Shown here in pieces: positions 1 to 64,000 of a stretch of 64,000 bases of DNA (positions are counted from its first letter, which is position 1; each line of letters begins with the position of its first letter). A program made the translations under genes and the position numbers. Source of the stretch: a virus (lineage: Duplodnaviria; Heunggongvirae; Uroviricota; Caudoviricetes); IMG/VR virus record IMGVR_UViG_3300027721_000010, positions 31,003 to 95,002 of that record; one strand, given 5' to 3'. The notes beneath the pieces were generated by a model. The model worked only from the letters and a program-made list of their open reading frames with translations, made no database searches and was not told where the DNA came from.

Positions 1-2524
1 TTCCACTCGTACCTGATGTTCCATTGGTTCCGTTTATCCCACTAGTACCACTTGTGCCCGTAGTGCCTGAAGTGCCATTAGTTCCGTTCACTCCACTGGT
101 GCCACTTGTTCCACTTAATCCACTAGAACCACTTGTTCCACTTGTGCCGCTTACACCTGATGAGCCAGAAGTTCCGCTTGTTCCTGTAGTACCACTTGTA
201 CCACTCACTCCAGAAGTCCCGCTAGTACCAGAAGTCCCATTAACACCAGATGTGCCATTCACACCACTAGTACCACTACTACCTGAAGTACCTGTAGTTC
301 CAGAGGTACCATTATTTCCTGAAGTGCCTGAGCTTCCGCTAGTTCCAGTGGTGCCTGATGACCCTGAGGTGGCTGATGTACCAGAGGTACCAGAGGTAGC
401 AGAAGTTCCGCTACTTCCTGATGTACCAGTGGTACCTGAAGTGCCTGAAGATCCTGATACTCCTGAGCTTCCAGAAGACCCACTGGTTCCAGTGGTACCA
501 GATGTACCCGATGTACTAGAAGAACCAGAGCTTCCTGATGTTCCACTTGTTCCATTCACCCCACTAGTACCTGAGGTACCAGAAGGAGGGGTGAATGTTG
601 TTTGGGCATAGGAATAGTTACTTGTTCCTTCTGTATAGAAGGTGATGTTTTGACTTCCGCCCCCTGTATGCTCAGCATAGATTTGGCAATAAAGCCTGTC
701 TGTAGCAAGTATTGCTGTAGAAGGAAGGAACAAGTCTGTAAAAAATTCCTTTAGAATATTAATGGTCAAAGGTTCGCTATCAAGATTAGTGGTTCCTAAG
801 AGTACCACACTTCCACCTGTGGAGTCACACTTATAAAACTCCACATCCACCTTTACGGTGACAGTAGCATCTATTGAGAAGTGTGTCACCCATGTCCATA
901 GACCAGAAGGCAATTGTGTCACTCCTGGTACATTTGAGTCTGTAGCATATGTAGCAATCAGTGTTCTTGTGCTGCCTGCAACGCTTGTTACCACTGTTTG
1001 TTCTGCTCCACCTGTAGGTGTACCAGACCATTGTTTATATGTAGGAGTGCCTATTGCACTACTAGTATTTACTGATTGGTTAAGATAGTACACAAGTCCA
1101 CCAGATACACCATTTTGACCTGATGTACCGCTAGTACCCGTTGTACCTGATGTACCTGTAGTCCCACTTGTTCCTGTGGTTCCCGAAGATCCAGAAGATC
1201 CACTTGAACCACTACTTCCAGAAGTTCCAGTGGTGCCAGATGAACCACTAGTACCACTCACACCTGAGCTACCGCTAGTTCCTGTTGTTCCACTGCTTCC
1301 TGAAGTTGCGCTTGTTCCTGATGTACCAGATGAACCAGCTGTTCCAGAGCTTCCTGAAGTGCCTGATGTTCCATTTATTCCACTAGATCCTGACGATCCA
1401 CTTGTACCAGAAGTTCCTCCTGTACCATCTGTGCCACTACTGCCACTAGATCCACTGCTACCAGAAGACCCACTAGAACCAGAGGTTCCTGTGGTGCCGC
1501 TAGTGCCTGAAGTTCCAGTGGTACCACTAGAACCTGAAGATCCTGAGGAACCACTGCTTCCACTTGTACCATCTATACCTGACGAACCCGATGTTCCAGA
1601 AGTGCCTGTACTACCTGAGGTACCTGATGTTCCTCCCGAACCACTACTACCACTAGTTCCTGAACTTCCTGAGGTGGCGCTAGTACCAGAAGTACCAGAC
1701 GTTGCTGACGTACCACTAGATCCTGATGTTCCACTATTACCGCTAGAGCCAGATGTACCAGATGTACCGCCTGTTCCATCAGTACCTGATGTACCAGAAG
1801 AACCTGCTGAACCAGATGTGCCACTGCTACCAGATGTACCATCCACTCCAGAAGTGCCCGAAGAACCACTAGTACCCGTAGTACCACTGCTTCCAGAGGA
1901 ACCTGAAGATCCACTTGAGCCTGACAAACCAGATGAACCACTAGTTCCAGAAGAACCCGTTAATCCACTACTACCAGAAGTACCAGATGTACCACCCGAG
2001 CCAGAGCTTCCGCTAGTACCACTTGTGCCACTTGTTGCACTTGTACCAGAGGTACCTGTCGTTCCACTTGTACCAGCTGAACCTGAAGTTCCACTAGAAC
2101 CACTAGTCCCAGTGGTACCACTTGTTCCATTAGTACCATCTATTCCACTAGTACCCGATGTACCTGTTGTTCCTGATGTACCACTAGAGCCACTTGTGCC
2201 ACTACTTCCACTTGTTCCTGTAGTGCCAGAAGTACCAGATGTGGCAGATGTGCCGCTGGTACCGCTCGTACCATTTGTACCAGACAATCCAGACGATCCT
2301 GAAGTTCCTGCTGTTGCAGAAGTTCCTGAAGAACCAGAACTTCCTGAAGTCCCTGTACTGCCACTAGATCCCGAGGTGCCAGATGTTCCTGAAGTGCCAG
2401 AACTTCCACTTGACCCAGACGTTCCACTAGTTCCACTGCTACCTGCAGAACCAGAAGAACCTGTTATTCCGCTGGTACCAGAGGTTCCAGAGGTTCCCGA
2501 TGTACCAGAACTTCCTGCAAGACC
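1..2524 (-). CDS. Collagen-like Gly-X-Y repeat region of a tail fibre. The repeats are (G-T/S-S/T)n and are interrupted by a roughly 190-aa globular insert that maps to plus-strand 611 to 1176. The frame has no in-frame ATG, is open from the TAA at 2525-2527 to beyond the window start, and is probably joined to the 2464..3033 N-terminal domain by a -1 frameshift.
   Basis: I translated the minus strand by hand. The frame is open for more than 2.5 kb, including the non-repetitive 611-1176 segment where repeat composition alone would not keep a frame open, and Gly falls at every third residue. The plus-strand PxV ORFs (24..611, 1176..2594) are its mirror image and break at the non-repeat segment. 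The whole surrounding 52 kb is minus-strand coding. Confidence 0.5.
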
Positions 2525-3033
2525 ATTAGCAAAAGCATCCTCTATCTTCTCAATGACCACCTGGAGGTTGTCATTGGTATTAATCTTTGTATAGATTAAA
2601 TTGGGTCCTTCATAAAACACACAAGTTGCGTTCAATATGATAGGGCATGGATTAGCTGCACATATTACAGGCGCACATGTGAAATCAGAATTGCATTGGT
2701 TATTACCAAACAGCTTAGATATAAAAGGTTGATCAGGGTCAGTGGGTGTCTCAGCTACAACTACGTTAGAGAAGACTGTACTATTTAATATATCTTCGTT
2801 ATAATTTATAGACGTACTTACAGGATCAGGAGTATGATACTGAACGCTATTATACAGTTTAGACAAAAAAGAAGGCTTACCAGCTGATGTATCAACTGGT
2901 TCAGATAACGTTGACCCCTCAATAGGAAGAGGGGAACAGCTTTCTAAAAAGTCTGGTGTATGGGGAACAGCTTCACCTGATGTACCAGATGAACCTGAAC
3001 TTCCATAACTTAGTATATTAGGAAGTACGTTCA
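2464..3033 (-). CDS. N-terminal domain ORF of the fibre: ATG at 3033, 189 codons, stop TAA at 2464-2466. Residues about 125 to 170 ([49 protein letters not shown]) are homologous to the N-terminus of the adjacent 131-aa protein. The last 18 codons look like out-of-frame read-through of the collagen region.
   Basis: Hand translation from the ATG at 3033. This ORF is missing from the ORF track because it is shorter than the threshold once the frame change is taken into account. The motif shared with the 3043..3438 protein supports a real protein domain. Confidence 0.5.
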
Positions 3034-3042
3034 TGTCTTAAA

Positions 3043-3438
3043 TTAGTGTACGATTTTCAATACGTCACCTGTACGGTAAACTTGACCTGCAAGCAGACCG
3101 CCTGTAATAGCAGCAGCATTGTCAGCATATTCAGGAGCCCCTGTATAGGGAACAGACAAGACAATTCTCCAATCCAAGGCACCTGTGCCTGTGGTTTGGG
3201 CATAGTAAAGATTCTTAGCCCCACTAGTTCTTACAAAAAGTTGGCCTAGATAGGTGCCAGCAATGGTGGGAGCTCCAGTTCCAGATTTGGGAACTAGGTT
3301 ATTGTTTATCTTACCAAGTGCAACCTCCAGAGAATCAAGGGGGTTGATGTCAGCATTGGCAAGATAGGGACCATTGTAGAGTACGCACAGAGCGTTCTCA
3401 TAGGTGGCACAGGTTGGGCAAATTGCAGCAGTACGCAT
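3043..3438 (-). CDS. Small 131-aa fibre-associated protein. Its N-terminal Cys motif (CPTCATYENALCVLYNGPYLANADINPLDSLEVALGKIN) is shared with the downstream collagen-like fibre, so it could be an anchor or adaptor domain or a short fibre.
   Basis: ORF with an ATG start, tightly spaced in the minus-strand operon, and the motif shared with the neighbouring gene. Confidence 0.5.
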   Translation of the reverse strand: MRTAAICPTCATYENALCVLYNGPYLANADINPLDSLEVALGKINNNLVPKSGTGAPTIAGTYLGQLFVRTSGAKNLYYAQTTGTGALDWRIVLSVPYTGAPEYADNAAAITGGLLAGQVYRTGDVLKIVH

Positions 3439-3514
3439 ATTAGCAAAATTAGTTGTTAGTAATGTATTTTCAATGAGTTATAAGCAAATAGATAGCATAA
3501 TATAGCTATCCCAT

Positions 3515-4156
3515 CTATCTAATTCCTGACTGGGAAGGCATTCTGATTCCCAGGTCCTTGGCGGTCTCAGGAGAGAACATTGGAAGAAGCTGAGCTCCCT
3601 GGCTGGTAATGGGAAAAGACTTCATTAAATACTTAATGACGTAGTTCTTTTCTACCAGTTCCTCATCTCCTATGGCCAACCCGTACATCTCCTTTCCAAA
3701 GTTGGTAAGGGTTTTCTTGTAGTTTTCTATAAGTCCCAAGGATGGGAAAATACCCTGAGACACTAGGTTGAATATATTGGTAGGATTGTAGAAGTAGGCA
3801 ATCTCATCTGTGAACTTATCCGTAGCCTTGAGCATGAACTTCCATCTGTTTCTTACAATTGGGTCCTCATCCTCGTCAGGCATATTTGCCTTGAGTCCAA
3901 AGTAGATAGCCAAGAGACCTAGGAAGATAAGCAAGTCTAACATCTGGTTTTTCATGTTGGCTCTAACCAAGCTAATGAATTCATCCTCAGTCATTTCCAA
4001 CTCCTTACCAGTGTCTTTTTCGTAGTCCGCTTTCTTTTGTTCATAAAGCTGACGGATCTGTTGAACAAACTTATCATCGTTGCCAAGAATAGCACTCTTG
4101 AGGCTATCCAAAGCATTAATAGTATCTGTAGCTACGAATCTAAACAGCATTCTCAT
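3515..4156 (-). CDS. Hypothetical protein of 213 aa with one predicted TM or hydrophobic segment (LLIFLGLLAIYFGL).
   Basis: ORF with an ATG start, and operon context. Confidence 0.45.
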   Translation of the reverse strand: MRMLFRFVATDTINALDSLKSAILGNDDKFVQQIRQLYEQKKADYEKDTGKELEMTEDEFISLVRANMKNQMLDLLIFLGLLAIYFGLKANMPDEDEDPIVRNRWKFMLKATDKFTDEIAYFYNPTNIFNLVSQGIFPSLGLIENYKKTLTNFGKEMYGLAIGDEELVEKNYVIKYLMKSFPITSQGAQLLPMFSPETAKDLGIRMPSQSGIR

Positions 4157-4165
4157 TATACCACA

Positions 4166-7100
4166 CTAATAGGCATCTGAGGCAGAGTTGTATTTTAAGT
4201 TACCAAAACGTACGTCAATCAAACGAGGAATCCAGTTCTTGAACACCATGAATGAGTTGCTGTATACATTGAGGTTGATGAGACGCTTGTTAGCCTCAGA
4301 CATGTTACCCAGAGCATCTGCTGTAACTTGTTGCACCTTCCTTCTGAGCTCAACAACACTTTCAGACTTCTGTTCTACGCCAGGGATGGTGAACTGATCT
4401 CCTTCAATTTTAGCAAGTTTCAACACACCCTTCTCTTCAATCAGCTTCTGTACATCCTGTTCAAACTTATCAGCCCTAGCCTTTCTTTCTTCTCTAGTTC
4501 CGTCGTACATCTTGTTGAGGTATTCAGGTTGCTTTCTCAAATACTCTCTAGCGTTAACCACCTCACCATTAACCACTACGCTGTTCTCAAGGAAGGCATA
4601 GAAGTTAACAGCCTGTACAGCACGGTCAGACTTTCTCATCAATATCATGAGCCAGTCTTGTATACTCTCTTGACTCATCTTGCTGAGAGACAAGTCTTTA
4701 GCTAAGTCTCTATTGTAATTTTCTGTAAAAGGCATGAAGAAGTTCATAGCTGCTACATACTTCTTAGCATCTTCTCCTCCAAGTTTATTCCACAAGAGCT
4801 TACCCTCAGCCTTTACAAAGTCAGATTTAGTAAAATACTTACCTGAGTTGATCAAGGATTGTGTAGTACCACCAAACAAGTTGGACATGGATGATAGAAC
4901 GTTCAAGCCCAGAGCCTGCAGTTGGAAGGTGGTATTCAGAGCATCGATGCTCTTGTTCATACTAATTTGTCTTCCACCCAATCCTTCAGGCATCAACTTA
5001 AATCCAAGCGTTTTGTTTATCTTTTCTCCTACACCACCAATCTTTCCAAGCACGCTATCAAATGTATCACTCTCAATAAACTTCTGTTGATAGATGATTG
5101 CCTTGGTCATATTCTCTATGATTTGGGCATTCTCACTATTGTCAGGATTATATTGAAGTTCACCATCTTTATATTCTGTCTTTCCCCAGAAAGATGAGGC
5201 GATTGATCTTTTGTTTCTTTCAAGTCTATTTAATGCAAGTGCTTGATCTTCAATGTCACTGAGGTATTTATATCTTAGAGCAAACTCATTATACAGAGCT
5301 ATTGTACGGAATAAATCCGTACTCACCTCACTATCCAGCTCTCTGGTAAAATAGATAGGAATTCTATCCACCAACTTACCGCTGATAGGATCACGCTGTC
5401 CATACCCCACATCACCCTCATCAATAGATATCGTCCTGAGGAACTGCTCACCTATAGTGACATTACCACCAAGGGCTAGTTTCTCTGTCAGTCCTTTTCT
5501 CACCCAAGGCAAGAACACTCTAGACTGCTTAGCATTGATGTATCCAATATCTCTGTACATCTCGTTTCTCTCACGGATGTAGTTATAGAAATCAATGGCT
5601 GGTTGGTTAACAAACTTACCAGAAGCATCCTTCTTTGTGAGCTCCTTCCATTCTTTAGACTCCCAAGTTTCCTTATTAGGAAACTGTTTCACCTCATCGT
5701 ACAACAGCCATCCCAAGGACTGGTCTGTACTAACATTGTATAGCTCCTTTGCTCTTCTCAATTCATTCTTAATCTGGCTAGCAATATCTTCTTCTGTACC
5801 AATGCGAGGTTTATCAAATATACGTGCCTCTTCCTCAGTTAGTTTCTTACGTAGGTGTTCAGCATAAGCAGCCCTATCTACATTCTCTCTAATCCACTTA
5901 TAGTCCTTTTGGTCTATAGCAGAGTTGAGTCTTGAATAGAACTGAGGATTAAACTCATCAATCAATTGATTCTTATCTCTGATGGCATTCTGATAGCGCT
6001 CCTCAATCTTCTCCACCTCCTGCTTGTATGACTCATCAGTGAGCTCAGGTTTCATCTTGTTGAGCTCATCCATTTCAGCTTTCTTGCGAAGCTCAGCTTC
6101 CTTCTGATATGAATCAGCTTTCTTTCTAATGATGTCAAAGTAGTTCTTAGCAGTGAGACCTTTTGATCTAGCCCATGCATCATATCTTTTCTTTATCTCG
6201 AGGAGCTTTCTGCTTTCTGCAGCTGTGTCCATACCTGCATAAGTGAATGCGCGGTTGGCTTTTCTAAACAGAACACTTGCAGCTTTAAGCTGTATAGTGG
6301 CTGTGCTACTAAACCATTTACTCACTCCTCTTACAGACTTCTCTCCTTCCTTAGCTCCCTTCACCTTTTCAGACATTGCAATGAAGTCATTGGTAAAGCT
6401 CTTATCAAGACGTAACAGTCTGGATCTCAAGAGCTTAGCTTCAGCACTAGCTTTATAGATTTCGTTCTTAACATCCTCAGTAGCTTTATCAAGCGTACCT
6501 CTGAACAGGAAGTCAAGTTCTGTAGCTAAGTCAGAATACGTATCTAGTGCATCCAATCCATCATCTATTTCTTTTGTAAATGCACTACGCTCTTCTTCTG
6601 TAAAGCTTTCAGGATCTTTGCCCTTGAACTTCTCATCAAACTTGGTGAATATATCGTTGATCTGTTTGTTGATTATACGAGCCTGATAGACAAGAGCTTT
6701 AGCATCTCTTCTCATTTGAAGATGACGTATAGCTGTATACAGAGAGTTAAGCTGTTCAGCCTTGCTCAGTTTCTCACCAGGCACCACCTTTCTCTCAGAC
6801 ATTCTCTTGTAGATGCTATTGAGTTTAGTCAACAGATCATCAAGCTCTTCTTCTCCTGTAGCTTCTTCCTCTAGACCAACAGGAAGCAGGTAATCTTCCT
6901 GGATGTTCTTTATGTCTACATCTCCAATCTTTATGCTAGAAAGACGTGGTAGGATTTCCTTTTTGTAGTCAGCTTCTGTATACACAGCCTGAATAGGAAT
7001 CATCCTGGTCTGGTCAAACTGCTCCTCCTTAATACCATATGCTGTTTTGAGGATCAACTTGTACTGGTTCATTTGTGTACGCCATGCGTTCACCTTGTAC

Positions 7101-8629
7101 CAAGGAATGTCCTCATACTTGTTTGTATTGAGGTTAGTAAACTTCCAGTCAAGTATGTTCACCTTACCATCTTCCGTAATAGCAATGAAGTCAATTGTAC
7201 CAGCAATACCACCCCCTGCTCTTTTAGCATCATACACCACAGCCTCAGAAAGGAATCTTGCATTAGGACCAAATGAGTCCAGACGCTTCTTCAGGTTGTC
7301 TCTAAGGATGGTGTAATACTTACGGTCCTGATTGTTTAGCTGAGAAATGTAAGCATCATCATTCAGCGGCTCAGGTCTCATCAATCCTGTCTGAGGATCA
7401 ACATATACACTAAATGCGTATTCCAAATCAGCGTGTCCAGCTGTACCCTTATCAGCCTTCATGGCATCAATAGCCTTCTGGAACTCTGTATCTGTCAGCT
7501 TCTTCTCTCTAAATCTATACTCATACCAATCGTTAACAAGATCTGTTACACGCCTGGGAACCTTTTTACCATTCACATAGTAACCATCTCCACGCTTCTC
7601 AACAGCCATGGAGCCGCTCTTGATGGTGTTAAATATCTGTTCCTGCTTAGATTGTTGCAAGAACACCTCGTTCTCATTAGCACGGACGTCATCAACTGTA
7701 CCAATTTCTTTTCCAGAGATGATGTCCATAGCTGCCTGGTCAAATCCACTTCTAGAGAACAGCCCTTTGAGCCACTCTAGAATTTGAGCCCACCAACCTT
7801 GCACCTTAGCCAGTTTCTCAGCGCTCTCTTTATTATTCTCACCCTGGTAGATGATAGTTTCAGAAAGCACCTTGGCAATAGCCTCATCCTTGATCTTCAG
7901 TACATTAGGTTTACCATCTTCGGTTTGATATAAAGGATTGTTGCTATACTCAGCAAACGTATCTCTCAATATCTGATAGCTATTAATCTCACTGAGTAGT
8001 CTTTGATAGAGCTTAGGATTGGTCTGCTTAATGATCTCTACAGCAAAGTGCATGGCTTCTTCAGGAAGAGCTCTGCTCTCCATACCATTCACCACCTGTA
8101 TAAGCTTCTGTGTAACAATGGCTGCAGCGTTAGCATCCATCTTAACACCATTAACAATGATGTTATCCACTCCCTTTATATTCACACCAATACGACCAAG
8201 GAAATCCTTGATCATCTTGATGGTTCTGGGGGATGCGTTAGAGGATACAGTGCCTCCACGCAGTTGAAACAATGTTCCCTGCTCAGGCTTTTGTAACTTG
8301 CTCCATTCTCCTTGTGCCAGTGGGTGCACATTAACTAGCACCTTTTTGTTATTACCAGCTTTTGTGAATGCGCTCTTGATTAAATTCTGACCCTGAGGAA
8401 CTTCATACTTAGCGTTTAGCTCAGCAATGAAGTTGATTTGCTTTTGGTTTTGGTCTGTTCCTATTTTAGAGAATAGGTAAGTGGCAGTTTCACCATCTCC
8501 ATACTTTCTGAATAGGTTAGACTTTTCTATATCTTTCCAAATAGCCTCATACTTGTCCGTGAGTTTATCAGCCAACTCAGGATAGTTCTTGCGGTATTCT
8601 TGTTCAATATACTTTACTCTACAGGCCAT
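4166..8629 (-). CDS. Large virion-associated protein of 1487 aa, candidate ejected or cargo protein. No motif recognised.
   Basis: Uninterrupted 4.4-kb ORF that directly follows the giant 4258-aa gene, with a 5-nt gap. Confidence 0.6.
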   Translation of the reverse strand: MACRVKYIEQEYRKNYPELADKLTDKYEAIWKDIEKSNLFRKYGDGETATYLFSKIGTDQNQKQINFIAELNAKYEVPQGQNLIKSAFTKAGNNKKVLVNVHPLAQGEWSKLQKPEQGTLFQLRGGTVSSNASPRTIKMIKDFLGRIGVNIKGVDNIIVNGVKMDANAAAIVTQKLIQVVNGMESRALPEEAMHFAVEIIKQTNPKLYQRLLSEINSYQILRDTFAEYSNNPLYQTEDGKPNVLKIKDEAIAKVLSETIIYQGENNKESAEKLAKVQGWWAQILEWLKGLFSRSGFDQAAMDIISGKEIGTVDDVRANENEVFLQQSKQEQIFNTIKSGSMAVEKRGDGYYVNGKKVPRRVTDLVNDWYEYRFREKKLTDTEFQKAIDAMKADKGTAGHADLEYAFSVYVDPQTGLMRPEPLNDDAYISQLNNQDRKYYTILRDNLKKRLDSFGPNARFLSEAVVYDAKRAGGGIAGTIDFIAITEDGKVNILDWKFTNLNTNKYEDIPWYKVNAWRTQMNQYKLILKTAYGIKEEQFDQTRMIPIQAVYTEADYKKEILPRLSSIKIGDVDIKNIQEDYLLPVGLEEEATGEEELDDLLTKLNSIYKRMSERKVVPGEKLSKAEQLNSLYTAIRHLQMRRDAKALVYQARIINKQINDIFTKFDEKFKGKDPESFTEEERSAFTKEIDDGLDALDTYSDLATELDFLFRGTLDKATEDVKNEIYKASAEAKLLRSRLLRLDKSFTNDFIAMSEKVKGAKEGEKSVRGVSKWFSSTATIQLKAASVLFRKANRAFTYAGMDTAAESRKLLEIKKRYDAWARSKGLTAKNYFDIIRKKADSYQKEAELRKKAEMDELNKMKPELTDESYKQEVEKIEERYQNAIRDKNQLIDEFNPQFYSRLNSAIDQKDYKWIRENVDRAAYAEHLRKKLTEEEARIFDKPRIGTEEDIASQIKNELRRAKELYNVSTDQSLGWLLYDEVKQFPNKETWESKEWKELTKKDASGKFVNQPAIDFYNYIRERNEMYRDIGYINAKQSRVFLPWVRKGLTEKLALGGNVTIGEQFLRTISIDEGDVGYGQRDPISGKLVDRIPIYFTRELDSEVSTDLFRTIALYNEFALRYKYLSDIEDQALALNRLERNKRSIASSFWGKTEYKDGELQYNPDNSENAQIIENMTKAIIYQQKFIESDTFDSVLGKIGGVGEKINKTLGFKLMPEGLGGRQISMNKSIDALNTTFQLQALGLNVLSSMSNLFGGTTQSLINSGKYFTKSDFVKAEGKLLWNKLGGEDAKKYVAAMNFFMPFTENYNRDLAKDLSLSKMSQESIQDWLMILMRKSDRAVQAVNFYAFLENSVVVNGEVVNAREYLRKQPEYLNKMYDGTREERKARADKFEQDVQKLIEEKGVLKLAKIEGDQFTIPGVEQKSESVVELRRKVQQVTADALGNMSEANKRLINLNVYSNSFMVFKNWIPRLIDVRFGNLKYNSASDAY

Positions 8630-8634
8630 ATTAA

Positions 8635-11600
8635 TTATCTTTTACAAGGAGCTGAATCATCTGCTCCCTCAAGGTTTTCAGGATCGGTATCAAAAAGATC
8701 TAGTTGTTTTGCCTCAGAAATTTCTGTAGGTGTATCTACCTTTACATCTGTTGTAGGAGTAGGAGACTGCTGCATAACATCATCCACCTTAATGTCCTGA
8801 GACAGAGCAGCAATGATGTCATTGTTAGGAATCTCGTTCTTGATTCTAACAGTGTTGTTATCCACTACAGAAGGTTTGAAGTCTGTGTAATACTCTGATC
8901 CAAAAGCACCCTCACCGTATAGGTTGATGAGCTTGTACACATACTTGTTCTCTATCTGACCCTTGTAGTTCTTTACACCTATTGTTACAGGAGTGCCATC
9001 TGGATAGGTAACTTTCTGATAACCAAGCACTTGTGTGATAAGTGGGTTGCCAGCCTTCTTCATCAGGGCATATGCTTTCTTAGAAACACCTACACCCTTC
9101 AGAACATCCACAAGTTCACCACCATTTTTATTAGCTACCACTCTCTTAATCTTTACGTAGTCACCACTAGAGATTGCATCGTTGTCATAATTCTCGTCCA
9201 AATATAGGATTTTTCTTTCTGTGGATTTGATTTTAAGTGCATCATTGCTAGGGAAAACAGGAGAGTAGTATTCGTATACAGCCTCACCAGCGATGTCTGA
9301 GAAGAGTGGTTGCTGGGAGGTAGTAATGAAGAACACCTTGTTCAGCGGATAGAAGACCATTTTATCATCCCAGTTATTACGCTGGAACATGCCCTGAGCA
9401 AACGCTTCCATGTCTTCTGTTACTCTGAGTCCAGCAATTACAGGAGCCACAGTAGCGCTGTAATCCTCAATCGGGATGATGTTTTTGATAGACACCCCTG
9501 TCTGGTATGTACCCTGAAGGATGGATAGTGTAACTAAATCCTTGTACAGCTGGTTAGTTTTGGGGTTGTTTCTAAGCTCCCTCATCATACCAATGTACAT
9601 GTTCTCACTGGCAGCATCCTTTACATTTGCCATCAGCATCACCGTATGGATACCATTGTCTCTATTGAATCTCACCTCAAGTTGTCTGAGGATTGGTAAC
9701 TCGTTGGCGTACAGTGTTTTAGCTTCTGCCAGACGTGTAGCCACAGATGTGTTAGCGTCAATAAGCAGAGGTTTGATAGAAGCATTCAGTCCTGTTCTAG
9801 TTTGGATAACATAGTCTAGGAAGGATGCTCTTATCTTGTTTGCTATACGAGCGTAGTCATCCTCAGATATGAAGTCTCTCTTCTTGTACTGGTCAAGGAT
9901 TTGATTTGTAATAGCCTTAAATCTGTCTTGATCTAATACAAAGATGGAACCAGCAGCATCCACAGACATACTAAGAATTCTTTTCTGCTGTCCGATGTGG
10001 GAGTTGTTAAGGACCTCTTCAGGTGATGTGAAGATGTTATTCTCCATAGCCATATCAGTCTTCATAATCTTCTTACCCAGCGCATCAGAGCTCTTGAACT
10101 TAGTAGTGTCGTAGTTAATAGCCTGTGTAAAGTTGAAGTTGTATTGGGCCATCTTAGCCAGTCTCAAGAACTGCTCAAATATCAACTGCTGCTCAGCATT
10201 CTTCTTGAGGGTGCTAAGTTTACCGTTCTGTGCAAACTCACTGATGTTATCTGCAAGAGTGGACGTATCAATAGTGTTAGCCACCTCAGCAACATCTCCA
10301 TCTTTTACAGGGAATCTGTTCTTGATGTTCTTTATGTTCTCAGCACGAAACAGTCCACGAGATTCTGTTCCTTCTACAAGCTCCAAGTATTGCTTGATGA
10401 TTGGTTGGTTCATGAACAGAGCTGCTGTACGAAGAGGAACACCAATTCTCTGCATGAGCATGAATGTACCTACAGCCTTATCACTTCTAATAATCTTCAT
10501 GATGTATGGGTCCTTAGCCACATCCACAAATGATGTGATGTATCCAGACAGACCATCAGAGATGTACATTTTACCATCTGCATCCAGTACACCAGACATA
10601 GATATATACTCTTTCCCATTGATTGTCACCTTGTTGTGAGGCAACAGAATGGTGCCATCACCCAGGAACTTCTGGTCAAACTCAGATGTGTTCTTGATTC
10701 TCTCAGGGTCCATGTACACTGTAACCTTTTGTGACAAAGAGTGGTTAGTGATATTTACAGCACCAATACCCACCCAGCGCTTAGCAGTTACAAACGCATG
10801 TCTGAGGGTAGTCATGTAGTTGGGATCAAGAATCTTGTTCTTTACATCCGCTTCTTTATCATTTGTAAGAGTCTCAAGCTCTGATGCAATCTTCTTCAGA
10901 CCACCATCTGATACAGGAGTGAGTAGACGTTGGAAGTTTTCAGGAAGTGTAATCAGTTCCTCAAGAGAATCATAGTATTCGTTCTCGAGGGAGCGCTTAT
11001 ACATGTCCTCTACATAGGATGTCTTGAGCTTATCATTAAGAATCTTCTTGGTCAGTTTTACCTTCTTATTTTCCAGATTCTCAACCTGTTGTGCAACGTA
11101 CTCGCTTGCACTAATATTATTATCTGCAGCTTGTTTTACAATCTCCTTAAACATGTTAAGGTGGTCATAGAAGAAATCAATGTCTTGTTCATCCAAAGCT
11201 GCGTTTATGGACTCTGTAGAGAAGTCTGACAGATCCTCTAGATCAATCAGCACCTTGAACATTCTATCTCTAAATCCTTCAAACTTTTCTATTCTGTCAA
11301 TCTCAGCCTGAACAGTATCTTCGTACACCTTTGTAAAGAATGCTTTTGTAGCTTCCTCAGATCCTTTGTATTTAACAAGTCTGACGTTACCTGTAGCATC
11401 TACATATACGTTTCTCAGGTAGGTGTTGAGTTTATCTATGTCAAAGTCAGATCCTGCCTTGGTAACCAGTTCTGTAGGAACAACCACTGTGTCACCCATG
11501 TATTGAGGAAGGAACCCTGCCACCTTGAATGAGTCTACGGAAGACAAAGATTGTGTAGGAATACGGAATCCGATACCTCTCAGAATCTTCTGACCATCAG

Positions 11601-14600
11601 GACTCTTGTTAATATAGTCTAAGATCTCTTGGTCAGTCTTGAACTTCTTAGCAGCCAGTTTATCTTTAAACCAATGAGGTAATAACACCTCCATGTAAGG
11701 CTTATCCTTTGTATAGAACTTGAGGGTGTCGCTTGTCATGCGCACATTCTTCTTCTCACTGTCATCCAGTGCCTCATATTCCTCTCTAGATATCTTCTTC
11801 CATCCTTCGTCAGTTTTCAGAACCAGGCTTCTTCCTTTCTCAGCACTCTCCCACATGGTTACAGGAGCCTGAACTAATGGCTTACCACCCATAGACGGAG
11901 AAAGGATAGCTTTCTCAATCATCGAGTAGATGATGTTTCTAATCTGTACATAGGAAGGTGATGCTTCAAAAGGAATTCTGAACTCGTCTTCCTCATTAAG
12001 TCTCACTGTATCCTTGGCGTTTTCAGAGAGCTCTCTACGGAACATCTCATATACCAACACCTCAGACAATGCTTGTTTATCTTCAAGTGTAAACCCTTGA
12101 CCGTTGTCTACAATACCTAGTTTGTTGAGCAAACGATTGTAAGCATTTACATGCATTCTATCTAGGTCTCTAACATTACGCTTGTATAGCTCTTTGATAT
12201 ATTCAGCACGTGCACCTGTAGCTCCAAACACCTGACCATTAGCAAAAAGGTCAATGCTTGCAAGCTTTGTCAACTGTGAACCACGGGTTTGTTCTTTACC
12301 CTCATCATAGATGTTCTCTACCTGGATACCGTATGCCTTCCAAGGAACATCAACAAAGTTGTTAAATGCTTCCTCATTAAAGGTACCGTTGGGGTTGTAC
12401 AGATTGTGCAGACCCTCAGCACCCACCTTTCTTCCTGATTCTACAATTGCATAACCATATCCTTGCTCCAACATTTGTGTGTAGAACTTCTCCATGCTGG
12501 TTCCTTCCACCATGCTATAGTAGATAGGCATCTGAGAGAACTTGTCCAACACTAGGTTGATGCTGTTTGAGTTGTATTTAACACCAGAAACAATAGGCTT
12601 CAATATCTCCAGTGTGTATTTGGGAGAAGGTGTAGAAGTGAGCTTCTGGTCGTAAGCTTTGAGCTCAGGACTTGTGTAGGTATACTTACCCTTAGCAGCC
12701 AGCTTCTTTCTTGTATAAGCCATCTGCCACTGGTGGAAGTTTTCAGCCTCATCAGACCATTGACCGTTCTTCAGCTTCACCTCTCTGAAGGTATTATCCA
12801 TCAGCCAGGAAGCAGCATCTGCCTCATCAATACTACCATAGGCAGGAATGATGTTAGCCAGAGCACTAGCTATCTTAGGATCTGCAAGAGTGACGGTTCT
12901 TGTATAGGCCTTGTGATTATGATAGCCAGGATCTCCAGGCTTAAGCATAATACCAGCCACCTCGTTCATGTTGTCATTCAGGAAGTTATCAAACGCAGCT
13001 ACATCAAATGTAGTTCTACGTGGAGACAGGAAGCTCTTGATACGCTTGGTCTCATCAAACTTACCATTCTTTGTAGAGAACTGAAGAGGATCACCAAAGA
13101 GCACCTTGTGATACTCAATGTTATTAATAGTGTAGTTGGCAGTTCTGAACATCAATATTTGCTTCAGAACATCTTCTACAATTGGTTGATTCTTATTGAT
13201 ACCAAACTTACGAGCGAATGTATTGTCCAAGCTATCCCATGTCCAGCCAGCCTCAACAGGAGAGATTTGACTATTTCTCTGGAGGATGTTCATAGTCTTT
13301 GTAGAAATACCGTCCAAGAAAGCAGCTACATCCTGATTTATAGAATCCTGGTTCTCATTTACATACTTCTCAATCTCCTCCATAGAAACTGACTTATCAG
13401 CGATCATGCTGTTCAGTTTCTCTAGGGTTTTAGGACGGAGGATATCATTAAAGAAGCGCAGCTCCTTAGCTCTTGCCTTAACATTGTTCAGCTTACCGCG
13501 AGTCTTATAGTCACGGGCTAGAGCAATGTCATCCATCAGATAGCCCTTGTAGATTGAGTAGATCTTGTTCCAAGCCTTTCCATCTACAAACTCTTGATAA
13601 CCAATCTGATTGCCCACATTCATCATCCATTCTGTAGAGCTATCTGCAGGGATGAGAATGTAGAAGTTACCATTCAGGTTCTCGTTAATCTCAAGAGAGA
13701 ATCTCTCTCCAAGTCCAAGCTTAGAAATAGACTTACTATCAGCATCATCAGAGTTGTCGATTCCCTGGATGGTCATCACCTTGATCTCTCTGATTCTGTT
13801 GCCCTCTTTATCAAAGTAGAGTCCGCCTTTCTTCAGGATTTGAGAGTGGGTGGAGAACATGTCTTGTAGCTCAGGACGCTTTTCTAATAGCTCATCCAGT
13901 GTAGCAGCTTCATTGAACTCGTTCTCAAACACTGATGCAGTGTTGTTATCAATGTAGGCCTGCATTCTCTTTCTCTCAATACCAAAGTAGGTGATGTCCT
14001 GGTTGGGGTTGTTTGCATTTACATACAAACGACCAAGGTTATTCAGCTGTGTGGTGATGCCCAGTGTCTGGCTGGTTACAGTGAGTAGGTCATCTGCGCT
14101 CTGTAAGAAGGCACGGATGTCTTTTACAGCATTAGCAAACTGATTCTTTTGACTCTTGTCCCCACCATAAGTCTTCAGCTTCTTGTATGTATCTAGGTCG
14201 AACGTAACACCAATCTCATTCAAAAACTCAATCATCTGCTTAGGAGAACTAATAGGCATCTCCTTCAGCTTCTTGGTGTTAGCTTTATAAGTTTCTGTTT
14301 TACTGTCGTAGATAACAGCTCCCTTAGATGTTCTAGCCAACACCTTCATGTTGTTCACCCAGGTGTCAACTTGTTGTCTAGCAGCGGTTTGTACGTTCGC
14401 AGGAGTGGTGAATGTCTCACCTCCAGCAATACGCTGTACCATTGCATCAGGTCTCTGTCTTGTAAAGGTTTGCATGAAGCTGATGAAGAATCTCCAGTCC
14501 TCAGCTTTAAAGTTGCCGTATGGAATAGATTTGTCTTTCTTTCCACCCAGACGTGTGAACATGCGAACGTAATCAGCATCATTGGCAGCAAGCTCTATGA

Positions 14601-17600
14601 GCTTGTCCATTGTCTTATTTACATCACTGCTGTTGGATAGTCTCTCAAGCAATGTAGCAAATGCTGTACTGAAGTTGAGTAGCTTATATCCCAGCACCTC
14701 TGGATCAATCTGTGCATCAGGCATCTCAAGACTGAGAGAGTTGCTCTGATCCATGGCCTTAGCCTTGAACAGGGTGGCCAAGGTGAACTTGACATCAAAA
14801 GATGCCCCCTTCTTAATATCTACAGTGAATGCTTCTGGAGCATAGTCGTTCTTGTTGGTGTCCTCACCATTAAGACTTAGTCTATCCTCTGTATCAAAGT
14901 TCACGCCCAGGGTGCGCAGCTTCTCTTTTGTTCTCTGTACCAGTGCGTTCCAACGAGCATCTCCAAGCTTGGTGCGTTTGTTTACACCACCCCATCCTGG
15001 AGTGTCGCCTTCTCTCAGATACATTTGTTCTACCTCTCCAAATATCTGCTTGCTTGTAAGCTTCTGTGGAGAGTAGAGATATTTCTTTGCCTTGAGGAAC
15101 ACTAGACCAGCAACTCTTGCTGTCATGTCCTCAACAAACTTCTGAGCTGCTTGCTCAGACAGTCCTTCAATTTCTCTATACGCAGCAGCCTCATTCTTCA
15201 CAGTGTCAGGGAGAACACTCTCCTTATACTTACCCATGTCAATTGCATCAAACAGTTGTTGTTTGAGCGTGGGCTTAGCATTAAAGTTCTTGAAGAAGTT
15301 GATGATAGATCTGAAGAATCTGAGAATCAACTCTTTAAGACTTCTTGCAGGAAGTTTACCCACTCTGAAATCAGCAAAGTCATCAGCAATTCTTTCTTTA
15401 GCTTGTGTATCTGTGGCAGCAGCATACTCAACATCAGTTCCACTAGCTCTATCTCTGAAGGTGCCAGACTGACTTCTGAACTCATTCAGTAGGTCTTGTC
15501 TTTCACCAGGAGACAGGAATCCTTTCCATATACCCTCAAAGATTTCATGGTATTCTGTACCACGTGTAGCGCTTCTGTAGAACTTAGCCACACCATTCTC
15601 AAACACACCCCAAGCTGTAATGTCTGGGTTTCTGCGGATGATGTTTTCCAATATCTCAAAAGGAATACCAGGAACGTTAGCAGCGTGCCATTTCCTGAAC
15701 TCAGCCAAGTCTAGGTTGTCAATCTTATCTTCTTTCTTCTCACCCTTAGCCACTACACGGAAGTCTGTGCTAGGTCCTGTAGTGCCTTTGTTATCATAAG
15801 GTTGAGCTGCAGGTTTAGTTTCTTCTAAAGCAGATATCTGCTCATTGGTGATCTTTGCACCAAGGATAGAATTAAAGTCAGCAATAACTTCTGCAGAAGG
15901 TACGGGTAGCACCAGGTCTGGAAAGGTCATGCTTACAGAAGATCCTAGCTTACCAGGTCTTCCTAATCCACTAAAATAAGCAGAGGTAACATATTTAATC
16001 TTATCACTCTCAGTAGTAATTTCTTTGTTGGTCTGAGGGTCCAACACCTTACCCAGTCGCTTGAACGTATCGTTATAAGCTTTTAACTGTTCGTAAAGAT
16101 TGAGCAGATAGGTTTTGGTTGCAGCAGACATGCTTTGCAACTGCGCATCTGTAATAACATCATAGCGTTTACCATTGCCCTCATAGAACGCTTGCTCCAG
16201 TATTCTGAAAACTGTCTTGTTTACTTCTGTTGAAACTGGTGCAGCAGTAGGCTTAGCCTCTTCACCAAGAGCTCTACGATTGATAATATCTTCATACTCA
16301 CCCACATTTGTTGCACCAGACTCTTGATAGGAAAGAAGACTATGTTGGAACTCGTGCTCTATTACAAACTTCTCAAACTCTTCATATGTAGCAAATGCAT
16401 TCTCAGGAAGAGCTGTAGCAAAAGAACCATCCTTCTGTTTACGTGGTTTGGTCCAGGCCTTCTCATCAAACTTCTTTTTAAGAAGATCTCTGTTCACCAA
16501 TATCTTATTCTCAGCACGATTGTATTGAGCAGCACCAGGTTCTCCTGTAGCTGTTGTGATACTACTGCTGTCCACTACAGTGATTCCTTTATATGTCTCT
16601 GTAGCAGGGGCAGCTTCTTCTGAAGGAGTGGGTTTCTCTTTGAGTTTCTTCTCTAAAGAGGCACCAGCTATAAGACCAATGTAATCACCTGCAATCTCCT
16701 CATCCGTCTTAGCAGCATCCTTTACACGATCATATCTCTCAAGCTGTTCAAGCTGAGGAACTATTTGGGTATTTATGAGCTCCTTGTTCTTTGCAATCCT
16801 AGCCACTGTGTCTCTAGTGAGTTGACTATCAACTAGTTCCACTGTAACAGAACCATTAGGTTCAACACTGGCTGTGAACTCAAAGTTTCCAGACTCTTTT
16901 CTAAGCGAGAATACATTAGGAGTTTTACCATCTAATACATACCCATCAACTGTGGGAACTCCTTCAGCTTCAGCCTGTTGAGCAGGAGCTGTGTATTGTA
17001 CATCCAGCTCCAATCCTTCCAGAGTGGAATACTTCTGTTTGTAGGAATATGGTTCAGCTGGTGTGGGTTTAGATACAGACGTGAATAAAGGGGTGTCCTT
17101 TACAGCACGCTTACTACCATCGGGATAGGTGGCAGACAACAAATAGGAGTTGTAGCTAGCCCACTCTCTGGAAGCAATCTGATCATTCTCATCTATGAAG
17201 TATTCAGTGAACGCGTAGTCACTGTAAATAGTCTTATTGTTTACGTTAGAGAAGGTCTTCTGGAGTTCTTCTATTATCTCTGCTTCTCTATCAGCCACCT
17301 CAGACAGAGGAATATCCTTACCTGCAATACGGAGATCCATAGTTTCAGGGTTGATATACACCTGATTCTTGGAAGGACTCTTTCCTTGCTTCCAGTGAAG
17401 GACGTTCTGTAGGAAGTTTACATAGGACTCTTCTAGATTACTATTTAATGTAAATCCTTTGGATAGCTCACTGAGTAGACGGAAGATTGTTTTGGCCTCA
17501 GCCTTAGTGAATCTTCTATTGTTCAACACCTGGAGGGTGTCACCATACTGTAAAACAGGTGTACCTCTCAACACGTTGACAGGCAGTCCGTTATGTACAA

Positions 17601-20600
17601 TCTCACCTGTAACAGATATTACAATCAGTCCTTTGTTACTAGTCTTGTCTTCAGGAACCAACACCTCACCTACGTGGTTTCTCTCAAAGGTCATCACTGG
17701 TCTACCCTCAGCATTACGAACAGGATTACCATCCTCATCTAATGCAGGAGTGTCATTCACAATAGGAATACCACGAGATATACGGAAGTCATGGATAGTG
17801 AAAGCTGTAGCAGGAGCACCCATAAGTTGCTCTCTATACTTAGACCAAGCCTCTGAATAAGCTTTAGCCTCAGCCTCCTGACCAGCTCTGTAACGAGCTT
17901 TATTCTTGCTATCATTGAGCTCAGCAGTGGGCATTGTTTGGAACACCACCTTATTCAAATCCACCTGTGTTCCCACCTCATTCATAGGATTACCAGCCTC
18001 ATCTGCAAAGAACAGCTTGTTGCCTTTTTGGACAACAAACACTTGGGCAATAAATCCTGTGTCAGGCTTTCTCACCTTCTCATTAAACTCTTTCAGCTCA
18101 GCCTCAGTCATCTTGGTTGTATCCACTTTGAAGGACAAAGCAGCTAATCCCACAAGTCCCAGGCTAGCCTCTTGATTAGGTGTAACAAGGATGGCCTTAA
18201 CATTAGCTCTGTTCTTATTGTTCTTTACATTATTCAGGAACTTTCTAGAACGTACAATGTGAGGGGCTGACTTGGTAGGATCATTGTAATCCTCTGATTC
18301 TGTCATGCTTGAGGTGAATAGAATAGTTGCTTCTTTCTTAGCAGGCTCTCTTTCACTAAACTCCTGAGAGGAGTCAATAGTGGTTACAGTACCAGAGTTC
18401 TTTTCAAGTTCATCTTGTTGACGTGTGAGCTCTTCTTTCTTCTCAACTAGTTTCTCCTGAGCAGTTTGAACTCTCTCATACCCAGTCAGTTGCTTGGGTT
18501 GGATGTTCTGTATATTACCAGCGAGGTCTTCTACCTTCAATGTACCATCCTCATTGATTTCCAACACCTTAACCTTTTGCAGGTCTTGGAGATCAGCATT
18601 CATATCTTCTGCAGCTTGATCAGCATCCTCCTTATTATCATAGAAGGTGCTTTCGCCAGTTGGAGACACCACCTCATAACGATCGTCTGCAATCTTGTTA
18701 ACCTTGGCTGGTTTTAATCCTGCAAGCTCATATTCTCTGTCTGCCTGAGGAACCTCTTTTGCACCAGCTTTATTTACAAAGTCTACCTCTGGAATAACAG
18801 CCGCTTCTGGTGTTTCTTCTTTGGAGGCTTCTTCCTCTTGCTCATTAGCCATTTGCTCAGCCTGGTTGAAGAACTTATTAAATCCTTCCTCAGAAGCCAT
18901 CTTATCAAATGACTCAGATGCATCATCTCTGAGCTGTTCAAGTGAGTTTATATCTGTGCCAAGTTTATATATCTCAGCAATCTTCTCTGATGGGATTATC
19001 CTTTTATCAATGCTTTCCTGACCGCTCATCTCAAAGTTGAGCAGGTTCTCAAAGGTCTTGATGTCAATATCACCCTTGTTAAGTGCAAGATTGATACGTT
19101 CAGACAGAGTGCGTAGAGTTTTAATCTTATCTCTAGTCCCTCTTTTATCTGCAGGAGTGGTGAACTCTGTAATAGTATCTCCAAGTGTTTTAGCCTGCTG
19201 TTCATAAGTTTCAGCAAGCTCTTTCAGACTATCTCTTCTAGTCAGGCTTGATATAGTGTCATTACTAAGTAGAGGATTGATTGCAGATAGACTGTTCTGA
19301 ATGTTATTCAATCTATCTCTAACGTCAGGAGCAACGCTAGCATAGTATGCCAGGTTGGTTTTCCAATCGTTGTATGTGTCAAAGTTAAAGTTTTCTTCAA
19401 GCTGGTCTTCTGTTGTAGGATTGATGTGAGAAACAAAAGGATTTTTGAAAGTGAAGTTTATGCTATCGTAAACATCCTTGATCTCATTAGCTTTCTCAAT
19501 CAGAGAGTCTACATACTCGTTAACAGTTTTCTTGCTAGACTCGTTAAAGTCCATTCCAAAGGTCTTCTCAAACTGTTCCTTGTCCAGATCCTTCAGCATC
19601 TCAAGCTGCTCAATGGTAACATCGTGCATGCCAGCAGGAATACGAGAACTTACAAATCCAAAGAATTGCTCATTCTTCAGATTCTTATATCTGAATACGT
19701 TCCCACTCTTTGCAGCCTCTTCCATCTCTCTAGCATTATTTGCAGCATTGAGAGTGTTAGAGTATTGATCTTGCAGGATGCCTGTAAGTCCGTAGCGGTT
19801 TAGAACATTAATGGTACTCTGTAGTCTTTGATCCTTGGTAGGCTCACCCATTGCTTTTTGGATTCTGCCAGCGATACCTCCTGTAATAACAGCAGACAAT
19901 CCACCAATGATCATGTTCTCTATACCAGCACTGCTACCAAACTGTTCAGCCAATCCCTTATTGGTAGATACAAGTGCTTCGTTCAGAGTGTTCCAAGTTT
20001 CTCTATTCTTTGGATCTTTTAGGTTCTTGTACTTTCTAGTGTAATAGTCGTATGTACCTTTCTCTACAGCATATTGTCCACCTTCCTCATATACACCTTC
20101 AGCAAGTACATTTTTCAGGGTGGGTTTTACAGAATCCCACACCTTAGCACCTACACCTGTAAGTGCCTTTCTTTCAAACACATCCAAAGATCCTTCAGCA
20201 AGACCAATTCTTCCTGCATCATCAAGACTTCTTTCGATTGTACCTGGTACACCTTTAGATGCATTAGTAAATGATTTGAACAAGCTGCCAAACTGAACAG
20301 CGTTAGATACAGTGAGCAAAGCCATGTTAGCACCAAACCTGGTGTTCATAGCATCTGTTGCGTATGCTTCGATCTCATCTAGCGCAACTCCTTGAGGTTC
20401 CATTCCTCCGTTCTCACTCCTGTATTGATTGATGAGCTCATCTCTCACCTGTCTGTAGGAGTCTCTAGCTTCAACAGCAGCTTCTGTTCTAGCAGATCCG
20501 TACACGGTGAGACCATAACGAAAACCACTATTAAGTTTTGTAGCTGCAGCAGCTCTTCCTAAATCACTAAGATTGTCAATAAATCTCTCTGACTTTCCAA

Positions 20601-21411
20601 GAGCCCTTGCTGTGTCCAGCACTTTATCAAGCTTATTTGTGCCTGTAAAAAGTTTATTGAGATAGAGAGAAGCTCTACCTATTTGATTGGCAATCAATGG
20701 TATTTCACCAACACCACCTGTAACATATGCCACAGCAGCATCCTGCACCAATGCACCACCAATAGCACCAGCTGTAAATCCTAAGTTTTTAAGAACCTTG
20801 TCACCCCAGAAGTTTGCAGACCCACGCATGAAAGGAATCATGGATCTGTATGGATGTTCTCTTTCCCATCTACTTACGTAGTTAGGAAATGTATCTTCTA
20901 GGTTTTTGAGCCACAAGTCAATGTCAGACTCATATCCATCTTTCCCTGAAAGTTCAGAAAGACTACCGTTCTTTATAGCAGCTACGGTGTTTGGAATTGT
21001 AGCAAATGATTGAGCAAATGTTCCTATACCTGTAGCAAAGAACTTAGCAGCAGCGTTTCCCAATTGTGTATACCAAGGCTGATTTAAGCTGTATATATTC
21101 TCAAGATCAACACCTCTCAGGTAGGTTCCGTAACGTTGGTTAGAAAGAAGTTCACTTCTTGGAACCATTGACATAGGTCCACTGAAACTTCTTGTTTCGT
21201 TTGCAGCAAGACCAATCTTAGACAAGTCACTAATCCTCATTCCACCAAAATTCCCGCCAGAAGGATTGCCTCCTGAAGGAAGCCCTAATGGTCGAAAGTT
21301 GACATCAACATCCCTAATAGTAGGAGACCCCAGATAGGAATCAGGAGTTCCTGGTAGCTGGGGATTCTGGTCACGAGAGTTATCTATAAGTTCGTTGTCA
21401 AAAATTGGCAT
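8635..21411 (-). CDS. Giant protein of 4258 aa (12.8-kb ORF), candidate multidomain virion-packaged 'polyvalent' or cargo protein. It contains HEFQH (residues 1686-1690, nt 16342..16356) and DFDID (residues 3322-3326, nt 11434..11448).
   Basis: A single uninterrupted ORF under the standard code. Both motifs were checked at the DNA level (rc of atgttggaactcgtg = HEFQH; rc of atctatgtcaaagtc = DFDID). The gene sits downstream of the tail genes, as the giant proteins of crAss-like phages do. Confidence 0.65.
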   Translation of the reverse strand: MPIFDNELIDNSRDQNPQLPGTPDSYLGSPTIRDVDVNFRPLGLPSGGNPSGGNFGGMRISDLSKIGLAANETRSFSGPMSMVPRSELLSNQRYGTYLRGVDLENIYSLNQPWYTQLGNAAAKFFATGIGTFAQSFATIPNTVAAIKNGSLSELSGKDGYESDIDLWLKNLEDTFPNYVSRWEREHPYRSMIPFMRGSANFWGDKVLKNLGFTAGAIGGALVQDAAVAYVTGGVGEIPLIANQIGRASLYLNKLFTGTNKLDKVLDTARALGKSERFIDNLSDLGRAAAATKLNSGFRYGLTVYGSARTEAAVEARDSYRQVRDELINQYRSENGGMEPQGVALDEIEAYATDAMNTRFGANMALLTVSNAVQFGSLFKSFTNASKGVPGTIERSLDDAGRIGLAEGSLDVFERKALTGVGAKVWDSVKPTLKNVLAEGVYEEGGQYAVEKGTYDYYTRKYKNLKDPKNRETWNTLNEALVSTNKGLAEQFGSSAGIENMIIGGLSAVITGGIAGRIQKAMGEPTKDQRLQSTINVLNRYGLTGILQDQYSNTLNAANNAREMEEAAKSGNVFRYKNLKNEQFFGFVSSRIPAGMHDVTIEQLEMLKDLDKEQFEKTFGMDFNESSKKTVNEYVDSLIEKANEIKDVYDSINFTFKNPFVSHINPTTEDQLEENFNFDTYNDWKTNLAYYASVAPDVRDRLNNIQNSLSAINPLLSNDTISSLTRRDSLKELAETYEQQAKTLGDTITEFTTPADKRGTRDKIKTLRTLSERINLALNKGDIDIKTFENLLNFEMSGQESIDKRIIPSEKIAEIYKLGTDINSLEQLRDDASESFDKMASEEGFNKFFNQAEQMANEQEEEASKEETPEAAVIPEVDFVNKAGAKEVPQADREYELAGLKPAKVNKIADDRYEVVSPTGESTFYDNKEDADQAAEDMNADLQDLQKVKVLEINEDGTLKVEDLAGNIQNIQPKQLTGYERVQTAQEKLVEKKEELTRQQDELEKNSGTVTTIDSSQEFSEREPAKKEATILFTSSMTESEDYNDPTKSAPHIVRSRKFLNNVKNNKNRANVKAILVTPNQEASLGLVGLAALSFKVDTTKMTEAELKEFNEKVRKPDTGFIAQVFVVQKGNKLFFADEAGNPMNEVGTQVDLNKVVFQTMPTAELNDSKNKARYRAGQEAEAKAYSEAWSKYREQLMGAPATAFTIHDFRISRGIPIVNDTPALDEDGNPVRNAEGRPVMTFERNHVGEVLVPEDKTSNKGLIVISVTGEIVHNGLPVNVLRGTPVLQYGDTLQVLNNRRFTKAEAKTIFRLLSELSKGFTLNSNLEESYVNFLQNVLHWKQGKSPSKNQVYINPETMDLRIAGKDIPLSEVADREAEIIEELQKTFSNVNNKTIYSDYAFTEYFIDENDQIASREWASYNSYLLSATYPDGSKRAVKDTPLFTSVSKPTPAEPYSYKQKYSTLEGLELDVQYTAPAQQAEAEGVPTVDGYVLDGKTPNVFSLRKESGNFEFTASVEPNGSVTVELVDSQLTRDTVARIAKNKELINTQIVPQLEQLERYDRVKDAAKTDEEIAGDYIGLIAGASLEKKLKEKPTPSEEAAPATETYKGITVVDSSSITTATGEPGAAQYNRAENKILVNRDLLKKKFDEKAWTKPRKQKDGSFATALPENAFATYEEFEKFVIEHEFQHSLLSYQESGATNVGEYEDIINRRALGEEAKPTAAPVSTEVNKTVFRILEQAFYEGNGKRYDVITDAQLQSMSAATKTYLLNLYEQLKAYNDTFKRLGKVLDPQTNKEITTESDKIKYVTSAYFSGLGRPGKLGSSVSMTFPDLVLPVPSAEVIADFNSILGAKITNEQISALEETKPAAQPYDNKGTTGPSTDFRVVAKGEKKEDKIDNLDLAEFRKWHAANVPGIPFEILENIIRRNPDITAWGVFENGVAKFYRSATRGTEYHEIFEGIWKGFLSPGERQDLLNEFRSQSGTFRDRASGTDVEYAAATDTQAKERIADDFADFRVGKLPARSLKELILRFFRSIINFFKNFNAKPTLKQQLFDAIDMGKYKESVLPDTVKNEAAAYREIEGLSEQAAQKFVEDMTARVAGLVFLKAKKYLYSPQKLTSKQIFGEVEQMYLREGDTPGWGGVNKRTKLGDARWNALVQRTKEKLRTLGVNFDTEDRLSLNGEDTNKNDYAPEAFTVDIKKGASFDVKFTLATLFKAKAMDQSNSLSLEMPDAQIDPEVLGYKLLNFSTAFATLLERLSNSSDVNKTMDKLIELAANDADYVRMFTRLGGKKDKSIPYGNFKAEDWRFFISFMQTFTRQRPDAMVQRIAGGETFTTPANVQTAARQQVDTWVNNMKVLARTSKGAVIYDSKTETYKANTKKLKEMPISSPKQMIEFLNEIGVTFDLDTYKKLKTYGGDKSQKNQFANAVKDIRAFLQSADDLLTVTSQTLGITTQLNNLGRLYVNANNPNQDITYFGIERKRMQAYIDNNTASVFENEFNEAATLDELLEKRPELQDMFSTHSQILKKGGLYFDKEGNRIREIKVMTIQGIDNSDDADSKSISKLGLGERFSLEINENLNGNFYILIPADSSTEWMMNVGNQIGYQEFVDGKAWNKIYSIYKGYLMDDIALARDYKTRGKLNNVKARAKELRFFNDILRPKTLEKLNSMIADKSVSMEEIEKYVNENQDSINQDVAAFLDGISTKTMNILQRNSQISPVEAGWTWDSLDNTFARKFGINKNQPIVEDVLKQILMFRTANYTINNIEYHKVLFGDPLQFSTKNGKFDETKRIKSFLSPRRTTFDVAAFDNFLNDNMNEVAGIMLKPGDPGYHNHKAYTRTVTLADPKIASALANIIPAYGSIDEADAASWLMDNTFREVKLKNGQWSDEAENFHQWQMAYTRKKLAAKGKYTYTSPELKAYDQKLTSTPSPKYTLEILKPIVSGVKYNSNSINLVLDKFSQMPIYYSMVEGTSMEKFYTQMLEQGYGYAIVESGRKVGAEGLHNLYNPNGTFNEEAFNNFVDVPWKAYGIQVENIYDEGKEQTRGSQLTKLASIDLFANGQVFGATGARAEYIKELYKRNVRDLDRMHVNAYNRLLNKLGIVDNGQGFTLEDKQALSEVLVYEMFRRELSENAKDTVRLNEEDEFRIPFEASPSYVQIRNIIYSMIEKAILSPSMGGKPLVQAPVTMWESAEKGRSLVLKTDEGWKKISREEYEALDDSEKKNVRMTSDTLKFYTKDKPYMEVLLPHWFKDKLAAKKFKTDQEILDYINKSPDGQKILRGIGFRIPTQSLSSVDSFKVAGFLPQYMGDTVVVPTELVTKAGSDFDIDKLNTYLRNVYVDATGNVRLVKYKGSEEATKAFFTKVYEDTVQAEIDRIEKFEGFRDRMFKVLIDLEDLSDFSTESINAALDEQDIDFFYDHLNMFKEIVKQAADNNISASEYVAQQVENLENKKVKLTKKILNDKLKTSYVEDMYKRSLENEYYDSLEELITLPENFQRLLTPVSDGGLKKIASELETLTNDKEADVKNKILDPNYMTTLRHAFVTAKRWVGIGAVNITNHSLSQKVTVYMDPERIKNTSEFDQKFLGDGTILLPHNKVTINGKEYISMSGVLDADGKMYISDGLSGYITSFVDVAKDPYIMKIIRSDKAVGTFMLMQRIGVPLRTAALFMNQPIIKQYLELVEGTESRGLFRAENIKNIKNRFPVKDGDVAEVANTIDTSTLADNISEFAQNGKLSTLKKNAEQQLIFEQFLRLAKMAQYNFNFTQAINYDTTKFKSSDALGKKIMKTDMAMENNIFTSPEEVLNNSHIGQQKRILSMSVDAAGSIFVLDQDRFKAITNQILDQYKKRDFISEDDYARIANKIRASFLDYVIQTRTGLNASIKPLLIDANTSVATRLAEAKTLYANELPILRQLEVRFNRDNGIHTVMLMANVKDAASENMYIGMMRELRNNPKTNQLYKDLVTLSILQGTYQTGVSIKNIIPIEDYSATVAPVIAGLRVTEDMEAFAQGMFQRNNWDDKMVFYPLNKVFFITTSQQPLFSDIAGEAVYEYYSPVFPSNDALKIKSTERKILYLDENYDNDAISSGDYVKIKRVVANKNGGELVDVLKGVGVSKKAYALMKKAGNPLITQVLGYQKVTYPDGTPVTIGVKNYKGQIENKYVYKLINLYGEGAFGSEYYTDFKPSVVDNNTVRIKNEIPNNDIIAALSQDIKVDDVMQQSPTPTTDVKVDTPTEISEAKQLDLFDTDPENLEGADDSAPCKR

Positions 21412-21417
21412 TGCTAA

Positions 21418-24051
21418 TTATTTTTGGCTCAGCACCTCTTGTACGGTGAGAGGTCCTATTCCTTTTAGAATTTCTTCTACGCCAGCTGCACCAACAAATC
21501 CTTGTTGATTGAGATAGGCATCTTTCCAAACACCTTTATCGTAAACATACATTCTCACTGCAAATCTATCAGACTCACTTCCATCATTGTTAGAAGATCC
21601 TTCAATATCCAATCTGGTAAAAGGTGCATATCCGCCAGACTGCAATCCAGGAATATCATATCCCGTCATAGGAGCACCTACAGGCTTTCCTCTTCCTATG
21701 GTGTTTGTTGTCAACTCTGGAGAACTTAGAACATCAAACTTCACTTTAGTCATGAAGCTAGACTTGGCCATAGAAGGGAAATAAGCATTCAAGTCTGAAG
21801 CACTCATAGGAATTATTTGTTTACTATTGTCTTCACCAAAAAGTATCATTTTTCCTGTGCCATCAAAGTTCTTTTCTATTACAAACTTTGCACCCTTCTG
21901 TCCTTGTATTTCTGTTGCCTTTGATGGTTTAAAGTCATCAGGATTGTTTACATCAAGACTACCAAATTGATCATAATAGCTTGTAGCATTTCCTATAAGT
22001 TCATTCACTCTTTGCTCAGTGATCTTATCACCCATGTTCAGAGTTCCAAATGTGGTTTGGAATTCAGGCATACGTTTAGCCAAATACTGACTTGCAGTTG
22101 ATTGTGCTTGCGCATAAGTGTTTGCGATCTGTGGTTTGTAGCTTCTAACAAGTTCCCCAGATCTATTCCAAAGTGCTTGTTCTTGTGGTGTTAGGGATTC
22201 TTTTTTCTGTAGCTGTTCTTTTGTAGCATATCTTCCAGGTTGTGCTTCGTAAACATTCACCAGAGAATTTGCTAACATTTTAAGTTTAGCAGGAACAGCT
22301 TTTAGGAATCCTTGTTTATCTAACTGTGATGCACCAGCACCAGAAGCTGCACCAGCAGGATCTATTTTTATATAATCACCAAGCATTGATCTAACCTTGT
22401 ATAGGTCTTCTGCACTATACACCTCTTCTCCAGCAGAATTATTATAACCTGCAACACCCCTAAACATATCTGTCACCTTGGTTTGATAAGGTGCCATTAC
22501 TTTTTGAGTGGATAAAAGCAGGTTCTCTCTTCTACTCTTTTCATCAGTCAGTGCACCAATCCCTTGCAAATACTCAATTTGATTAGGGTCTTTAATGCTA
22601 AACGGATTAGCCCTATACTTTTCTTCAAGATCTTTTAATGACTTTAATCTTTGATCAGCGGGAAGATCTCCAAACAAAAGAGCTCCGTATTGATCTCTCA
22701 ACTTTCCTGCATTTACATTCAAGTTGGTGATAGAGTTTTCTAGGTCAGATACAGTGGGGAGAGCTACATCTGTTCCCAATCCTCCATAACTAGCAATTGG
22801 TAACCTTGCTGCAGCTTCAGCATCTTTATCTGCTCTTTCTGTTTTAAATTTAAGTACATCAAGATCATACTGTTTTTGTCTTAATCCAAAGCCTGCCCAG
22901 AACTGAGCATCTTCCACCTTTGCTCTATTTACTTGAAACGCAAGCTTTTTCTTCTCCATGTTCATTTGAGCATAGGGATTGCTGAGTATTTCTTGTGTAT
23001 AGCTTTGGTTAGAAAGATCTTGAGCAAGTCCTGTTAAATACTTCTGTGTATACGTGCGGTATTTAAAGTCTTCCAGATTACTCACCTTACCTATCTCATC
23101 AATCTTTGCAGCAGCCTCTTTCTCAAAAAAGCCACTGTTTATTTTGTCAACCCCATTAGTAATAGCAGCTTCTATTTCTGCTCTCTGGGATGACGTTAAA
23201 TTATCATTGGTCTTGAGCTCTACAGCCAGCTTACTCAAGTTGTCTGCTAACGCTTTCTTTTGAGTTCCGTAAGTGTCAACAATATCATTTTGGAATGTCA
23301 CCTTTGTAGCATTCTTGTAATGATAGTTACCTGTGATCATAAGCTGACGCTTATCATTCTCATCTAGTGTAGAGTAGAAGGTGTTTAAGATTTTCTCAGC
23401 AGGCACACCTTTTACTGTAATCCTACGCATAGCGTCATCAATCATAGGATTACCATCCTTATCTAATCTGTAACTACCATCTCGATTTTTTTGAAAAGGA
23501 TCATCTTTAGAATTTGTTATTTCCTTTATCTTAGAAGCTATATCTGTTAGCTTCTTACCAACATCTGTATATTCAATGTACTCTCCTGTAAACTTCCTTG
23601 CAAGGTCAGGATCGCTATCCCATCTACTCACCTCACTAGAAAACCACCATTCGTTCTCTGGAGATGACTTACCCTTTCTCTTGGCCTCCTCCATATATCC
23701 CTGCTGTTTTCTGATGAGCTGGGTGGATTCATAGGCGTTCTTAACCACTGGGTCCTTGACCACCTGTCCTATCATTCCCCCTACTGAGTTCACCAGTTGG
23801 AAGTTAGAAAAGTCACCAGCAGCCACCATAGAAAGGTTGTTACCCAATTCATTCAACTTAGACTGTAGATAGGCTTTGTGTTTGGTACTATAAATGTCCA
23901 TCCCACCTATCTGATCTATCTGAGACTGAATCTTTTGGATACCATCATCGTAGCGCTTCTGCTTTTCCATACCCACCTGTACCATAGCCTCCACAGGAAG
24001 CTGCTGGACGTAGGGGTTAAATTGGGGTATTATGTCAGTAAATGAAGCCAT
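21418..24051 (-). CDS. Large structural or cargo protein of 877 aa, hypothetical.
   Basis: ORF with tight operon spacing. Confidence 0.55.
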   Translation of the reverse strand: MASFTDIIPQFNPYVQQLPVEAMVQVGMEKQKRYDDGIQKIQSQIDQIGGMDIYSTKHKAYLQSKLNELGNNLSMVAAGDFSNFQLVNSVGGMIGQVVKDPVVKNAYESTQLIRKQQGYMEEAKRKGKSSPENEWWFSSEVSRWDSDPDLARKFTGEYIEYTDVGKKLTDIASKIKEITNSKDDPFQKNRDGSYRLDKDGNPMIDDAMRRITVKGVPAEKILNTFYSTLDENDKRQLMITGNYHYKNATKVTFQNDIVDTYGTQKKALADNLSKLAVELKTNDNLTSSQRAEIEAAITNGVDKINSGFFEKEAAAKIDEIGKVSNLEDFKYRTYTQKYLTGLAQDLSNQSYTQEILSNPYAQMNMEKKKLAFQVNRAKVEDAQFWAGFGLRQKQYDLDVLKFKTERADKDAEAAARLPIASYGGLGTDVALPTVSDLENSITNLNVNAGKLRDQYGALLFGDLPADQRLKSLKDLEEKYRANPFSIKDPNQIEYLQGIGALTDEKSRRENLLLSTQKVMAPYQTKVTDMFRGVAGYNNSAGEEVYSAEDLYKVRSMLGDYIKIDPAGAASGAGASQLDKQGFLKAVPAKLKMLANSLVNVYEAQPGRYATKEQLQKKESLTPQEQALWNRSGELVRSYKPQIANTYAQAQSTASQYLAKRMPEFQTTFGTLNMGDKITEQRVNELIGNATSYYDQFGSLDVNNPDDFKPSKATEIQGQKGAKFVIEKNFDGTGKMILFGEDNSKQIIPMSASDLNAYFPSMAKSSFMTKVKFDVLSSPELTTNTIGRGKPVGAPMTGYDIPGLQSGGYAPFTRLDIEGSSNNDGSESDRFAVRMYVYDKGVWKDAYLNQQGFVGAAGVEEILKGIGPLTVQEVLSQK

Positions 24052-24138
24052 GGTACATCAAGTTAGCAAATGTAATATGAATAATTATAATTTCCAAGAG
24101 GTATAACGAGTTTTGGTAAATCGCTATAACTGAGTTGA

Positions 24139-27100
24139 TTAGAGATTTTTAAAAGCTTTTACAATTGAGCTGTTTCTGTCCTCTTTGGTTTTCTTTTTCT
24201 TTTTAATAGAACCACCTTTTCTGTACAGATCCTCATACTCCTCAGCAGCGTCAGATATTAATCCAGGTCTTGAAATTAGTGGAGATCTGTCTGCAGGAAT
24301 AGTTACGGGTGTTGTTGTTGGGGTGATGGGGGTAAAATCAAGAGGGGGAGGACCAATTGTTCCTGGGGCTGGTTCAGCACCACCTGGAGGAGGAACCTGT
24401 GTAACTGCAGGGGCTCCAGGAGCTGCTGCAGGCACTTGTCCTGAAGAAGCTCCAGCGCCCATTGTTTGATATTGCTTTCCATCAGGCCCAACGTACACTG
24501 TAGGCATCTGGGGTTGGAAAGGAGCATTCATGTTGATGGCTCTAAACCTAGGATCATAACGGTAGTTGTACATGTTCTCCATTGTAGCTAACGTTCTGTT
24601 TTCCAATCTGTTACGTAGAAACTTATCACTAATTGAGTTGAGAGCAGCTTGTGTTGTGGCCTTAGTTTTAGAAAGTGCCTCAGCCTGTCTCACGTACTGT
24701 CTATCAAAAATGCCTAGTTTCTGTAAACCAAATTGATTGAGAATGTTTCTGTTCTGCTCATAGACACGTTGCTTCTCAGCCTGGTTCAGTCTGAATTGCT
24801 CACCCAGCACCTTCTGATTAGCAGCATATTTCTGTGCGCTCAGCTGACCCTGAATAGCAGGATTGTAACCAACCATTCTCTGTTGCGATCTGTAGGTAGC
24901 TTCGTTCTCATTCAAAATGTCCTGCAGAGAGATATCAAAAGGAGCAGATAACTGAGGTTGCACTGTTTGAGCCTGTACAGGTTCCACCTGATTAGTAGAC
25001 AGAGCAAACATCTCACCCATCAATTGCATTGGATTGAGGGCTTCTGAATCTGAAGGTCTTAGGTAAGGCACCACCTGACCAAGAACATCTACCAACGTGT
25101 TCCTTTTGTAAGGAGTGACAGAATATGCAGGTGTACCCACTGGAGCTTGTTGAGGGGGTTCTTGCAACCTTGAGATATTAAGCGTGCCTCCTGGGATTGT
25201 GGGTATTGGCTTGCTCTCACCATACAAAGATTCTGCACTTACGGTTTGCTCACCAAAATCACCATCTACTTGCAAACGAGTGTCAACACCCAATTTCTTA
25301 GCCTCTCTATTAAATGCTTTTTGGAAGTCTCTAACATCAGCATCACTAGAAGGATCAAAGTTTGCCCAGTCATACCAAGGGTTTCTGGCCATCATGGCCT
25401 CAAAGTCTGCTTGGGTAACATCTCCATAAAATACATCACCCTTTTGTTGTCCTGCAGGTACATTAGGAAGAGCTGATACTTTCTTAAGTTTCTTACCACC
25501 CTGTGCTGTATCTTTAAATGCCTCTTTATCAATCTTCACCTTACCTCTAGCCAAGTCATCAGCAACAATGCCCATTTCTTCAGCTGTATCATTAATAGCA
25601 TTCTGCAAAGAAGCAGCTGCCGTCTTCTTATCAGCAATATCTTTCAGCTTGCTATTTGCTCCTAACATAGTGTATTGCAAAGAGTTAAGTGTCATTCTAT
25701 CAATAGGAGTGCTCACTTCTAAGTCTTCCAACATCTTTGTAGCATTGTCAATTTTCTTGTTTTGCTTGTTCTCTTTCTTAGACAAGTCAGCTACATATGT
25801 TTTGAACTTCTTACCCTTTGCATCATTTCCAAGGAACGGAATGTATTCTTTAGGAATCTTGAGGTTGCCAAATACCACTAGGTTAGAATCAGGACTGCTG
25901 CCATCTTTTAACTTCATAGCAGGCTCACCTCTTTCCACTTCTACAGGATTCTCACCATAGGTGATACCGATACCAGTGTTACCTCTTCCATCAGATTCAT
26001 CGTGAGATTGGCCTCTGAACATAATTGTCTCACCGCCATCTGGCAGATAAGGGTTGTAAGACATAGGTTCTGCATACCCACCCCAGTGTGTCTGGAGTTC
26101 TCCACCCATTTGCATCACAGGTCTTTCTGTAGACATAGCTGCTGCACTAGGAGGAGTGTATGCTTTTAAGTGACCACCAGCTCTGAGCATCTCTGCATCA
26201 TGAGGAGGTTTCAAAAGATCTTTTAAATTATGTCCTCCAAAAGATACAATCTTCTGAGGTTGCCATGTGTGGCTCACCCAAGCGTATGGAGAGGTGGTTC
26301 CACCATCTTCCATGTAGCTAGAGAACTGACTCTGTATACCCATTCCAAAGTTTCTTCCCAGAATGTTACCCATGTTTCTTCTAGACTCAGCTTGGTATTC
26401 TTTAATCTTCTCCTCACTTCTGTCTATAATTCCACCTACAGCACTTCCAAGCAGACCACCGATTGCACCACCGATAGGACCACCAATTGCAGTACCAGCA
26501 GCGGTTCCAATACCTTTACCTATCTTATTACCAGCCTCCACTTCACTACCAGTGACAACATTTCCTAGAGTGCCAGCCAGTGCATTTCCACCCTGTTGAG
26601 TCATGAATGTATTGAAGTCAAAACCACCAGCTGCCTTACGCAGCTTACCACCACCATAGAACTGCTTGTATCTTTCACTATCATTCAAAGGTTCATATCC
26701 AAGGTTGTCATATAAGGTGTTAGGAGCATATGTGTTTGCAATTTCTCCTCCACCTACAGAAGCTCCAAACTCAGCAAGTACATTTGTACCTACACCATAA
26801 GAAGGGAACATCTGTTCAGGTTGTATAACTACATCCTCTGGTCTAACATATTGACGTCTAATGGGTTGCACAGGAACACTAGCAGCCGCAAGACCCATAG
26901 CGTTTGTTAGAGCAGACATTTGCTTAGCCTCACGAACAGCATTCTGTTGGTCCTTAATCATGCTGAGTCCCTGTATAACATCTACACCAGACTGAACATA
27001 CATACCAGTTGCATCTGTTGGCATCTTAGAGCTACCAGGTACAGCAGTGGTGCTAGTAGATGTGCTAGGAGCATAAAGAGTTGTAGTGGGTGTCCCACCT

Positions 27101-27573
27101 CCTGTTGCTCCAGTGCTAGACATTCTACCCTCGTTCCAAGCATCCCAATCAGACTTCCAAGAGTTGTAGTCAGAGTAGTTTTCAATCTTTGGCTCAAGTT
27201 CGGTTCCAGTCTGAGCTTTCTTGATCTTCTTACCACGTTTAGCAGGGGGTGGTGTGTCAAGAAGTTTTTCTGAGGCAGTCTGCAACATAGCAGGATCTAT
27301 TCCATACTGGTCAGCAAACCCTCCCAGGGCTTCTATCTTCTCTCGATCAGAACTGGTTAGACCTGTGAGCTGATACTCAAGCTCATCGTACATCCCACGG
27401 ACATCAGCAGGGCTGTAGGTGGGCATTTCAGCTTGACTAGTCATGTAGGTGCCTATCTGAGCTTTTTTGAAAGCCTTACCATGTGCTTTCATAAATGCTT
27501 CTTCTGTAGGAAACTTCTTGTAGAATTCTTTCTCAGACTTGACACCAGCGATCTTTAGAATCTGTTTTTTCAT
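24139..27573 (-). CDS. 1144-aa virion protein with a Gly-rich segment (GIGTAAGTAIGGPIGGAIGGLLGSAVGG) and a peptidoglycan-binding-domain-like motif (VRDFQKAFNREAKKLGVDTRLQVDGDFGEQTVSAE). It is a candidate cell-wall-interacting ejection protein or virion lysin.
   Basis: The PG_binding_1 consensus (DGxFGxxTxxAVxxFQ) is recognisable in reversed-segment form, and the protein shares an MQMGG motif with the neighbouring 484-aa protein. Confidence 0.55.
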   Translation of the reverse strand: MKKQILKIAGVKSEKEFYKKFPTEEAFMKAHGKAFKKAQIGTYMTSQAEMPTYSPADVRGMYDELEYQLTGLTSSDREKIEALGGFADQYGIDPAMLQTASEKLLDTPPPAKRGKKIKKAQTGTELEPKIENYSDYNSWKSDWDAWNEGRMSSTGATGGGTPTTTLYAPSTSTSTTAVPGSSKMPTDATGMYVQSGVDVIQGLSMIKDQQNAVREAKQMSALTNAMGLAAASVPVQPIRRQYVRPEDVVIQPEQMFPSYGVGTNVLAEFGASVGGGEIANTYAPNTLYDNLGYEPLNDSERYKQFYGGGKLRKAAGGFDFNTFMTQQGGNALAGTLGNVVTGSEVEAGNKIGKGIGTAAGTAIGGPIGGAIGGLLGSAVGGIIDRSEEKIKEYQAESRRNMGNILGRNFGMGIQSQFSSYMEDGGTTSPYAWVSHTWQPQKIVSFGGHNLKDLLKPPHDAEMLRAGGHLKAYTPPSAAAMSTERPVMQMGGELQTHWGGYAEPMSYNPYLPDGGETIMFRGQSHDESDGRGNTGIGITYGENPVEVERGEPAMKLKDGSSPDSNLVVFGNLKIPKEYIPFLGNDAKGKKFKTYVADLSKKENKQNKKIDNATKMLEDLEVSTPIDRMTLNSLQYTMLGANSKLKDIADKKTAAASLQNAINDTAEEMGIVADDLARGKVKIDKEAFKDTAQGGKKLKKVSALPNVPAGQQKGDVFYGDVTQADFEAMMARNPWYDWANFDPSSDADVRDFQKAFNREAKKLGVDTRLQVDGDFGEQTVSAESLYGESKPIPTIPGGTLNISRLQEPPQQAPVGTPAYSVTPYKRNTLVDVLGQVVPYLRPSDSEALNPMQLMGEMFALSTNQVEPVQAQTVQPQLSAPFDISLQDILNENEATYRSQQRMVGYNPAIQGQLSAQKYAANQKVLGEQFRLNQAEKQRVYEQNRNILNQFGLQKLGIFDRQYVRQAEALSKTKATTQAALNSISDKFLRNRLENRTLATMENMYNYRYDPRFRAINMNAPFQPQMPTVYVGPDGKQYQTMGAGASSGQVPAAAPGAPAVTQVPPPGGAEPAPGTIGPPPLDFTPITPTTTPVTIPADRSPLISRPGLISDAAEEYEDLYRKGGSIKKKKKTKEDRNSSIVKAFKNL

Positions 27574-27574
27574 A

Positions 27575-29029
27575 TTAGTTATATTTGTCTAACCATCCAC
27601 CCTTGGTTGGTTTGTTATAGTTTGTAAAGTTAAGCAATTGGTCTAGCTTTTTAATAGGTTGAGCATCAGCACTATTCACACTGATGCCTTTTTTAGCTAC
27701 AGGATATTCTGTTACATACTCCCCGTCAAATTCATAATCCTCCCCAGGTTCCATGTATTGTACATCTCCTGTGTCAGAGATACCAATCAATGGAACATCT
27801 ACACCCTCCATAGTAATATCTGTGGATGGGATGATTACAGGGTTGCCCCAATTGTCAGGGTTCCAATAGCCCATAGAGTCTACAGGTATTTCTGAACCAT
27901 CTTGACTAATAGTCTTAGGTTTAAAATCCAGTCCTGCTTGATAGAACTTCATCTCCTGACCATTCTGAGCACTAGCTTTTGTCTTCTTAGCGTAAGGACC
28001 GTTAGCAGGAGCAGCCCCAGCTGTACGTGCGTATGTGAACCCTACAGCACCAGGAAGAGATCCTCCCATAGCTAATTGCATTGGTATGGGTTTAACACTG
28101 TCTCCCAATTGAGCCATAGGAACTGTCTGGTTAGCACCAGCCATAGCAGGCATGATGTTACCACCCATTTGCATAGAAGGCCCACCCCATGCACCATTAT
28201 AATTAAATCCTTTATCTGTCAATCCTCCCATTGTTCCTTCTATGCCATTCTGAGCTTTTGGAACGTACTTATCTAACCACCCACCATCTTGTTTCTTCTT
28301 TGGAGTTTTCTTTACTTCTTTATATCCTCTAAGCCAGTCTTTTTTGTAAAGTTTTAGTCCTGGATCTTCAATTTTTATTTTTCCTTTTGGTGTACCCACT
28401 TCATGTCCTAATATATCCCACGTATCAAAAGGTGTACCCCCAGTATATTCAAGCATGTACTTTCCCTTGTAATTTTCTATGGGCTTTCCAACAGAGAAAT
28501 ATGGATCTGGGTAGTGCGTGATATTTCTTCTTTTGTATTCTTCCAAAACTTTTGGATCAAGGGGTTTTGATCTAACAACGCCACTGGTACGCAAATCTTC
28601 AACTCCTTCTACATCACCAATTTTTCTATAATAAGCACCAGGTTTTGATTTAAATCTTGGATCAAGTTTTCCAAGTACACCAAGTCTCTTAGCAGAACCA
28701 AGTCCCATCAAACCTAAAGGATCTAAAACAACATCTGTCAGAAAAGCTCCAGCTGCATTCTGAATACCCATTGCCTCAGAAGGAGTTTGGTATTTTCCTG
28801 TAACCAATTGTGTTGCAGCTTTTTGTGGAGCTGATAACACCTCAGAAAGGTTCTCTGCTAGGTTGGGATGGAAACCTGTAAGCATTGTTCCAATCTGAGC
28901 TTTGTAAGGCTTTGCCCCACCAGCAATAGCACCAAAGAATCTCCTTTGCTTGTCTGTCAAAGGATGTCCGTGCACGCTCTTATCGTGCAGGATTTCTTTT
29001 GCTTTTGATTTGGTGAGTTTCTTTGCCAT
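27575..29029 (-). CDS. Hypothetical structural protein of 484 aa. It carries an internal repeat, GGWLDKY, twice and Gly/Met/Gln-rich segments.
   Basis: ORF in operon context, and the repeat seen in its translation. Confidence 0.5.
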   Translation of the reverse strand: MAKKLTKSKAKEILHDKSVHGHPLTDKQRRFFGAIAGGAKPYKAQIGTMLTGFHPNLAENLSEVLSAPQKAATQLVTGKYQTPSEAMGIQNAAGAFLTDVVLDPLGLMGLGSAKRLGVLGKLDPRFKSKPGAYYRKIGDVEGVEDLRTSGVVRSKPLDPKVLEEYKRRNITHYPDPYFSVGKPIENYKGKYMLEYTGGTPFDTWDILGHEVGTPKGKIKIEDPGLKLYKKDWLRGYKEVKKTPKKKQDGGWLDKYVPKAQNGIEGTMGGLTDKGFNYNGAWGGPSMQMGGNIMPAMAGANQTVPMAQLGDSVKPIPMQLAMGGSLPGAVGFTYARTAGAAPANGPYAKKTKASAQNGQEMKFYQAGLDFKPKTISQDGSEIPVDSMGYWNPDNWGNPVIIPSTDITMEGVDVPLIGISDTGDVQYMEPGEDYEFDGEYVTEYPVAKKGISVNSADAQPIKKLDQLLNFTNYNKPTKGGWLDKYN

Positions 29030-29895
29030 TATTTGTAAGAGATTTGGGCTGGTGTAATAATGAACTGAGATACCAAGTGAGCATCAAAACGGTTGTCAAG
29101 GATGTGTCTCACTTTCAACTCTTTAGCTCTCAGGGGCTCCTTCTTGAAGGATCTCTTGCCATAGTCCATGTTAGCCTGGTTTACCACCTTGTCTATAGAC
29201 AGAGACTCACATGTACGTACGAAAAGAGGTTCCTGCTTATACTTAACCAATGACCAGAACGTGTTGTACTGGTAGAAGTTATCACTCTTAGTGAACGTAA
29301 TTGTCTTACTATCAGTGTTGTATACAGGATACTTCAAATAGTCCTTGAGGTTGTTGATTGGTTTAGGAACCAATTCTAGAATACCAGAGGACTGTTGACC
29401 ATTGTAAACTACAGCCTTATTGAACCAAGCATCATCAGTTTCTATCTTGCGGCTGTCATCAGACACACCATCTATATCAGGGAAGTATTTATATGCCTTG
29501 GTGTAGTCTTGCACACTATGCAGGATTTCATCCTGATAGGAGTAGGCAAACGGATACTCAATGATATAAGGTTCGATGTTTCCGTAGAAGTAGTTATATA
29601 TCACTGGATTCTTTAGGTGCCTCCAGATACAAGCTGTTGTGGTTCTTGTATATTCTGTGGCTGCTAAAGCTACAATGTTTGTAACAGTGATTGGGAATGT
29701 CTTTTTGTTTTTACACTTGCCAGTAGACTCAACAGTCACCATGATAACATTATCATCTACAACATAACTAACCCCTTGAATCAGCTCATCTCTGGTAACA
29801 TCTGTTGCCAGGATGGTACCGTACTCAGTGCTGATTGTAAAGGGTCCTGCTGTAGGCCCTGAGCTAGTTAACTTTATGATGATTGTTTTTGGCAT
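29029..29895 (-). CDS. Hypothetical structural protein of 288 aa.
   Basis: ORF whose stop and start overlap the adjacent genes. Confidence 0.5.
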   Translation of the reverse strand: MPKTIIIKLTSSGPTAGPFTISTEYGTILATDVTRDELIQGVSYVVDDNVIMVTVESTGKCKNKKTFPITVTNIVALAATEYTRTTTACIWRHLKNPVIYNYFYGNIEPYIIEYPFAYSYQDEILHSVQDYTKAYKYFPDIDGVSDDSRKIETDDAWFNKAVVYNGQQSSGILELVPKPINNLKDYLKYPVYNTDSKTITFTKSDNFYQYNTFWSLVKYKQEPLFVRTCESLSIDKVVNQANMDYGKRSFKKEPLRAKELKVRHILDNRFDAHLVSQFIITPAQISYK

Positions 29896-29907
29896 TCTTT
29901 TAATTTT

Positions 29908-32900
29908 TTACAATGCACACAAACCGCTTGCTGAAACAGTTCCAGATCCACCAGTGATAGCTATTGAACCTGTGATTGCACAAACATTCGTAGTGGTGGT
30001 GAATGAGCCCAAAGCAGGTTCACCAGTTCCACACTCTGACCAAGTTAGTTGGATTGAACCAATTGGCTCAACTAGATAGTTTGTACAGTTATCCAAATAA
30101 GAGGTTGTTGTGGTTGTAGTTGTGCTGCTACTTGTAGTGGTGGTCGTAGTTGGTTCTATGGTTGTAGTGGTGGTGGTAGTTGGGATACAAGAAGTACATT
30201 CTTCTTCAGATGTACAAGTTGTTCCACAATTATATTTGTGCAATATGCCACCAGCTGGGCTAGTAACTATAAACAAACTTCCAGCTTTAATACAATGCAC
30301 TGTGGAGGCTCCTACAGCTAAAGTGTTAGTTTGCTGAACACCTTCACAATCTGTGTATTTGTAAGTTACTGGCTGCACATCTCCATTCAGCACTGTCCAA
30401 CACTGACAAGGCAATGCTGTAGTGGTAGTAGTGGTTGTAGGAACAGCTGTAGTAGTTGTACTAGTAGTTGATGTAGTGGATGTACCTGTTGTAGTGGTTG
30501 ATGTGGTGGAGCTGGTAGATGTACTAGATGTAGTGGTGGTTGTTGGAACTGGTCCGATTGTAGCAGCCAATATATCAAAGTCATCGCAGCATCCATTAAT
30601 ACCAGAATAGAAGAAGTTGTTCTCACCAATATACCAGTTGGGCAGATAGGTGTGGAAGCTTGTCCAGCTCTTGGTATTGAAGTTGAAAGACACTGTCCAG
30701 CTCTTGTTACAGAAGTATTCTGTGTCTGTCAGATATACCACCTTGCGTGTAACCAAAGGAGCAATAGTGGTAGTTGTAGTGAGAGTGCCTGGTACAGTGG
30801 TTGTGCTGGTTGTAGTTCCTGCGGATGTAGTAGTGCTGGTTGTGGTGGGAGGGTTTTGAGGATATGTACTATCCACATAAAACTCATTAGTTACAGGGTC
30901 CCATTTAACATCCTTACTCTTTGGAACATAATCAAGTTTAGTGATGATGACACGATCATACTTACTATCGTACACACCATGCAAACCAATACCATTGAAG
31001 TGATTATCAATAGGCACATCTGGGAAGTAACGCAATATTTCAAAAGCTAGGTGGTCTGTAAAGAACCTGTTCATTCCTGATCCAAAAGCTGACAAGTCTG
31101 TAACTTGTGTGCCAGCAACCAGAAATACCTGACCACGTTTAGCATCTATAGTGACCTGCCCTTGTGGAATCTTAAGGAGCATCTTGTGCTGGGTTCCTAC
31201 ATATCCCAAATCAGTTTCGGCAAAATCAATTGGAGGAGCCCCTCTAAATAGAGAAGGGTTTCCAACATAAGCTGCCTGAGGGTTACTGGTGTCAATTGTC
31301 AACAGGTTGTTGTACAACAAACTCTTGTTCTCAAATCTAGCCAGAATTGCTCTGTTCTGAATTCCGTCCAAAGAAATAAGATCTCCAAAGTTTTGAGGGA
31401 AGTCAAAATAGGATATAGCTCTGTAAGTGAGCCAGTTGTTCACCGTATTGTCAGCATCTATGTTCTGTGCATCTGAATAGATTGCTCTAAACGGATACTG
31501 TGTAAAACATATAGCCTTCCAGTCATAAGGCAGGTGTGTGAATACATTCTCTCTATTTTGTTTGGAGAATGTTACATTGTAGTAGTAGGTGTTGTCCTGA
31601 GCAATAGATACATAGTCTTCTTGTACCCAGTCATCAGGAATACCTGTACTTACGTGAGGCCAGAAGTCCCCTTCTCTATTGTTGAAAGCCTGGCGCAAGT
31701 CTATGTTATAGGAACTTTCACAATAGAAATAAGGAATACCATAGGCAAACACATACATCTTACCATCATAGTAGGTTCTACCAGGACTTGATATGGGGGT
31801 TTGGCTATTGGGACAATCTAACTGATTTGCCTTAATAGAGATGAAGTTTGTCAGATTTTGCTGACCAGCTGTTGCTGTAGTGAGGATGGAACGTGCTGAG
31901 TGCCAGTATTTTGGATAGGCAACATTACCAATCTCATCATAGAAGATGTCACTATCATCAGGGGCATTCACTCTATTGTCGATAAAGAAAGGAATCTTAG
32001 TCTTAAATGCAAACTTGCTGATGAATGTATCACCTCCAAAGAAGGTGGCAGTGCTAACTGTCAGAGGGGTGATATCTCTTTGAAATCCTGTATCTACAGT
32101 TTCATAAGAATATATCTGGCCATACTGATTGGCGAATATATTCTTCAGAGATGCGTAATAAGATATTGTACTTATGTATTCTTCCTTAGCAGGAGTGCCA
32201 CAATTATTATCAGTTCCATTAACACCAGCCTCGCTAAGGGTCATTCTAGACCTATCGTTAACTGCTCCATTAATAGTGGGTGTCTGGTTGGGGAATGGTA
32301 GAGGCGGTCTATTACCATCTGTCTTTAGGTAAACAGAACTCTCTCTGTTAAAGTTGTTTACATTTCTATCATCTCCCACTCCCTGTACACCAGGGATTAG
32401 ATATTGTTTTAGATCAAGCTCACGCTGCTTAACACCTAAGTTGTTATTAATATCATTACCATAATCATAACTAGCTGTAGAGTTATACGAGTAGGCATAG
32501 TTACGTCTGGTGATACCGTTTACGTAGATTGTTAGATAGGTTTGGTAGGCAGCAAATAAAGCACTAGCATTATAAGGGTTAGTGATTGCTGCAATGTTAT
32601 TAGCACTATTTAACGCATCCTGTTGAGCCTCAGCACTTAGTAGCCTGTACATGGCGTTCTTGTTCACCTGTACAAAGTGTGCTCTACCAGCACCATATAT
32701 TACATTCTCCAGTTTCAGAATGCTACCCAGGAACGGCTGTCCAAAGGAAGTTTCAGGAGAGTTAAATACGTGTCTGTATTGAGACGCAGGATCACCAAAG
32801 GCATTCAGTTTATCTGGATAGCAATTATCATTTCCTACAGAACGTACAAATTCCACCTTGAAGGTTGTGCCTGCACCCAAGTTACTTTGATCAAATGTAG

Positions 32901-35262
32901 GCGGTGTAAGAGATGCAATGTTGAAAGAATAACTACCTGATCCACCAGTGTCTATTGCTACGTACTGATTGCTCAGATCAAGAGGTTTGTCAATAAGCGA
33001 GTCACAGCAAGAAACTGTAGGATTCAGAGCACAGTATTTTGTCCACCCATCAATGTTAGTGCCCCCAGGTACAATATATGCGGGGGGAGGTGCAATTGGA
33101 TTTCCTTGGGTTAAACCACATTTAGTAATTGGCCAAACTAGTCTAAATACAACAACTTGTCCTGTAGAAGGAACCAAGTCAATTGTGATTCTATAGACAT
33201 TGTATGTATTAGAACCAATTGCTCCTGTAGCACCATCTCTAAATGTGGGCTTTGGATAGTCAAGAGCACACAAGTGAATTATAGTTCCCACCTCAGAGGG
33301 TAGAATATCTCTGGTGGCTATTTCTCCTGTGTAGCAATCAAGATATTCAATTTGACCAGCAGCTGTAGGATAGATGCTGAAATCTCTACACTGGGACGTG
33401 GTACTTGTTGCAGCAAGTGGAATAGTGTAAGCATTGCTCTTCTCAAGCAAGAATGGGTCTTGTCTAAGATCGTTATAAGGATAGTTGGGGAAGTAGTATT
33501 CCGTACCCTCACGGTCATACTTACCCATGTTTCTAAGAATACCCTTAGCCACGATAGATCTATTGGTGCTTCTGTCACCACGGATAATCTTAAATCCAGC
33601 TATCTGATTCTTCTGTTCAGTGGTTAGATTGGATGCTTGGATGAGAGATTGTACCTGTTGTACATCTATTCTTACACCTATTGGAAAGACTGCATCCCTC
33701 TGAATCACCATTGTGTCTTGTCCTGTAAATAGGGCAGACTCAAATATGGGACTCACTAGCACGTCTGGGAACTTGTGGTGTCTGATCTTCTGACCAGCTA
33801 GAGTTCCCCACAACTCATCATTACAAGGATACTCTTCTATAGACTCCCAGTAGGCAAACTCGCCATACTGATAGGCACCTTTATAACTTGGTGCTGGAGA
33901 ATAGCCAGGAGAGAATCCTGAAACAGTACCCGTATTATATATCTTCCAGTAGGGACTGGTTCCTGTAATAGGATCTGGCTCACCTATGAAGTCATCATTT
34001 GTTTGAGGAACAGGAACCAAATCATTATTAACTGCTATTCTTCCAGGAATGTGGAATCCGTCAGTCTGCTTACCGTTATGTAGGAGGAATACAATCTCAA
34101 AAGCATATACCTCATCCCTTAGATACCCACGCAGGTTTGTAGCATTCAGCTCGTCTGCATAAGTTTCTGTGTTAGGAATACGGTAGGTTTCCCACTGCAA
34201 GGTGATACCAGTAGCTATCTGCTGATAGTTAATTCTTTCAACAGATGTAAGCTGGTCCCATACAAGAATATCACGTACAGCTGTTATGTCCTGAGCAATC
34301 TCATAATAAGGGAACTTCTCAAATATGTCATCAACTGTAAGACGAATGGCTGTCTTGTTCTGACCTGAATAAGTGATCACCTGACTTGGACCATCAATAA
34401 AATACGTACCTATCAGCTGTACGGATGTGATAGCATTTATAGTTCTAACAACTGCTATATTAAAGTATTGGTAAAGTCCTGTATTATCTAAGTTGCTGAC
34501 AGTGAGTTCAATAGATCTACCCACTGGATAATTAAAATTAGCAGTGGTGATACTTGGATCAGCAATAGGGGTGGGATTGGTAACAGAGTAGTAGGAAGTA
34601 TAAGGATTAGAAGCAGAGTCACAATACTGAATAGCAAACTGATATGTGCCTGCCTCCAACTCACCACCTGAAACTATATTTGTAACATCGAGTTGTGGAA
34701 TAATAAAGTCAGGTTGCACATTCAATCCGTTACAGTCTATTTGATCACTGTAAACAGGATCGCATGCGGGTGTACCTCCTACAAGAATGTAGGGTAAGTT
34801 CTCAGGATTAAGATCAATATATCTACGGGGATTAAGTCCGTCTGTCCAGTACACCTCTGTTGTGCACTCTGTAATCTTGTGGACAGACTTATGGATAGGG
34901 TGATTAATGTTGAAATTAAGACAAGGAGCATCTACATACTTGCGGTAGATACAATCGTTGTTATCCATGTACCCTATCTGAGAAGCACCTGTTTCTGGAT
35001 TGGTAATAAAAAATATGTGCTTGTTCTTCTCTTGGATGAAATGTGTACCAATTAACACAAAGCCAGAAGGGAATGTAACGCAAAGTTCATTCCCTGGCTC
35101 ATTCTGATAGTTTACAGAATTTGAGTCAAAGTTTTCGACAGCAGCGTTCAGCGCGTACGTTAGCTTACCTTTACCAATCTGGTTAAGAGTTTGATCTAGG
35201 TTTAAGCCAGTGGTAGCGTTGTTAAACTCCTGTCTAATGCTCCCTTGTTCTTGCTCAGCCAT
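29908..35262 (-). CDS. Large tail fibre, tail spike or receptor-binding candidate of 1784 aa. It has several poly-Thr/Ser linkers and a Cys-containing C-terminal module (…NVCAITGSIAITGGSGTVSASGLCAL) that is homologous to the C-terminus of the 366-aa protein.
   Basis: ORF, the poly-ACN codon tracts, and the C-terminal module shared with 38883..39983. Confidence 0.55.
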   Translation of the reverse strand: MAEQEQGSIRQEFNNATTGLNLDQTLNQIGKGKLTYALNAAVENFDSNSVNYQNEPGNELCVTFPSGFVLIGTHFIQEKNKHIFFITNPETGASQIGYMDNNDCIYRKYVDAPCLNFNINHPIHKSVHKITECTTEVYWTDGLNPRRYIDLNPENLPYILVGGTPACDPVYSDQIDCNGLNVQPDFIIPQLDVTNIVSGGELEAGTYQFAIQYCDSASNPYTSYYSVTNPTPIADPSITTANFNYPVGRSIELTVSNLDNTGLYQYFNIAVVRTINAITSVQLIGTYFIDGPSQVITYSGQNKTAIRLTVDDIFEKFPYYEIAQDITAVRDILVWDQLTSVERINYQQIATGITLQWETYRIPNTETYADELNATNLRGYLRDEVYAFEIVFLLHNGKQTDGFHIPGRIAVNNDLVPVPQTNDDFIGEPDPITGTSPYWKIYNTGTVSGFSPGYSPAPSYKGAYQYGEFAYWESIEEYPCNDELWGTLAGQKIRHHKFPDVLVSPIFESALFTGQDTMVIQRDAVFPIGVRIDVQQVQSLIQASNLTTEQKNQIAGFKIIRGDRSTNRSIVAKGILRNMGKYDREGTEYYFPNYPYNDLRQDPFLLEKSNAYTIPLAATSTTSQCRDFSIYPTAAGQIEYLDCYTGEIATRDILPSEVGTIIHLCALDYPKPTFRDGATGAIGSNTYNVYRITIDLVPSTGQVVVFRLVWPITKCGLTQGNPIAPPPAYIVPGGTNIDGWTKYCALNPTVSCCDSLIDKPLDLSNQYVAIDTGGSGSYSFNIASLTPPTFDQSNLGAGTTFKVEFVRSVGNDNCYPDKLNAFGDPASQYRHVFNSPETSFGQPFLGSILKLENVIYGAGRAHFVQVNKNAMYRLLSAEAQQDALNSANNIAAITNPYNASALFAAYQTYLTIYVNGITRRNYAYSYNSTASYDYGNDINNNLGVKQRELDLKQYLIPGVQGVGDDRNVNNFNRESSVYLKTDGNRPPLPFPNQTPTINGAVNDRSRMTLSEAGVNGTDNNCGTPAKEEYISTISYYASLKNIFANQYGQIYSYETVDTGFQRDITPLTVSTATFFGGDTFISKFAFKTKIPFFIDNRVNAPDDSDIFYDEIGNVAYPKYWHSARSILTTATAGQQNLTNFISIKANQLDCPNSQTPISSPGRTYYDGKMYVFAYGIPYFYCESSYNIDLRQAFNNREGDFWPHVSTGIPDDWVQEDYVSIAQDNTYYYNVTFSKQNRENVFTHLPYDWKAICFTQYPFRAIYSDAQNIDADNTVNNWLTYRAISYFDFPQNFGDLISLDGIQNRAILARFENKSLLYNNLLTIDTSNPQAAYVGNPSLFRGAPPIDFAETDLGYVGTQHKMLLKIPQGQVTIDAKRGQVFLVAGTQVTDLSAFGSGMNRFFTDHLAFEILRYFPDVPIDNHFNGIGLHGVYDSKYDRVIITKLDYVPKSKDVKWDPVTNEFYVDSTYPQNPPTTTSTTTSAGTTTSTTTVPGTLTTTTTIAPLVTRKVVYLTDTEYFCNKSWTVSFNFNTKSWTSFHTYLPNWYIGENNFFYSGINGCCDDFDILAATIGPVPTTTTTSSTSTSSTTSTTTTGTSTTSTTSTTTTAVPTTTTTTTALPCQCWTVLNGDVQPVTYKYTDCEGVQQTNTLAVGASTVHCIKAGSLFIVTSPAGGILHKYNCGTTCTSEEECTSCIPTTTTTTTIEPTTTTTTSSSTTTTTTTSYLDNCTNYLVEPIGSIQLTWSECGTGEPALGSFTTTTNVCAITGSIAITGGSGTVSASGLCAL
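30100..30860. repeat. Low-complexity ACN-codon tracts (poly-Thr/Ser linkers) inside the 1784-aa gene. They produce spurious poly-Val ORFs on the plus strand.
   Basis: Translation shows TTTTSTTSTTTT… runs, and the plus-strand ORFs 30110..30337, 30422..30610 and 30650..30859 are Val-rich mirror images. Confidence 0.6.
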
Positions 35263-35268
35263 TGGTTA

Positions 35269-36243
35269 TTAATTATTACGTCTCCAACCATACATTCCTC
35301 CAACACGGTTGGGAAGTTCATACATATTAAATCTGTTCAGGTCATTCTTAATTCTACGTTGCTTAGCCCACGGGTCTTGTTTCTTAATCTCAATATCAGC
35401 CATGATGAATGCCTCCTCAGCTTGTTGTTTGTAATATCCAAGCTTTTGTTGGAGCTGATTAAAGGTTTCATCATTAGTCTGATTGGTGAGAGTTTCCATC
35501 ATTTTGTACTTGATGAAAGCCTCAATATATTCCCTTACACGGAAGTTATCAGGGATCATTTGATTACCACCAGCATCATATTCTGTGGCATAGAAAATCA
35601 AATGCACCACTCCATTACGGAAGTTGGTTACAAACTTATTATCTCTGATGTCAAATGAATCATATCCAGCAGAACCAGGGGTAAACTCACGAAGAGGGGG
35701 TGCCTCTTGATAGAATTCCCAATTGCTAGTATAGTCCACTCCACAGTTATTTCTAGCAGAAATATTTCCTGGTTTCAGGAGATACTCTCTTGTGTAGAGT
35801 ACAGGGGCTTGATTGTTTGTTTTATAAACAGCCTGTACCAGATTAGGCATGCACTTAGGGCAGAACTCCTGACCACAGTTACCAGCTTCACAAGGATTGC
35901 CGTACACAATAACAGGACTCACCTGAATTGTTGTAGATGTAGCAGCCTGTGAGTAGAATGAATTAGCCTGTTGATAAGGAAAACCATTTACAGCTGTACA
36001 AAGCCAAGCTTCACGAACAGCATAGAAGTTATCTGGAAGTCTAGATTCATAATCATAGATGTGCAATACCTGCTCTTGAATTACATATGTTGCTCTACCT
36101 AGCTTTCTGAGACACTTGTCCAGATAAGTAGGGAACATGAGATCATCTATGGCTCCTGTATCAAAGTAGCTTTTAAACTCCTCTTTTACAGTGGAATACA
36201 CAACCTCAGGAGAGATAAAGTTATATTTGTAATAGTATGACAT
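35269..36243 (-). CDS. Hypothetical structural protein of 324 aa.
   Basis: ORF in operon context. Confidence 0.5.
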   Translation of the reverse strand: MSYYYKYNFISPEVVYSTVKEEFKSYFDTGAIDDLMFPTYLDKCLRKLGRATYVIQEQVLHIYDYESRLPDNFYAVREAWLCTAVNGFPYQQANSFYSQAATSTTIQVSPVIVYGNPCEAGNCGQEFCPKCMPNLVQAVYKTNNQAPVLYTREYLLKPGNISARNNCGVDYTSNWEFYQEAPPLREFTPGSAGYDSFDIRDNKFVTNFRNGVVHLIFYATEYDAGGNQMIPDNFRVREYIEAFIKYKMMETLTNQTNDETFNQLQQKLGYYKQQAEEAFIMADIEIKKQDPWAKQRRIKNDLNRFNMYELPNRVGGMYGWRRNN

Positions 36244-36248
36244 CTAGA

Positions 36249-36725
36249 TTATTTTTTCCATTCGTTATAAATGTGCTGATACTTCTCGTCAGTTTTGATA
36301 AAGTGTGACAACAATCTCGATGTGTTTCTAGAGGGTTTAAAATACCATAAGCCTGAGTGTCTAAACCTAGCTGTTTCTTTAAACCAAACCCATCCAAAGA
36401 AATACCCCTCTGTGTGAAAGTTGAAGTTGTAGATGCGCTTACCTTTCTCTTTAGTCTTTTTCCAGTCGATAGGTAGGTTAACAAACTCTTTACCATCTAC
36501 CCCTTTCATCTTTCTACGCTTCTTCTTGTTAATAGAGAACTCACCAAACCCAAATGGAAGCCTTGCTCTTTCCCCTGTCTCCAGGATGTATTCTTTGAAA
36601 GCTTCGTTATAGGTGTAGATGATATCTCTCCACTGATCAAACGTGAGTTTGATAGAGGGATTCTTCTTGCAGAAATTGTTGTAGTTTTCTTTACTGGCGC
36701 TTCTCCAGTCTATTTTGATTCGCAT
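36249..36725 (-). CDS. Hypothetical protein of 158 aa, basic and rich in Lys/Arg.
   Basis: ORF in operon context. Confidence 0.45.
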   Translation of the reverse strand: MRIKIDWRSASKENYNNFCKKNPSIKLTFDQWRDIIYTYNEAFKEYILETGERARLPFGFGEFSINKKKRRKMKGVDGKEFVNLPIDWKKTKEKGKRIYNFNFHTEGYFFGWVWFKETARFRHSGLWYFKPSRNTSRLLSHFIKTDEKYQHIYNEWKK

Positions 36726-36726
36726 A

Positions 36727-37455
36727 TCATCTCAAGTTTGGAGCGTTTGGTGCTTGACCATCAACTCCATCACTTGTGATGTCTGTCTTCAACCTGAAGT
36801 AGGTAGCTAATAACTTCTGAGAAGTTAATTCAAGAACTTGCTTTTCTAGGTAGCCAGGAACAGGAGACTCTTTGTCAAGAGGGTTCTTGCACAGTTCTTC
36901 TGTTGTGTATTCTGGGGTACCGCAACCACACTCTGGATACATAATGGAATTAGGTACATCCTCCTCGAACAAAGCAACAAGTCTGATGGCTTTCAGGAGG
37001 GGGTTGTTTACGTACAGATATCCATTAGAAATCCAGTAGTATTCTTCCTTCTTGATGATAGGAAGCTTAAGCAAATTAATGTATCTGTTGATGGTTATTT
37101 CTTTTAGTTTCTTTCCTTGTCCACTCATCGCATTAATTGAGTAGACACCCTGTATAACATACTGGTAGTTACCCTCTGTAATGCGTGGAAGTTTGAACCT
37201 GGTTCTAGCCACAGAACAAGGATCTACGTAATCACAACATTCAGAAATAGGAACTTCTACCATCTCTAGACAAGGGATGGTAGTGAATACTGTGTCAGTA
37301 GCCCAAAGCTTCCTCAGATTAGTCTCGCGTTTAATCAGGAGGAAGGCATTGTTCTTAATCTCAGACATGACAGCTCTATCCGTGATCAAGTTGTCTGTGG
37401 AGAGCAACTTGTGCATGGAGCGCACATCTGAAACTAATTTCCTAAAAGTAGCCAT
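36727..37455 (-). CDS. Hypothetical protein of 242 aa.
   Basis: ORF whose stop and start overlap the upstream gene. Confidence 0.5.
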   Translation of the reverse strand: MATFRKLVSDVRSMHKLLSTDNLITDRAVMSEIKNNAFLLIKRETNLRKLWATDTVFTTIPCLEMVEVPISECCDYVDPCSVARTRFKLPRITEGNYQYVIQGVYSINAMSGQGKKLKEITINRYINLLKLPIIKKEEYYWISNGYLYVNNPLLKAIRLVALFEEDVPNSIMYPECGCGTPEYTTEELCKNPLDKESPVPGYLEKQVLELTSQKLLATYFRLKTDITSDGVDGQAPNAPNLR

Positions 37456-38705
37456 TATAAATACTGTTTGAATATATTCGTTATTCCGTCTTCAAAATCT
37501 ATCAAGAAACCTGTCACCTCACCTTTCACTGCTGTATATCCATTCTTATCATCCCAAGAACTCTTGGCTGTAGAGAAGGCAGGAAGCTGGTAGAACTTAA
37601 TACCGTTGAAATCCAGACTCACCTCATGGTGTTTGTCTCCTGTAAATATGTAGAAATTATCGTGATTTGACCACTCACTCTTAAATTCCATAGGGAATAG
37701 ATGAGCAAGTTTTGCTGGCTTTAAGGCATCTCCATGGTTGAACATCATTGCAGATGTTCCATAGCTGACATACTTTCTATATCTTGGAGAGATGTCAAAG
37801 AACACACGCTCCTCATTTCTAAAGTAGGTTTGCAACCAGCTAGCCAGGTGCCAGCCTACAAACTCATCATGATTACCAGCCACGAATATCACATCAACCG
37901 ATTCACCCTTCTGAAGGAGAAGATTAATGACACTCACCTCATGATCACAGATTGCTTGGAAAGCATCGTGATAAGAGAGGATATTTTGCTGGGGAGTACC
38001 TTTTGTAGTTGTGTTAGTGAACTCACTATTGAACTCATCAGAACCAATAATATACTTGATGTCTGTGAGATTGTTGGCTAGAGAAGCTTGGTTCAGGATG
38101 ATTTCCACCCTCTGGATAAAATCGCCAAAGCGTTTGTCTATATCATTATCTCCTCCAATATCTAGTTTGTTTAGATGAGAATCCTGTTTGTTTATGATTA
38201 AACAGGCATCCTTCTTAGCCACATCAAACTTTGGAGCCATTATCTCAGGAGAACATGGCTGATAGTTCTCGAGGAAGTTAACAAAGTTATCCTGGAATAT
38301 CTGCTCATCCTTCTTCTTACCCAACCAAGCTTTCACTTGGTAATGAGGCTGATCAGCATTTCCCCAGTAGTTTTGGACGTATTTGGTTATCTCCCACTTG
38401 TCTGTATCTATCTTACATTTTTCAACAAGCTCATCTAAACTCTTGATTTCTTCTTTGCTATTGAAGACCACCTCACCTGTTCCCTTCTGAACATCCTCAA
38501 AAAACCTTACCACCTGATCCTCTAATTCTCCAATGTAGTTACCAACTTCTGCTTCTTCTTGTGCCACTTGTGAGCCTCGCAGCTCCTTTATCAATTCATC
38601 CACCTCATTCTCTGTAATGTTGAGCTTGTCTGCATAGAACTTTTTGCTCTTTTTCCAGTGTAGCATTTGCTCCAGCTGGTGCAGAAGGGATTGATTTTCA
38701 GGCAT
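37455..38705 (-). CDS. Calcineurin-like metallophosphoesterase-like protein of 416 aa. It has GNHDE and GDKHHE motifs, and the N-terminal MPE motifs are degenerate.
   Basis: Sequence motifs IFVAGNHDEF and FTGDKHHEV match MPE motifs III and VI. Confidence 0.4.
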   Translation of the reverse strand: MPENQSLLHQLEQMLHWKKSKKFYADKLNITENEVDELIKELRGSQVAQEEAEVGNYIGELEDQVVRFFEDVQKGTGEVVFNSKEEIKSLDELVEKCKIDTDKWEITKYVQNYWGNADQPHYQVKAWLGKKKDEQIFQDNFVNFLENYQPCSPEIMAPKFDVAKKDACLIINKQDSHLNKLDIGGDNDIDKRFGDFIQRVEIILNQASLANNLTDIKYIIGSDEFNSEFTNTTTKGTPQQNILSYHDAFQAICDHEVSVINLLLQKGESVDVIFVAGNHDEFVGWHLASWLQTYFRNEERVFFDISPRYRKYVSYGTSAMMFNHGDALKPAKLAHLFPMEFKSEWSNHDNFYIFTGDKHHEVSLDFNGIKFYQLPAFSTAKSSWDDKNGYTAVKGEVTGFLIDFEDGITNIFKQYL

Positions 38706-38809
38706 TTATAATTTTATTTAATTAAAATTGCCCTAAAGGTACGAAACTTTTTAATATTTTCCAAATTATTTTAACCACCTAGGTTAGCATGGATAACCAA
38801 GTTAGTTAT

Positions 38810-38846
38810 AAAATAAAAACTCCCCAGGGTAGAAACCCCAGGGAGA
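38810..38846 (-). terminator. Rho-independent terminator downstream of the 366-aa gene. On the minus-strand RNA it reads CUCCCUGGGG-UUUCUA-CCCUGGGGAG followed by UUUUUAUUUU.
   Basis: A 10-bp stem with G-U pairs and a U-run, read directly from the sequence. A second CCCTG/CAGGG hairpin lies at 38848..38872. Confidence 0.5.
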
Positions 38847-38882
38847 ACACCCTGAAAACCAACAAACAGGGTTTTTGATTAT

Positions 38883-39983
38883 TTAAAGACCGCAAGGTCC
38901 TGTAGGTGTTATACTTCCACTTCCTCCAGTTTGAACAACTGTTCCAGTTTCTGCACATATTGATATGCCACCTGAACCTACAGTTTGTGTTAAGAATTCA
39001 CCTGAGCATGCAAGCCACTCTATACTAATAGATGGACTACCCACCACATCATATTGTGTACAGTCTAAAGGAGCTTCTGTAGTGGTGGTGGTAGTTGTAG
39101 GTGGTGGCTCTGTAGTGGTTGTAGTTGTTGTAGTGGGACCTGCTTCAGTTGTAGTGGTGGTTGTTGTAGGAGGAGCTACGTCAGTAGTGGTAGTTGTAGT
39201 AGTTGGAGGTACGTCAGTTGTAGTAGTGGTAGTTGTGGGTGGTTCAAGAGTAGTTGTAGTAGTGGTAGTGGGTGGTTCAAGAGTTGTAGTTGTAGTAGTT
39301 GTAGGAGGTATTAAAGTGGTTGTAGTGGTAGTAGTTGGGGGGATAAGAGTAGTTGTAGTAGTTGTTGTTGGAGGTACACCACCTGTTGTAGTAGTTGTAG
39401 TTGTGGGAGGTGCAATTGTTGTAGTGGTAGTGGTTGTAGGTGGTGTAATCGTAGTGGTTGTTGTAGTTGTGGGACACGCTCCAAGAGTTGACAGCGTTAC
39501 ACCAGGGGTTGGTGGTACAACAACAGATCCTGTACAAGCGCACACATAAATAGTGCTAGGTCCTGCGACACATGTTTGAATGTATATTCCTCCACAAGCG
39601 TAGTAAACAATGTCAACACTTGAAACAGTGGAATTGGTTACAGAATAGAATGTACAAGAAGGACATGCTATTGTAGTGGTGGTAGTAGTAGTTGGAACTA
39701 CAGTTGTGGTGGTGCTGGTTGTTGTTGGGCAACAGTTGTTCAGAGAAGCTTGAAGAATACTAATTTGCTGCTTTAACAAACATATCTGAACATCAACCTT
39801 TTGAAACGCTACAGTTACTGTGTCACAAGTCTTGATTTGTGTACAAGGTAGATTGGGACCGCTATAAGAAACGTTATTTGTTGGTATAGGAGATGCATTA
39901 CAAGGATCACATCCACCATATCCACCACAGGGAGATGGATGTGGGGTTGGTGTGCAGCACGGGTTTGGTGGCAGGAATATCAT
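38883..39983 (-). CDS. Fibre or decoration protein of 366 aa. It has a Cys-rich N-terminus, about 12 tandem 11-aa repeats (xxPPTTTTTTT) and a C-terminal Cys module shared with the 1784-aa protein.
   Basis: ORF, a 33-bp tandem repeat in the DNA, and the shared C-terminal module. Confidence 0.55.
   Translation of the reverse strand: MIFLPPNPCCTPTPHPSPCGGYGGCDPCNASPIPTNNVSYSGPNLPCTQIKTCDTVTVAFQKVDVQICLLKQQISILQASLNNCCPTTTSTTTTVVPTTTTTTTIACPSCTFYSVTNSTVSSVDIVYYACGGIYIQTCVAGPSTIYVCACTGSVVVPPTPGVTLSTLGACPTTTTTTTITPPTTTTTTTIAPPTTTTTTTGGVPPTTTTTTTLIPPTTTTTTTLIPPTTTTTTTLEPPTTTTTTTLEPPTTTTTTTDVPPTTTTTTTDVAPPTTTTTTTEAGPTTTTTTTTEPPPTTTTTTTEAPLDCTQYDVVGSPSISIEWLACSGEFLTQTVGSGGISICAETGTVVQTGGSGSITPTGPCGL
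39079..39484. repeat. Tandem array of about 12 units of 33 bp encoding PPTTTTTTTxx (a mucin-like linker).
   Basis: The periodic repeat shows as GG(x)VVVVVVV in the plus-strand mirror ORF 38965..39549. Confidence 0.7.
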
Positions 39984-40004
39984 TTTATATAAAGAGTTTA
40001 ACTA

Positions 40005-41123
40005 TTAAGGAATGTACATGATGTAATAACATCCCAGACCAGGCTGGAAGTTGGGATGGCTCAATCCACCTCCTGCAGAAGCAACTGTGACAGTAGTGTC
40101 TACGGTGATACCAGTTTGTGCTGTGTCTACCACATCAACTCTTGCCTTGCTCTGCCAGTCGAAAACGTCAGAACCACTAGGACTAACACTATTTCCTCTA
40201 TCTCCAGTACCAGCCCACGTGTCTGGAACAAGGCTGTGGATATGTCCAGGGTCTGTTACAGTGCTTACAGCAGTGGCAGTGTGAGTGTGAGAAGGAATCT
40301 GATTGGTAGTAAGTACCACAGAGTTAGTTCCTTGTGTTCCCAACAATGCATAAGCAGGATTACCAAGAGCTGGGTCAACAGCAGGATTCAAAGCACCACC
40401 ACCCATACCAGATGTAACACCAACTGGTACACGTCCTCTTTTATCAGGAGTACCGTTGTTTCCATTACATAAGTAGATTTTCTCCCAATCAGTTCCAACA
40501 ATACCAGCACCTGTAGCATCAAAGTTACCCGTAAGACTACCATAGTATTCTACAACAGTGTTGGGCACCATTCTAGTATTATACTTGGTACCACCTCCAC
40601 TGATTGATGCTAAGTAGGCAGCAATAAGTGTATTCAGGTTTGCAATCTGTACATAGTTAGTGCTTACGTTTAGAGCAAGTGCGTCCAATTCAACCTCCAG
40701 ACCACAAATCTTAGTGATGGCTGCCTGAAGGATGGCATGTGTTCCAGAAGTGCTAGTTACACCAGTAAGACATCCTACACTGTAGGGTCCTTCCAATGCA
40801 GCAAAGTCAGCCTCTAGTTCTGTAAGACGTTCATCTAATTCACAGATGGCTTTGATAATAGCAGTGATTACATTAGGAAGACTAAGCTCTTCACAAGCAA
40901 TTAAGTTTTTCTTTACGATATCACAAATAATGGTAGGATTAATATCTAAATTAATACCTTCACCATTCAGTGTAGATGTGAGAAACGTAATCAATGCTTG
41001 CTCTACATATGAGAGCGAATCACCAGTTTTGATTCCCAAAATGGGAACATCAATCCCTGTATATCTTACGCACTGATCAGATACTATCTCTGTACATCCA
41101 TTATAGCAGTTAGAACAAGACAT
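40005..41123 (-). CDS. Tail fibre protein of 372 aa with a C-terminal phage tail-collar domain (MdpB-like).
   Basis: The C-terminal motif …WEKIYLCNGNNGTPDKRGRVPVG…GGGALNP…VVLTTNQIPSHTHTA matches the tail-collar consensus (W..C.G…LPDLRGR.P.G…LT..Q.P.HTH). Confidence 0.6.
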   Translation of the reverse strand: MSCSNCYNGCTEIVSDQCVRYTGIDVPILGIKTGDSLSYVEQALITFLTSTLNGEGINLDINPTIICDIVKKNLIACEELSLPNVITAIIKAICELDERLTELEADFAALEGPYSVGCLTGVTSTSGTHAILQAAITKICGLEVELDALALNVSTNYVQIANLNTLIAAYLASISGGGTKYNTRMVPNTVVEYYGSLTGNFDATGAGIVGTDWEKIYLCNGNNGTPDKRGRVPVGVTSGMGGGALNPAVDPALGNPAYALLGTQGTNSVVLTTNQIPSHTHTATAVSTVTDPGHIHSLVPDTWAGTGDRGNSVSPSGSDVFDWQSKARVDVVDTAQTGITVDTTVTVASAGGGLSHPNFQPGLGCYYIMYIP

Positions 41124-41390
41124 TTATCTAAATTTTAGAATTTTAACTCTGCTGGCAATCATATTTACAGTGAAGGCAGCGTTATAATTAGGATTGCAAT
41201 ACTTATAAACAAGAATCCTTCTGTAGTTAAGAAGGTCCAACATTGTTCCACCAGGAACAGGTTGGTTCAAAATAAACACAACATTGTTGTATAAATTGTT
41301 GGCCAGGTTGGCTAGCTTGCAATCAATCTCAGCAATTAGTGCTGGGATACTAGCGCACTCTGGACAATTTGTAAGCCTGGGTGATAACAT
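41124..41390 (-). CDS. Hypothetical protein of 88 aa.
   Basis: ORF with an ATG start, in operon context. Confidence 0.4.
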   Translation of the reverse strand: MLSPRLTNCPECASIPALIAEIDCKLANLANNLYNNVVFILNQPVPGGTMLDLLNYRRILVYKYCNPNYNAAFTVNMIASRVKILKFR

Positions 41391-41502
41391 TTGTTATAAT
41401 TTTTCGTCCTTGTTTAACAGCTGCATTGCAAGCTCCACAAAGACCATTAATCAATTGACATCCACACCCAACGTTAGCTCCGCAGTTTCTACACTTAGCC
41501 AT
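41353..41502 (-). CDS. Possible small Cys-rich peptide of 49 aa (MAKCRNCGANVGCGCQLINGLCGACNAAVKQGRK…). It fills the 113-nt gap and overlaps the start of the 88-aa gene in another frame.
   Basis: Hand translation of an ORF below the track threshold. The Cys spacing (CxxC…CGC…CxxC) suggests a zinc ribbon. Confidence 0.25.
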
Positions 41503-41503
41503 A

Positions 41504-42067
41504 CTAATAGAAGTTTATTACGTAGTTATTTCCAGAGCAACCGCAGTTGTTTTTGAGGAAGTTATCAAGCATTATGTCTGCCTGGTTATACAGCTTCATT
41601 GCTTCCTCTGTAGCACAGTTGTTAGCTGCGGCTATAGATCCTTGAATGAAGAAGTATATGGAAGTGAGGTCCACCTTTGCTTGTGTTTTGATAGCTCTGT
41701 CGCACTCCATCATATCAAGCTTCATGAATGCACCATCAAACTTTTCTTGTAACCTTTCAACACGCATAATTGACTTTTCTACAAAGTTGATATATGCAGG
41801 TGCTACAGAATATTTTAAATAGTACACACCATCAGGAAGTGGTTGTTCCACACCTGGTGCAGTGATGCCTAAGTTTGAAGAGTTGAAGATGTTGAAATCA
41901 TTAACACTAAAAGGTCTGTACACAATACCAAAACCAGGAACATTAATCTCAATTGTAGCTCCAGAAACAACAGGAGGGTTTGTAGGATAGACAGATGCAT
42001 CAGCAATTCCCAACGTAAGTGTGTTGTACGTAGGAATCACTAGTATGTCTAGTTTCAAGTCTGCCAT
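41504..42067 (-). CDS. Hypothetical structural protein of 187 aa.
   Basis: ORF in operon context. Confidence 0.5.
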   Translation of the reverse strand: MADLKLDILVIPTYNTLTLGIADASVYPTNPPVVSGATIEINVPGFGIVYRPFSVNDFNIFNSSNLGITAPGVEQPLPDGVYYLKYSVAPAYINFVEKSIMRVERLQEKFDGAFMKLDMMECDRAIKTQAKVDLTSIYFFIQGSIAAANNCATEEAMKLYNQADIMLDNFLKNNCGCSGNNYVINFY

Positions 42068-42083
42068 GTTGTTTTAAATAAAT

Positions 42084-42123
42084 AAGCCAGAGGATTGAGT
42101 TTTAATCCTCTCACCTCTGGCTT
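42084..42123 (-). terminator. Nested hairpin (AGCCAGAGG…GAGGATT…AATCCTC…CCTCTGGCT) followed on the minus strand by AUUUAUUUAAAA. It is an intra-operon terminator or attenuator between the 395-aa and 187-aa genes.
   Basis: Inverted repeats of 9 bp and 7 bp, read from the sequence. Confidence 0.45.
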
Positions 42124-42159
42124 AGGTTAATATAATATTTCTATGTCTCTATCCTACTA

Positions 42160-43347
42160 TTACGGAATCAAAGTTGATGTAGTAGTAGTAGAAGGCCATA
42201 CAGTGGTTGTGGTAGATGTAGTGGTGATACAAGAGTTATCAGCAGTTACAAGACCAAGACCAGCCTCAAGAACAGCTTCAATGAGTCCACCAATAGGATT
42301 AGCAGAACCATTTCCTTGTGTTTGAGGAGTAGCGATGATTACAGTGCTATCTTCAAAGATGTAGTCACCCCACTGATAAGCAGACTTATCATATGTGTTG
42401 AACTTGATGTAGTAAGTATCATAGGTAGTACCATCAGATACCCAGCTTTCAAAGTTCTCATTGTAACCACCCATTCTGTAGAGGTGCTTCAAATATCCAG
42501 CTTGGTAGCTGTAGAAGTTCTTCTCCAGTTGAGCAATCTCAGCGGATGTACCAACAGCGTAAGAAGAACGCTGTACAATCACTGGATTAGCTACAATGTT
42601 ACAATTGTCTGCTACGATGAAGTCAGCTGTGGTAGCGGGACCGCTGTACACGAATGTACGGAACCACATTCTGTCATACTCGAAGGGGAATGCTGCCACA
42701 TCACAAGGCTGACCATATTTGGTAAGAGGCTTACCAGTGATACGCAAGAAAGCGTCTTGGTCGTTACCAAGTCTCTGGAACTGATAAAAGTCAGAGAAAG
42801 TGATGTTGTCAGGGTTGTTACCAGGAGCCTGATACAAGAAGTGAAGGATGATGTCATCGATCAAAGCAGGCACATCCACAGTATCACAAGGATCACCACC
42901 ACAATCGCAACAAGGTGCATTTACAGTGATAGAACGAGTGAAACCGTTGAAGTACAGGGTATCCAAGTAGCTAGAGTGAGCACGCAAAGTGATAGTAACA
43001 ACGTCACCACACTGTACGTTCCAGTTTCCTACGTCTGTAATCTGAGTTACAGGAGTAGGGCAACCTTGCACCTTGTACCACTCAGTTACGTTGCTATTGC
43101 AACCAGATCCTGAAGGACATCCTTTAATCTTATCAGAACGCTTAGAGCCTTGCAGATAAGTGTTAGTACGGCCCTGCGCAACATAAAAATAGGGAGCAGC
43201 AGCAATGTTTGCAGCTGTGGCAAGGGTGTAGTCATTTCTGAAGATACCCACTTCGCCAGCGCTCAAGTTTTGCGTAGATCCAGAGCTAGGGAGCGCAGTT
43301 TGCCCTACTGGTACTACGAAGAGCGTAGTTAATGAAAAATCAGCCAT
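42160..43347 (-). CDS. Structural protein of 395 aa with Cys clusters and a Thr-rich C-terminus (…TTTSTTTTVWPSTTTTSTLIP).
   Basis: ORF in operon context. Confidence 0.5.
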   Translation of the reverse strand: MADFSLTTLFVVPVGQTALPSSGSTQNLSAGEVGIFRNDYTLATAANIAAAPYFYVAQGRTNTYLQGSKRSDKIKGCPSGSGCNSNVTEWYKVQGCPTPVTQITDVGNWNVQCGDVVTITLRAHSSYLDTLYFNGFTRSITVNAPCCDCGGDPCDTVDVPALIDDIILHFLYQAPGNNPDNITFSDFYQFQRLGNDQDAFLRITGKPLTKYGQPCDVAAFPFEYDRMWFRTFVYSGPATTADFIVADNCNIVANPVIVQRSSYAVGTSAEIAQLEKNFYSYQAGYLKHLYRMGGYNENFESWVSDGTTYDTYYIKFNTYDKSAYQWGDYIFEDSTVIIATPQTQGNGSANPIGGLIEAVLEAGLGLVTADNSCITTTSTTTTVWPSTTTTSTLIP

Positions 43348-43376
43348 TTTTTTTTATTTTAGGTGATTAAAAAAAT

Positions 43377-44108
43377 TTATTCGTTCGTTTGAATTCTGTA
43401 TATCGAGTTCTGTACAGCGGGTTGATTCTCAGTGTACATCGCAAGATTCTGTACTGTTAAGTCTAACAGTTCATCCTCTAGATATAGTTCAAGTTCACAG
43501 TCCTGATCGAATGATGGTTGCCCGTCTAACATGATGTATCCTGTTTTGTTTATGTATGTAGGATAGCGCATGTAGGACATATAAATCTTACTCGGAGTGA
43601 AGGTACCATCAGTGAAGATAGATACTTCATCTGTCGAAAGGAAGTTGAAAGTCTCTTGATATTCAAAGGAAGGCTTGTAGTGATCGTTGTTCAGGATGAA
43701 CTGAAGGTCACCGTGTTTAGCCAAATCTCTGTTAATCCAGATCTTTCTATCCTTACACACCCCTTTGTCAGCAAGCACATATGCATCTATATAGAACATG
43801 TACTTGGGAACAAGCAGGTGCAGATTAGCAAACCATTGATTTAGTTCAGCGTTCTTGAGAGTGAGATCAAGAGGTTGGTGATTGTAAGTTATTACCAAGC
43901 TCTGAAGGTCCTCATAACGCTTCTTAAAAGCATCGAGTCCCATTCCACCCACTACACTAAAACCATCAACCTTTTGTTTTATCAGCTTGACTTGAGCCTC
44001 GTTGAGGGCTAAAATCTTATCCTCCAGGTTGATCTGCTGATGAACATTGGTAGATAGTTTATTTAGTCGTTGGTCAATTTTGTATAATAAACTATCTACT
44101 GGTATCAT
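43377..44108 (-). CDS. Hypothetical structural protein of 243 aa.
   Basis: ORF overlapping the upstream gene by 4 nt. Confidence 0.5.
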   Translation of the reverse strand: MIPVDSLLYKIDQRLNKLSTNVHQQINLEDKILALNEAQVKLIKQKVDGFSVVGGMGLDAFKKRYEDLQSLVITYNHQPLDLTLKNAELNQWFANLHLLVPKYMFYIDAYVLADKGVCKDRKIWINRDLAKHGDLQFILNNDHYKPSFEYQETFNFLSTDEVSIFTDGTFTPSKIYMSYMRYPTYINKTGYIMLDGQPSFDQDCELELYLEDELLDLTVQNLAMYTENQPAVQNSIYRIQTNE

Positions 44109-45073
44109 AAGGCAGCTAGTTTCTTAGTTTTCAACTTGCCTTCAAGAGTCAGGAGCATGTCCTGGTTATCATCGTCAGCAAGCAGCTTAATTAAATCATC
44201 TTCGTCCTTAGCTACTTCAAATTCACCCTCATACACCTTGCCGTTAGGTCTCAGTCTGTAGATTGAGTGTGTGATTGCTTGTTTCACTAAGTCTTTGATA
44301 TGGAGTAAGTTATCCCTCATATCTGCGAAGCGTGTGAACACTTCAACAGGATTTAACCCTTGATACTTACCGTTTTTAAATTCGGTTTGTTTGAGAACAT
44401 TGTCTACAAGGTTGTAAACTGCTTCCTCTTTAGTATCATCAGTTACAGGCAATCCCAACAAGCGAGCCACTTTTCTTTTTCTATCAGGGGTCATACTGTC
44501 AAACTTGACAATAGCCTTGTTGATAAGTTGCTTTTTCTTGAACATCACTGCGTTCTCAATATCCTCATCAGCCACATAAAATTGTGTATCTGCAGGAAAT
44601 TCACCACGCTCCCAAGCTTGATAAGAGCTTGCAATTGTGGGGTGAACACGCAACCAAGAGAAAGCTAATTCCTGAAGAGGAATAGAAAGATCGAAGAAAT
44701 TATCTCCATCCAACAACTTCACAGGTTGAACATGCAACGAGTCACTTGAAGATGTAGACAATCCATAGTTCCAGAATTGAGAACGAGGACCTAAGTCAAC
44801 ATCTCCTAATGCAGCTTGAAGTTTGTCTCTCAAAGCTATTACACGCTCAGTCTCCATTTCTCTTTCAAGAGGATCAGAGATTCTGCGAATGTAGGCAGCC
44901 TCAGGATCAATTCCTGTGCGGTACTTACCATCAAGCTCTCTGTAAGGATACTTGAACACCCCTGTTCCAGGGATACGTGTTAGTCCTCTAAGAGAAAGAC
45001 CACCTTGCATTGTTTGTAACTGAGAGTTGTTATACTCTTTCTTAATAGTTGAGATTTTACCTAACTTACCCAT
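44105..45073 (-). CDS. Hypothetical head-proximal structural protein. The track ORF runs to 45151 and starts at a TTG. I prefer the ATG at 45073 (MGKLGKISTIKK…), which leaves 45074..45236 as a structured intergenic region.
   Basis: The ORF tool's first codon at 45149-45151 is TTG, and an in-frame ATG at 45071-45073 lies immediately after the hairpin cluster. Confidence 0.45.
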   Translation of the reverse strand: MGKLGKISTIKKEYNNSQLQTMQGGLSLRGLTRIPGTGVFKYPYRELDGKYRTGIDPEAAYIRRISDPLEREMETERVIALRDKLQAALGDVDLGPRSQFWNYGLSTSSSDSLHVQPVKLLDGDNFFDLSIPLQELAFSWLRVHPTIASSYQAWERGEFPADTQFYVADEDIENAVMFKKKQLINKAIVKFDSMTPDRKRKVARLLGLPVTDDTKEEAVYNLVDNVLKQTEFKNGKYQGLNPVEVFTRFADMRDNLLHIKDLVKQAITHSIYRLRPNGKVYEGEFEVAKDEDDLIKLLADDDNQDMLLTLEGKLKTKKLAAL

Positions 45074-45164
45074 ATGTAGTTTATTTATTTGGTTTATTTG
45101 CAGAGTGATTCCCATCGAAGGGAACAGCAATTGGGAGACACCCCAGTCCAATCACTCTGTAATT

Positions 45165-45200
45165 TGAGAAGAGCTCCCCCACCCTGAAGTGGGGGGCACT
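45165..45200 (-). terminator. GC-rich hairpin (CCCCCAC/GTGGGGG) with a U-rich tail on the minus strand, directly downstream of the candidate capsid gene. It is a probable partial terminator.
   Basis: Read from the sequence. A 10-bp perfect inverted repeat, cagagtgatt/aatcactctg, also sits at 45101-45110 and 45150-45159. Confidence 0.45.
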
Positions 45201-45236
45201 CTCTTCTCGGATATAGTGCAGCTATGCTGCAGCAGT

Positions 45237-46790
45237 TTAGAACTGCGGGATTTCTTCAATCAACACTGTACGAGACAGGTCTTCGATGAATACATCACAA
45301 CGGTCCTTCATCCAGATTTCGTATCCTGGGAATTTGTTCGCAGAGCTCATACCCTGAGACTTAGCAAAGCCTAAGTGGTGGCGAGTTCCATCGATATATC
45401 CCCAAGTCATAGAAGGTGCACCCTTCATACGAACTTCACGGATGTTGTTAACCATAGAACCATCAGACATTGGAGATACGTCAAACACCATGAATACAGG
45501 GGTAGACTTCTTGTTCTGACCGAATTCCAGGTTAGATTGAGGCAGGTCAAGTTCCTTCAGGTGAATCAGTTCAACACGACCAGTCTCACGAGTAACCATT
45601 GCATCGAATGCAAAGTTGTAAGTGATGTGTTGTCCTTCTCCCTGCATGTAACGGTTTCCGCTATCAGCCATGAAGGTAAGACCACTGTTCAAAGCGTCTG
45701 TCTTCAAAGCTTGTTGGAACACGTCAAAACCTGCTTCGTTTGTATACATTTTAACGCGACGATCTTTAACATCCACACGACGATAGAACAGATCACCAAA
45801 CACAGCACGGATCAAGTTCGCAGTGAACTCACCACGGTTGTACTGTACGAGGTTACCGTTGTTACGCATACGATGGTAAACACCAGCAGATGTACGCTTC
45901 AGTTCTTGCTTGCTACCGTTAGTTTTAACAGTACCAGGACGAGACCAAATCATACGCTTAACTTTCAACTCAAGCATAGATTTGCGCATCCAGAACTCAA
46001 TAAATGGCTCCCATTTAACATCGTTACGAGTTAAAGGAAGTTGGTTACGACGCTGAGGTGCATATACAAGGATATCCAGAGGACGTCCTGCAGAGTCACG
46101 CATCATTTTGTCATCAGCCCACTCAGTGATTTTGTGCTCGAAACCATATGCAGAACCCAGAGATTCAAACATAGTGATTTGCTCACCCAAACGGGGAAGA
46201 CCAAGCAGATCCTGATCGAATTCACCGATTGCAGCATCTACCAGCTCAAGCTCAATACCCACTTGCAAGAATGTAGGACTTACAAAGTCTACAGTGGGGT
46301 TGTCAGTCACAAGTGTGAAACTGTACAAGAATCCCATGTTCCAAGGAATAGGGTCCTTGATAACATAGAAGCGAGGACCATACTGACGGCTACCAACAGA
46401 AACGATTGCGTTCTTAGAGAACTCGTTTGTGTCAAGCACCAATTGGAACTCTTGACCATCGATACCAGGCTTGCTCAACTCGAGAGTAGAGTTTGGTACG
46501 TCGATGATTTTGGGGAATTTGTAGGGAACAGCTACTTGCCATTTCCAAGCATCGCTATTATTATCAATGTAATAAGGCGTGCTTTTGTTGATCATGTCAA
46601 GGAAGTCATTGCTGTACAGAGAGCTCTGTGTATAGAGACTGATGATCTTCTTGTCGTAATCAGCAGGCTCGGTTGAGTGAAAGCTCTCCAGGTGGTTAGC
46701 GTCAGTTAGCTTACCTACAGCACGCTTGTCCATAGAAGCGACACGAGCATACGTGAAGCCAGTTAGACCTGGGATTGTTTGAATTGCCAT
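45237..46790 (-). CDS. Candidate major capsid protein of 517 aa.
   Basis: Its position after the scaffold-like gene and before a strong hairpin terminator, and its size, which is typical of an HK97-fold MCP. This is inference from synteny only. Confidence 0.4.
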   Translation of the reverse strand: MAIQTIPGLTGFTYARVASMDKRAVGKLTDANHLESFHSTEPADYDKKIISLYTQSSLYSNDFLDMINKSTPYYIDNNSDAWKWQVAVPYKFPKIIDVPNSTLELSKPGIDGQEFQLVLDTNEFSKNAIVSVGSRQYGPRFYVIKDPIPWNMGFLYSFTLVTDNPTVDFVSPTFLQVGIELELVDAAIGEFDQDLLGLPRLGEQITMFESLGSAYGFEHKITEWADDKMMRDSAGRPLDILVYAPQRRNQLPLTRNDVKWEPFIEFWMRKSMLELKVKRMIWSRPGTVKTNGSKQELKRTSAGVYHRMRNNGNLVQYNRGEFTANLIRAVFGDLFYRRVDVKDRRVKMYTNEAGFDVFQQALKTDALNSGLTFMADSGNRYMQGEGQHITYNFAFDAMVTRETGRVELIHLKELDLPQSNLEFGQNKKSTPVFMVFDVSPMSDGSMVNNIREVRMKGAPSMTWGYIDGTRHHLGFAKSQGMSSANKFPGYEIWMKDRCDVFIEDLSRTVLIEEIPQF

Positions 46791-46818
46791 TTTTTATCCT
46801 TTTGTGTTTAAGAAAAAA

Positions 46819-48108
46819 TTATAAAAACCATGAATTTTGTTTAGAAGGCTGAGAGCCACCGCTAGTTGCTGACTTAGCTTTAGTCACTTGTCTAGCTACT
46901 TCCCCAAACAGCTCGTTAGATTTCTTCGTAACGCCTGTCTTTTGGATGGTAGATAGAGTGGGATCTTTTTCTAAGATCTTCAGTAGCAATGCAACCTTCA
47001 CTTTAGTTGCATGGTTTTCAGGTCTTTTCAACTCTAAGATGGTACGGTCGAAATCTGTGAGAGTTTCTCCTGATGCTGTTTTGTACTTATCTACCAGCAG
47101 GAAGTCTTGTAGTTCGTTTGCCAACTTAGGGTTGATGGGGATTCCGTCAAACTCCTTGGATTTCAGCTTATCCTGAAGGACTTGCTGAACGTTATTAACA
47201 TACTGATTCTTGACAGCTTGTTTCTGTTGTAGCTCTTGCTCAGCTCTTTGCTCCATTTGGGCAAGTTTCTGGGCTTCCTTTTTAACAAGCACTTTATGGT
47301 GCTTTGTTGCTACACTTTCCAGATCGCCATAGTTTTTAAGCCTTTCAACCTCTGTGTTGATGTCTTCAGGCTCAAACCCTTGATCAGCTAGAGCTTGTTT
47401 GATCACTGTCACTTGATTGTTCTCTTGTGACAAGTCCATTTCTGTAAAGCTCACTACGTTATCATATGTACCGAAATAGTCTTTCGGATTAACGCCTTTT
47501 ACAAATATAGCCTCGAACGCTTGTTGATAATCTTCACCAAATTGACCAATGAAGTTGTTTACCACCTCAATAGCTCCCTTTTTCTTTTCTTCTTGGAAGC
47601 GTGCTAGGAATTCTTCAGGAGTGGAGATGTTAATATCCTCTTCTTCATCATCCTGTGAAAAGACGCCTAATTTGAGGAGGTCTTTAGACAGAGCTGTGAA
47701 TTGACTCACTTGCTCTTCTTCACCACCTTCTTCAGTTGTTTCAGGAGCTTGCTCTGCAGGTTTAGCTTCAGCAGCAGGAGCTTTCTTCTTAACTGGTTGA
47801 GGATCAGCTTCTTGTGCTTCTTCCTCATCCCCAGCATTATCTCCCAGGAAGCTAGAAATAAGCTCTTGACCTGAAAGATCTTTACCATCTTCTTTAGGAA
47901 CAATATCCTTACCCTTTGGAACATCTGGTGTTTTGGGGGCTTCAGGAGGAGTGGCCTCTTTTATAATCTCCTGAATTTGATCAGGGTTGCTTGTAGAGGT
48001 TTCTGGGGACAAAAGATCATTAAGAAGTTCTGTACTACCAGGACCCATCTCCATGGTGTTCTCAATACTAAAGTTGCCAAACGATGGCGTATCAAGGTTC
48101 TCAGCCAT
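46819..48108 (-). CDS. Acidic, coiled-coil-rich protein of 429 aa, a candidate scaffolding protein.
   Basis: Its composition (E/D/K/Q-rich, with PEAPKTPDVPKGK-type low complexity) and its position between the portal-side genes and the MCP candidate. Confidence 0.3.
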   Translation of the reverse strand: MAENLDTPSFGNFSIENTMEMGPGSTELLNDLLSPETSTSNPDQIQEIIKEATPPEAPKTPDVPKGKDIVPKEDGKDLSGQELISSFLGDNAGDEEEAQEADPQPVKKKAPAAEAKPAEQAPETTEEGGEEEQVSQFTALSKDLLKLGVFSQDDEEEDINISTPEEFLARFQEEKKKGAIEVVNNFIGQFGEDYQQAFEAIFVKGVNPKDYFGTYDNVVSFTEMDLSQENNQVTVIKQALADQGFEPEDINTEVERLKNYGDLESVATKHHKVLVKKEAQKLAQMEQRAEQELQQKQAVKNQYVNNVQQVLQDKLKSKEFDGIPINPKLANELQDFLLVDKYKTASGETLTDFDRTILELKRPENHATKVKVALLLKILEKDPTLSTIQKTGVTKKSNELFGEVARQVTKAKSATSGGSQPSKQNSWFL

Positions 48109-48228
48109 ATGTAGTTGTTTTTTATTGGTTTATGAAACGTAAAAGTATATAAAGGTCATTGAATCACAAAGAGTTAGAGCATCATATTGTCCATTTTTCA
48201 GGATAATATAGCATTAATGTTTTTTGCT

Positions 48229-48759
48229 CTAATCAAGTTTGTTTATCACCGTGTCATTTATGAGCCTAAAACTCTTGATTGGAGCTAGGTCTGTGAGCGT
48301 AACTTGTTGAATCTCAACGCCCCACTTCTTAGCTTCCACCCTAGCTTTCTTAGCTAATGTGTTGTCAATCTCAGGATCAATGCACTCATCCATGGTTTTG
48401 TCCATTATCACGTTCTTGATAATAGATTGGGTCATGTCAGATATAGCATCCTGTGCGTCATACACTTCCAGAAGAAATGTTTGTACGTCAGCAATCCTAT
48501 ACTTAATTACTCCTTTCACCACAATATTCTGCTTATCCTTGGTGTACAGACTCTGCGGAGGAAGGCTGAGTGTAGTGACTACAACGTGGTTTGTCATAAA
48601 CTCATCCACAATAGGGATTCTGAAATGCAAGCCAGGCTTAGCCACCCTATGGAATTTACCAAATCTAAGAATAACAGCCCCCTCATAATCCATAACAATA
48701 AAGAATGGTAGGAGTTTCTCTATCCAATTTCCTATTAGATCTATAAGCCTATCAAACAT
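48229..48759 (-). CDS. SPFH/Band-7 (prohibitin- or stomatin-like) domain protein of 176 aa.
   Basis: Segments FGKFHRVAKPGLHFRIPIVDEF…VYDAQDAISDMTQSIIKNVIMDKTMDECI…ARVEAKKWGVEIQQVTLTDL match the SPFH consensus. Confidence 0.6.
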   Translation of the reverse strand: MFDRLIDLIGNWIEKLLPFFIVMDYEGAVILRFGKFHRVAKPGLHFRIPIVDEFMTNHVVVTTLSLPPQSLYTKDKQNIVVKGVIKYRIADVQTFLLEVYDAQDAISDMTQSIIKNVIMDKTMDECIDPEIDNTLAKKARVEAKKWGVEIQQVTLTDLAPIKSFRLINDTVINKLD

Positions 48760-51356
48760 TATTTCTTAGATTTAGGTGGTTTAGATCTACCCTTTGCGTT
48801 TTCTTTAGCTACAGCTAGGTCATTTTTCTGGTTCTCACGAGCCACCTGAAGTTTCTCTCTTTCAAGAGCTAGCTTCTCAGCAGCCAGTCTATTCTTTGTG
48901 TTGATGTCAGCCATCTTCATCTGGTAGTCCTTTGCAGTTCTGTCTCTTTCTGCACTTATCTTACTGATTTCCAGCACATCAGGAGTTCCAGACTCATCAA
49001 CATCAGCCAGTCCCATACCCATAGACTTGGACTCTGCAGCAATTAGAGCAATCTCTTTTTTATTGATACGGTCCAGCTCATTCTGATAGTTCTCATTAGC
49101 TATGTCCTGTTCTTTCTGCACTTGAGCTTGTTGCATCTGAGCTTGAGCAATTTGACCTTGTTGTTCAATTTGTTGCTGCTGCATCTGCATTTTCTGCTCT
49201 TCCATTTTCTGCTGTCTGTCACGCAAATCCTTGAACACCTTCTTCATTTGTCTCATTGACTTGGTGCTGTACAGCTCAATTACATCATACAGAGATCCAC
49301 CATTCTGCATCAAAGGTTGAGCCAATTGACGCAACTCGTTGAACATCTGTGTATCCTCAGGACGATTTGTCAAGAACACCTTCAGGTCACGGAACTTTAA
49401 GTCAGACCCGTTAACAGAAACAAAAGCAGACTCACCCTCATTAGTAATATAACTAAGCGTAGACTGAGGCTTCTTGCTTTCTACATACAGGGCAGCATCA
49501 ATGATGGCTTGGTAGAGTTGGCCCATTACATATTCGTGTGCTATAAACAGGGGTTCTGTTTGAGCATAAGACTGTTGTACAGCTGTGTTTACACCTGTAG
49601 CAGATTCGCTAGCTGTAATAGATCCCATACGTTGTCTACTCATTCCTACGAGTTCCCAACATTCGCTCTTAAGCTGTTGGGCCAGTGTGTAACGAGATTG
49701 TATCTCTTGTGTACGTGTGAGGTCAATGTCTCTAAACTGGTTGAAGCTAGAGGGACTCTTCAGGTTCTCAGGGCTGTCATCAATAAAGACAACACCTCTG
49801 TTTCTTGCCTCCAGTTCCCAGATGTCTAGGGCATCTTGAGCATCACCATCCTTAGGAACGGGGATGTGTCTGATGGATGTCAGGTACACCTTACCCACTT
49901 CCTTCTCTAACAGTTTGTAGAGCTGGTTCATACACACGTTGTACAGCACCTGGAAAGGCTTCATCAAATCTACAAGACTCTTAGCCTCTGTGTTCTTCAC
50001 CTCAAAGGTGATACCAACAATAGGGCAATAGTTAAGAAGTTTGAACGGTTTAACGTGATAGATATCTGGACCTATCTTGGTTCCCTGATACCACTGGTTA
50101 ATCCATCCCCACTCCAAACTTTGTTGTGTAGGAATGCTACCACTCTTATAGTTTTCATCTACTAGAACAGACTGTTCATTACCAAGCTCGTCTATATAGA
50201 TGAGTTTACCTATCTTCTTCTTACTTAACCAATAACCTCTAACGACAACATATTTGTATCCAAATGAAGACACATTTGATGTGAGTCCCAAAAAGTCTTT
50301 CAGCCCATCACTATTCTCCTTCATCTCGCTTTCAATAATCATACGAGTTTGGAGAACAAGCGGGTCAAATGTATCATATGTCACTGAGTCAATACCAGGA
50401 ACCACGTTGGGGTTTCCAAGATTGGACTCACGTACGTTAATTAATCCATAGTCTTGAAGTGAGCTCCTGAGGTGGTCAATCTCTTCTTTTGTGAGATCAG
50501 GAATGCTTTCAATGATTTCCGAAAGCTCCATAACCTGAACTGTACCAGCAGCATACGCACCTTGTGCTCTACCTGTAGGGTCAGAAATATACTTTCTGTC
50601 AGGAGTGGTGAGGAACCATGTGTTCTTGGGGTTAGCCACCTCAATGTTGAATCCCAGCTTAGAGTTGTCCTCATAGATGTGGTAGAACTCTCGTCCAGAA
50701 ATAAGCATATCTCTAAAGGCATCTTCTGATTTCTCCTTCAGATTAAACTCAGCCTTTTGACATGTCAGCACATGATTGGCCCACTTCTCAGCTACAGATG
50801 TGTAACTGTCCAGGACATCCTGCACATCTTCCATTGTCATTTGTTGCACCTCTTCCTCAGAAAGCTCTTCACCATTCATGGCAGCATTTGCCAAGATTTG
50901 TTGTCTAGCTTTTCCTAAAACATATTCTTGAAGAATCTGCGTCTTAAATTCTAACTCTTCAGATTTGCTATCATCATCAAATGCTTTCACCCTGAATGTG
51001 TCAGGGCGTTTACTAATCTCACCAACCAGTTCATTAACAGGAGTGGTGATGATTGAGTACATCTTTACATAGGCTGGCAATTGCAGATCTGCTGTAAGGA
51101 CATCTGTAAATGAACGCACCTGAGGTTCCTGATAGAAATCTTCCATCCTCAGGATACCTTTCATTAGGTCGTAGTTTTTGACAAATGTGTCTCTGTTCTT
51201 TACAAACTCAGCATAGGCCTTGTTTGCAAAGTAGTCCATTGTGTTTTTGATCCAGCTCTCATCTTGCTTCTCCTTGTCAGTCTTGAACTGGTCAGGAAAG
51301 ATGTTAAGATAGGCATACCTAATGGTAGCATCTTTCGTATATCTAATAATTGCCAT
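48759..51356 (-). CDS. Candidate portal protein of 865 aa, with a C-terminal coiled-coil and a Lys-rich tail.
   Basis: It lies immediately downstream of TerL with a TAATG overlap, and its size suggests a portal. This is a synteny-based inference. Confidence 0.45.
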   Translation of the reverse strand: MAIIRYTKDATIRYAYLNIFPDQFKTDKEKQDESWIKNTMDYFANKAYAEFVKNRDTFVKNYDLMKGILRMEDFYQEPQVRSFTDVLTADLQLPAYVKMYSIITTPVNELVGEISKRPDTFRVKAFDDDSKSEELEFKTQILQEYVLGKARQQILANAAMNGEELSEEEVQQMTMEDVQDVLDSYTSVAEKWANHVLTCQKAEFNLKEKSEDAFRDMLISGREFYHIYEDNSKLGFNIEVANPKNTWFLTTPDRKYISDPTGRAQGAYAAGTVQVMELSEIIESIPDLTKEEIDHLRSSLQDYGLINVRESNLGNPNVVPGIDSVTYDTFDPLVLQTRMIIESEMKENSDGLKDFLGLTSNVSSFGYKYVVVRGYWLSKKKIGKLIYIDELGNEQSVLVDENYKSGSIPTQQSLEWGWINQWYQGTKIGPDIYHVKPFKLLNYCPIVGITFEVKNTEAKSLVDLMKPFQVLYNVCMNQLYKLLEKEVGKVYLTSIRHIPVPKDGDAQDALDIWELEARNRGVVFIDDSPENLKSPSSFNQFRDIDLTRTQEIQSRYTLAQQLKSECWELVGMSRQRMGSITASESATGVNTAVQQSYAQTEPLFIAHEYVMGQLYQAIIDAALYVESKKPQSTLSYITNEGESAFVSVNGSDLKFRDLKVFLTNRPEDTQMFNELRQLAQPLMQNGGSLYDVIELYSTKSMRQMKKVFKDLRDRQQKMEEQKMQMQQQQIEQQGQIAQAQMQQAQVQKEQDIANENYQNELDRINKKEIALIAAESKSMGMGLADVDESGTPDVLEISKISAERDRTAKDYQMKMADINTKNRLAAEKLALEREKLQVARENQKNDLAVAKENAKGRSKPPKSKK

Positions 51357-53380
51357 TATGTAAACAATTTACTTTTTTTCCTTGGGAATAGTCCTCTTGA
51401 TTCTGTAAATAGCTGGTTTTTCTTGTTTGGTCTAAAGAATGCTTTCAGTCTGTCATCTCCTGATCCACCCACCTTTCCAAGTATGGGGTCCATCTTAAGA
51501 GCCTGTGCAATAGCTAGTTCTGCTGCTACGATACGGTCAAAGTTACCCTGATCGTTATATTGGATGATTTCCTCCAACAGAACAGGATCAAATATCTTTG
51601 ACACACCCGTCACCTCTTTGATGATATCACCATCCTCGTTCTTTTCCTGATATACAACAGCCTCCATATACTTCTTCAGACAGTTGTGCAGATAGTCTCT
51701 TATCTTATCTGCTGAGCGGTGCACCCCGTACTCACGCTTTACAGTGGTACCAGGCACCACCTCTTTCAACCATTCAGGTTGTTTCTCAAGGTAGTGTGCA
51801 TCTCCTTTAGCTTTCATATATTCTATGAAGGAGATGTCATCATTTTCACAGAGCGTACGTGCATTATAGTATTTGATAAGAAGTCTAGCCTGTTCTTCCC
51901 AGGTTTCTTTCTTATCAGGTCTTGCACAATACGAAGCTACGAACATATCTTGGTATTTCTCACCAGTTATGTCGTGCATTCTCTTATAAATATATACAGA
52001 ACCCAAAGATGTAGAATAGGCAGCTTGTCCTTGTCTATAAGGGTCAACTCCTGCTACATAGAGTCCGTACGGTGGGTTTTCTAAAGGAAACTCATATACC
52101 ACTACAGGAGCATCCTTCAGATCCGTATTCTTTAGGGGGAAGTTAGTGATGGGTTGTTTGTCTGTAAACTCATGACTAATCTTCTCTCCATCATGGAACA
52201 GAATTACAGGTGTACCTGTACGTTCCTGATTAATCAGCCTAGCTTTCTGTCGCTTAGCTGCTTCTATGTCAAATATGTTTGTGTCCTCATTCAGGAAGAT
52301 GTCATCCACTTCCATGGGATAGTACATCTTCTCTTTCAGATAGGCCACTCTATCTCCAGCCTTTTTCAGGCGTTCTAGATTAGATTCTGTAATTTGTTTA
52401 GCCTTCTCCTCATTACTCACCAACATCCTAACCTCATGAATATCACTTCCTTCAGGCTCCCCTAGAAACGCACCCAACGTACTTTCTTCCTTAGCCTCCA
52501 TTCGATACTTATGCGAAATAAACAGGCCATGAATACGTTTCTCATCTTTTTCATTCTGGTAGGTTAAGAAGTTGAAGTTATCTACATCAAACATCAGAGA
52601 CTTAGCATCCATGAATCGCTTCATGTCACCACCAGTACCTGTAAGAATGGGAGAACAACCCCATCCATAAGGTGTGGTGAAACCAGGCACAGCTGCCTGG
52701 AAACCTCTAAGGAAATTCCCTTTACCAATCTCATCAATAATTAGTTTACGTGGTTTAGTACCTGCAATAGCCTCTTCATTGTTACCCTCATCTAGGTTAC
52801 GAATGAGTATCTGAGAGAACGGTATACGCTCTCCTGATTTGGTCTTAATACCTAGGGTGACTTGGTTTTTCCAGTTGTCCTCAACTCTCTGCCATCTCCA
52901 TGCTTCAGGTAGGAAGTTGAGGCCCTTGTCCAGCTTGTCTGTGATCAGCTTTATATCGGGGGCATTCAACCCAGCGATCACATTCTGGGAATTCTCATCA
53001 AATGTAGCGCCCCACCCTATGTAAGAAGCCTCTAAAACAGACTTGGCAAAACGTCGTATTCCTAGTATTACCAAGCCCTTTTTTTCTTGTTGTGCTCTGT
53101 CTATCTCATTTGTCACTATCCACTCATTGTCACGTAGGAGAGGATTGGCATATTTCTGGGAGATTCTTCCTCTCTCATCTATCACATCCACCTCTGTGTG
53201 CCACACGTTCAGGTGCCAGTAAAGGAATGGGTTGATGTACACCCCATTCATTGAACACCCGTTTAGACATATTTCTCTATGAAAGTCAAAAAATGGCTTA
53301 TACTCTGCAGACTCACGGTCAGGCAGACGTCCCTGGTTAATGAGCCAGTCTTTGTAATCTATGCTTTGTATGCCATTCAT
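51356..53380 (-). CDS. terL: Terminase large subunit of 674 aa.
   Basis: A Walker A-like motif LVILGIRRFAKS, a Walker B motif KLIIDEIG, and a nuclease-domain Asp motif YVAGVDPY in the C-terminal half. Confidence 0.65.
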   Translation of the reverse strand: MNGIQSIDYKDWLINQGRLPDRESAEYKPFFDFHREICLNGCSMNGVYINPFLYWHLNVWHTEVDVIDERGRISQKYANPLLRDNEWIVTNEIDRAQQEKKGLVILGIRRFAKSVLEASYIGWGATFDENSQNVIAGLNAPDIKLITDKLDKGLNFLPEAWRWQRVEDNWKNQVTLGIKTKSGERIPFSQILIRNLDEGNNEEAIAGTKPRKLIIDEIGKGNFLRGFQAAVPGFTTPYGWGCSPILTGTGGDMKRFMDAKSLMFDVDNFNFLTYQNEKDEKRIHGLFISHKYRMEAKEESTLGAFLGEPEGSDIHEVRMLVSNEEKAKQITESNLERLKKAGDRVAYLKEKMYYPMEVDDIFLNEDTNIFDIEAAKRQKARLINQERTGTPVILFHDGEKISHEFTDKQPITNFPLKNTDLKDAPVVVYEFPLENPPYGLYVAGVDPYRQGQAAYSTSLGSVYIYKRMHDITGEKYQDMFVASYCARPDKKETWEEQARLLIKYYNARTLCENDDISFIEYMKAKGDAHYLEKQPEWLKEVVPGTTVKREYGVHRSADKIRDYLHNCLKKYMEAVVYQEKNEDGDIIKEVTGVSKIFDPVLLEEIIQYNDQGNFDRIVAAELAIAQALKMDPILGKVGGSGDDRLKAFFRPNKKNQLFTESRGLFPRKKSKLFT

Positions 53381-53715
53381 TATCGTCTGCTCCTGAGGAA
53401 GTCTTCAGCCATAGAGCTTAACTCTCCATTACCTCTCACTTCCACCTTAGCTTCTTCTTTCTCACGCAGTTTCTCCACAACCTCCAGAAGAGCAAGGTAA
53501 TTCTTCATAGTCTCTTGGATGAACTTACCCTGTGCCTCAATAGAAGCAATCACCATAGGCATCATACCTCCTTTGGCTGTAGGTTTCCATTCAATCCTGT
53601 CTTTTAGTTCGTGAAGAGGGTTTGCATCCACATATGCTTTCCAGCTTTTCAACTGTTCTTCAGCCCAGTCAAGCTCAGCATTTATATATGTAGTTTTTTT
53701 AATAGTCTTCGCCAT
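53380..53715 (-). CDS. Small protein of 111 aa immediately upstream of terL and overlapping it. It is a candidate small terminase or DNA-packaging accessory protein.
   Basis: Position only. Confidence 0.3.
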   Translation of the reverse strand: MAKTIKKTTYINAELDWAEEQLKSWKAYVDANPLHELKDRIEWKPTAKGGMMPMVIASIEAQGKFIQETMKNYLALLEVVEKLREKEEAKVEVRGNGELSSMAEDFLRSRR

Positions 53716-53980
53716 CTTGCTCTTTTAAAATGTTCTCCAGATTCATGCCATCCTTTATAATCTGGTCAAGTTCGCTCTCATCTGTATGGGGTACATCCAT
53801 ATCAAGCTCAGCCTTATACTTCTCAAGAGCAAACAATATCTCTTTATCAGTGAGTCCCCACACATCCCCATACCCATCAAGTGCAGTGGCAATGTGTCTA
53901 CCCATGTTATAGTTTGGATAGCTTATGTGCAACTGCTGGAGGAGTGCAAGCACTCGATAGTAATCATTGGGTTTTCCCAT
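53699..53980 (-). CDS. Hypothetical protein of 93 aa.
   Basis: ORF. Confidence 0.4.
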   Translation of the reverse strand: MGKPNDYYRVLALLQQLHISYPNYNMGRHIATALDGYGDVWGLTDKEILFALEKYKAELDMDVPHTDESELDQIIKDGMNLENILKEQDGEDY

Positions 53981-53989
53981 ATCTACAAT

Positions 53990-54169
53990 TTAGGCTATAA
54001 TTCCAGCCGAACTTGCAGACAACTTGCTTAATCCAGGCGTAATCACGTCTTTCAAAAGCTTAGCAATCTGTTCGTTAGCTAGAGTTTTAACATCTTCAGA
54101 TACTCCTGGTGTAGCCACCAAGGCTCCCAGCTTTTCAATAACAATCCATGCTTCTACTACAGGGTTCAT
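53990..54169 (-). CDS. Small protein of 59 aa (MNPVVEAWIVIEKLGALVATPGVSEDVKTLANEQIAKLLKDVITPGLSKLSASSAGIIA). It falls below the ORF-track threshold, and its ATG overlaps the stop of the upstream gene (ATGA).
   Basis: Hand translation. It fills the 185-nt gap and shows a translational-coupling overlap. Confidence 0.35.
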   Translation of the reverse strand: MNPVVEAWIVIEKLGALVATPGVSEDVKTLANEQIAKLLKDVITPGLSKLSASSAGIIA

Positions 54170-54417
54170 ATTAATTGGTTTAAATCTTCGTCATCAAGTT
54201 TTCTAGAGGGATCAATCTCTATCTCTACATCAAAATCCTCTTTGTCTCCCTTTGTATAATACTCCTCTTTAATAGATATTCCTATGTTATCTTGGAAATC
54301 GTCAGGTATGCCTATAATATCCACGTAATCAGCACCTTTGTTCCAGGCATCTGTCAGCACCTCAATGAATAACTTCAGAGGTATCTTTTTAAGGGTGACT
54401 TCTTGTCTATTTTCCAT
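54166..54417 (-). CDS. Acidic hypothetical protein of 83 aa.
   Basis: ORF. Confidence 0.4.
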   Translation of the reverse strand: MENRQEVTLKKIPLKLFIEVLTDAWNKGADYVDIIGIPDDFQDNIGISIKEEYYTKGDKEDFDVEIEIDPSRKLDDEDLNQLI

Positions 54418-54703
54418 CTTTTTTCATTTGCTCTTCTTGTTCTTGCGTAACCACTGCCAGCCATTTTTCTAATGGACAGGCACATGAAAGACATTTGGTT
54501 TTGGCAGACAGGGTGCACCCACAATGGGTACAATGAGCATCAAGACGGATGGTTTTATAGTTCTTTCTGTTAGCAGAGTGGTATTCACATCCCTTGCAGA
54601 TGTTTATCCTTTCCCTACTCGTCTCGTTTATCGCTGTCTTTAGTTTCTCTGGGGGCAGTAGGTTGTTCCTCCAACCCTCGTAAATCTGAGACACTAGTTT
54701 CAT
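54407..54703 (-). CDS. Cys-rich zinc-ribbon protein of 98 aa (CKGCEY…CTHCGC…CLSCAC).
   Basis: ORF with four Cys pairs. It overlaps the upstream HU-like ORF by 89 nt, so the start or frame is uncertain. Confidence 0.4.
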   Translation of the reverse strand: MKLVSQIYEGWRNNLLPPEKLKTAINETSRERINICKGCEYHSANRKNYKTIRLDAHCTHCGCTLSAKTKCLSCACPLEKWLAVVTQEQEEQMKKDGK

Positions 54704-54995
54704 ATATCTTTGGTTTTAAGTCTCTTATCCCGTCCAGAGCTATTTGAAGCTTCAATGCTGCCGACTTCCTTTTGGCTTCTGGCAGCGTTTCGTCATTTGC
54801 CCATTTCTCAAAAAGCGCCTTCTGACTCAGAAACTTCTCCATCGTCTTGTGCGCCTTTTTCTCGTTGAAAAAGAACTTCCCAAACCCACTGATTTCCACA
54901 CTCTTATTCTGTGTCAACGCCTCGTTAGCGCTTTGGAACTGGTGGTTAATAATGGTCTCCAGCGTCTTCTCACTCATCCTCACCTTGACCGCCAT
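54615..54995 (-). CDS. HU/IHF-family (DNABII)-like DNA-binding protein. The start is taken at the internal Met (MAVKVRMSEKTLETIINHQFQSANEALTQNKSVEISGFGKF…); the track ORF extends to 55079.
   Basis: The N-terminal helices and the ISGFGKF turn match the N-terminal half of HU, but the C-terminal arm is atypical. Confidence 0.4.
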   Translation of the reverse strand: MAVKVRMSEKTLETIINHQFQSANEALTQNKSVEISGFGKFFFNEKKAHKTMEKFLSQKALFEKWANDETLPEAKRKSAALKLQIALDGIRDLKPKIYETSVSDLRGLEEQPTAPRETKDSDKRDE

Positions 54996-55035
54996 CTTTC
55001 TGATGATGTAGTCCTTGATGGAGAGGCTCACGGGC

Positions 55036-55386
55036 TTATCCGTGAACAAGTCTGATTTCAAGGGTGACATCATGTTCAAAGTTTAACAAGATTTGTGGAT
55101 TCACCTTCACCTTTGTCCCATCCTTCACCAGCACCCCTACCTTCTTCAGCCTAGAAATGATGTTATTTATGGAGGCATTGGTGGTGCCATACTTTTCACA
55201 GAAATCCTTACGTATGTTAGCGTAAGAAATATTACCCCTTACAGCAGCAAAAGCCAGGAGCTGTATTTCTCTCTGTGTCAGCTTCAGATCGTTTACAGCA
55301 GACAGGATGGTATAATACCTCTCAGCCAGTAGGGTGTTATCCTTCTCAGCTTTCCTTAGTTTCTGTAATACGATGGTGGTTTTCAT
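55036..55386 (-). CDS. Putative HTH DNA-binding regulator of 116 aa (…LTQREIQLLAFAA…), an early gene.
   Basis: A LuxR or sigma-region-4-like HTH signature, and a host-type promoter immediately upstream. Confidence 0.35.
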   Translation of the reverse strand: MKTTIVLQKLRKAEKDNTLLAERYYTILSAVNDLKLTQREIQLLAFAAVRGNISYANIRKDFCEKYGTTNASINNIISRLKKVGVLVKDGTKVKVNPQILLNFEHDVTLEIRLVHG

Positions 55387-55400
55387 ATATTTAGTTAGTA

Positions 55401-55440
55401 CAAAGATAGGAAGTATTTATAACATAGTCAAATACAATCT
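55401..55440 (-). promoter_or_regulatory. Bacteroidetes-type sigma-A promoter on the minus strand: the -33 element TTTG (rc of 55429-55432), a 20-nt spacer, and the -7 element TATCTTTG (rc of 55401-55408). It lies about 15 nt upstream of the ATG of the regulator gene.
   Basis: Matches the TTTG…TAnnTTTG consensus with the canonical spacing. Confidence 0.35.
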
Positions 55441-55599
55441 TTTACACTATTGCTATATTATGTCCTTTTTCCCTACCAGATACACCATTCCCATTCTTAA
55501 ATCCTTAGTTATGGAGATCTCCATTCACCACATTCAACCACCTATTGACTATCTATCCCTAGGAGGTATAGAGTCTAATAACCCACCCTCCACCCCAAA

Positions 55600-55800
55600 G
55601 TTACAACACATCCCCCATATATCCAACAAATTTTTTTCCGTAAACCCATACCCTTACAAAATACCCCCTAGGGTAAACCTCTAGGTTGACTATCCCCCCT
55701 AGTTTGTTCCACGTGAAAAAACCCCCCTATCCGTGAAGGGGGAGGTTACTCCACACCAAGGACCCGGGGGCAGGATGCGCGGTGGGAGCCACCCCCCGTG
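55600..55800. promoter_or_regulatory. C-rich, GC-rich divergent intergenic region carrying three direct CCCCCCTA(G) repeats about 30 bp apart (at 55664, 55694 and 55722). It also holds a CCCCCT/AGGGGG hairpin (55722..55743) and a GC-rich block (55755..55800). It is a candidate operator, iteron or origin region.
   Basis: Read from the sequence. Its composition is atypical for this AT-rich genome. Confidence 0.4.
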
Positions 55801-55844
55801 CTTCGTTAACAAGGAGTCACCTTGTAAAAAACTGTCGAATAATT

Positions 55845-56264
55845 ATGGCACAAGAACTGCGTATCAAATCAGGCGTATGGTCAGAGAAAGGCAACTTCAC
55901 TGCAAAAACTGCGTACGGTAAAACTTTCTTCATCCACAAGAACCAGATGGCAGAGTTGGGCTACGAGCCTAAGGCTGAGGTTAAGTTCCCATTCTATGCA
56001 GTGGTTGACACCACTATGATTGGTCAGCTTGACAAGAATGGTGACCCTCTGATGGGCGAAGATGGTAAGCCCGTGCAGGTTGCTCGTGAGAGTGCTCTGT
56101 CCGTGTTCAGCACACTCGAAGAGTTGCAGGCTTGCGCCATCGAAGAGCGTACTATTGGTGCAGACATCGAAATTGCTGTTCAGCAGCACGTTCGTAGCAA
56201 GGTTAGCACCAGCGGTTTGAGTGAGCAAGCTGTTAACAACATCCTTGCCAGCTCATTAGTGTAA
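55845..56264 (+). CDS. First plus-strand gene, 139 aa, function unknown (MAQELRIKSGVW…). It is followed by a strong terminator. The track ORF begins at 55782 inside the GC-rich region, and the ATG at 55845 is preferred.
   Basis: ORF, an in-frame ATG after the GC island, and the downstream terminator. Confidence 0.45.
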   Translation: MAQELRIKSGVWSEKGNFTAKTAYGKTFFIHKNQMAELGYEPKAEVKFPFYAVVDTTMIGQLDKNGDPLMGEDGKPVQVARESALSVFSTLEELQACAIEERTIGADIEIAVQQHVRSKVSTSGLSEQAVNNILASSLV

Positions 56265-56273
56265 GATTAATCG

Positions 56274-56310
56274 AAAGTCTCCTCAATCAGGGGAGACTTT
56301 CTTTTATTCC
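56274..56310 (+). terminator. Rho-independent terminator (GTCTCC-TCAATCAG-GGGAGAC then TTTCTTTTATT).
   Basis: Stem-loop with a T-run, immediately after the stop at 56264. Confidence 0.6.
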
Positions 56311-56848
56311 TTATATATATGGGTGGGGAAACATGAAATGTTCCTTGGGTGGGACATATTAAGATGCATAACGCATTGATTCTCTGTGAGTTAGAGAGAG
56401 GCTGTGTGACCCATTACCACTTTTTAGGGGTAAAACCAGACATTGCACAATTATAAGCTTACAAGAATAAATATAGCATTAATGCACCACAAACAGCTTC
56501 CCAAGGGCTGACAGATGTGTAACACAATAAGTATAACAGCTACATTAATAAAAGTTATACATCTGAGTGCAGAGGGATATGTATCTTATGACCTGAAAGG
56601 GTGCTGCATAAAAAGTGGGTAGTAAAGGGTTAAGTCCCAGGATGTCCCAATCATAAGATCTAGCCACCATCTGGATAATCTCTGAAAAGGGTAAAGATGA
56701 TTGGCTTAGCCGAGACCTGAGCATGTCTATAAACTGCTTATTTATGTATCAGGTGTTTATCTGTTCGTACATCTTCACAGATCAGAGGCTTTGTGGATAG
56801 AGGCACAAAATCCATATTTTTTTACAAACCCTTAATAATCAATTAACT

Positions 56849-56953
56849 ATGTTAACATTATTCCTTATGTTCGGTCTTTATTTAGCCTATAGAGACATGG
56901 AACAATATGAGATTAGGATGGAGAACGATCTATATGAGCGTTCTGCTGAATAA
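56849..56953 (+). CDS. Possible 34-aa hydrophobic peptide (MLTLFLMFGLYLAYRDMEQYEIRMENDLYERSAE), preceded by a variant of the conserved leader motif.
   Basis: Hand translation, and the upstream motif taataatcaattaactATG. Confidence 0.2.
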   Translation: MLTLFLMFGLYLAYRDMEQYEIRMENDLYERSAE

Positions 56954-56983
56954 CTATTTCATAATCATTAAAAATCAAAAAAG

Positions 56984-57232
56984 ATGAAAAGCAATCTCTC
57001 ATGCATTATTTCTTTGAGCATTACAGGTGTTATATCTCTGTGCTCGTTATATTTGTCCTTCAGAGGTGTTGAAACTCTGGATAGTATTAATAACAGGATG
57101 GACAGATCTAATGTGGAATACCAATTTGTGGTGACAGATAGTACAATTACTGTCTGGGATGACAATAGGTGGGTTGGTACAGTGGCTCTAGAGGGTCAGT
57201 TGGACAGCTTGATTACATCTGACAACCAGTAA
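56984..57232 (+). CDS. Small protein of 82 aa with an N-terminal hydrophobic or signal segment.
   Basis: ORF from the track. Confidence 0.35.
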   Translation: MKSNLSCIISLSITGVISLCSLYLSFRGVETLDSINNRMDRSNVEYQFVVTDSTITVWDDNRWVGTVALEGQLDSLITSDNQ

Positions 57233-57244
57233 TGTTTATGTGCT

Positions 57245-57318
57245 GATCCTGTAGCTCAGTTGAATAGAGCAACAGCCTTCTAAGCTGTGGGCCATTGGTT
57301 TGAATCCAATCAGGATCA
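57245..57318 (+). tRNA. tRNA-Arg, anticodon TCT (decodes AGA), 74 nt with no encoded CCA.
   Basis: Manual fold. Acceptor GATCCTG/CAGGATC (7 bp); D-arm GCTC-AGTTGAATA-GAGC; anticodon stem ACAGC/GCTGT with loop CTTCTAA; variable loop GGGCC; T-arm ATTGG-TTTGAAT-CCAAT; discriminator A. Confidence 0.85.
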
Positions 57319-57340
57319 CTTAATTTTTCATTTTATATTT

Positions 57341-57376
57341 CGGGCCTGTGTTTCCACACTGGGGCCCTTTTTATTA
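57341..57376 (+). terminator. Hairpin (GGGCC…GGCCC) followed by TTTTTATT, downstream of the tRNA.
   Basis: Read from the sequence. Confidence 0.4.
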
Positions 57377-57402
57377 TTTAAACAATTTAAAATCAATTAG
57401 TT

Positions 57403-57570
57403 ATGGTATTAAAATGGATCTATTATGGTGTGTCTATGATATTAGTTACACCATATCTATTATGGAATGCTTTTGTTAGCCTCATTATGTGGGATGCTAA
57501 GTATTGGGACAATGCCTGTTATGGTGTTTATCAAGGATTGGATGATGATCATTTCAACTCTAAAAAATAA
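57403..57570 (+). CDS. 55-aa hydrophobic small protein, possibly with 2 TM segments (MVLKWIYYGVSMILVTPYLLWNAFVSLIMWDAKYW…). It could be holin-like.
   Basis: Hand translation. It is preceded by the conserved leader aatcaattagttATG. Confidence 0.3.
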   Translation: MVLKWIYYGVSMILVTPYLLWNAFVSLIMWDAKYWDNACYGVYQGLDDDHFNSKK

Positions 57571-57576
57571 ATTCTA

Positions 57577-57693
57577 ATGAAAAAATTACTCCTTCTAGCA
57601 GTTATTGCTGTATTTATGCTTCAGAGCTGTGCCACAAATGGATATGGCTGCAGGGGCAGAGGCAAGATTATTACACGTGTTAAACAATTCTAA
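57577..57693 (+). CDS. 38-aa putative lipoprotein (MKKLLLLAVIAVFMLQSCATNGYGCRGRGKIITRVKQF), a candidate o-spanin-like outer-membrane lipoprotein.
   Basis: Hand translation, showing a signal peptide plus a lipobox-like LQSC. Confidence 0.3.
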   Translation: MKKLLLLAVIAVFMLQSCATNGYGCRGRGKIITRVKQF

Positions 57694-57704
57694 ATCAATT
57701 AGTT

Positions 57705-57851
57705 ATGAAAATCATCCTTTTACCCCCTCGAGAATTCATTAATTTCAAAACCTTAGCCAACCGTATTCAACTAATTTTTGAGTATGAGGTCTTGCATGGC
57801 GTGTTCCATGTAAAGGCTGATGCTCTACGTCTTGACGAGTTGGGTTACTAA
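57705..57851 (+). CDS. 48-aa small protein (MKIILLPPREFINFKTLANRIQLIFEYEVLHGVFHVKADALRLDELGY).
   Basis: Hand translation. It is preceded by the conserved leader, and the stop of the upstream ORF lies within the motif. Confidence 0.3.
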   Translation: MKIILLPPREFINFKTLANRIQLIFEYEVLHGVFHVKADALRLDELGY

Positions 57852-58124
57852 GGATGAGAGAACAGCCCTGAAATATGGGCTGTTCCTTTTTTATGTTTGA
57901 AAAAGTGTTGTAAATCACACTTTTACGTACGTAAAACTGTATCCATACCCAAAAACACCCATAATGAGTCATATAATGCACTTTATGGCTCATATTGGTC
58001 CTTTATAAGTCACATTATCGCTCATGTGTGAGCTATAAATGGCCAACTCAGGAAGTAAATGCATGAATATTTTGTAAAGATTCATGCAAACAGTAATGCA
58101 TAACACATTATAAATCAGTTAGTT

Positions 58125-58274
58125 ATGAACACACCAGCCATTATTATTTCCTTCACTATCAGCTTTCTTATAGCAGTGCTGTGGGTGAAAGGGATAGATA
58201 AAATGAAACGAGACCACCCTGATTACAAGGGTGAAGACTTTTTAAATCACGATGATAAAAACACATCCTCATGA
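58125..58274 (+). CDS. 49-aa single-TM small protein (MNTPAIIISFTISFLIAVLWVKG… with a charged C-terminus). It could be holin-like. Its stop overlaps the next start (ATGA).
   Basis: Hand translation. It is preceded by the conserved leader variant taaatcagttagttATG. Confidence 0.3.
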   Translation: MNTPAIIISFTISFLIAVLWVKGIDKMKRDHPDYKGEDFLNHDDKNTSS

Positions 58275-58540
58275 ACAAAGTAGTAATAATTGTAGGCATA
58301 GTGCTCACCATGTCTGTTCTTCTTTATCAGGTGTCCACCAAGGATAGGAAGATTAAGGCTCTAAACCAGCAGATTGTAGAGCTAGAGCAAAAGGTAAAGG
58401 TGATTGACTCATTAGATGCTGAGCTATTTCCTTTGGAGATAGAGCTTAACAGGTATGAGATGGCATTTAAAATATTTGCCAAACGTCATCCCGTTTATGC
58501 AGAGATATATGCCTCTATTATATCAAACGAAACAGAATAA
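58271..58540 (+). CDS. 89-aa protein with an N-terminal TM segment and a coiled coil, giving i-spanin-like or type II membrane protein architecture.
   Basis: ORF. Its composition is a TM segment followed by heptad-like repeats. Confidence 0.4.
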   Translation: MNKVVIIVGIVLTMSVLLYQVSTKDRKIKALNQQIVELEQKVKVIDSLDAELFPLEIELNRYEMAFKIFAKRHPVYAEIYASIISNETE

Positions 58541-58551
58541 AACAATTAAAT

Positions 58552-58770
58552 ATGGTAGGAACAATCTTTAGAAAGCTAGTGGAAAGACACGAAATGGGAA
58601 CAGCAGGCAGTAGTATGTATCAGAGCTGGAAGGTCATTAGTGACCTAGGTAATGACATATACGCCTGTGTACGCGTAGATAATACACAAGATCCTATGGG
58701 TGCAGCTAGTCCACAGAAACGTACATTCAAAGGAGTTGATATTCAGAAATATCTAAAAAATAAACAATAA
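58552..58770 (+). CDS. Hypothetical protein of 72 aa.
   Basis: ORF. Confidence 0.4.
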   Translation: MVGTIFRKLVERHEMGTAGSSMYQSWKVISDLGNDIYACVRVDNTQDPMGAASPQKRTFKGVDIQKYLKNKQ

Positions 58771-59354
58771 TGTTTATAACCGTAGAGCTCGTATTTAAGA
58801 GCCACATGCCTAAACAATTAGAGCCTGGATTATGGTTCATCACCAAGATTAATCCTGGCACTAGAAAAGAATATTCGGAAGTGTGGGAGCTTGACAAACA
58901 TCCTACAGAAAGCCTAGAAGAATTCATCTCCAAAAATGGTGCGCCTGTTGAGCCCTATCTGATGTATGATGAACAGATATTAGCAGATCCAGATGAAATT
59001 GGATGGTGGGACGCAGGACATGAGGTGGAGGTACTTAGAGATATCACTCTCAAAGACATCAACCATATTCTAGAAGAATGGGATGGTTATGTTGATGTAG
59101 AGATTGATGAAGACTCATTTGATGAGGAAGATGAGATTCGTCCTATTGCTCACATGGACAAGGTGGTTCTTTGCATCCCTGGATTGTATGATGAGGAAGA
59201 GGAAGATGATGATGAAGGGCCTTGGTTGTGTGGTAATTGTAATGGTTCAGGATATGGTGCTACACCAGATGTAGCTTGTCCTGTATGCCATGGAGAGGGT
59301 GAAATCTATCTTAGAGACGATGATGATGTTGATGAACACACTGGAGAAGATTAA
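58770..59354 (+). CDS. Highly acidic 194-aa protein with a C-terminal DnaJ-type zinc finger (CGNCNGSG…CPVCHGEG, nt 59229..59300) and poly-Asp/Glu tracts. It is a candidate DNA-mimic, anti-defence or host-takeover factor.
   Basis: Two CxxCxGxG repeats and the acidic composition. Confidence 0.45.
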   Translation: MFITVELVFKSHMPKQLEPGLWFITKINPGTRKEYSEVWELDKHPTESLEEFISKNGAPVEPYLMYDEQILADPDEIGWWDAGHEVEVLRDITLKDINHILEEWDGYVDVEIDEDSFDEEDEIRPIAHMDKVVLCIPGLYDEEEEDDDEGPWLCGNCNGSGYGATPDVACPVCHGEGEIYLRDDDDVDEHTGED

Positions 59355-59373
59355 ATAATCAAAATTAAACAAC

Positions 59374-59577
59374 ATGACATTAGAGTACACATCTATTGAA
59401 AGGCTTCAAGAGATTGAGGCTGAAAGAGCACAAACAGAATCAGATCCCAATTTTCATGTATGGATGCAAGAACTTAAAGTGGGCATCCTATGCAAAAAGA
59501 ATGATGGGGTTGACAGAGCACGTAAAATAATGGCAGATTGGAATCAATCACCTTTAAACAAAACTTTATGGGAGTAG
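59374..59577 (+). CDS. Hypothetical protein of 67 aa.
   Basis: ORF. Confidence 0.4.
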   Translation: MTLEYTSIERLQEIEAERAQTESDPNFHVWMQELKVGILCKKNDGVDRARKIMADWNQSPLNKTLWE

Positions 59578-60140
59578 ACATCGCTGGGATCAATCCTCAA
59601 ATAGTTGGGGAGCGTCCACAAGAGCCAAACTGGGAAACAGCCACAGAGTATGAAAGAGATATGTACATAAACTCTATGGATCTGTTCTACAGTAACAATC
59701 CTGGTGTGTATTTCAGGAGCAATTGGTGGGGTTGGAGACCGATTCATGCAATAGCTGATATGGCCATCAAGGTGGCACAACTGGGATATGACACTAGCCT
59801 ATGGGGAGAGAATAGTGGTGCAGGGCTTGAAACACAGGAAGAATGTAATCATCTAGCTGATGCTATAGAGCTGTTCATGATGCTCAATAATGCAAATATG
59901 CATGACATGGATGACAGGTTCTATCTGTGTTTGGGTAGTTGGGTTACATCAAATGGTCGTTTTCTATCAGAAGATGTAATAGATAAGCTCAATGAAGACT
60001 ATCCAATAGGCACTATTCGCTATCAAGGGGTTGTGGGAGAAGATGGTGTGCTAGCATTTCCATCTCACAGTGCACCTCTGTATCATGTACATAATTTTGT
60101 CACCTTCCTTCGCAAATGTGGAGGATTTCAAATCTTTTAA
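59568..60140 (+). CDS. Hypothetical protein of about 190 aa. The start is taken at the ATG at 59568, which overlaps the upstream stop (ATGGGAGTAG). The track ORF starts at 59538.
   Basis: ORF with a translational-coupling overlap. Confidence 0.4.
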   Translation: MGVDIAGINPQIVGERPQEPNWETATEYERDMYINSMDLFYSNNPGVYFRSNWWGWRPIHAIADMAIKVAQLGYDTSLWGENSGAGLETQEECNHLADAIELFMMLNNANMHDMDDRFYLCLGSWVTSNGRFLSEDVIDKLNEDYPIGTIRYQGVVGEDGVLAFPSHSAPLYHVHNFVTFLRKCGGFQIF

Positions 60141-60141
60141 C

Positions 60142-60702
60142 ATGACAACGTACACCCAATCTCTATTAAAAACTGCAGAAAGAACACAGAAGGCTGCTGT
60201 GCGAGAATTCCTATTCTCATTCTTTCAACAAGCACAGCTCAATAAGATTATTGGGCTTGCTGGTCCAAACATCCAAGACTATCTCAACTTCTTGAAATCC
60301 AAGGGGTTCAATGAGTTTGAGATATATGAAATGGACAAAATCACAGCCATACATCAACTCACACATCTGAATGGTAGGGTGGCTCTTAAACTAGGAGACA
60401 TCCTTAATGCAAATCCTAATGAACCCAATGTGCTCTATGATCTAGACTATTGTGTCACCGTTAGACATATGAAGGAACACATAGCTAGGTTTAAGAACAA
60501 CTTCATTATGACATTTGCCAGACGCGTTCCTTTGACAGAAACTATAGGAACCTTCTTCACCGTCAGAGATGAGAAAGTGGTCAAGACATATGTGTATGAT
60601 AACCCTGTCAATCATACAGTGTATGAAACTGATAAGGGAAAATACATATATGCTGCCTACAAAGACACATCACCCATGTGTTGCTTCGCTAAAATCGCTT
60701 AA
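60142..60702 (+). CDS. Hypothetical protein of about 186 aa, possibly Rossmann or SAM-methyltransferase-like (IIGLAGPNIQ … EIYEMD … VLYDLDYC). The track ORF starts at 60070, and the ATG at 60142 is preferred.
   Basis: Weak resemblance to class-I MTase motifs I, II and IV. This is speculative. Confidence 0.35.
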   Translation: MTTYTQSLLKTAERTQKAAVREFLFSFFQQAQLNKIIGLAGPNIQDYLNFLKSKGFNEFEIYEMDKITAIHQLTHLNGRVALKLGDILNANPNEPNVLYDLDYCVTVRHMKEHIARFKNNFIMTFARRVPLTETIGTFFTVRDEKVVKTYVYDNPVNHTVYETDKGKYIYAAYKDTSPMCCFAKIA

Positions 60703-60727
60703 TTAACTCACAATTAAATTCAACAAC

Positions 60728-61048
60728 ATGACAAATCCTTATTTCTACAGCTGGAAAGACATCAAAGACATGAAAGAGCTCATCCGTACAGGAGAGCCCA
60801 TTTTGCGCATTGCTCGCAGAGAGTATCAGCGTTTTGGAGCATCAAGTGCTTCTGCATTTGCTATCAAATTGTATAAGCTTGCCAAGACTACCACTAAGAT
60901 TAGAGAGTGGGAAGGATCAAAGAAAGAACGTAAAGCAAAAGATCAAGTGGCTGCACCAAAAGCGCTCACTGTTCCTGAAGGCACTACTTTTGAGGGTACA
61001 CCTAAGAGGGTAGAACTGCACACTGATCATTTCCGTATTTATTTCTAA
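60728..61048 (+). CDS. Hypothetical protein of 106 aa.
   Basis: ORF. Confidence 0.4.
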   Translation: MTNPYFYSWKDIKDMKELIRTGEPILRIARREYQRFGASSASAFAIKLYKLAKTTTKIREWEGSKKERKAKDQVAAPKALTVPEGTTFEGTPKRVELHTDHFRIYF

Positions 61049-61067
61049 ACATATAAATACTCATCCC

Positions 61068-61277
61068 ATGCCTACACTCGTCTATCGCTCCTGTTGGAGC
61101 AAAATCACACCTTTAGTTTACTCAGATGACTCTAATGATGATGCAGTTAATCGTTTGATTGACACCATCTTCAGAGCCAAACGAACTAACAGACTCGTGC
61201 TTGATAACAACAAAATGTATTACAAGCCTAGTAACCAGTACAAAAGATTTGTTGTTCGTATGCGTAAGATTAGGTAA
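61068..61277 (+). CDS. Hypothetical protein of 69 aa.
   Basis: ORF. Confidence 0.35.
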   Translation: MPTLVYRSCWSKITPLVYSDDSNDDAVNRLIDTIFRAKRTNRLVLDNNKMYYKPSNQYKRFVVRMRKIR

Positions 61278-61336
61278 ATTTGAATCACAGTTCCCACTCT
61301 TGTAACAGAGGGTGGGAACATTTATAATTAAATAAC

Positions 61337-61633
61337 ATGGCAACCGCTAAAAAAACTACAAAGAAAGCATTTGAAAAAAAAGCTGCAAGTTCACAAAAAC
61401 TTGGACATTTCAACATTACAGTGTACAAAGATGAAACTGCAGCTGTTGATGTAGACTGTCCTACAAGTGAATTAATTGCAGCACTTGCATCTGTCATTGC
61501 ATCAGAGGAAGGACCAGGTCAATTGTTAAGATCAGCACTTGCTCTTGCAGCATTTGGTCTTGAAGAAGAATCTAAGAAAAAGAAGAAAAAGCCTGCTGTC
61601 AAAAAGAAAGCTGCTCCTAAAAAGAAGAAATGA
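61337..61633 (+). CDS. Histone-H1-like Lys/Ala-rich DNA-binding protein of 98 aa (N-terminus MATAKKTTKK, C-terminus KKKKKKPAVKKKAAPKKKK).
   Basis: Composition. The gene lies immediately upstream of the DNA polymerase and overlaps it (ATGA). Confidence 0.45.
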   Translation: MATAKKTTKKAFEKKAASSQKLGHFNITVYKDETAAVDVDCPTSELIAALASVIASEEGPGQLLRSALALAAFGLEEESKKKKKKPAVKKKAAPKKKK

Positions 61634-63588
61634 TGAATGTACTCATATATGACATTGAGACCTTAAAAGAATACTTTCTAGTGGTGGTATTGGTTCCTCA
61701 AGAACCGTATAGGGTATTTAAAGTTAATCAAGAAGAGAACAGTCTGGGTGCGTTTGTTAAGTTCACCGAGCAGTATAAAGATTATTATTGGGTGGGCTAC
61801 AATAATCTTCGGTTTGACTCTCAAGTGGTGGAATGGGTACTGCGTAACAATGAATATTGGCATGAGCTTTCCAACTTGGAAATAACAGCCAAAATACACC
61901 AGAAGGCAGCTGATGTCATACATGATGCAAATTATGATGTGTTTCCTGAATTCAGGGAGCATGACCTAAGCCTCAAACAGATTGATCTCTTCAAGATTCA
62001 CCACTTTGACAACAAGAATAGACGCGTTAGTCTAAAGAGACTAGAGTTTGAAATGGACCTCGAGAACATTGAGGAGATGCCCATAGATCATAACAAGGAA
62101 GGGATGACCAAAGAGGATATCATTGAAACCACTGGTTATTGTTTGAATGATGTGTGGGCCACTTACCAGTTCTACCTCATCACTATTGGGCAGACAGATC
62201 ATCCTTTGTACAAGGGTGACAACAGAATACAGCTCAGAGAAGATATACGAGAAGAGTTTGGTATTCCGTGTCTAAACTATTCTGACAGTAAGATTGGTGA
62301 TGAAATGATTAAGAAGTATTACTGCCAAGAAAAGAATATAGACTATCGTGATCTACCAAAGAGTGGTAAGTTTGAGAAGAAAACGTACATAAAGAACTGT
62401 ATTGCAGAGTATGTACAGTTTCAGACTCCCGAACTGCAGCAATTCCTAGCACGTATCAGAAAGATGAGCTTAACTATGAAGGATGACTTCAAAGAGGAGC
62501 TACATTTCTATGGGAACGTGTATTCCTTTATGAAGGGTGGGCTGCACACAGAGAATAAACCCAAGATATTTGAAGCTGATGAGGAGTATGAGATTATTGA
62601 TTGGGATGTAAGCAGTTATTATCCTGCCATCATCATCAATAATGGACGCTATCCTCGCCACTTGGGTAAAGAGTTCCTTCAGGGCTATAAGACAATGTTT
62701 GAGAAACGATTGGAACTCAAGCCTTTAGCTAAGAAGGACAAGAAAATTAAGGGTATTGTGGGAGCCCTTAAGCTTGCTGTAAACTCTGTTTATGGCAAAT
62801 CCAGTGATGTACAGAACTGGATCTATGATAGACAACTCACCATGTTCACCACTATTACTGGCGAGCTTAGCCTGATGATGCTCATCGAGGCTTATGAGCT
62901 AGCTGGTATCAATGTCATCTCTGCTAACACCGATGGTGTCACTATTAGAATCAAGAAGGATCTGATAGATAAAATGCATGAGGTGAATAAGTGGTGGTCA
63001 GAGCTCACACAATATGAGCTGGAAAGAGCTGACTATCAAAAGATTATATTTTCCACGGTAAATGACTATCTTGCGATAAAAACAGATGGAGAAGTCAAGA
63101 AGAAAGGCGATTTCCTCACAGATTTCGAGCTTCATAAGAACAAGTCAGCGCGTATTGTCCCGATTGCTTTGGAACAATATTTTGTTAGTAATATACCTGT
63201 TACTGATACTATTCGCGGTCATAATAACATCTTTGACTTCTGCTTAAGGCAGAAAGCATCCAAAGATTTCCATTATGAAGGAATAGATAGATCCACAGGT
63301 GATAAGACTGTATACAATAAGCTGATTCGTTATTACATCTCCAATAGTGGAGAGAAGCTCCTGAAAATCAAGAATGAGGACTCTAATAGTGGTGCTGCAG
63401 CTGTTTCCCAAGTGGAAGCTGGTGAGTGGCTGGCCACTGTATGCAACAAACTTGACAAAAAACATCCTCTGGACAACATCAACTATCTGTATTACATCGA
63501 TAGGGCTGAGAGACTAATCAGCAAGATTGAGTCTGAAGGTAAAGCTCGCAGGATAGTCGTAAATCCTAACCAATTAAGTTTATTCTAA
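61630..63588 (+). CDS. polB: Family B DNA polymerase of 652 aa, phi29-like and possibly protein-primed. It has Exo I (YDIET), Exo II (GYNNLRFD), Exo III (YCLNDVWATY), motif A (DVSSYYPAII), motif B (KLAVNSVYGK), a pre-motif-C TTITG, and motif C reading ISANTDGVTI.
   Basis: The motif order and spacing match phi29 DNAP (DVNSLYPAQM, KLMLNSLYGKF, TTITA…YCDTDSIH). Confidence 0.7.
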   Translation: MMNVLIYDIETLKEYFLVVVLVPQEPYRVFKVNQEENSLGAFVKFTEQYKDYYWVGYNNLRFDSQVVEWVLRNNEYWHELSNLEITAKIHQKAADVIHDANYDVFPEFREHDLSLKQIDLFKIHHFDNKNRRVSLKRLEFEMDLENIEEMPIDHNKEGMTKEDIIETTGYCLNDVWATYQFYLITIGQTDHPLYKGDNRIQLREDIREEFGIPCLNYSDSKIGDEMIKKYYCQEKNIDYRDLPKSGKFEKKTYIKNCIAEYVQFQTPELQQFLARIRKMSLTMKDDFKEELHFYGNVYSFMKGGLHTENKPKIFEADEEYEIIDWDVSSYYPAIIINNGRYPRHLGKEFLQGYKTMFEKRLELKPLAKKDKKIKGIVGALKLAVNSVYGKSSDVQNWIYDRQLTMFTTITGELSLMMLIEAYELAGINVISANTDGVTIRIKKDLIDKMHEVNKWWSELTQYELERADYQKIIFSTVNDYLAIKTDGEVKKKGDFLTDFELHKNKSARIVPIALEQYFVSNIPVTDTIRGHNNIFDFCLRQKASKDFHYEGIDRSTGDKTVYNKLIRYYISNSGEKLLKIKNEDSNSGAAAVSQVEAGEWLATVCNKLDKKHPLDNINYLYYIDRAERLISKIESEGKARRIVVNPNQLSLF

Positions 63589-64000
63589 TGGATATCAAAA
63601 AAGGAGACAAGTTTAAGGACTACATAGGTACTCCTTGTTTCATTAGCTACATCAAGGGAGACATCATAAAGCTGTCATTCATAGAAGAGCGTCCACACGT
63701 AGAGGTTTGGGATAAGAAGGAATTCTTAGCTGAGATTAGCAAGAATAGATTCTTTCCTGAACCACGCGTTGTGGTGAATAGAACAAACATCACCACACAT
63801 CTTATTGAATATCAGCTAAATATGGTGGGTAAAACAATAGAAGAAGCTCGTATCATAGATGATTGGTACTATCAATGGACTATGACAACCACGCAGCTTG
63901 AACTATTTAAAGCATATGCAATCCCTCTGCTTCGTAAGGTATTTAAATTCAACAAACGAAAAGCGGAGGACACATTTGGCTGGTTTAATTTCCAGTATGG
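63589..64000 (+). CDS. Partial CDS of at least 137 aa (MDIKKGDKFKDYIGTPCF…) that runs off the window end, function unknown.
   Basis: Open frame from an ATG that overlaps the polymerase stop (TAATG), with no stop within the window. Confidence 0.4.

Follow-up and report, generated by a model that had tools for sequence, protein, structure and literature searches.

The minus strand of a 64,000-nt stretch of viral DNA (hereafter the window; positions 31,003 to 95,002 of IMG/VR record IMGVR_UViG_3300027721_000010) carries at 2..3034 one uninterrupted gene that is read without any frameshift and whose product is very probably a homotrimeric fibre of collagen type, made by an uncultured crAss-like phage. 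The kind of gene is ordinary for phages, and the composition of its product is unusual. Direct translation from the initiator ATG at 3034..3032 gives 1011 codons with zero stops up to the window edge, which is the 5′ two-thirds of the gene or less, the 3′ end lying outside the window. In the protein, an N-terminal peptide is followed by a spacer of variable sequence and then by a three-Cys module, after which come a first collagen-like block, a beta-sandwich insert and a second collagen-like block. The features of the locus are as follows.

2..3034, minus strand: 5′ part of the fibre gene, 1011 codons, running off the window start (full gene at least 1170 codons, from contig L017)
2969..3034, minus strand: conserved N-terminal peptide, residues 1-22, containing four G-X-Y triplets and kept in all aligned relatives
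2690..2968, minus strand: variable Pro-rich spacer, residues 23-115, with a duplicated SF(L/I)SKL(Y/F) motif
2525..2689, minus strand: conserved three-Cys module and amphipathic helix, residues 116-170
2526..2528, minus strand: TAA inside gcTAAt, earlier placed at 2525-2527, out of frame (+2 relative to the ATG at 3034)
2464..2466, minus strand: TAA earlier taken to end the ATG frame; it lies +1 out of frame with the ATG at 3034
1094..2524, minus strand: collagen-like block 1, residues 171-647, 159 triplets in one register
581..1093, minus strand: globular insert, residues 648-818 (171 aa), predicted all-beta sandwich with a galactose-binding-domain-like or CBM-like fold
2..580, minus strand: collagen-like block 2, residues 819 to at least 1011, with no fewer than 64 triplets before the window edge and 117 in L017, where it is still open
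3043..3438, minus strand: gene for a 131-aa protein, upstream of the fibre gene, with the three-Cys module in its first ~48 residues
1176..2594, plus strand: antisense ORF of 472 aa with (V/L/E/D)-P-x repeats
24..611, plus strand: second antisense ORF, a by-product of the G-[TS]-[ST] codons

A first-pass annotation had split this gene into two overlapping frames, an appearance that arose because the ATG was placed one base off, at 3033. Measured from the true position, the G-X-Y repeats begin after 510 nt (3034 − 2524, or 170 × 3), so that their frame is identical to the ATG frame and the reported offset of −1 is zero. The TAA at 2466..2464, taken for the end of the ATG frame, lies 568 nt from 3034 (189 × 3 + 1) and belongs to another frame, and the TAA thought to precede the G-X-Y frame sits at 2528..2526 in the third frame; the corresponding TTA triplets on the plus strand are at 2464-2466 and 2526-2528. 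The junction between the N-domain and the collagen-like region reads gct aat ggt ctt gca gga agt tct ggt, encoding A-N-G-L-A-G-S-S-G within a 19-residue segment translated in a single frame, and differs from the codons GCU AAU GGU UUG CAG quoted for it before. As the ATG and G-X-Y frames are the same, no overlapping ORFs exist at the junction, and we agree with the earlier observation that no slippery heptamer of the form X_XXY_YYZ is present in 2467-2524 (…ggt ctt gca gga agt tct ggt aca tcg gga acc…).

The same layout was found in an independent JGI metagenome assembly, contig L017, which matches window 3061..1 with 99.93% identity, 2 mismatches and 0 gaps, and in which the fibre ORF is open over 1170 codons. 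In related phages, too, the N-domain and collagen-like region are fused, one ORF spanning the junction in the IMG/VR loci (n = 10, with ORF sizes of 905 to >3499 aa; the L010 contig stops before the junction) and in L011, L017, L018 and L021. L011, with 91% DNA identity to the window, encodes both parts in frame in a single 1779-aa ORF, and a two-frame layout at the junction was absent from every related locus examined. A scan of JGI metagenomes for this exact gene returned the short contig L017 alone, an exact-pattern search of IMG/VR for the contig of the window gave no match, and the 3′ end of the gene was not recovered.

Against this background, there is next to no chance that a programmed −1 ribosomal frameshift or transcriptional slippage within 2467..2524 joins two overlapping ORFs: the two TAA triplets do occur on the minus strand, but neither is in frame with the ATG at 3034, the junction offers neither an overlap nor a slippery site, and the relatives have a single ORF each. 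We hold it just as negligible that an assembly indel between 2460 and 2530 gives the window a frame unlike the true one. Mis-assembly of repetitive collagen DNA does happen, and one ENA contig, L013, is frameshifted in collagen block 2 so that its fibre is broken into 870-aa and 593-aa pieces, but the window needs no correction, L017 aligns gap-free against window 1..3061, the junction DNA is unique and non-repetitive with a protein sequence conserved in all relatives, and the longest exact DNA repeat of the collagen region is just 17 nt. The continuous ORF in the window, in L017 and in every relative examined refutes frameshift, slippage and indel alike; the flagged recoding event is nonexistent, and therefore no translational feature needs explaining.

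Two further properties of the frame were examined. The statement that the G-X-Y frame contains no ATG anywhere holds in frame, where the initiator is the only Met among 1011 codons, but not out of frame, where the gene has 33 ATGs. Zero Met in the 340 non-collagen residues, compared with 2.0% window-wide, gives P ~9e-4. We nevertheless rejected Met depletion as a signal, because Met is just as scarce in other proteins of the same phage (0.45% in the muzzle protein, 0% in both a 366-aa protein and the 131-aa protein) and because the insert of the L011 orthologue contains Met, at 665 and 694; against the baseline of the other external tail proteins of this phage, the missing internal Met is not significant. 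The plus-strand ORFs were likewise rejected as real genes, being by-products of G-[TS]-[ST] codon composition: the antisense frame stays open because only Tyr, His or Gln codons at X/Y could place stops in it, and these are almost absent. Gene callers annotated such antisense ORFs as genes in L015, L019 and L020, which, together with the broken repeat assembly of L013, makes this locus error-prone in the annotation of an abundant phage group.

The source phage was assigned from its virion genes. A homologue of the crAss muzzle (PF25731, crAss_MUZ; E 1.2e-33) is encoded at 29908-35262, the portal matches phrog_6547 (6.7e-101) and the major capsid protein phrog_11589 (1.6e-31), and the best terminase matches are to Leptolyngbya phage Lbo-JY46, Cellulophaga phi17:2/phi4:1 and gut crAss-like phages, which identifies an uncultured crAss-like phage with a Crassvirales-type virion module. 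Searches against cultured and deposited phages gave no match for the DNA of window 2400-8700 and none for the N-domain by tblastn.

Within the N-domain, conserved and exchangeable segments alternate. L013, L014 and L015 align with the window at 96-97% as far as 2973 and again from 2671 onward, indicating that the spacer is swapped as a cassette; long and short versions of it occur in the alignment of relatives, and the L021 fibre starts directly with the three-Cys module. By analogy with residues 1-26 of crAss001 gp22 (PMC10172136), we infer that the N-terminal peptide may serve as a virion-docking segment, while the three-Cys module would act in trimerisation, chain registration or docking. 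A search of the N-domain sequence against solved structures returned insignificant matches only. Homology between this domain and the neighbouring 131-aa protein, previously extended over 170 aa, stands over about 37-48 residues (fibre residues 130-166 against residues 10-46 of the neighbour, 43% identity, E 8e-7) but does not cover the whole domain. The 131-aa protein is a highly conserved virion-module protein with 698 homologues, of which the 120 listed measure 113-132 aa and are at least 69% identical. Its AF2 model was poor (pLDDT 50). Further upstream, an in-frame TAG stands at 4166-4168, for which the expected products would be 1487 aa and 213 aa, or 1704 aa with read-through; no suppressor tRNA was found to explain it.

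A non-collagen insert breaking the repeats is present as first described, but its limits are 1093..581 (residues 648-818) instead of 611-1176; the latter limits coincide with where the antisense ORFs 24..611 and 1176..2594 end and begin. Other phage collagen/S74 proteins contain this domain as well, which speaks for a fibre, and two alternative inserts are found across the relatives' fibres. Searched against cultured and deposited phages, the insert of the window gave one weak match, in an unannotated 642-kb uncultured phage.

The repeats themselves are collagen-like in profile and register, and the strict G-X-Y frame does reach the window start on the minus strand, as the first-pass annotation had it. 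The PF01391 Collagen profile matches with 269.7 bits (cut-off 27.2; E 6.5e-82), and 214 triplets are perfect, mainly GTS (94), GSS (61) and GTT (18). The first triplet position is Gly in 214 of 223 (159 + 64 triplets) and otherwise Ala or Ser, with Gly 153 and Ala 6 among the 159 of block 1. Across the window and eight relatives (nine proteins), the register is unbroken in blocks of 114-163 and 58-124 triplets. The claim of an unusual Pro-free GTS/GSS composition was borne out: the X/Y positions (n = 428) hold 88% Ser+Thr, 0 Pro and 6 charged residues (1.4%), whereas the median Pro content in the top 150 collagen matches is 14%. Ser+Thr remains at 84-91% with almost no Pro or charge throughout the lineage. 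This Pro-free Ser/Thr-rich composition is rare among long collagens. The usual collagen stabilisers, Pro/Hyp at X/Y and Asp/Glu-Lys/Arg pairs, are practically missing from these blocks.

Collagen rises by 0.286 nm per residue, and the Gly-(Thr/Ser)-(Ser/Thr) blocks, if they zip into triple-helical shafts, would span ~135 nm (block 1) and at least 100 nm (block 2). From peptide studies, Pro-free and nearly uncharged Gly-Thr-Ser is expected to be a weak triple-helix former, and (Gly-Pro-Thr)10 is reported to require glycosylation (ref. 40 of PMC3368898). Relatives carry glycosyltransferase genes close to that of the fibre. Downstream of the fibre gene lies the gene for a 1138-aa methyltransferase+GT4+GT9 protein in L009, L011 and L013, and a GT1-family gene in L021 and L023. 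On the basis of this gene neighbourhood, O-glycosylation of the fibre Thr/Ser is plausible.

The distal end of the fibre is seen in orthologues, as both the window gene and L017 end before the C-terminus. The C-terminus of L011 contains a Peptidase_S74 domain (PF13884) above cut-off (E 1.5e-16) and matches solved chaperone-domain fibres, namely Bd2133, MYRF and the phage S16 long tail fibre; that of L009 scores below cut-off (E 0.0028). The Ser-Lys autoproteolytic motif SDxRxK occurs as SDARVK in L011, as SDERLK in L001, L004 and L018 and as SDKRLK in L009. Some relatives have YadA-like beta-roll repeats, and C-termini built of S74, beta-roll or Cys-rich modules make the distal ends differ widely. 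Both the S74 domain and the beta-roll repeats of the orthologues support the original reading of a collagen-like fibre gene. A trimeric tail fibre is suggested because orthologues end in the Peptidase_S74 intramolecular-chaperone domain, and PHROG tail-fibre families match the fibre at E 7e-80, matches that are driven by the collagen repeats.

Two other readings of the protein as a whole were weighed. It could be a head (capsid) fibre or other decoration and not a tail or receptor-binding fibre, given that the gene closes the cargo/RNA-polymerase-like block, at a distance from the tail-hub genes, and that crAss001 possesses head fibres (PMC10172136). We consider this improbable, since the C-terminal Peptidase_S74 domain and the highly variable distal modules are typical of tail fibres and spikes, and the PHROG matches, although repeat-driven, are to tail-fibre families; it is because of the S74 domain that we write tail rather than head fibre for a gene in this position. 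The tail-fibre genes of crAss001 presumably sit elsewhere in its map than the fibre gene does here, after the cargo/RNA-polymerase-like block. Alternatively, the G-[TS]-[ST] blocks could be a flexible, heavily O-glycosylated, mucin-like linker between globular domains, to which the lack of the known collagen stabilisers and the glycosyltransferase genes of relatives would be well suited, E. coli prophage fibres by contrast having Pro at roughly half of their X positions, and charge pairs too. A linker, however, would allow indels of one or two residues, whereas the three-residue register is never broken in nine proteins, the only substitutes at the first position are the small residues Ala and Ser, and trimerising modules flank the blocks (the S74 chaperone domain and, in some relatives, the YadA-like beta-roll repeats). 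We therefore rate the linker, like the capsid fibre, as an outside chance.

Returning to the homotrimeric collagen-like tail fibre, we propose that three chains would be gathered and held in register by the chaperone domain at the C-terminus together with the three-Cys/helix module. The blocks would zip up, and the beta-sandwich insert would form a knob of the carbohydrate-binding type some way along the shaft. Anchoring to the tail may fall to the N-terminal peptide, the Cys module or both, possibly with the help of the 131-aa protein, which bears the same module, and the variable distal modules into which orthologues continue before the C-terminal Peptidase_S74 with SDxRxK, beyond the window here, would bind the host. 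With no Pro and hardly any charge pairs, such a helix would presumably owe its stability to the clamps at its ends and perhaps to O-glycosylation by the glycosyltransferases encoded nearby in relatives. A bolder version, which we advance tentatively and consider rather doubtful, holds that an entire lineage of crAss-like phages, abundant in the environment, builds Pro-free, essentially uncharged shafts (>230 nm if fully triple-helical) whose folding and stability would be secured through phage-encoded O-glycosylation by the methyltransferase/GT4/GT9 enzyme, with the three-Cys module as a cystine-knot-like registration or docking device. If true, a bacterial virus would supply a third way of stabilising collagen, one based on sugars.

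The locus offers a clean case of a lineage-conserved collagen-like phage fibre at a compositional extreme, which, if the triple helix forms, bears on collagen stabilisation without proline and on phage glycosylation of fibres. Modular in its swappable N-terminal spacer, two alternative inserts and variable distal ends, the fibre is probably the host-range determinant of a widespread uncultured phage group (698 homologues for the 131-aa neighbour alone). A literature search for collagen-like fibres in crAss-like phages gave nothing relevant.

Compared with known systems, the locus differs from programmed −1 frameshift sites, such as that of the phage tail-assembly chaperone G/GT, in having no overlapping ORFs, slippery heptamer or frame change. 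S74 fibres, including the K1F endosialidase, the T5 L-shaped tail fibre pb1, the S16 long tail fibre and Bd2133-type proteins, end in Peptidase_S74 as the orthologues do and share the architecture of a trimeric fibre with swappable distal modules, but their shaft is a beta-helix or coiled coil, whereas here it consists of hundreds of collagen triplets. BclA of the Bacillus anthracis exosporium is, similarly, a Thr-rich collagen-like surface filament; it is O-glycosylated (ref. 41 of PMC3368898), its triplets are mostly GPT and its C-terminus is a C1q/TNF-like domain, and Thr glycosylation is a known stabiliser of such collagen helices. The fibre described here shares the Thr-rich repeat and, in relatives, nearby glycosyltransferase genes, but is without the Pro of BclA; no homology to BclA was found outside the repeats, and in the relatives Pfam gives Collagen and Peptidase_S74 only, with no C1q-like C-terminal domain, so that the label BclA-like is apt as an analogy only.

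The trimeric fibre gp22 of crAss001 inserts its N-terminal 26 residues into a hub, and the hubs are disulfide-stabilised (Bayfield et al. 2023, PMC10172136), to which the conserved 22-residue N-terminal peptide and the three-Cys module of our fibre would correspond if docking is analogous. The two phages are of the same type, judged by the crAss muzzle homologue, but differ in the position of the gene, and the word collagen is absent from the main text of the crAss001 atlas (PMC10172136). The collagen-like prophage tail-fibre proteins EPclA-D of E. coli O157:H7 (PMC3368898) are likewise phage fibres in which PF01391 collagen is flanked by trimerisation modules. Their collagen is unglycosylated, with ~50% Pro at X and numerous Asp/Glu-Lys/Arg pairs (Ghosh et al. 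2012, PMC3368898), whereas the fibre described here combines 88% Ser+Thr with 0% Pro and 1.4% charged residues, in far longer blocks (159 + at least 117 triplets).

The fibre gene of this crAss-like phage is a single open reading frame, and the −1 frameshift that a first-pass annotation had placed between its N-domain (fibre aa 1-170) and its Gly-X-Y repeats is not a real feature. We translated the minus strand of window positions 1-3500 in three frames and then placed the codons exactly. The fibre ATG lies at 3034..3032, eight bases past the TAA ending the upstream 131-aa gene, and opens one frame of 1011 codons that runs to window position 2 with zero stops, in agreement with a second translation. 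The junction between N-domain and collagen (gct aat ggt ctt gca gga agt tct ggt) is translated in that single frame, and the codons formerly quoted there as GGU UUG CAG are in the sequence ggt ctt gca g. The annotation had put the ATG at 3033, ended its frame at 2464-2466 and opened a Gly-X-Y frame, offset by −1, after a TAA at 2525-2527. Of the two TAAs, the first (2466..2464) is present 568 nt (189x3+1) from the ATG and the second, actually at 2528..2526, 506 nt (168x3+2) from it, so that both are out of frame, whereas the first Gly-X-Y codon, at 2524, is 510 nt (170x3) away and in frame. The apparent two frames thus arose because the ATG was placed one base off, and the fibre ORF was missing from the window's ORF listing because it passes the window edge.

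An exact-pattern scan of JGI metagenomes identified an independent contig of the same sequence, Ga0105091_10012944 (L017), which matched window 3061..1 at 99.93% identity with 0 gaps and two mismatches (2916 and 560) and reached 478 nt beyond the window, with the fibre ORF still open at 1170 codons. In 10/10 IMG/VR contigs encoding an N-domain relative, the conserved MNVLPNIL start opened one ORF, of 905 to >3499 aa, and the N-domain was directly continuous with the collagen repeats in 9/9 contigs long enough to reach the junction. L011, one of the contigs with an identical 131-aa neighbour and 91% identical in DNA over window 8680..9, encodes the fibre as a single ORF of 1779 aa, and the distant members L018 (3086 aa) and L021 (2868 aa) likewise have a single ORF. 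A fused fibre therefore requires no frameshift: comparison with related genomes, which could have exposed two frames, gave one ORF in the relatives and no two-frame arrangement.

The Pfam Collagen family (PF01391) matched the fibre ORF with an E-value of 6.5e-82, and the protein past the N-domain is divided as follows.

Residues 171-647, minus strand: collagen block 1, 159 triplets in one register, first position 153 Gly and 6 Ala
Residues 648-818 (window 1093..581), minus strand: insert of 171 aa between the collagen blocks
Residues 819-1011+, minus strand: collagen block 2, at least 64 triplets in the window and 117 in L017

Among the perfect triplets (n=214), GTS (94), GSS (61) and GTT (18) were found, and the X/Y positions contained 87.6% Ser+Thr, no Pro and six charged residues. 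The triplet register was unbroken in nine proteins despite block lengths of 114-163 triplets, which argues for a structural triple-helix constraint rather than a loose linker. Searching 1.84 billion representative proteins with the collagen-block query COL1 (E<=1e-3) returned 50,860 matches, and in the best 150 of them the median at X/Y was 14% for Pro and 17% for Ser+Thr; >=70% Ser+Thr together with <=2% Pro occurred in just 3 of these 150. Since all members of the phage lineage are alike (84-91% Ser+Thr, Pro <=0.9%), the Ser/Thr-only composition is a conserved trait of the lineage that is rare without being unique, bearing out the earlier description of the proline-free GTS/GSS repeats as unusual.

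A non-collagen insert had also been recognized, but as 190 aa at 611-1176. Its AF2 model is an all-beta sandwich (pLDDT 75, pTM 0.74), and the same domain recurred in a viral structure library (E 1e-13 to 1e-10, TM 0.72-0.76) in uncultured phage proteins annotated as 'Collagen triple helix repeat', 'Peptidase S74 domain-containing' or 'Intramolecular chaperone auto-processing domain'. Two alternative inserts occur in the lineage: the 171-aa beta-sandwich in the window, L006, L011, L013 and L018, and an unrelated ~80-aa insert (GDRFATTSS…VNLDGATGG) in L001 (566-646), L007 (435-515), L009 (506-584) and L004, against window 581-1093; judged by block spacing, L021 probably carries the ~80-aa type. 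The N-terminal spacer (window 2672-2972, fibre aa 21-121) is swapped in near-identical relatives, in which block lengths differ too: L013, L014 and L015 are 96-97% identical upstream and 82-92% downstream, yet have an unrelated shorter spacer. An SF(L/I)SKL(Y/F) motif occurs twice in the long spacer and once in the short one, and the variation suggests cassette exchange or duplication. Distal parts after collagen block 2 differ widely among full-length orthologues. L011 has a globular domain of ~120 aa, a third, short stretch of collagen and LDASGNLGIGT-type repeats over ~430 aa; in L001, L004 and L018, GGxxNxASGxxS repeats like those of YadA-head/beta-roll proteins extend for about 2000 aa, and L007 has a small Cys-rich knob. 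Most full-length orthologues end in an intramolecular-chaperone domain, a type of domain that trimerises the tail fibres and spikes of phages before removing itself by cleavage. L011 matched Peptidase_S74 (E 1.5e-16), its C-terminus matched the solved chaperone-bearing fibres Bd2133, MYRF and S16 long tail fibre, and the Ser-Lys motif SDxRxK is present in L001, L004, L009, L011 and L018.

The initiator is indeed the only in-frame Met of the fibre ORF, but this is not informative, because G/S/T repeats make up two-thirds of the protein, other external proteins of the same phage are Met-poor (muzzle 0.45%, a 366-aa protein 0%, the 131-aa protein 0%) and the L011 orthologue has Met within its insert. 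The reported homology between the N-domain and the 131-aa neighbour is real but short, with fibre aa 130-166 aligning to aa 10-46 of the neighbour (43% identity, E 8e-7); in a multiple alignment, this conserved module contains three Cys followed by an amphipathic helix abutting the first Gly triplet. The L021 fibre begins directly at the Cys module, like the 131-aa protein, which fits a common docking or partner role of the module. The 131-aa protein (window 3043-3438, minus strand) matched no Pfam or PHROG family, gave no confident AF2 model, and is far more conserved than the fibre downstream. It had 698 homologues, indicating that the phage group is abundant in metagenomes; the 120 listed, on contigs reaching about 116 kb, were 113-132 aa long and >=69% identical.

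At the DNA level, TRF arrays in the collagen repeats had 62-83% matches, the longest exact repeat was 17 nt, and Gly, Thr and Ser were each written with several synonymous codons, a degeneracy that limits slippage and recombination. In L013, the ENA assembly of a close relative 92% identical in DNA, a frameshift inside collagen block 2, away from the site proposed for the window, splits the fibre (982-5372) into 870-aa and 593-aa ORFs with a 4-nt overlap; either the assembly is wrong at this point or the repeat has naturally gained or lost bases. The plus strand has ORFs at 24..611 and 1176..2594, which were considered as genes and rejected as antisense by-products of the repeat codons; these ORFs stay open because stops in their frame would need Tyr, His or Gln codons at X/Y. 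In the public annotation of three related contigs, 'genes' of 280-504 aa are called antisense to the repeats (L015 1808-5392; L019 and L020 10848-13484; equivalent to window ~1..2600); for the same collagen DNA, the call in L018 is a single fibre gene of 3086 aa. The fibre locus is systematically mis-annotated in public contigs.

The window is a crAss-like phage's virion module, encoded entirely on the minus strand.

51356-53380, minus: terminase
48759-51356, minus: portal
45237-46790, minus: major capsid protein
29908-35262, minus: muzzle homologue, 1784 aa (PF25731, E 1.2e-33)
4166..8629 (1487 aa) and 3515..4156 (213 aa), minus: two ORFs that relatives have as a single gene of 1704 aa (2072 aa in L018-L020)

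Past the muzzle follow very large proteins (one a 4258-aa ORF), the equivalent of the 1704-aa gene, the gene for the 131-aa protein and the fibre gene. The 4258-aa ORF (8635-21411, minus), without a match in a Pfam scan, sits downstream of the muzzle gene, where crAss001 encodes RNA-polymerase-associated cargo proteins. The best terminase relatives were Leptolyngbya phage Lbo-JY46 (41%), Cellulophaga phi17:2 and phi4:1 (34%) and gut crAss-like phages, and a DNA search with window 2400-8700 found no match to cultured phages. The only tRNA in the window, tRNA-Arg (anticodon TCT; 57245-57319, plus), is located at the switch of coding strand and GC skew at about 56 kb. The split of the 1704-aa gene coincides with an in-frame TAG (4168..4166) where nine relatives have GAG; three G-to-T changes 5 nt apart (4168, 4163, 4158) turn GAG TGG GGT AGA of the relatives into TAG TGT GGT ATA. 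Possible readings are an artefact of sequencing, a genuine nonsense mutation after which translation re-initiates at the ATG at 4156, and read-through; the window encodes no suppressor tRNA.

Glycosyltransferase genes lie near the fibre gene in several relatives.

L013, 5908-9324, minus
L011, 17541-20396, minus
L009, 17313-18344
L021, 19698-20396
L023, 14063-14761

Downstream of the fibre gene, L009, L011 and L013 encode a protein of 1138 aa in which methyltransferase, GT4 and GT9 domains (in fuller form SAM-methyltransferase, Glycos_transf_1 and heptosyltransferase-like) are combined; in L011 and L013 the distance is three genes. In the more distant L021 and L023, a GT1-family gene follows the fibre gene. 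Together with Thr glycosylation being a known collagen stabilizer (ref. 40, as cited in PMC3368898), these genes make O-glycosylation plausible, albeit circumstantially, as the enzymes are encoded outside the window and could act on other targets. That sugars stabilize this collagen seems unlikely to us, although, if true, it would be the sole part of wider interest.

Taking the chaperone ends of orthologues together with the occurrence of the insert domain in collagen- and S74-bearing phage proteins, we place the fibre in a known class, that of modular, collagen-shafted phage fibres, predicted to be trimeric and, as read from orthologues, to have an intramolecular-chaperone architecture. The three chains would be brought into register by the chaperone domain at the C-terminus and by the three-Cys/helix module that borders the collagen on its N-terminal side. 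With a collagen rise of 0.286 nm per residue, block 1 would make a shaft of roughly 135 nm and block 2 one of at least 100 nm. The beta-sandwich insert would form a knob that may bind carbohydrate, and docking on the tail may be through the N-terminal peptide of 22 conserved residues, through the Cys module, or through both. The crAss001 fibre gp22 inserts its residues 1-26 into a hub, and the hubs are disulfide-stabilized (PMC10172136). In the collagen-like fibres of E. coli prophages, which are unglycosylated, Pro takes up about half of the X positions and charge pairs are numerous (PMC3368898); by contrast, the fibre described here has no Pro and only six charged residues at X/Y.

What the first reader, a model, noticed from the sequence alone, without database searches (positions are those of the whole stretch)
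8635..21411. 12.8-kb single ORF encoding a 4258-aa protein, a candidate virion-packaged polyvalent or cargo protein
This is one of the largest possible phage proteins. It lies after the tail genes and is followed by a 1487-aa protein, an arrangement typical of crAss-like and N4-like ejected-protein modules. It is read with the standard code without interruption.
Basis: partly seen in the sequence, partly recalled or inferred. Interest (0 to 1): 0.6.

Follow-up and report, generated by a model that had tools for sequence, protein, structure and literature searches.

The report
Fused virion RNA polymerase of crAss-like phage
The 12.8-kb gene is real and encodes the giant RNA polymerase that crAss-like phages carry inside the virus particle and inject to start infection; that makes it a typical member of a known class, not a new kind of protein.

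Summary
The ORF is exactly as described: window 8635-21411, minus strand, ATG start, 4258 codons, TAA stop.

What it is: a crAss-like phage virion RNA polymerase (vRNAP) polyprotein.
- aa 2748-3687 match the solved phi14:2 gp66 vRNAP (PDB 6VR4) by sequence (E 3.7e-21), by profile (99.9%) and by predicted fold (Foldseek E 2.5e-24). The catalytic DFDID motif (aa 3322-3326) is invariant.
- aa ~55-860 are homologous to crAss001 gp47, a virion cargo protein shown by mass spectrometry.
- The downstream 1487-aa ORF sits where gp65/gp49 sit.
- Upstream lie the crassvirus muzzle protein, IHF, major capsid protein, portal and large terminase.

The fusion is not an artefact. In 66 related IMG/VR contigs the ORF holding the catalytic motif has a median length of 4242 aa, and 63 are at least 3500 aa. 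The literature already describes fused RNAP polyproteins of up to ~6000 aa.

Two zincin-type modules are embedded. One is an HEFQH domain (aa ~1590-1750) absent from Pfam, PHROGs and NCBIfam; its position varies among related giants. The other is near-universal, and its HExxH has become HExxE in this clade.

Verdict: new member of a known kind.

The parts
8635..21411 (-). Whole ORF: 4258 aa, 478 kDa, pI 5.3. A crAss-like virion RNA polymerase polyprotein, i.e. a gp47/gp67-like N-terminal half fused to a gp66/gp50-like RNAP.
   Evidence: Four full-length collinear homologs exist: P0112 (4290 aa), P0120 (4122 aa), P0133 (3970 aa) and the L012 ORF (4025 aa). Related IMG/VR ORFs have a median length of 4242 aa.
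18832..21249 (-). Conserved N-terminal region (aa ~55-860), homologous to the crAss001 cargo protein gp47 and weakly to phi14:2 gp67. Biochemical function unknown.
   Evidence: tblastn of the phage collection: aa 102-772 match crAss001 gp47, E 4e-13. hhalign of A3 against gp47 gives probability 95.4%, E 1.7e-8; against gp67 only 64%, E 6e-5. There is no solved relative and no strong transmembrane segment (maximum 19-residue hydropathy 1.34).
16162..16644 (-). Module A (aa ~1590-1750): a compact zincin-fold domain. It has invariant KAWT, HExxH (HEFQH, aa 1686-1690, nt 16342-16356) and Y-E (E1707). It is an insertion relative to L012 and sits elsewhere in other giants.
16075..16077 (-). Tyr1779 codon, a module boundary. 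It is an apparent separate gene start in relative L007, an in-frame TAG in L005, and read straight through here.
15322..15714 (-). Module C (aa ~1900-2030): a near-universal gluzincin-like module of these polyproteins. Here it reads YHEIFE (HEIFE, aa 1955-1959, nt 15535-15549), so the second His ligand is replaced by Glu. Invariant downstream residues are E2006 and F2012.
   Evidence: It aligns to the crAss001 gp47 HEAFH at residue 2157. Alignment A5 has invariant H, E, E and F. The motif is HExxE in 9 close relatives against HExxH in 17 divergent ones, and HExxE in 56 against HExxH in 17 IMG/VR ORFs. PDB profile hits are only sub-significant (Pro-Pro endopeptidase/Zmp1, E ~0.08-0.1; FtsH, 0.4-0.8).
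10351..13170 (-). Two-barrel RNA polymerase catalytic core (aa 2748-3687), homologous to phi14:2 gp66 residues ~832-1683. That span contains both DPBB domains, the Connector, the bridge helix and the trigger loop.
   Evidence: phmmer against PDB hits 6vr4_A, E 3.7e-21. tblastn hits phi14:2 g066, E 1e-31. hhalign gives 99.9%, E 8e-31. The AF2 model (pLDDT 79, pTM 0.74) matches 6vr4_A by Foldseek with E 2.5e-24, probability 1.0 and 1071 columns. gp66 landmarks are taken from the Drobysheva preprint.
11434..11448 (-). Catalytic Mg-binding motif DFDID (aa 3322-3326) within GSDFDIDK.
   Evidence: It is identical to gp66 residues 1361-1365. D, F, D, D and K are invariant in all 21 sequences of A4. 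Alanine substitution of any of the three Asp abolishes gp66 activity (Drobysheva preprint).
8638..10350 (-). C-terminal region of the RNAP half (aa 3688-4258). It is conserved in close relatives and has no assigned function.
   Evidence: Collinear alignment runs to aa ~4200-4248 in P0001, P0003-5, P0032-56 and L012.
4166..8629 (-). Downstream 1487-aa ORF, a positional and weak sequence homolog of the RNAP-associated cargo protein (phi14:2 gp65 / crAss001 gp49). It contains no HExxH.
   Evidence: tblastn matches the gene just downstream of the RNAP gene in crAss-like phage cr108_1, E 1e-11. blastp against crAss001 gp49 is weak and was run on a small local database. It is 48-55% identical to the ORF following the giant in L006, L011 and L012. 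No HExxH was found.

Best explanation
The ORF encodes the virion RNA polymerase polyprotein of a deep-branching, probably environmental, crAss-like phage.

Shown by homology and fold: the C-terminal ~2500 aa form a single-chain two-barrel DNA-dependent RNA polymerase of the phi14:2 gp66 / crAss001 gp50 family with an intact DFDID metal-binding site. The N-terminal ~1800 aa belong to the gp47/gp67 family of 'RNAP-associated' cargo proteins. In this lineage the two are normally one gene.

Inferred from experiments on the homologs: the protein is made late, packed into the capsid cargo zone, and pushed through the tail in a partly unfolded state ahead of or with the DNA. It then refolds in the host and transcribes early phage genes independently of the host polymerase.

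Inferred and untested: the two embedded zincin-type modules process or activate the polyprotein. These are module A, with a canonical HEFQH plus Glu, and module C, with HEIFE. One possibility is cleavage between the delivery half and the polymerase near the aa ~1779 module boundary. Another is removal of an autoinhibitory element. They could instead act on host envelope or host proteins.
For: RNAP identity:
- PDB phmmer hits 6vr4_A with E 3.7e-21, including an identical GSDFDIDK.
- tblastn hits phi14:2 'Catalytic RNA polymerase subunit' with E 1e-31 and crAss001 'putative RNA polymerase' with E 1e-24.
- hhalign gives 99.9% over gp66 832-1667. That span contains the Connector (1095-1238), DFDID (1361-1365), bridge helix (1529-1559) and trigger loop (1598-1636).
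- The AF2 core model matches 6VR4 with E 2.5e-24. The only other hits are weak matches to PhiKZ/AR9 and cellular beta-prime subunits.
- D-F-D-x-D-K is invariant in 21 homologs that go down to 23% identity.

N-terminal half: it matches crAss001 gp47 with E 4e-13 against the whole phage collection and at 95% by hhalign.

Virion association of the homologs: gp47, gp49 and gp50 were found by mass spectrometry in crAss001 virions (PMC10172136). gp65, gp66 and gp67 are annotated from MS/MS in phi14:2.

Context: muzzle protein (crAss_MUZ, E 1.2e-33), large terminase, portal, major capsid protein and IHF lie in crassvirus order.

The fusion is genuine and typical: 63 of 66 closed ORFs in related IMG/VR contigs are at least 3500 aa. 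L012 has a 4025-codon open frame. P0112, P0120 and P0133 are full-length collinear homologs.

The literature states that the three proteins are fused in some phages and are likely cleaved (Drobysheva preprint).

Zincin modules. The MPTase framework comes from Iyer 2017.
Against: - No experiment exists on this phage. Packaging, ejection and polymerase activity rest on homologs at only ~20-25% identity.
- The link of the N-terminal half to phi14:2 gp67 is weak (64% probability). No biochemical function is known for that family, and about aa 860-1580 have no homolog outside close relatives.
- Module C lacks a canonical second His in this clade and has only sub-significant zincin profile hits.
- N4 vRNAP, which also carries a zincin-like domain, is packaged unprocessed (Iyer 2017).
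Confidence: 0.85

Rival explanations
1. The giant ORF is an artefactual fusion. A sequencing or assembly error would have removed a stop codon or frameshift, so two or three genes that are truly separate (gp67-like, gp66-like) only appear joined.
For: In the reference phages the parts are separate genes: phi14:2 g067 and g066 (which overlap by 1 nt), and crAss001 gp47 and gp50. L007 has an apparent separate gene start at the position of Tyr1779, and L005 has a TAG there. Many database homologs are only 1200-2400 aa.
Against: Sixty-three of 66 closed ORFs in independent IMG/VR contigs are at least 3500 aa, with a median of 4242 aa. L012, P0112, P0120 and P0133 are independent full-length collinear ORFs at 34-49% identity. 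The short database proteins start inside conserved motifs or at contig ends, scaffold gaps and frameshifts, so they are fragments. Amino-acid conservation runs continuously across the junction in L004 and L005.
Confidence: 0.02
2. It is a polyvalent anti-defence effector protein in the sense of Iyer et al. 2017. On this view its main role is to deliver several independent host-targeting activities, with the polymerase-like region vestigial or secondary.
Against: No effector domain such as a methylase, ADP-ribosyltransferase, nuclease or helicase is detectable in this protein. The catalytic DFDID and its surrounding residues are invariant across the family, and the core folds like an active RNAP, which argues for a functional polymerase. 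About 2500 of the 4258 aa belong to the RNAP protein as delimited in relatives.
Confidence: 0.08
3. It works as one uncleaved 478-kDa chain. The N-terminal half would act as the ejection or anchoring device and stay covalently attached to the polymerase, as in N4 gp50. The zincin-like modules would be structural, or would act on host targets such as the cell envelope, rather than on the polyprotein.
For: N4 vRNAP carries a zincin-like domain yet is packaged unprocessed. Module A is dispensable in most relatives. Module C has lost a canonical ligand in this clade. Persistence of the fusion across a large lineage suggests the covalent link is useful. Drobysheva et al. also propose peptidoglycan digestion as an alternative role for the zincin domain.
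Against: The same parts function as separate polypeptides in phi14:2 and crAss001, so linkage is not required for activity. Module A keeps every zincin catalytic residue, with up to 80% identity across otherwise ~23%-identical proteins. That points to a selected enzymatic function. The literature favours cleavage of fused forms.
Confidence: 0.35

Closest known systems
Cellulophaga phage phi14:2 gp66, virion-packaged DNA-dependent RNA polymerase (PDB 6VR4; Drobysheva et al. 2021)
   Same: There is homology over both DPBB domains, the Connector, the bridge helix and the trigger loop. The GSDFDIDK catalytic stretch is identical. The gene has the same position at the end of the late structural operon and is followed by a large RNAP-associated gene.
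   Different: gp66 is a separate 2180-aa protein. Here the equivalent part (aa ~1779-4258) is fused in frame to a ~1780-aa gp47/gp67-like protein. Identity is only ~19-27%. Outside gp66 residues 832-1683 no similarity was detected, so the gp66 Cleft-blocking domain (196-233) could not be located here.
Bacteroides phage crAss001 gp47, gp50 and gp49 (RNAP-associated cargo proteins; Bayfield et al. 2023)
   Same: The N-terminal half matches gp47 (aa 102-860, plus the module C region, which aligns to the gp47 HEAFH at 2157). The RNAP core matches gp50. The downstream ORF weakly matches gp49. All three crAss001 proteins were found in virions by mass spectrometry.
   Different: In crAss001 these are three genes, and gp49/gp50 lie on the opposite strand from gp47. 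The gp47 zincin motif is a canonical HExxH at its C-terminus. Here the equivalent is HExxE, and in L007 it lies on the RNAP side of the boundary. crAss001 gp47 has no module A.
Fused 'huge polyprotein' RNAPs of crAss-like phages (Yutin et al. 2018, as cited by Drobysheva et al.; review PMC10136315: up to ~6000 aa)
   Same: It is the same phenomenon: RNAP and adjacent cargo proteins encoded as one giant ORF. Gene boundaries vary between relatives, as noted by Yutin 2021.
   Different: Only two of the three proteins are fused here, because the gp65/gp49-like ORF stays separate. This lineage is not one of the gut families: its nearest large terminases are Leptolyngbya phage Lbo-JY46 (41%) and Cellulophaga phi17:2/phi4:1 (34%). 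I could not read Yutin 2018 itself, so I cannot say whether this exact architecture was described there.
Coliphage N4 gp50 virion RNAP (Schitoviridae)
   Same: The two are functional analogues. Both are giant ejected virion polymerases with a zincin-like HExxH domain in the same chain, and both are encoded next to other ejection proteins.
   Different: They are not homologous. N4 gp50 is a T7-like single-subunit RNAP, whereas this one is a two-barrel RNAP. No sequence or fold match to N4 vRNAP was found.
Zincin-like MPTase domains of polyvalent proteins, and minimal zincins (ArdC C-terminal domain, minigluzincins, SprT/Wss1, YbeY)
   Same: Module A has a beta-sheet, an HExxH helix and a following helix with an invariant Glu. 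Its position varies and it sometimes occurs in several copies within giant phage proteins, as described for MPTases.

Membership tests
crAss-like virion RNA polymerase (phi14:2 gp66 / crAss001 gp50 family, two-barrel RNAP) | D-F-D-x-D catalytic metal-binding motif, conserved across orthologs | tested here: met
   DFDID lies at aa 3322-3326 within GSDFDIDK, identical to gp66 1361-1365. It is invariant in 21 homologs.
crAss-like virion RNA polymerase (phi14:2 gp66 / crAss001 gp50 family, two-barrel RNAP) | Sequence homology spanning both DPBB domains, the Connector, the bridge helix and the trigger loop in a single chain | tested here: met
   phmmer E 3.7e-21. hhalign 99.9%, E 8e-31, over gp66 832-1667. 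gp66 landmarks are.
crAss-like virion RNA polymerase (phi14:2 gp66 / crAss001 gp50 family, two-barrel RNAP) | Three-dimensional fold like gp66 | tested here: met
   The AF2 model of aa 2741-3750 (pLDDT 79, pTM 0.74) matches 6vr4_A by Foldseek with E 2.5e-24, probability 1.00, query TM-score 0.55 and 1071 columns. It is the only hit with E <= 0.001. This is a predicted model, not a solved structure.
crAss-like virion RNA polymerase (phi14:2 gp66 / crAss001 gp50 family, two-barrel RNAP) | Encoded at the end of the late structural/cargo operon of a crassvirus-type genome | tested here: met
   The block carries muzzle (crAss_MUZ), IHF, major capsid protein, portal and large terminase on the same strand. 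The order is syntenic with phi14:2 and Lbo-JY46.
crAss-like virion RNA polymerase (phi14:2 gp66 / crAss001 gp50 family, two-barrel RNAP) | Physically present in virions, ejected, and responsible for rifampicin-resistant early transcription | not testable with these tools
   This is known only for the homologs.
gp47/gp67 family of RNAP-associated cargo proteins | Sequence homology to crAss001 gp47 / phi14:2 gp67 | tested here: met
   Against gp47: tblastn E 4e-13 and hhalign 95.4%. Against gp67 the evidence is weak: hhalign 64%, E 6e-5. The match covers only aa ~55-860 plus module C.
Zincin-like metallopeptidase (MPTase of polyvalent proteins, Iyer et al. 2017): module A | HExxH on a helix, with a Glu on the next helix, packed against a small beta-sheet | tested here: met
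Zincin-like metallopeptidase (MPTase of polyvalent proteins, Iyer et al. 2017): module A | Membership of a named sequence family (Pfam, NCBIfam, PHROG) or similarity to the zincin domain of phi14:2 gp65 | tested here: not met
   There are no significant hits. hhalign against gp65 and gp47 gives probability below 1%.
Zincin-like metallopeptidase (MPTase of polyvalent proteins, Iyer et al. 2017): module A | Metal binding and peptidase activity, including self-processing | not testable with these tools
   This needs biochemistry.
Gluzincin-type peptidase: module C | Canonical HExxH plus a downstream Glu ligand | tested here: not met
   The motif here is HEIFE (aa 1955-1959): the second His is Glu in this clade, while divergent homologs keep HExxH. 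The downstream invariant E2006 is present. PDB profile hits are only E ~0.08-0.1.
N4-like virion RNAP (T7-like single-subunit RNAP) | T7/N4-type polymerase domain | tested here: not met
   There is no Pfam RNA polymerase hit. 6VR4 is the only PDB sequence hit at E <= 1. The Foldseek list contains only two-barrel or multisubunit RNAPs.
Polyvalent protein sensu Iyer et al. 2017 | Several unrelated effector domains in one virion-delivered polypeptide | tested here: inconclusive
   The recognisable parts are an RNAP plus two zincin-type modules. About 1500 aa of the N-terminal half have no assignable domain.

The most novel reading that the evidence does not exclude
Module A would be a previously uncatalogued, horizontally mobile zincin-like peptidase family: at least 486 clusters at 50% identity, with invariant KAWT, HExxH and Y-E. 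It would hop between N-terminal, internal and C-terminal positions of the ejected giant proteins of crAss-like phages. In this lineage it would have landed just upstream of the boundary between the delivery half and the polymerase. There it would act as the self-processing protease that releases or activates the RNAP after ejection, compensating for the ancestral module C whose second zinc ligand has changed (HExxH to HExxE).
Probability: 0.2. Interest if true: 0.5.

Novelty: new member of a known kind. Interest (0 to 1): 0.3.

Why it matters
The virion RNA polymerase is the signature machine of crassviruses. It must be unfolded, threaded through the tail and refolded, and it is evolutionarily linked to the eukaryotic RNA-interference polymerases.

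This window adds an intact example, read with the standard code, from a deep environmental lineage whose nearest cultured relatives are a cyanophage and Cellulophaga phages. In that lineage the cargo half and the polymerase are normally one chain of about 4200 aa.

That has practical value for annotation. Many database 'RNAPs' of 1200-2400 aa are fragments of such genes, and the Lbo-JY46 block is annotated entirely as hypothetical proteins.

It also offers a natural system for the open question raised by the gp66 structure, namely whether activation of the packaged polymerase needs proteolysis. Here a canonical zincin module sits next to the inter-module boundary.

The giant ORF and its cargo role are not new in themselves.

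Tried and rejected
- The full-length query to the search for homologous proteins timed out. I used sub-segments instead.
- Pfam and PHROGs on the whole protein gave nothing usable. The marginal Reprolysin_2 hit at aa 1036-1139 (E 0.056) contains no HExxH and was dismissed.
- Megablast against the phage collection found no match.
- Local phmmer against the reference proteins found only gp66. The blastp E-values come from a 16-sequence database, so I cite the whole-collection tblastn values.
- Locus L002 was not available to scripts, so the region was re-fetched as L003.
- I considered that the short RNAP homologs reflect genuine alternative gene boundaries or stop-codon recoding, which is known in some crAss-like groups. 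This was rejected for this lineage. The breaks are contig ends, a 100-N scaffold gap, frameshifts or a garbled 90-nt stretch. In IMG/VR the ORFs are open under the standard code. The TAG in L005 replaces a Tyr codon and is the only in-frame stop there.
- A hydropathy scan for transmembrane segments in the N-terminal half gave a maximum of 1.34, so none is convincing.
- A self-comparison for internal repeats found none.
- I tested whether module A is the gp65-type zincin or the gp47 C-terminal zincin. hhalign probability was below 1% for both.
- A profile of the N-terminal half against the PDB gave no meaningful hit.
- The Lbo-JY46 2748-aa protein downstream of its gp47-like gene showed no BLAST similarity to the RNAP half and has no D[FY]DxD motif. 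I did not pursue this.
Full report
OBSERVATION. The ORF is real and sits at the stated coordinates: window 8635..21411 on the minus strand, with an ATG start, 4258 sense codons and a TAA stop. With the local composition (42.3% GC) a stop is expected in 6.4% of codons, so a stop-free run of this length has a probability of about 1e-123. The opposite strand has nothing longer than 219 aa in this span. The N-terminus (MPIFDNEL...) is conserved in homologs, so the start is right. The gene lies in a tight co-directional block. Six nucleotides separate it from the upstream ORF's stop, and 5 nt separate its stop from the ATG of the 1487-aa ORF. The predicted protein is 478 kDa with pI 5.3.

CONTEXT. 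All large ORFs from ~53.4 kb down to ~3.5 kb are on the minus strand. They form a crassvirus-type late operon:
- large terminase, 51356-53380 (phrog_6681, E 1e-87);
- portal, 48759-51356, and major capsid protein, 45237-46790;
- an IHF-like ORF, 36249-36725, matching phi14:2 gp73;
- the 1784-aa muzzle protein, 29908-35262 (Pfam crAss_MUZ, E 1.2e-33);
- four ORFs of 288, 484, 1144 and 877 aa without Pfam hits;
- the giant, then the 1487-aa ORF.

This is the order seen in phi14:2 (g072 through g065). The terminase is closest to Leptolyngbya phage Lbo-JY46 (41% identity) and Cellulophaga phages phi17:2 and phi4:1 (34%), and only 25-29% identical to gut crassviruses. The genome therefore belongs to a deep, probably environmental, crAss-like lineage. 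Lbo-JY46 is syntenic over the tail and cargo block.

WHAT THE PROTEIN IS. Pfam and PHROGs recognise nothing in it. A search of PDB sequences gives one hit: 6VR4, the virion-packaged RNA polymerase gp66 of crAss-like phage phi14:2. The E-value is 3.7e-21 over giant aa 2748-3687 against chain 6vr4_A residues 869-1683, with an identical GSDFDIDK. Against the whole phage collection the C-terminal 1558 aa hit phi14:2 g066 'Catalytic RNA polymerase subunit' (E 1e-31) and crAss001 'putative RNA polymerase' (E 1e-24).

A profile of the RNAP half aligns to gp66 832-1667 with 99.9% probability (E 8e-31). According to the gp66 paper this span contains the Connector between the two double-psi beta-barrels (1095-1238), DFDID (1361-1365), the bridge helix (1529-1559) and the trigger loop (1598-1636). 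Alanine substitution of any of the three aspartates abolishes activity. DFDID lies at aa 3322-3326 here and is the only DxDxD in the protein. D, F, D, D and K are invariant in 21 homologs that go down to 23% identity.

An AlphaFold2 model of aa 2741-3750 (pLDDT 79, pTM 0.74) has 6VR4 as its only significant PDB match (Foldseek E 2.5e-24, probability 1.00, 1071 columns). Weak trailing hits go to PhiKZ and AR9 non-virion RNAPs and to cellular beta-prime subunits. The C-terminal part is therefore a crAss-type two-barrel RNAP.

The N-terminal part (aa 102-772) hits a different crAss001 gene, gp47 'putative RNA-polymerase subunit' (E 4e-13; hhalign 95%), and weakly phi14:2 gp67. crAss001 gp47, gp49 and gp50 were all detected in virions by mass spectrometry. 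They are thought to sit in the capsid cargo zone and to be extruded partly unfolded through tail constrictions narrower than 50 A (PMC10172136). phi14:2 gp65, gp66 and gp67 are annotated from MS/MS proteomics. The 1487-aa ORF matches the gene just downstream of the RNAP in crAss-like phage cr108_1 (E 1e-11; compare) and weakly crAss001 gp49. It is 48-55% identical to the ORF that follows the giant in relatives L006, L011 and L012. The window thus carries the canonical gp67-gp66-gp65 trio, with the first two fused.

IS THE FUSION REAL? My first protein searches returned many 1200-2450-aa homologs, which suggested separate genes. Inspection of the contigs showed that these are mostly fragments:
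- P0004 is cut by a contig end.
- L004, the closest relative, has a deletion of about 43 codons that is not a multiple of three, and this shifts the frame.
- L005 has a single TAG in place of Tyr1779 inside a near-identical stretch.
- L009 changes frame in the middle of a conserved segment.
- L011 has a frameshift and a garbled 90-nt stretch.
- The gene call in L012 was broken by a 100-N scaffold gap, yet its frame is open for 4025 codons and collinear with the whole giant.
- Many short 'proteins' begin at a Met inside conserved motifs, for example MAYTR... within WQMAYTR.

Only L007 shows an apparent genuine start, with a TAA two codons upstream of the ATG. It lies exactly at Tyr1779, which marks a real module boundary.

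An independent census settles the question. I took the 80 best IMG/VR loci that encode a relative of the RNAP core. The ORF containing the catalytic motif was closed at both ends in 66 of them. Their median length is 4242 aa; 63 are at least 3500 aa, 55 are at least 4000 aa, and the longest is 5127 aa. Three full-length collinear proteins (P0112 of 4290 aa, P0120 of 4122 aa and P0133 of 3970 aa) also exist in the protein library. The fused state is the norm for this lineage.

The literature already records this. [quoted passage not shown] Yutin et al. 2021 note that boundaries of these genes vary between close relatives.

EMBEDDED MODULES. Two zincin-type modules lie between the two halves.

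Module A (aa ~1590-1750) holds the only HExxH in the protein (HEFQH, aa 1686-1690).
- It is 45-80% identical to segments of otherwise ~23%-identical or unrelated large proteins, some of which carry helicase, PD-(D/E)xK, RNase H or 2OG-Fe(II) domains.
- In a 22-sequence alignment K-A-W-T, H-E-x-x-H and Y-E are invariant.
- It has no match in Pfam, PHROGs, NCBIfam or the PDB sequences.
- Its AlphaFold2 model is confident (pLDDT above 93 over the core). It shows a small sheet followed by the HExxH helix and a second helix bearing the invariant Glu.
- A profile search of 1.84 billion representatives finds 486 proteins (347 at E <= 1e-10) of 85-6139 aa. The module sits at any position and sometimes occurs in 2-3 copies. 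Of the 32 hits of at least 3000 aa, most also carry a D[FY]DxD motif and RNAP similarity.
- Within the 78 related IMG/VR RNAP ORFs it is absent from 74 and C-terminal in 4. L012 lacks it at this site. Its internal position here, shared with L004 and L005, is therefore a lineage-specific insertion.
- It is not detectably the zincin of phi14:2 gp65 or of crAss001 gp47.
- It fits the description of the 'MPTase' domains that Iyer et al. 2017 found to be the commonest domain of virion- or conjugation-delivered polyvalent proteins. They proposed that these domains process such proteins, and they found them always fused to N4-like virion RNAPs.

Module C (aa ~1900-2030) aligns with the HEAFH at residue 2157 of crAss001 gp47. 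It is present in 73 of the 78 related ORFs, about 1400 aa upstream of the catalytic motif. Its signature is YHExx[H/E] followed 45-70 residues later by (E/K)ExxA(D/E)(D/E)F, with invariant H, E, E and F. In the giant and its clade the second His is Glu (HEIFE, aa 1955-1959). The count is 9 of 9 close relatives and 56 of 73 IMG/VR ORFs with HExxE, against HExxH in the more divergent homologs. Profile hits to solved zincins are sub-significant (Pro-Pro endopeptidase/Zmp1 at E ~0.08-0.1, FtsH at 0.4-0.8). The zincin assignment of module C therefore rests on the motif pattern only.

MECHANISM.
- Shown: homology and predicted fold of a catalytically intact two-barrel RNAP; homology of the N-terminal half to a virion cargo protein; crassvirus late-operon context; conservation of the fusion.
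- Speculative: that modules A and/or C cleave or activate the polyprotein near the aa ~1779 boundary. Arguments for: the gp66 crystal structure is self-inhibited and its authors raise proteolytic activation; module A is strongly conserved. Arguments against: module A is dispensable in most relatives, module C has a non-canonical site, and N4 vRNAP is packaged uncleaved.

COMPARISON AND VERDICT. This is a member of the crAss-like vRNAP family. The motif, sequence, fold and context tests were all met; packaging and activity could not be tested. It is a functional analogue of N4 gp50 but not a homolog. It differs from the characterised references in three ways: two of the three cargo proteins are fused, module A is inserted internally, and module C reads HExxE. 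None of this changes the kind of system, and the fusion phenomenon is published. I rate it a new member of a known kind, with interest 0.3.

Its 'virion cargo' reading is supported by homology, but it missed the polymerase, wrongly implied N4 kinship and overstated the size. The most novel reading that remains open is that module A is an uncatalogued mobile self-processing peptidase of ejected giant proteins (probability ~0.2).

Noticed in passing
window 29908-35262 (-): The 1784-aa ORF is a Crassvirus muzzle protein (Pfam PF25731 crAss_MUZ, E 1.2e-33). PHROGs labels it only 'virion structural protein'. It anchors the block as a crassvirus tail.
   Followed up: partly
L010 (Leptolyngbya phage Lbo-JY46, PP438436.1, 52000-92000): This cultured cyanophage has the closest large terminase (41%) and is syntenic with the window's tail and cargo block, yet every gene in the block is annotated 'hypothetical protein'. 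Its gp47-like protein is XAI97382 (1552 aa). The following 2748-aa XAI97381 shows no BLAST similarity to the RNAP half and no D[FY]DxD motif, but it has two HExxH motifs. It may be a crAss-like phage of a cyanobacterium with a very divergent or different polymerase.
   Followed up: partly
L005 nt 8145-8147; L007 nt 20-34; window 16075-16077: Relative L005 has a single in-frame TAG at the codon equivalent to Tyr1779. That is exactly where relative L007 has an apparent separate gene start preceded by a TAA. The coincidence could reflect a real polymorphism between fused and split forms, or programmed termination or read-through, rather than error.
   Followed up: partly
proteins P0032-P0062; loci L004, L009, L011, L012: Many database 'proteins' of 1200-1650 aa homologous to the RNAP core begin at a Met inside conserved motifs. 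They are fragments created by frameshifts, scaffold gaps or contig ends. Protein-level catalogues therefore badly under-represent the true ~4200-aa genes.
   Followed up: yes
window 15751-16251 (-), giant aa ~1721-1887: A second highly conserved segment ('module B') spans the Tyr1779 boundary. It is ~58% identical to segments of P0011 and P0012, which are otherwise ~22-26% identical gp47-like proteins carrying a PD-(D/E)xK domain (PF12705). Its function is unknown.
   Followed up: no
window 15535-15549 (-), and 56 of 73 related IMG/VR ORFs: Module C reads HExxE instead of HExxH across a large clade, and the change is conserved rather than degenerate. Whether this is an altered metal site or an inactivated peptidase is open.
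   Followed up: partly
window 24-611 (+) and 1176-2594 (+): Two plus-strand ORFs at the left end share a C-terminal segment of ~70 aa that matches phrog_31248 (unknown function). They lie in a region of higher GC (48% against ~41% elsewhere). They have no Pfam hits.
   Followed up: no
window 57245-57319 (+): A single tRNA-Arg (anticodon TCT) lies in the divergently transcribed region between the late operon and the replication genes. The DNA polymerase is at 61630-63588 (+). No suppressor tRNA was found in the window.
   Followed up: no
window 37455-38705 (-): An ORF resembling a DNA-repair exonuclease or metallophosphatase (phrog_704, E 1e-47) is embedded in the structural block. It resembles the calcineurin-like phosphoesterase g075 found in the phi14:2 structural block.
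   Followed up: no

Follow-up and report, generated by a model that had tools for sequence, protein, structure and literature searches.

A divergent control region with a candidate early-transcription start module at the gene-strand switch of a crAss-like phage

We regard the case as evenly balanced for reading positions 55387-55845 of the 64-kb window (the whole stretch of phage DNA that was analysed) as a divergent promoter and control region in which a C-run array and a conserved 80-nt block, module B, form a start module for early transcription; this reading comes from sequence comparison. The left part would hold two host-type promoters firing leftward into the gene of a winged-helix protein and, beyond it, the packaging and structural genes. 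The right part, module B and a leader hairpin, would be the start module of the rightward early unit and would drive a gene that lacks a host-type promoter of its own and encodes a small OB-fold (SSB-like) protein. In the same evenly balanced explanation, the C-runs would be phased, strand-specific cis-elements about three helical turns apart that fill the space between the opposed start sites.

The window comes from a crAss-like phage, and its minus strand carries a 4258-aa open reading frame, the large terminase and the portal. The genes switch strand at 55387-55845, with leftward structural (late/middle) genes on one side and rightward early genes on the other, and the leftward order is winged-helix gene, neighbouring gene of a 154-aa HU/IHF-type protein, small genes and TerL. 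The host is probably a member of the Bacteroidota. Neither megablast of 54000-57000 nor tblastn of the 116-aa winged-helix protein matched any of 50,697 phage records, and no annotated close relative of the window was found, terminase identity being at most 41% to any record. The closest terminase relative is that of Leptolyngbya phage Lbo-JY46; this phage and Azobacteroides phage ProJPt-Bp1 were rejected as comparison genomes because their organisation around the terminase gene differs. A sigma-70 promoter scan returned nothing exceeding shuffle expectation, and an Rfam search of the whole window at gathering score returned one tRNA only. The features of the junction are as follows.

55036-55386, minus strand: open reading frame of the 116-aa winged-helix protein, first gene of the leftward block
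55401-55432, minus strand: proximal leftward promoter, with -33 TTTG at 55432..55429, a 20-nt spacer and -7 TATCTTTG at 55408..55401 (direct reading and TAnnTTTG scan)
55451-55462, unstranded: 12-mer TGCTATATTATG, present in all related junctions displayed
55582-55629, minus strand: block A, the distal leftward promoter, with -33 TTTG at 55629..55626, a 22-nt spacer and -7 TAACTTTG at 55603..55596 (TAnnTTTG scan)
55612-55616, plus strand: C5 run within the block A promoter spacer (direct reading)
55664-55668, plus strand: C-run unit 1 (C5 + TA), overlapping the palindrome CCCTAGGG and invariant among strains with identical gene 1
55673-55690, unstranded: palindrome GTAAACCTCTAGGTTGAC of the type GTAAA(G/C)CT..AG(C/G)TTGAC, sole copy in the window
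55694-55699, plus strand: C-run unit 2 (C6 + TA), compared among strains with identical gene 1
55706-55719, unstranded: half-degenerate palindrome GTTCCACGTGAAAA of the type GTTCC-N4-GGAAC (window scan)
55716-55743, minus strand: C6/G5 inverted repeat, then T6 on the minus strand (terminator scan)
55718-55797, plus strand: module B, 80 nt, with the proximal C-run (55722-55727) near one end and the last C-run (55792-55797) at the other (nhmmer profile)
55781-55793, plus strand: small GC hairpin GGTGG-GAG-CCACC (direct reading)
55810-55834, plus strand: leader hairpin CAAGG-AGTCA-CCTTG, then AAAAAACTG (comparison with the stems of relatives)
55845-56264, plus strand: gene 1, 139 aa, first rightward (early-side) gene (open reading frame)
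56273-56301, plus strand: strong intrinsic terminator behind gene 1, a 12-bp stem then a T-run (terminator scan)
56312-56353, plus strand: module C, TATATATAT-GGGTGGG-hairpin-GGGTGGG (sequence comparison)

A sequence-only reading had proposed a divergent control region here, with a Bacteroidetes-type promoter (TTTG-N20-TATCTTTG) driving the minus-strand regulator. Both proposals are supported. The promoter is present exactly as given and is conserved in relatives; the ATG lies 14 nt beyond its -7 box, and the block around it is conserved in close relatives. Upstream lies block A, whose -7 box runs straight into GGGGTGGAGGGTGGG (55596..55582) and whose pattern, CCC..AAAGnTA-N12-30-CAAAT, recurs in 60 of 66 relatives, with CCAAATTT of the -33 region also conserved. 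Both minus-strand promoters carry the Bacteroidetes sigma-A elements, TAnnTTTG at -7 and TTTG at -33, with spacers of 20 and 22 nt set beside the usual ~19-21 nt. Between them lies the 12-mer, which has just two further copies in the window, each with one mismatch. The sequence-only reading did not mention the distal leftward promoter, module B or the missing host-type promoter of gene 1.

The winged-helix gene adjoins the control region and always co-occurs with it. The AlphaFold model of its 116-aa product (pLDDT 76) has four helices and a beta-wing, and all of its Pfam matches are below threshold (Phage_rep_O, HTH_Mga and the MCM_C winged helix-turn-helix). The Phage_rep_O match scores 20.9 bits, the cut-off being 28.7, and phrog_428, a PHROG named replication initiation protein, is matched at E = 0.005. 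The best fold matches in the PDB are the N-terminal domain of T4 MotA, Zur and the MarR family, all at E >= 0.01. More than 750 homologues were found, part of them labelled MarR-family by JGI.

The plus-strand C-rich cluster that the sequence-only reading had described is real, and its clustering far exceeds chance. All three C6 runs of the window fall inside 104 nt, when ~7 C6 starts would be expected window-wide; C5+ runs are depleted across the window (14 observed vs ~32 expected), and 7 of its 32 G5+/C5+ runs lie within the 459 nt of 55387-55845 (binomial p = 3e-9). The earlier sequence description is borne out apart from small errors: the C-runs begin as stated at 55612 (C5), 55664 (C5), 55694 (C6) and 55722 (C6), while the one placed at 55791 begins at 55792 (C6). 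Likewise, two of the three quoted repeats, TATCCCCCCTAG and AACCCCCCTATCC, are exact, while the first reads ATACCCCCTAGGG with five Cs where six had been claimed. The three start 30 and 28 nt apart.

The array is shared by relatives, whose contigs were assembled from samples that include freshwater and wastewater (for example IMG 3300027675 and 3300009085). Across 56 distinct related junctions we counted a mean of 3.46 C5+ runs per junction, or 4.8 per kb vs 0.09 per kb downstream; strand-specific C5-8 runs are ~50-fold enriched over downstream sequence, G5+ runs average only 0.84 per junction, and the C-run spacing peaks at 28-32 nt. The lack of conservation in relatives that the sequence-only reading had named as refuting evidence was thus looked for and not found. 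The array nevertheless appears dispensable in part, since 3 of the 56 junctions have no C5+ run and the unit number varies from 0 to >6. Comparison of strains that share an identical gene 1 shows no change in the C-runs or module B but diverged spacers. A pooled alignment of 182 C-run units confines the information to C5-6 and the next one or two bases, and the flanks differ even inside a single genome. The proximal run is inverted (CTAGGGG) in three relatives, which fits a double-stranded DNA site.

The last two C-runs of the array belong to module B, whose layout is C6-TATCCGTGAA-GGGGGAGG-TTAC-TCC ... CCC-GGGGG ... GGTGG-GAG-CCACC-CCC and whose conserved box, TAT(T/C)(G/A)TGT.CAT, is unlike the Bacteroidetes promoter consensus. 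An nhmmer profile built from 40 relatives, of which the window is one, finds a single match in the window (E = 5e-11; next best E = 3). Every one of 66 relatives has one match per genome, always on the same strand and at a median of 48 nt upstream of the next (first rightward) ORF, and the module B core has one exact match per IMG/VR contig. Module B is nearly invariant among strains, and the first rightward ORFs that follow it fall into at least three unrelated-looking sequence families. Upstream of gene 1 the plus strand of 55604-55845 contains no TAnnTTTG. No fixed contig end was found at module B. A search of the literature on crAss early promoters, origins and G-quadruplexes returned nothing describing the element.

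Module B has no conserved RNA fold: RNAalifold places zero consensus pairs on 40 module B sequences, and the folding energy, at z about -0.9 vs dinucleotide shuffles on both strands, is neither unusual nor strand-biased. A preference for the plus strand through G-T wobbles, an impression gained by eye, was not borne out by these energies. The GC hairpins claimed by the sequence-only reading are present here and two palindrome types recur, but hairpins are not a general feature of the spacers: the mean best stem is 3.1 vs 3.0 in shuffled sequence, stems of at least 5 occur in 18% vs 7%, and hairpins between all C-runs were accordingly rejected as a general rule. The palindrome CCCTAGGG (55666-55673), the C6...G5 inverted repeat (55722-55742) and the GC-rich block (55760-55800) were all confirmed. 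The GTAAA(G/C)CT..AG(C/G)TTGAC type recurs in relatives and is not kept in two strains (L104, L110), and the GTTCC-N4-GGAAC type appears in relatives as GTTCCACGTGGAAC, GTTTCACGTGAAAC, GTTCCATATGGAAC and GTTCCTTGTGGAAC. The inverted repeat at 55716-55743 looks, from its sequence, like an intrinsic terminator of leftward transcription and is conserved only within the window's close group. Long-form junctions of relatives carry additional repeat families and AT-rich palindromes.

The small GC hairpin at 55781-55793 has counterparts in relatives of the form GGGG-N3-4-CCCC(CC), with variants GTGGG/CCCAC, GGGGGAT/ATCCCCC and TGGGG/CCCCA. The leader hairpin has six stems among relatives (ACAAGG/CCTTGT, TAGTGG/CCACTA, AGTGC/GCACT, TGTGG/CCACA, CCGTG/CACGG and CGTG/CACG), the first four of them with an AGNCA loop and AAAACTG afterwards, and a leader hairpin of at least 5 bp is found in 51% of leaders vs 13% of shuffles. 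Compensatory changes were seen only in this short hairpin and in that of module C; since the leader hairpin covaries, part of the region probably acts as RNA or single-stranded DNA and not as duplex. A 24-nt leader hairpin is common to one relative (L018) and cr50_1, with a chance expectation that we estimate at ~0.08. On the minus strand of the array, G5-6 tracts are separated by 22-24-nt loops, beyond canonical G-quadruplex limits; ViennaRNA predicts a G4 solely in block A on the minus strand, with a model that cannot handle long loops.

Gene 1 belongs to no Pfam or PHROG family. Its AlphaFold model (pLDDT 80) has a beta1-3/alpha/beta4-5 topology, the N-terminal domain being predicted to form an OB-fold and the C-terminal part a long helix; the product is putatively SSB-like, its PDB fold matches being mostly SSB proteins but weak (E 0.008-0.1, TM 0.25-0.37). 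Because module B exists in a single copy and a strong terminator ends gene 1, module B cannot be the promoter of the whole early region, and later early genes must use another element, perhaps TATATA-GGGTGGG boxes. Module C occurs in 52 of 66 relatives with a hairpin whose sequence varies in a compensatory manner, and its positions 56321-56353 fit G3-N1-G3-N19-G3-N1-G3. It lies beyond 55387-55845, yet shares the GGGNGGG box logic.

In the start-module reading, we infer an early start inside module B, and the C-runs would work as DNA, serving as upstream or loading elements of the early-transcription polymerase, which by analogy with phi14:2 would be the virion-packaged RNA polymerase. They could be protein-contact sites, or easily melted, structure-prone DNA between two divergent promoters. 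In a more specific scheme, which we put forward as an unlikely one, the crAss-type virion RNA polymerase would enter at module B and the phased C-run/palindrome array. Under negative supercoiling, the G/C runs between the divergent starts would be extruded as hairpins or four-stranded structures, which would leave template DNA single-stranded. Loading on this stretch, the polymerase would begin at the G-rich box that follows the proximal C-run, near 55738, and the first product to result, the SSB-like protein, would keep the template open. The G/C-run clusters at the same junction in AT-rich gut Crassvirales would then be diverged versions of one device, and the site might double as an origin.

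The main rival, a replication origin that is possibly transcription-activated and could coexist with the promoter reading, seems to us unlikely. Equally unlikely in its details, it would make the phased C-runs and palindromes initiator sites for the winged-helix protein or a host factor, with the HU-like protein bending the DNA, the SSB-like gene 1 product coating the unwound strand, and G-rich initial transcripts of the divergent promoters forming stable RNA-DNA hybrids that could prime DNA synthesis. The site is unique and its repeats are phased, the HU/IHF-type gene lies next to it and the OB-fold SSB-like gene stands first on its other side, and the extra repeat families and AT-rich palindromes of the long-form junctions would suit an origin. 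In the prototypic crAssphage, moreover, an origin supported by coverage is predicted directly upstream of the first forward-strand gene, repL (PMC10983915). The cumulative GC skew of the window also has its minimum at 55-56 kb, but this coincides with the gene-strand switch and is thus no independent evidence of an origin. Similarly, the Phage_rep_O and PHROG replication-initiation matches of the winged-helix protein lend the idea some colour, but the Rep_O-like matches are under the Pfam cut-off and its fold matches are generic winged helix-turn-helix regulators. The iterons suggested by the sequence-only reading are not borne out as classical ones: an iteron array (at least three direct repeats of ~17-22 bp) was rejected because the logo of 182 units has no shared flank and the common unit is merely C5-6 + TA. 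Finally, the fixed orientation of module B and its short, fixed distance to gene 1 suit a promoter or leader, and an origin would need neither. Quite unlikely is that the sites are operators of the 116-aa protein, which would bind the array, shut off early rightward transcription, autoregulate its own promoters and so work an early-to-late switch. The regulator gene is adjacent and always co-occurring, the sites lie between two divergent promoters, their ~30-bp phasing puts them on one helix face, the proximal run is found inverted in three loci, and the protein's fold resembles MarR, Zur and the MotA N-terminal domain. The palindromes may be operators, and those of the GTTCC-N4-GGAAC type have their half-sites conserved and their centre free, as in dimer sites; palindromes diverge between strains, however, and the C-runs do not. 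The C-run motif lacks symmetry and is very short for the site of a winged-helix dimer, its proximal copy belongs to module B, which is linked to the first rightward gene, and the spacers have no general inverted-repeat enrichment. Crassvirales genomes without a tblastn-detectable homologue of the winged-helix protein likewise have G/C-run clusters at this junction.

Most of the folding results bear on a further alternative, that the region is a structured non-coding RNA or riboregulatory 5' leader acting by base-pairing or protein binding, and they leave it highly improbable. The RNA would be a rightward transcript with unpaired C-rich motifs between hairpins or, within that same low estimate, a leftward G-rich transcript ending at the 55743..55722 hairpin and T6. 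The leader hairpin (55810-55824) covaries, as does that of neighbouring module C, and the minus strand has its terminator-like hairpin; in phi14:2, the one transcription study describes abundant early non-coding RNAs from left-end intergenic regions (bioRxiv 10.1101/2020.03.07.982082). Against this, the Rfam search of 55387-55845 at E <= 10 gave three chance-level matches only and thus no family, module B yields no consensus pairs, folding energies are close to those of shuffles with neither strand favoured overall, the spacers between C-runs change without preserving pairings, and the terminator-like hairpin is confined to the closest group. Least probable of all, and by a wide measure disfavoured, is the packaging (pac/cos) site or physical genome end suggested by the sequence-only reading, in which the terminase would recognise the C-run array helped by the HU-like and winged-helix proteins, whose genes lie just upstream of its own. 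Lambda cosB is recognised by Nu1 and IHF, and the order of genes here (winged-helix, HU-like, small genes, TerL) is reminiscent of cos-Nu1-A. Contigs end within 4 kb upstream (the early side) of the regulator in ~30 of 80 loci vs 3 downstream, eight of the ends lie inside the control region, two more assemblies start at C-runs, and short terminal repeats are described for crAss001 and pac packaging for crAss002 (PMC8042965). Even in near-identical phages, however, the ends fall at differing positions in or beside G/C runs (275, 703 and 1001 nt in L041-L043). Such scatter fits assembly breaks at homopolymers or variable sequence, and contig ends were rejected as genome termini because of it; moreover, complete-size contigs (104-118 kb) carry the junction at arbitrary internal positions, and we saw no second copy of the region in the rest of the window.

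crAss-like phages count among the most abundant human gut viruses and are also common in other habitats. To our knowledge, each of them injects a giant RNA polymerase for transcription of its early genes. The sole study of a crAss-type polymerase reports no promoter motif, and activity only on single-stranded DNA (bioRxiv 10.1101/2020.03.07.982082). Module B is a concrete candidate for the start of early transcription: an 80-nt, single-copy, orientation-fixed element before the first early gene in >60 related genomes, with a compositional echo, in the form of G/C runs, at the matching junction of five other Crassvirales. Should the region prove to be no more than a regulated divergent promoter or an origin, it still marks the boundary between early and late genes and would offer a handle for annotating and engineering crAss-like phages, for instance through insertion sites, origin or promoter cassettes and an explanation of assembly breaks.

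Among those Crassvirales, phi14:2, cr50_1, cr10_1 and cr130_1 show a ~10-fold enrichment of G4+/C4+ runs at this junction and crAss001 a weak one, with p = 3e-10 for the pooled data; the junction layouts look similar by eye. When the module B profile was run with nhmmer against the junction loci of five Crassvirales, the top matches fell in the junctions at E > 1; they are a lead only, and deep sequence conservation is not demonstrated by them. A close parallel is the early/middle junction g110/g111 of Cellulophaga phage phi14:2, where, as here, leftward host-type promoters and rightward early genes share one divergent intergenic region. According to the phi14:2 study, the virion polymerase gp66, which is active in vitro only on single-stranded DNA, transcribes the rightward genes, and these are early; the leftward genes use host-polymerase promoters, among them the leftward middle promoter P110 at this junction; and the authors found no motif common to the regions upstream of early transcripts (bioRxiv 10.1101/2020.03.07.982082). 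G/C runs are 8-fold enriched at g110/g111, and the sequence before g111, TTTGTGT..ATCAT-CCCCC-..AATT-GGGG-AGTAT-CCCC..hairpin..AATTAATTAAT..ATG, resembles the 3' half of module B, although the similarity is not significant (nhmmer E = 1.4) and phi14:2 lacks the GGGAGGGGAGGG-TAC-TYCC core, a multi-unit C-run array and a detectable winged-helix homologue.

Coliphage N4 offers a parallel, in that a virion-delivered polymerase must there too locate its first promoters on incoming DNA. The promoters of the N4 virion RNA polymerase consist of small GC hairpins with 3-nt loops; they form when the DNA is supercoiled and require SSB. There are three of them, dispersed and with their own consensus, and the polymerase is T7-like. 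The junction described here has a candidate 5-bp GC hairpin with a 3-nt loop (55781-55793), which would fit the N4 geometry (5-7 bp stem, 3-nt loop; loops of 3 to 6 nt in relatives). It also has another hairpin that covaries, DNA prone to form structure, and a first gene whose product is SSB-like. The crAss-type polymerase, in contrast, is an unrelated two-barrel enzyme, and one composite module takes the place of three promoters. An N4-family hairpin promoter was rejected on the single copy per genome and on the 4258-aa crAss-type protein that is encoded where no N4-type enzyme is; module B would work at most like N4 and is no member of the N4 family. We know of no crAss-like phage for which hairpin-promoter activity has been shown.

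Both leftward promoters match Bacteroidetes primary-sigma promoters in the two elements (-33 TTTG/-7 TAnnTTTG), with their 20- and 22-nt spacers, and in distance to the gene, whereas the C-run array and module B do not match that consensus. The T7 left end has tandem host promoters A1-A3 ~100 bp apart and then gene 0.3. The present junction likewise places close tandem elements before a small, variable first early gene with its own terminator; unlike those of T7, however, its units lie 30 nt apart, too short for separate promoters, and the last is the only one next to a start-like G-rich box. Iteron origins, such as lambda ori with its O protein and the predicted crAssphage origin by repL, share with this region a unique intergenic site at the head of the forward-strand genes, phased repeats, an adjacent small winged-helix protein and a GC-skew turning point, which here coincides with the gene-strand switch. 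Unlike them, it has no long shared iteron, its neighbouring protein is no recognisable O or RepL, and its orientation and distance to gene 1 are fixed.

The genes of the window switch strand exactly at the C-rich region 55387-55845: all genes from 3043 to 55386 lie on the minus strand, and those from 55845 onward lie on the plus strand. Besides a 4258-aa ORF and further giant ones, the minus-strand block holds an ORF of portal size and a large terminase. Among annotated phages, those with a related terminase are Crassvirales or phages of Cellulophaga/Flavobacterium, and identity never exceeds 41%. Given this distance, and given that neither the local DNA nor the 116-aa regulator protein matches annotated phage records, the window represents a crAss-like lineage not yet described. 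Its Bacteroidetes-type promoters make a member of the Bacteroidota the probable host, and one 112-kb contig that binning assigned to Cytophagia carries a regulator homologue. A lone GC-skew spike (+0.41) lies inside the minus-strand block at 39001-40000. The early region carries a tRNA-Arg (TCT) at 57245-57319 (plus strand; ARAGORN and Rfam) and a conserved leader, AATCAATTAGTTATG (some copies with 1-2 mismatches), directly 5' of four small early ORFs (56837, 57391, 57693 and 58113, plus strand). The elements discussed are as follows.

51356-53380, minus strand: large terminase ORF, 674 aa
55432..55401, minus strand: proximal leftward promoter, TTTG-N20-TATCTTTG, 14 nt 5' of the ATG of the 116-aa gene
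55451-55462: conserved 12-mer TGCTATATTATG
55582-55629, minus strand: block A, TTTG-N22-TAACTTTG, continuing directly as GGGGTGGAGGGTGGG
55664 (C5), 55694 (C6) and 55722 (C6), plus strand: C-run array, TA after each run, GTAAACCTCTAGGTTGAC and GTTCCACGTGAAAA between runs
55718-55797, plus strand: module B, C6-TATCCGTGAA-GGGGGAGG-TTAC-TCC ... CCC-GGGGG ... GGTGG-GAG-CCACC-CCC
55810-55824, plus strand: leader hairpin CAAGG-AGTCA-CCTTG, then AAAAAACTG and an A/T-rich leader before the gene 1 start codon (ATG, 55845)
56273-56301: gene 1 terminator, 12-bp stem
56312-56353, plus strand: module C, TATATATAT-GGGTGGG-gaAACATgaaATGTTcctt (hairpin)-GGGTGGG, directly 3' of the gene 1 terminator

Block A, found in 60 of 66 relatives, is a predicted distal, second leftward promoter of the host type. 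Several relatives (L044, L080, L030, L048 and L026; ~90-340 upstream of the regulator) carry an additional small minus-strand ORF between the regulator gene and block A; the matching 190 nt of the window (55411-55580) hold no ORF. No plus-strand TAnnTTTG was found upstream of gene 1.

The sequence-only reading had described C-runs, direct repeats and hairpins here, and this description holds apart from two small errors: the first 'CCCCCCTA' repeat contains five Cs in the actual sequence, and the last C-run begins at 55792 rather than 55791. All three C6 runs of the 64-kb window fall within 104 nt, and 7 of its 32 G5+/C5+ runs lie inside the 459 nt of the region (p = 3e-9), a clustering that is not due to chance; over the window as a whole C5+ runs are depleted (14 observed vs ~32 expected). 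At 33062/33082 and 45176/45191 a C5 run has a G6 run 15-20 nt behind it, probably forming GC hairpins, and the module B profile matches weakly at 33059-33089 (E = 3).

A search of IMG/VR with the 116-aa protein returned 80 loci at 62-92% identity. Run statistics cover 56 distinct junctions. Each junction holds a mean of 3.46 C5+ runs (4.8 per kb) vs 0.09 per kb in the early region that follows, G5+ runs are fourfold rarer than C5+ runs, and TA is the most frequent dinucleotide after a C-run. Measured from start to start, 54 of 141 intervals fall in the main peak of 28-32 nt, smaller peaks lie at 12 and 69-71 nt, and the number of units per junction ranges from 0 to more than 6. Near-identical loci (L005/L006/L055; L017-L019, L041-L043, L047) carry the same C-run, upstream of the regulator, as C6, C7 or C8; either the homopolymer truly varies in length or the difference is an artefact of sequencing or assembly. 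Between runs, two palindromes recur, GTAAA(G/C)CT..AG(C/G)TTGAC and GTTCC-N4-GGAAC, the latter also as symmetric GTTTC..GAAAC and as both asymmetric intermediates; a general enrichment of inverted repeats between runs was not found in the 56 junctions. The sole other GTTCC-N4-GGAAC palindrome of the window, GTTCCACCAGGAAC at 41245-41258, sits in the inter-ORF gap 41123-41504. Iterons, one of the functions first proposed, were rejected in the usual sense of the term because the flanks of the C-run units have no sequence in common. Ten assemblies encode an identical gene 1 protein; in all ten, module B and the C-runs are unchanged, but two have diverged across 55606-55700, a stretch that takes in the first palindrome. 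This argues for selection on the runs and their phasing and not on the spacers.

An alignment of 40 distinct copies defines the layout and profile of module B: an A/T-rich AAAATTTT, a C-run and TAT(T/C)(G/A)T(G/A)T.CAT; then GGGAGGGGAGGG-TAC-T(T)CC, ~8 nt and CCCCTCC or a C-run; and finally, after 10-20 nt, GGGG-N3-4-CCCC(CC), ATTATTAA or a hairpin, an A-rich leader and ATG. All 66 loci that reach at least 1.5 kb have exactly one copy by this profile (66/66), always oriented with the early genes; the next ORF starts 24-316 nt further on (median 48 nt). Module B is single-copy in the window, and each IMG/VR contig with its exact 20-mer core has that core once. Because the gene 3' of it comes from no fewer than three sequence families, similar in size (127-148 aa), module B goes with its position, first in the rightward block, and not with one specific gene.

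A promoter for rightward transcription must exist in the interval from block A to gene 1, where module B is the sole conserved candidate. The most economical reading is thus that the region would serve as a divergent promoter/control region, in which the C-runs may be phased upstream or loading elements of an early start module; the polymerase at module B, the exact start site and the partner touching the C-runs are ones we infer. The element is a well-conserved variant among the divergent early/late control regions of phages. It supplies a concrete candidate for the early start signal of crAss-like phages.

The interpretation first proposed (a divergent control region with candidate operators, iterons or an origin, or a packaging site) finds support in part, for the divergent control region and the Bacteroidetes-type promoter of the regulator. 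The main rival is a replication origin, which is compatible with the promoter reading because in many phages transcription activates the origin. The cumulative GC-skew minimum falls at the region, though confounded by gene strand, HU-like and SSB-like genes flank it, and an origin is predicted at the equivalent place in prototypic crAssphage (PMC10983915). The gene adjoining the regulator codes for an HU/IHF-type protein. Gene 1 (55845-56264, plus strand) encodes a 139-aa protein for which no family was found; its model (pLDDT 80) has the OB-fold order beta1-3/alpha/beta4-5 plus a long helix, with weak PDB matches, mostly to single-stranded-DNA-binding proteins. Operators of the winged-helix regulator are a less likely function. 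The 116-aa protein is modelled as a winged helix (pLDDT 76), its family matches are all sub-threshold (Phage_rep_O, HTH_Mga, MCM_C), and its fold matches are generic (T4 MotA N-terminal domain, Zur, MarR; E >= 0.01).

A pac site is likewise less likely. Some 30 of the 80 contigs end within 4 kb of the regulator on the early side vs 3 on the other, eight end inside the control region, and two more assemblies begin at C-runs. Across L001-L080, L108 and L111, the early side of the regulator has about ten times as many contig ends as the late side. These ends differ in position even between near-identical phages, typically within a G or C run, and in full-genome-size contigs (104-118 kb) the junction lies at arbitrary internal sites. 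A physical genome end here was rejected, since the ends are scattered and full-size contigs are cut elsewhere; we read them as assembly failure at homopolymers and a variable early region. Evidently the control region either assembles poorly or varies within populations. Riboregulatory RNA is also a less likely explanation. RNAalifold gives no consensus base pair for module B, minimum free energies are near those of dinucleotide shuffles on both strands (mean z -0.9; no folding advantage for the plus strand, the minus slightly more stable), Rfam returns nothing for the region, and the proximal C-run is swapped for its inverse CTAGGGG in three loci; a DNA-level signal is therefore favoured for module B and the array.

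The leader hairpin probably acts as RNA or single-stranded DNA. Six unrelated stem sequences occupy its position across relatives, four of the six with an AGNCA loop followed by AAAACTG, and hairpins of at least 5 bp occur in 51% of leaders vs 13% of shuffles. AAACCTTGTGGTGTACAGGCAACC (L018, ~3145, minus strand) and AAACCTTATGGTGTATAGGTCAAC (cr50_1, 4135, minus strand) each lie 14-15 nt 5' of a start codon; a compensatory change of G-C to A-T separates their stems, and the pair is unique in ~0.9 Mb of loci.

The module C pattern is shared by 52 of the 66 relatives, and its hairpin varies in sequence by lineage with compensatory changes; Rfam has no match for it. Module C has the sequence pattern of a quadruplex-type motif, G3-N1-G3-long hairpin loop-G3-N1-G3. 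Since a GGGNGGG box follows a T/A-rich element at three putative starts (block A, minus; modules B and C, plus), G-rich starts with C-rich spacers may be a shared theme of the region. From module C on, ~550 nt (56300-56850) lack a convincing ORF. This stretch may yield a non-coding transcript like the early non-coding RNAs that phi14:2 is reported to make in abundance (bioRxiv 10.1101/2020.03.07.982082).

Junctions of studied Crassvirales are also enriched in G4+/C4+ runs.

phi14:2 (L098), 1254-1611: TTTGTGT..CATCCCCCA..AATTGGGG-AGTAT-CCCC..hairpin..AATTAATTAAT..ATG
cr50_1 (L099), 4101-4308: CAAGTCCCCTCTCC-TAACAAGTA-GGGG-AAAT-CCCCC, then a hairpin like that of the L018 leader with a compensatory change
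cr10_1 (L100), 7745-8114: GAGTGTAGAG..ATACAAA-CCCCCTCCCCC..CCCCC
cr130_1 (L101), 11921-12100: TATGTGTATGAGAGAAGAGGGGG-ACTATA-GGGGG
crAss001 (L103), 681-998: GTGTCATGGTAGGGGTACTGGAAAC

Of the five best matches to the module B profile, three lie in these junctions in matching orientation and a fourth lies in the crAss001 junction on the opposite strand, all at E > 1; sequence homology is thus only a lead. The compositional echo is solid: pooled, these AT-rich genomes have 16 G4+/C4+ runs in 1.4 kb of junction vs 75 in 61 kb (p = 3e-10), an 8- to 15-fold higher density than in the surroundings in four genomes and 1.5-fold in crAss001. In phi14:2, the early genes are those pointing rightward, and the virion polymerase gp66 transcribes them. 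This enzyme resists rifampicin and was active on single-stranded or denatured DNA only. An upstream motif for early transcripts was not found, and leftward genes have host-polymerase promoters, including P110 at the equivalent junction (bioRxiv 10.1101/2020.03.07.982082). The window matches this asymmetry, with canonical host promoters leftward and a conserved non-canonical module rightward.
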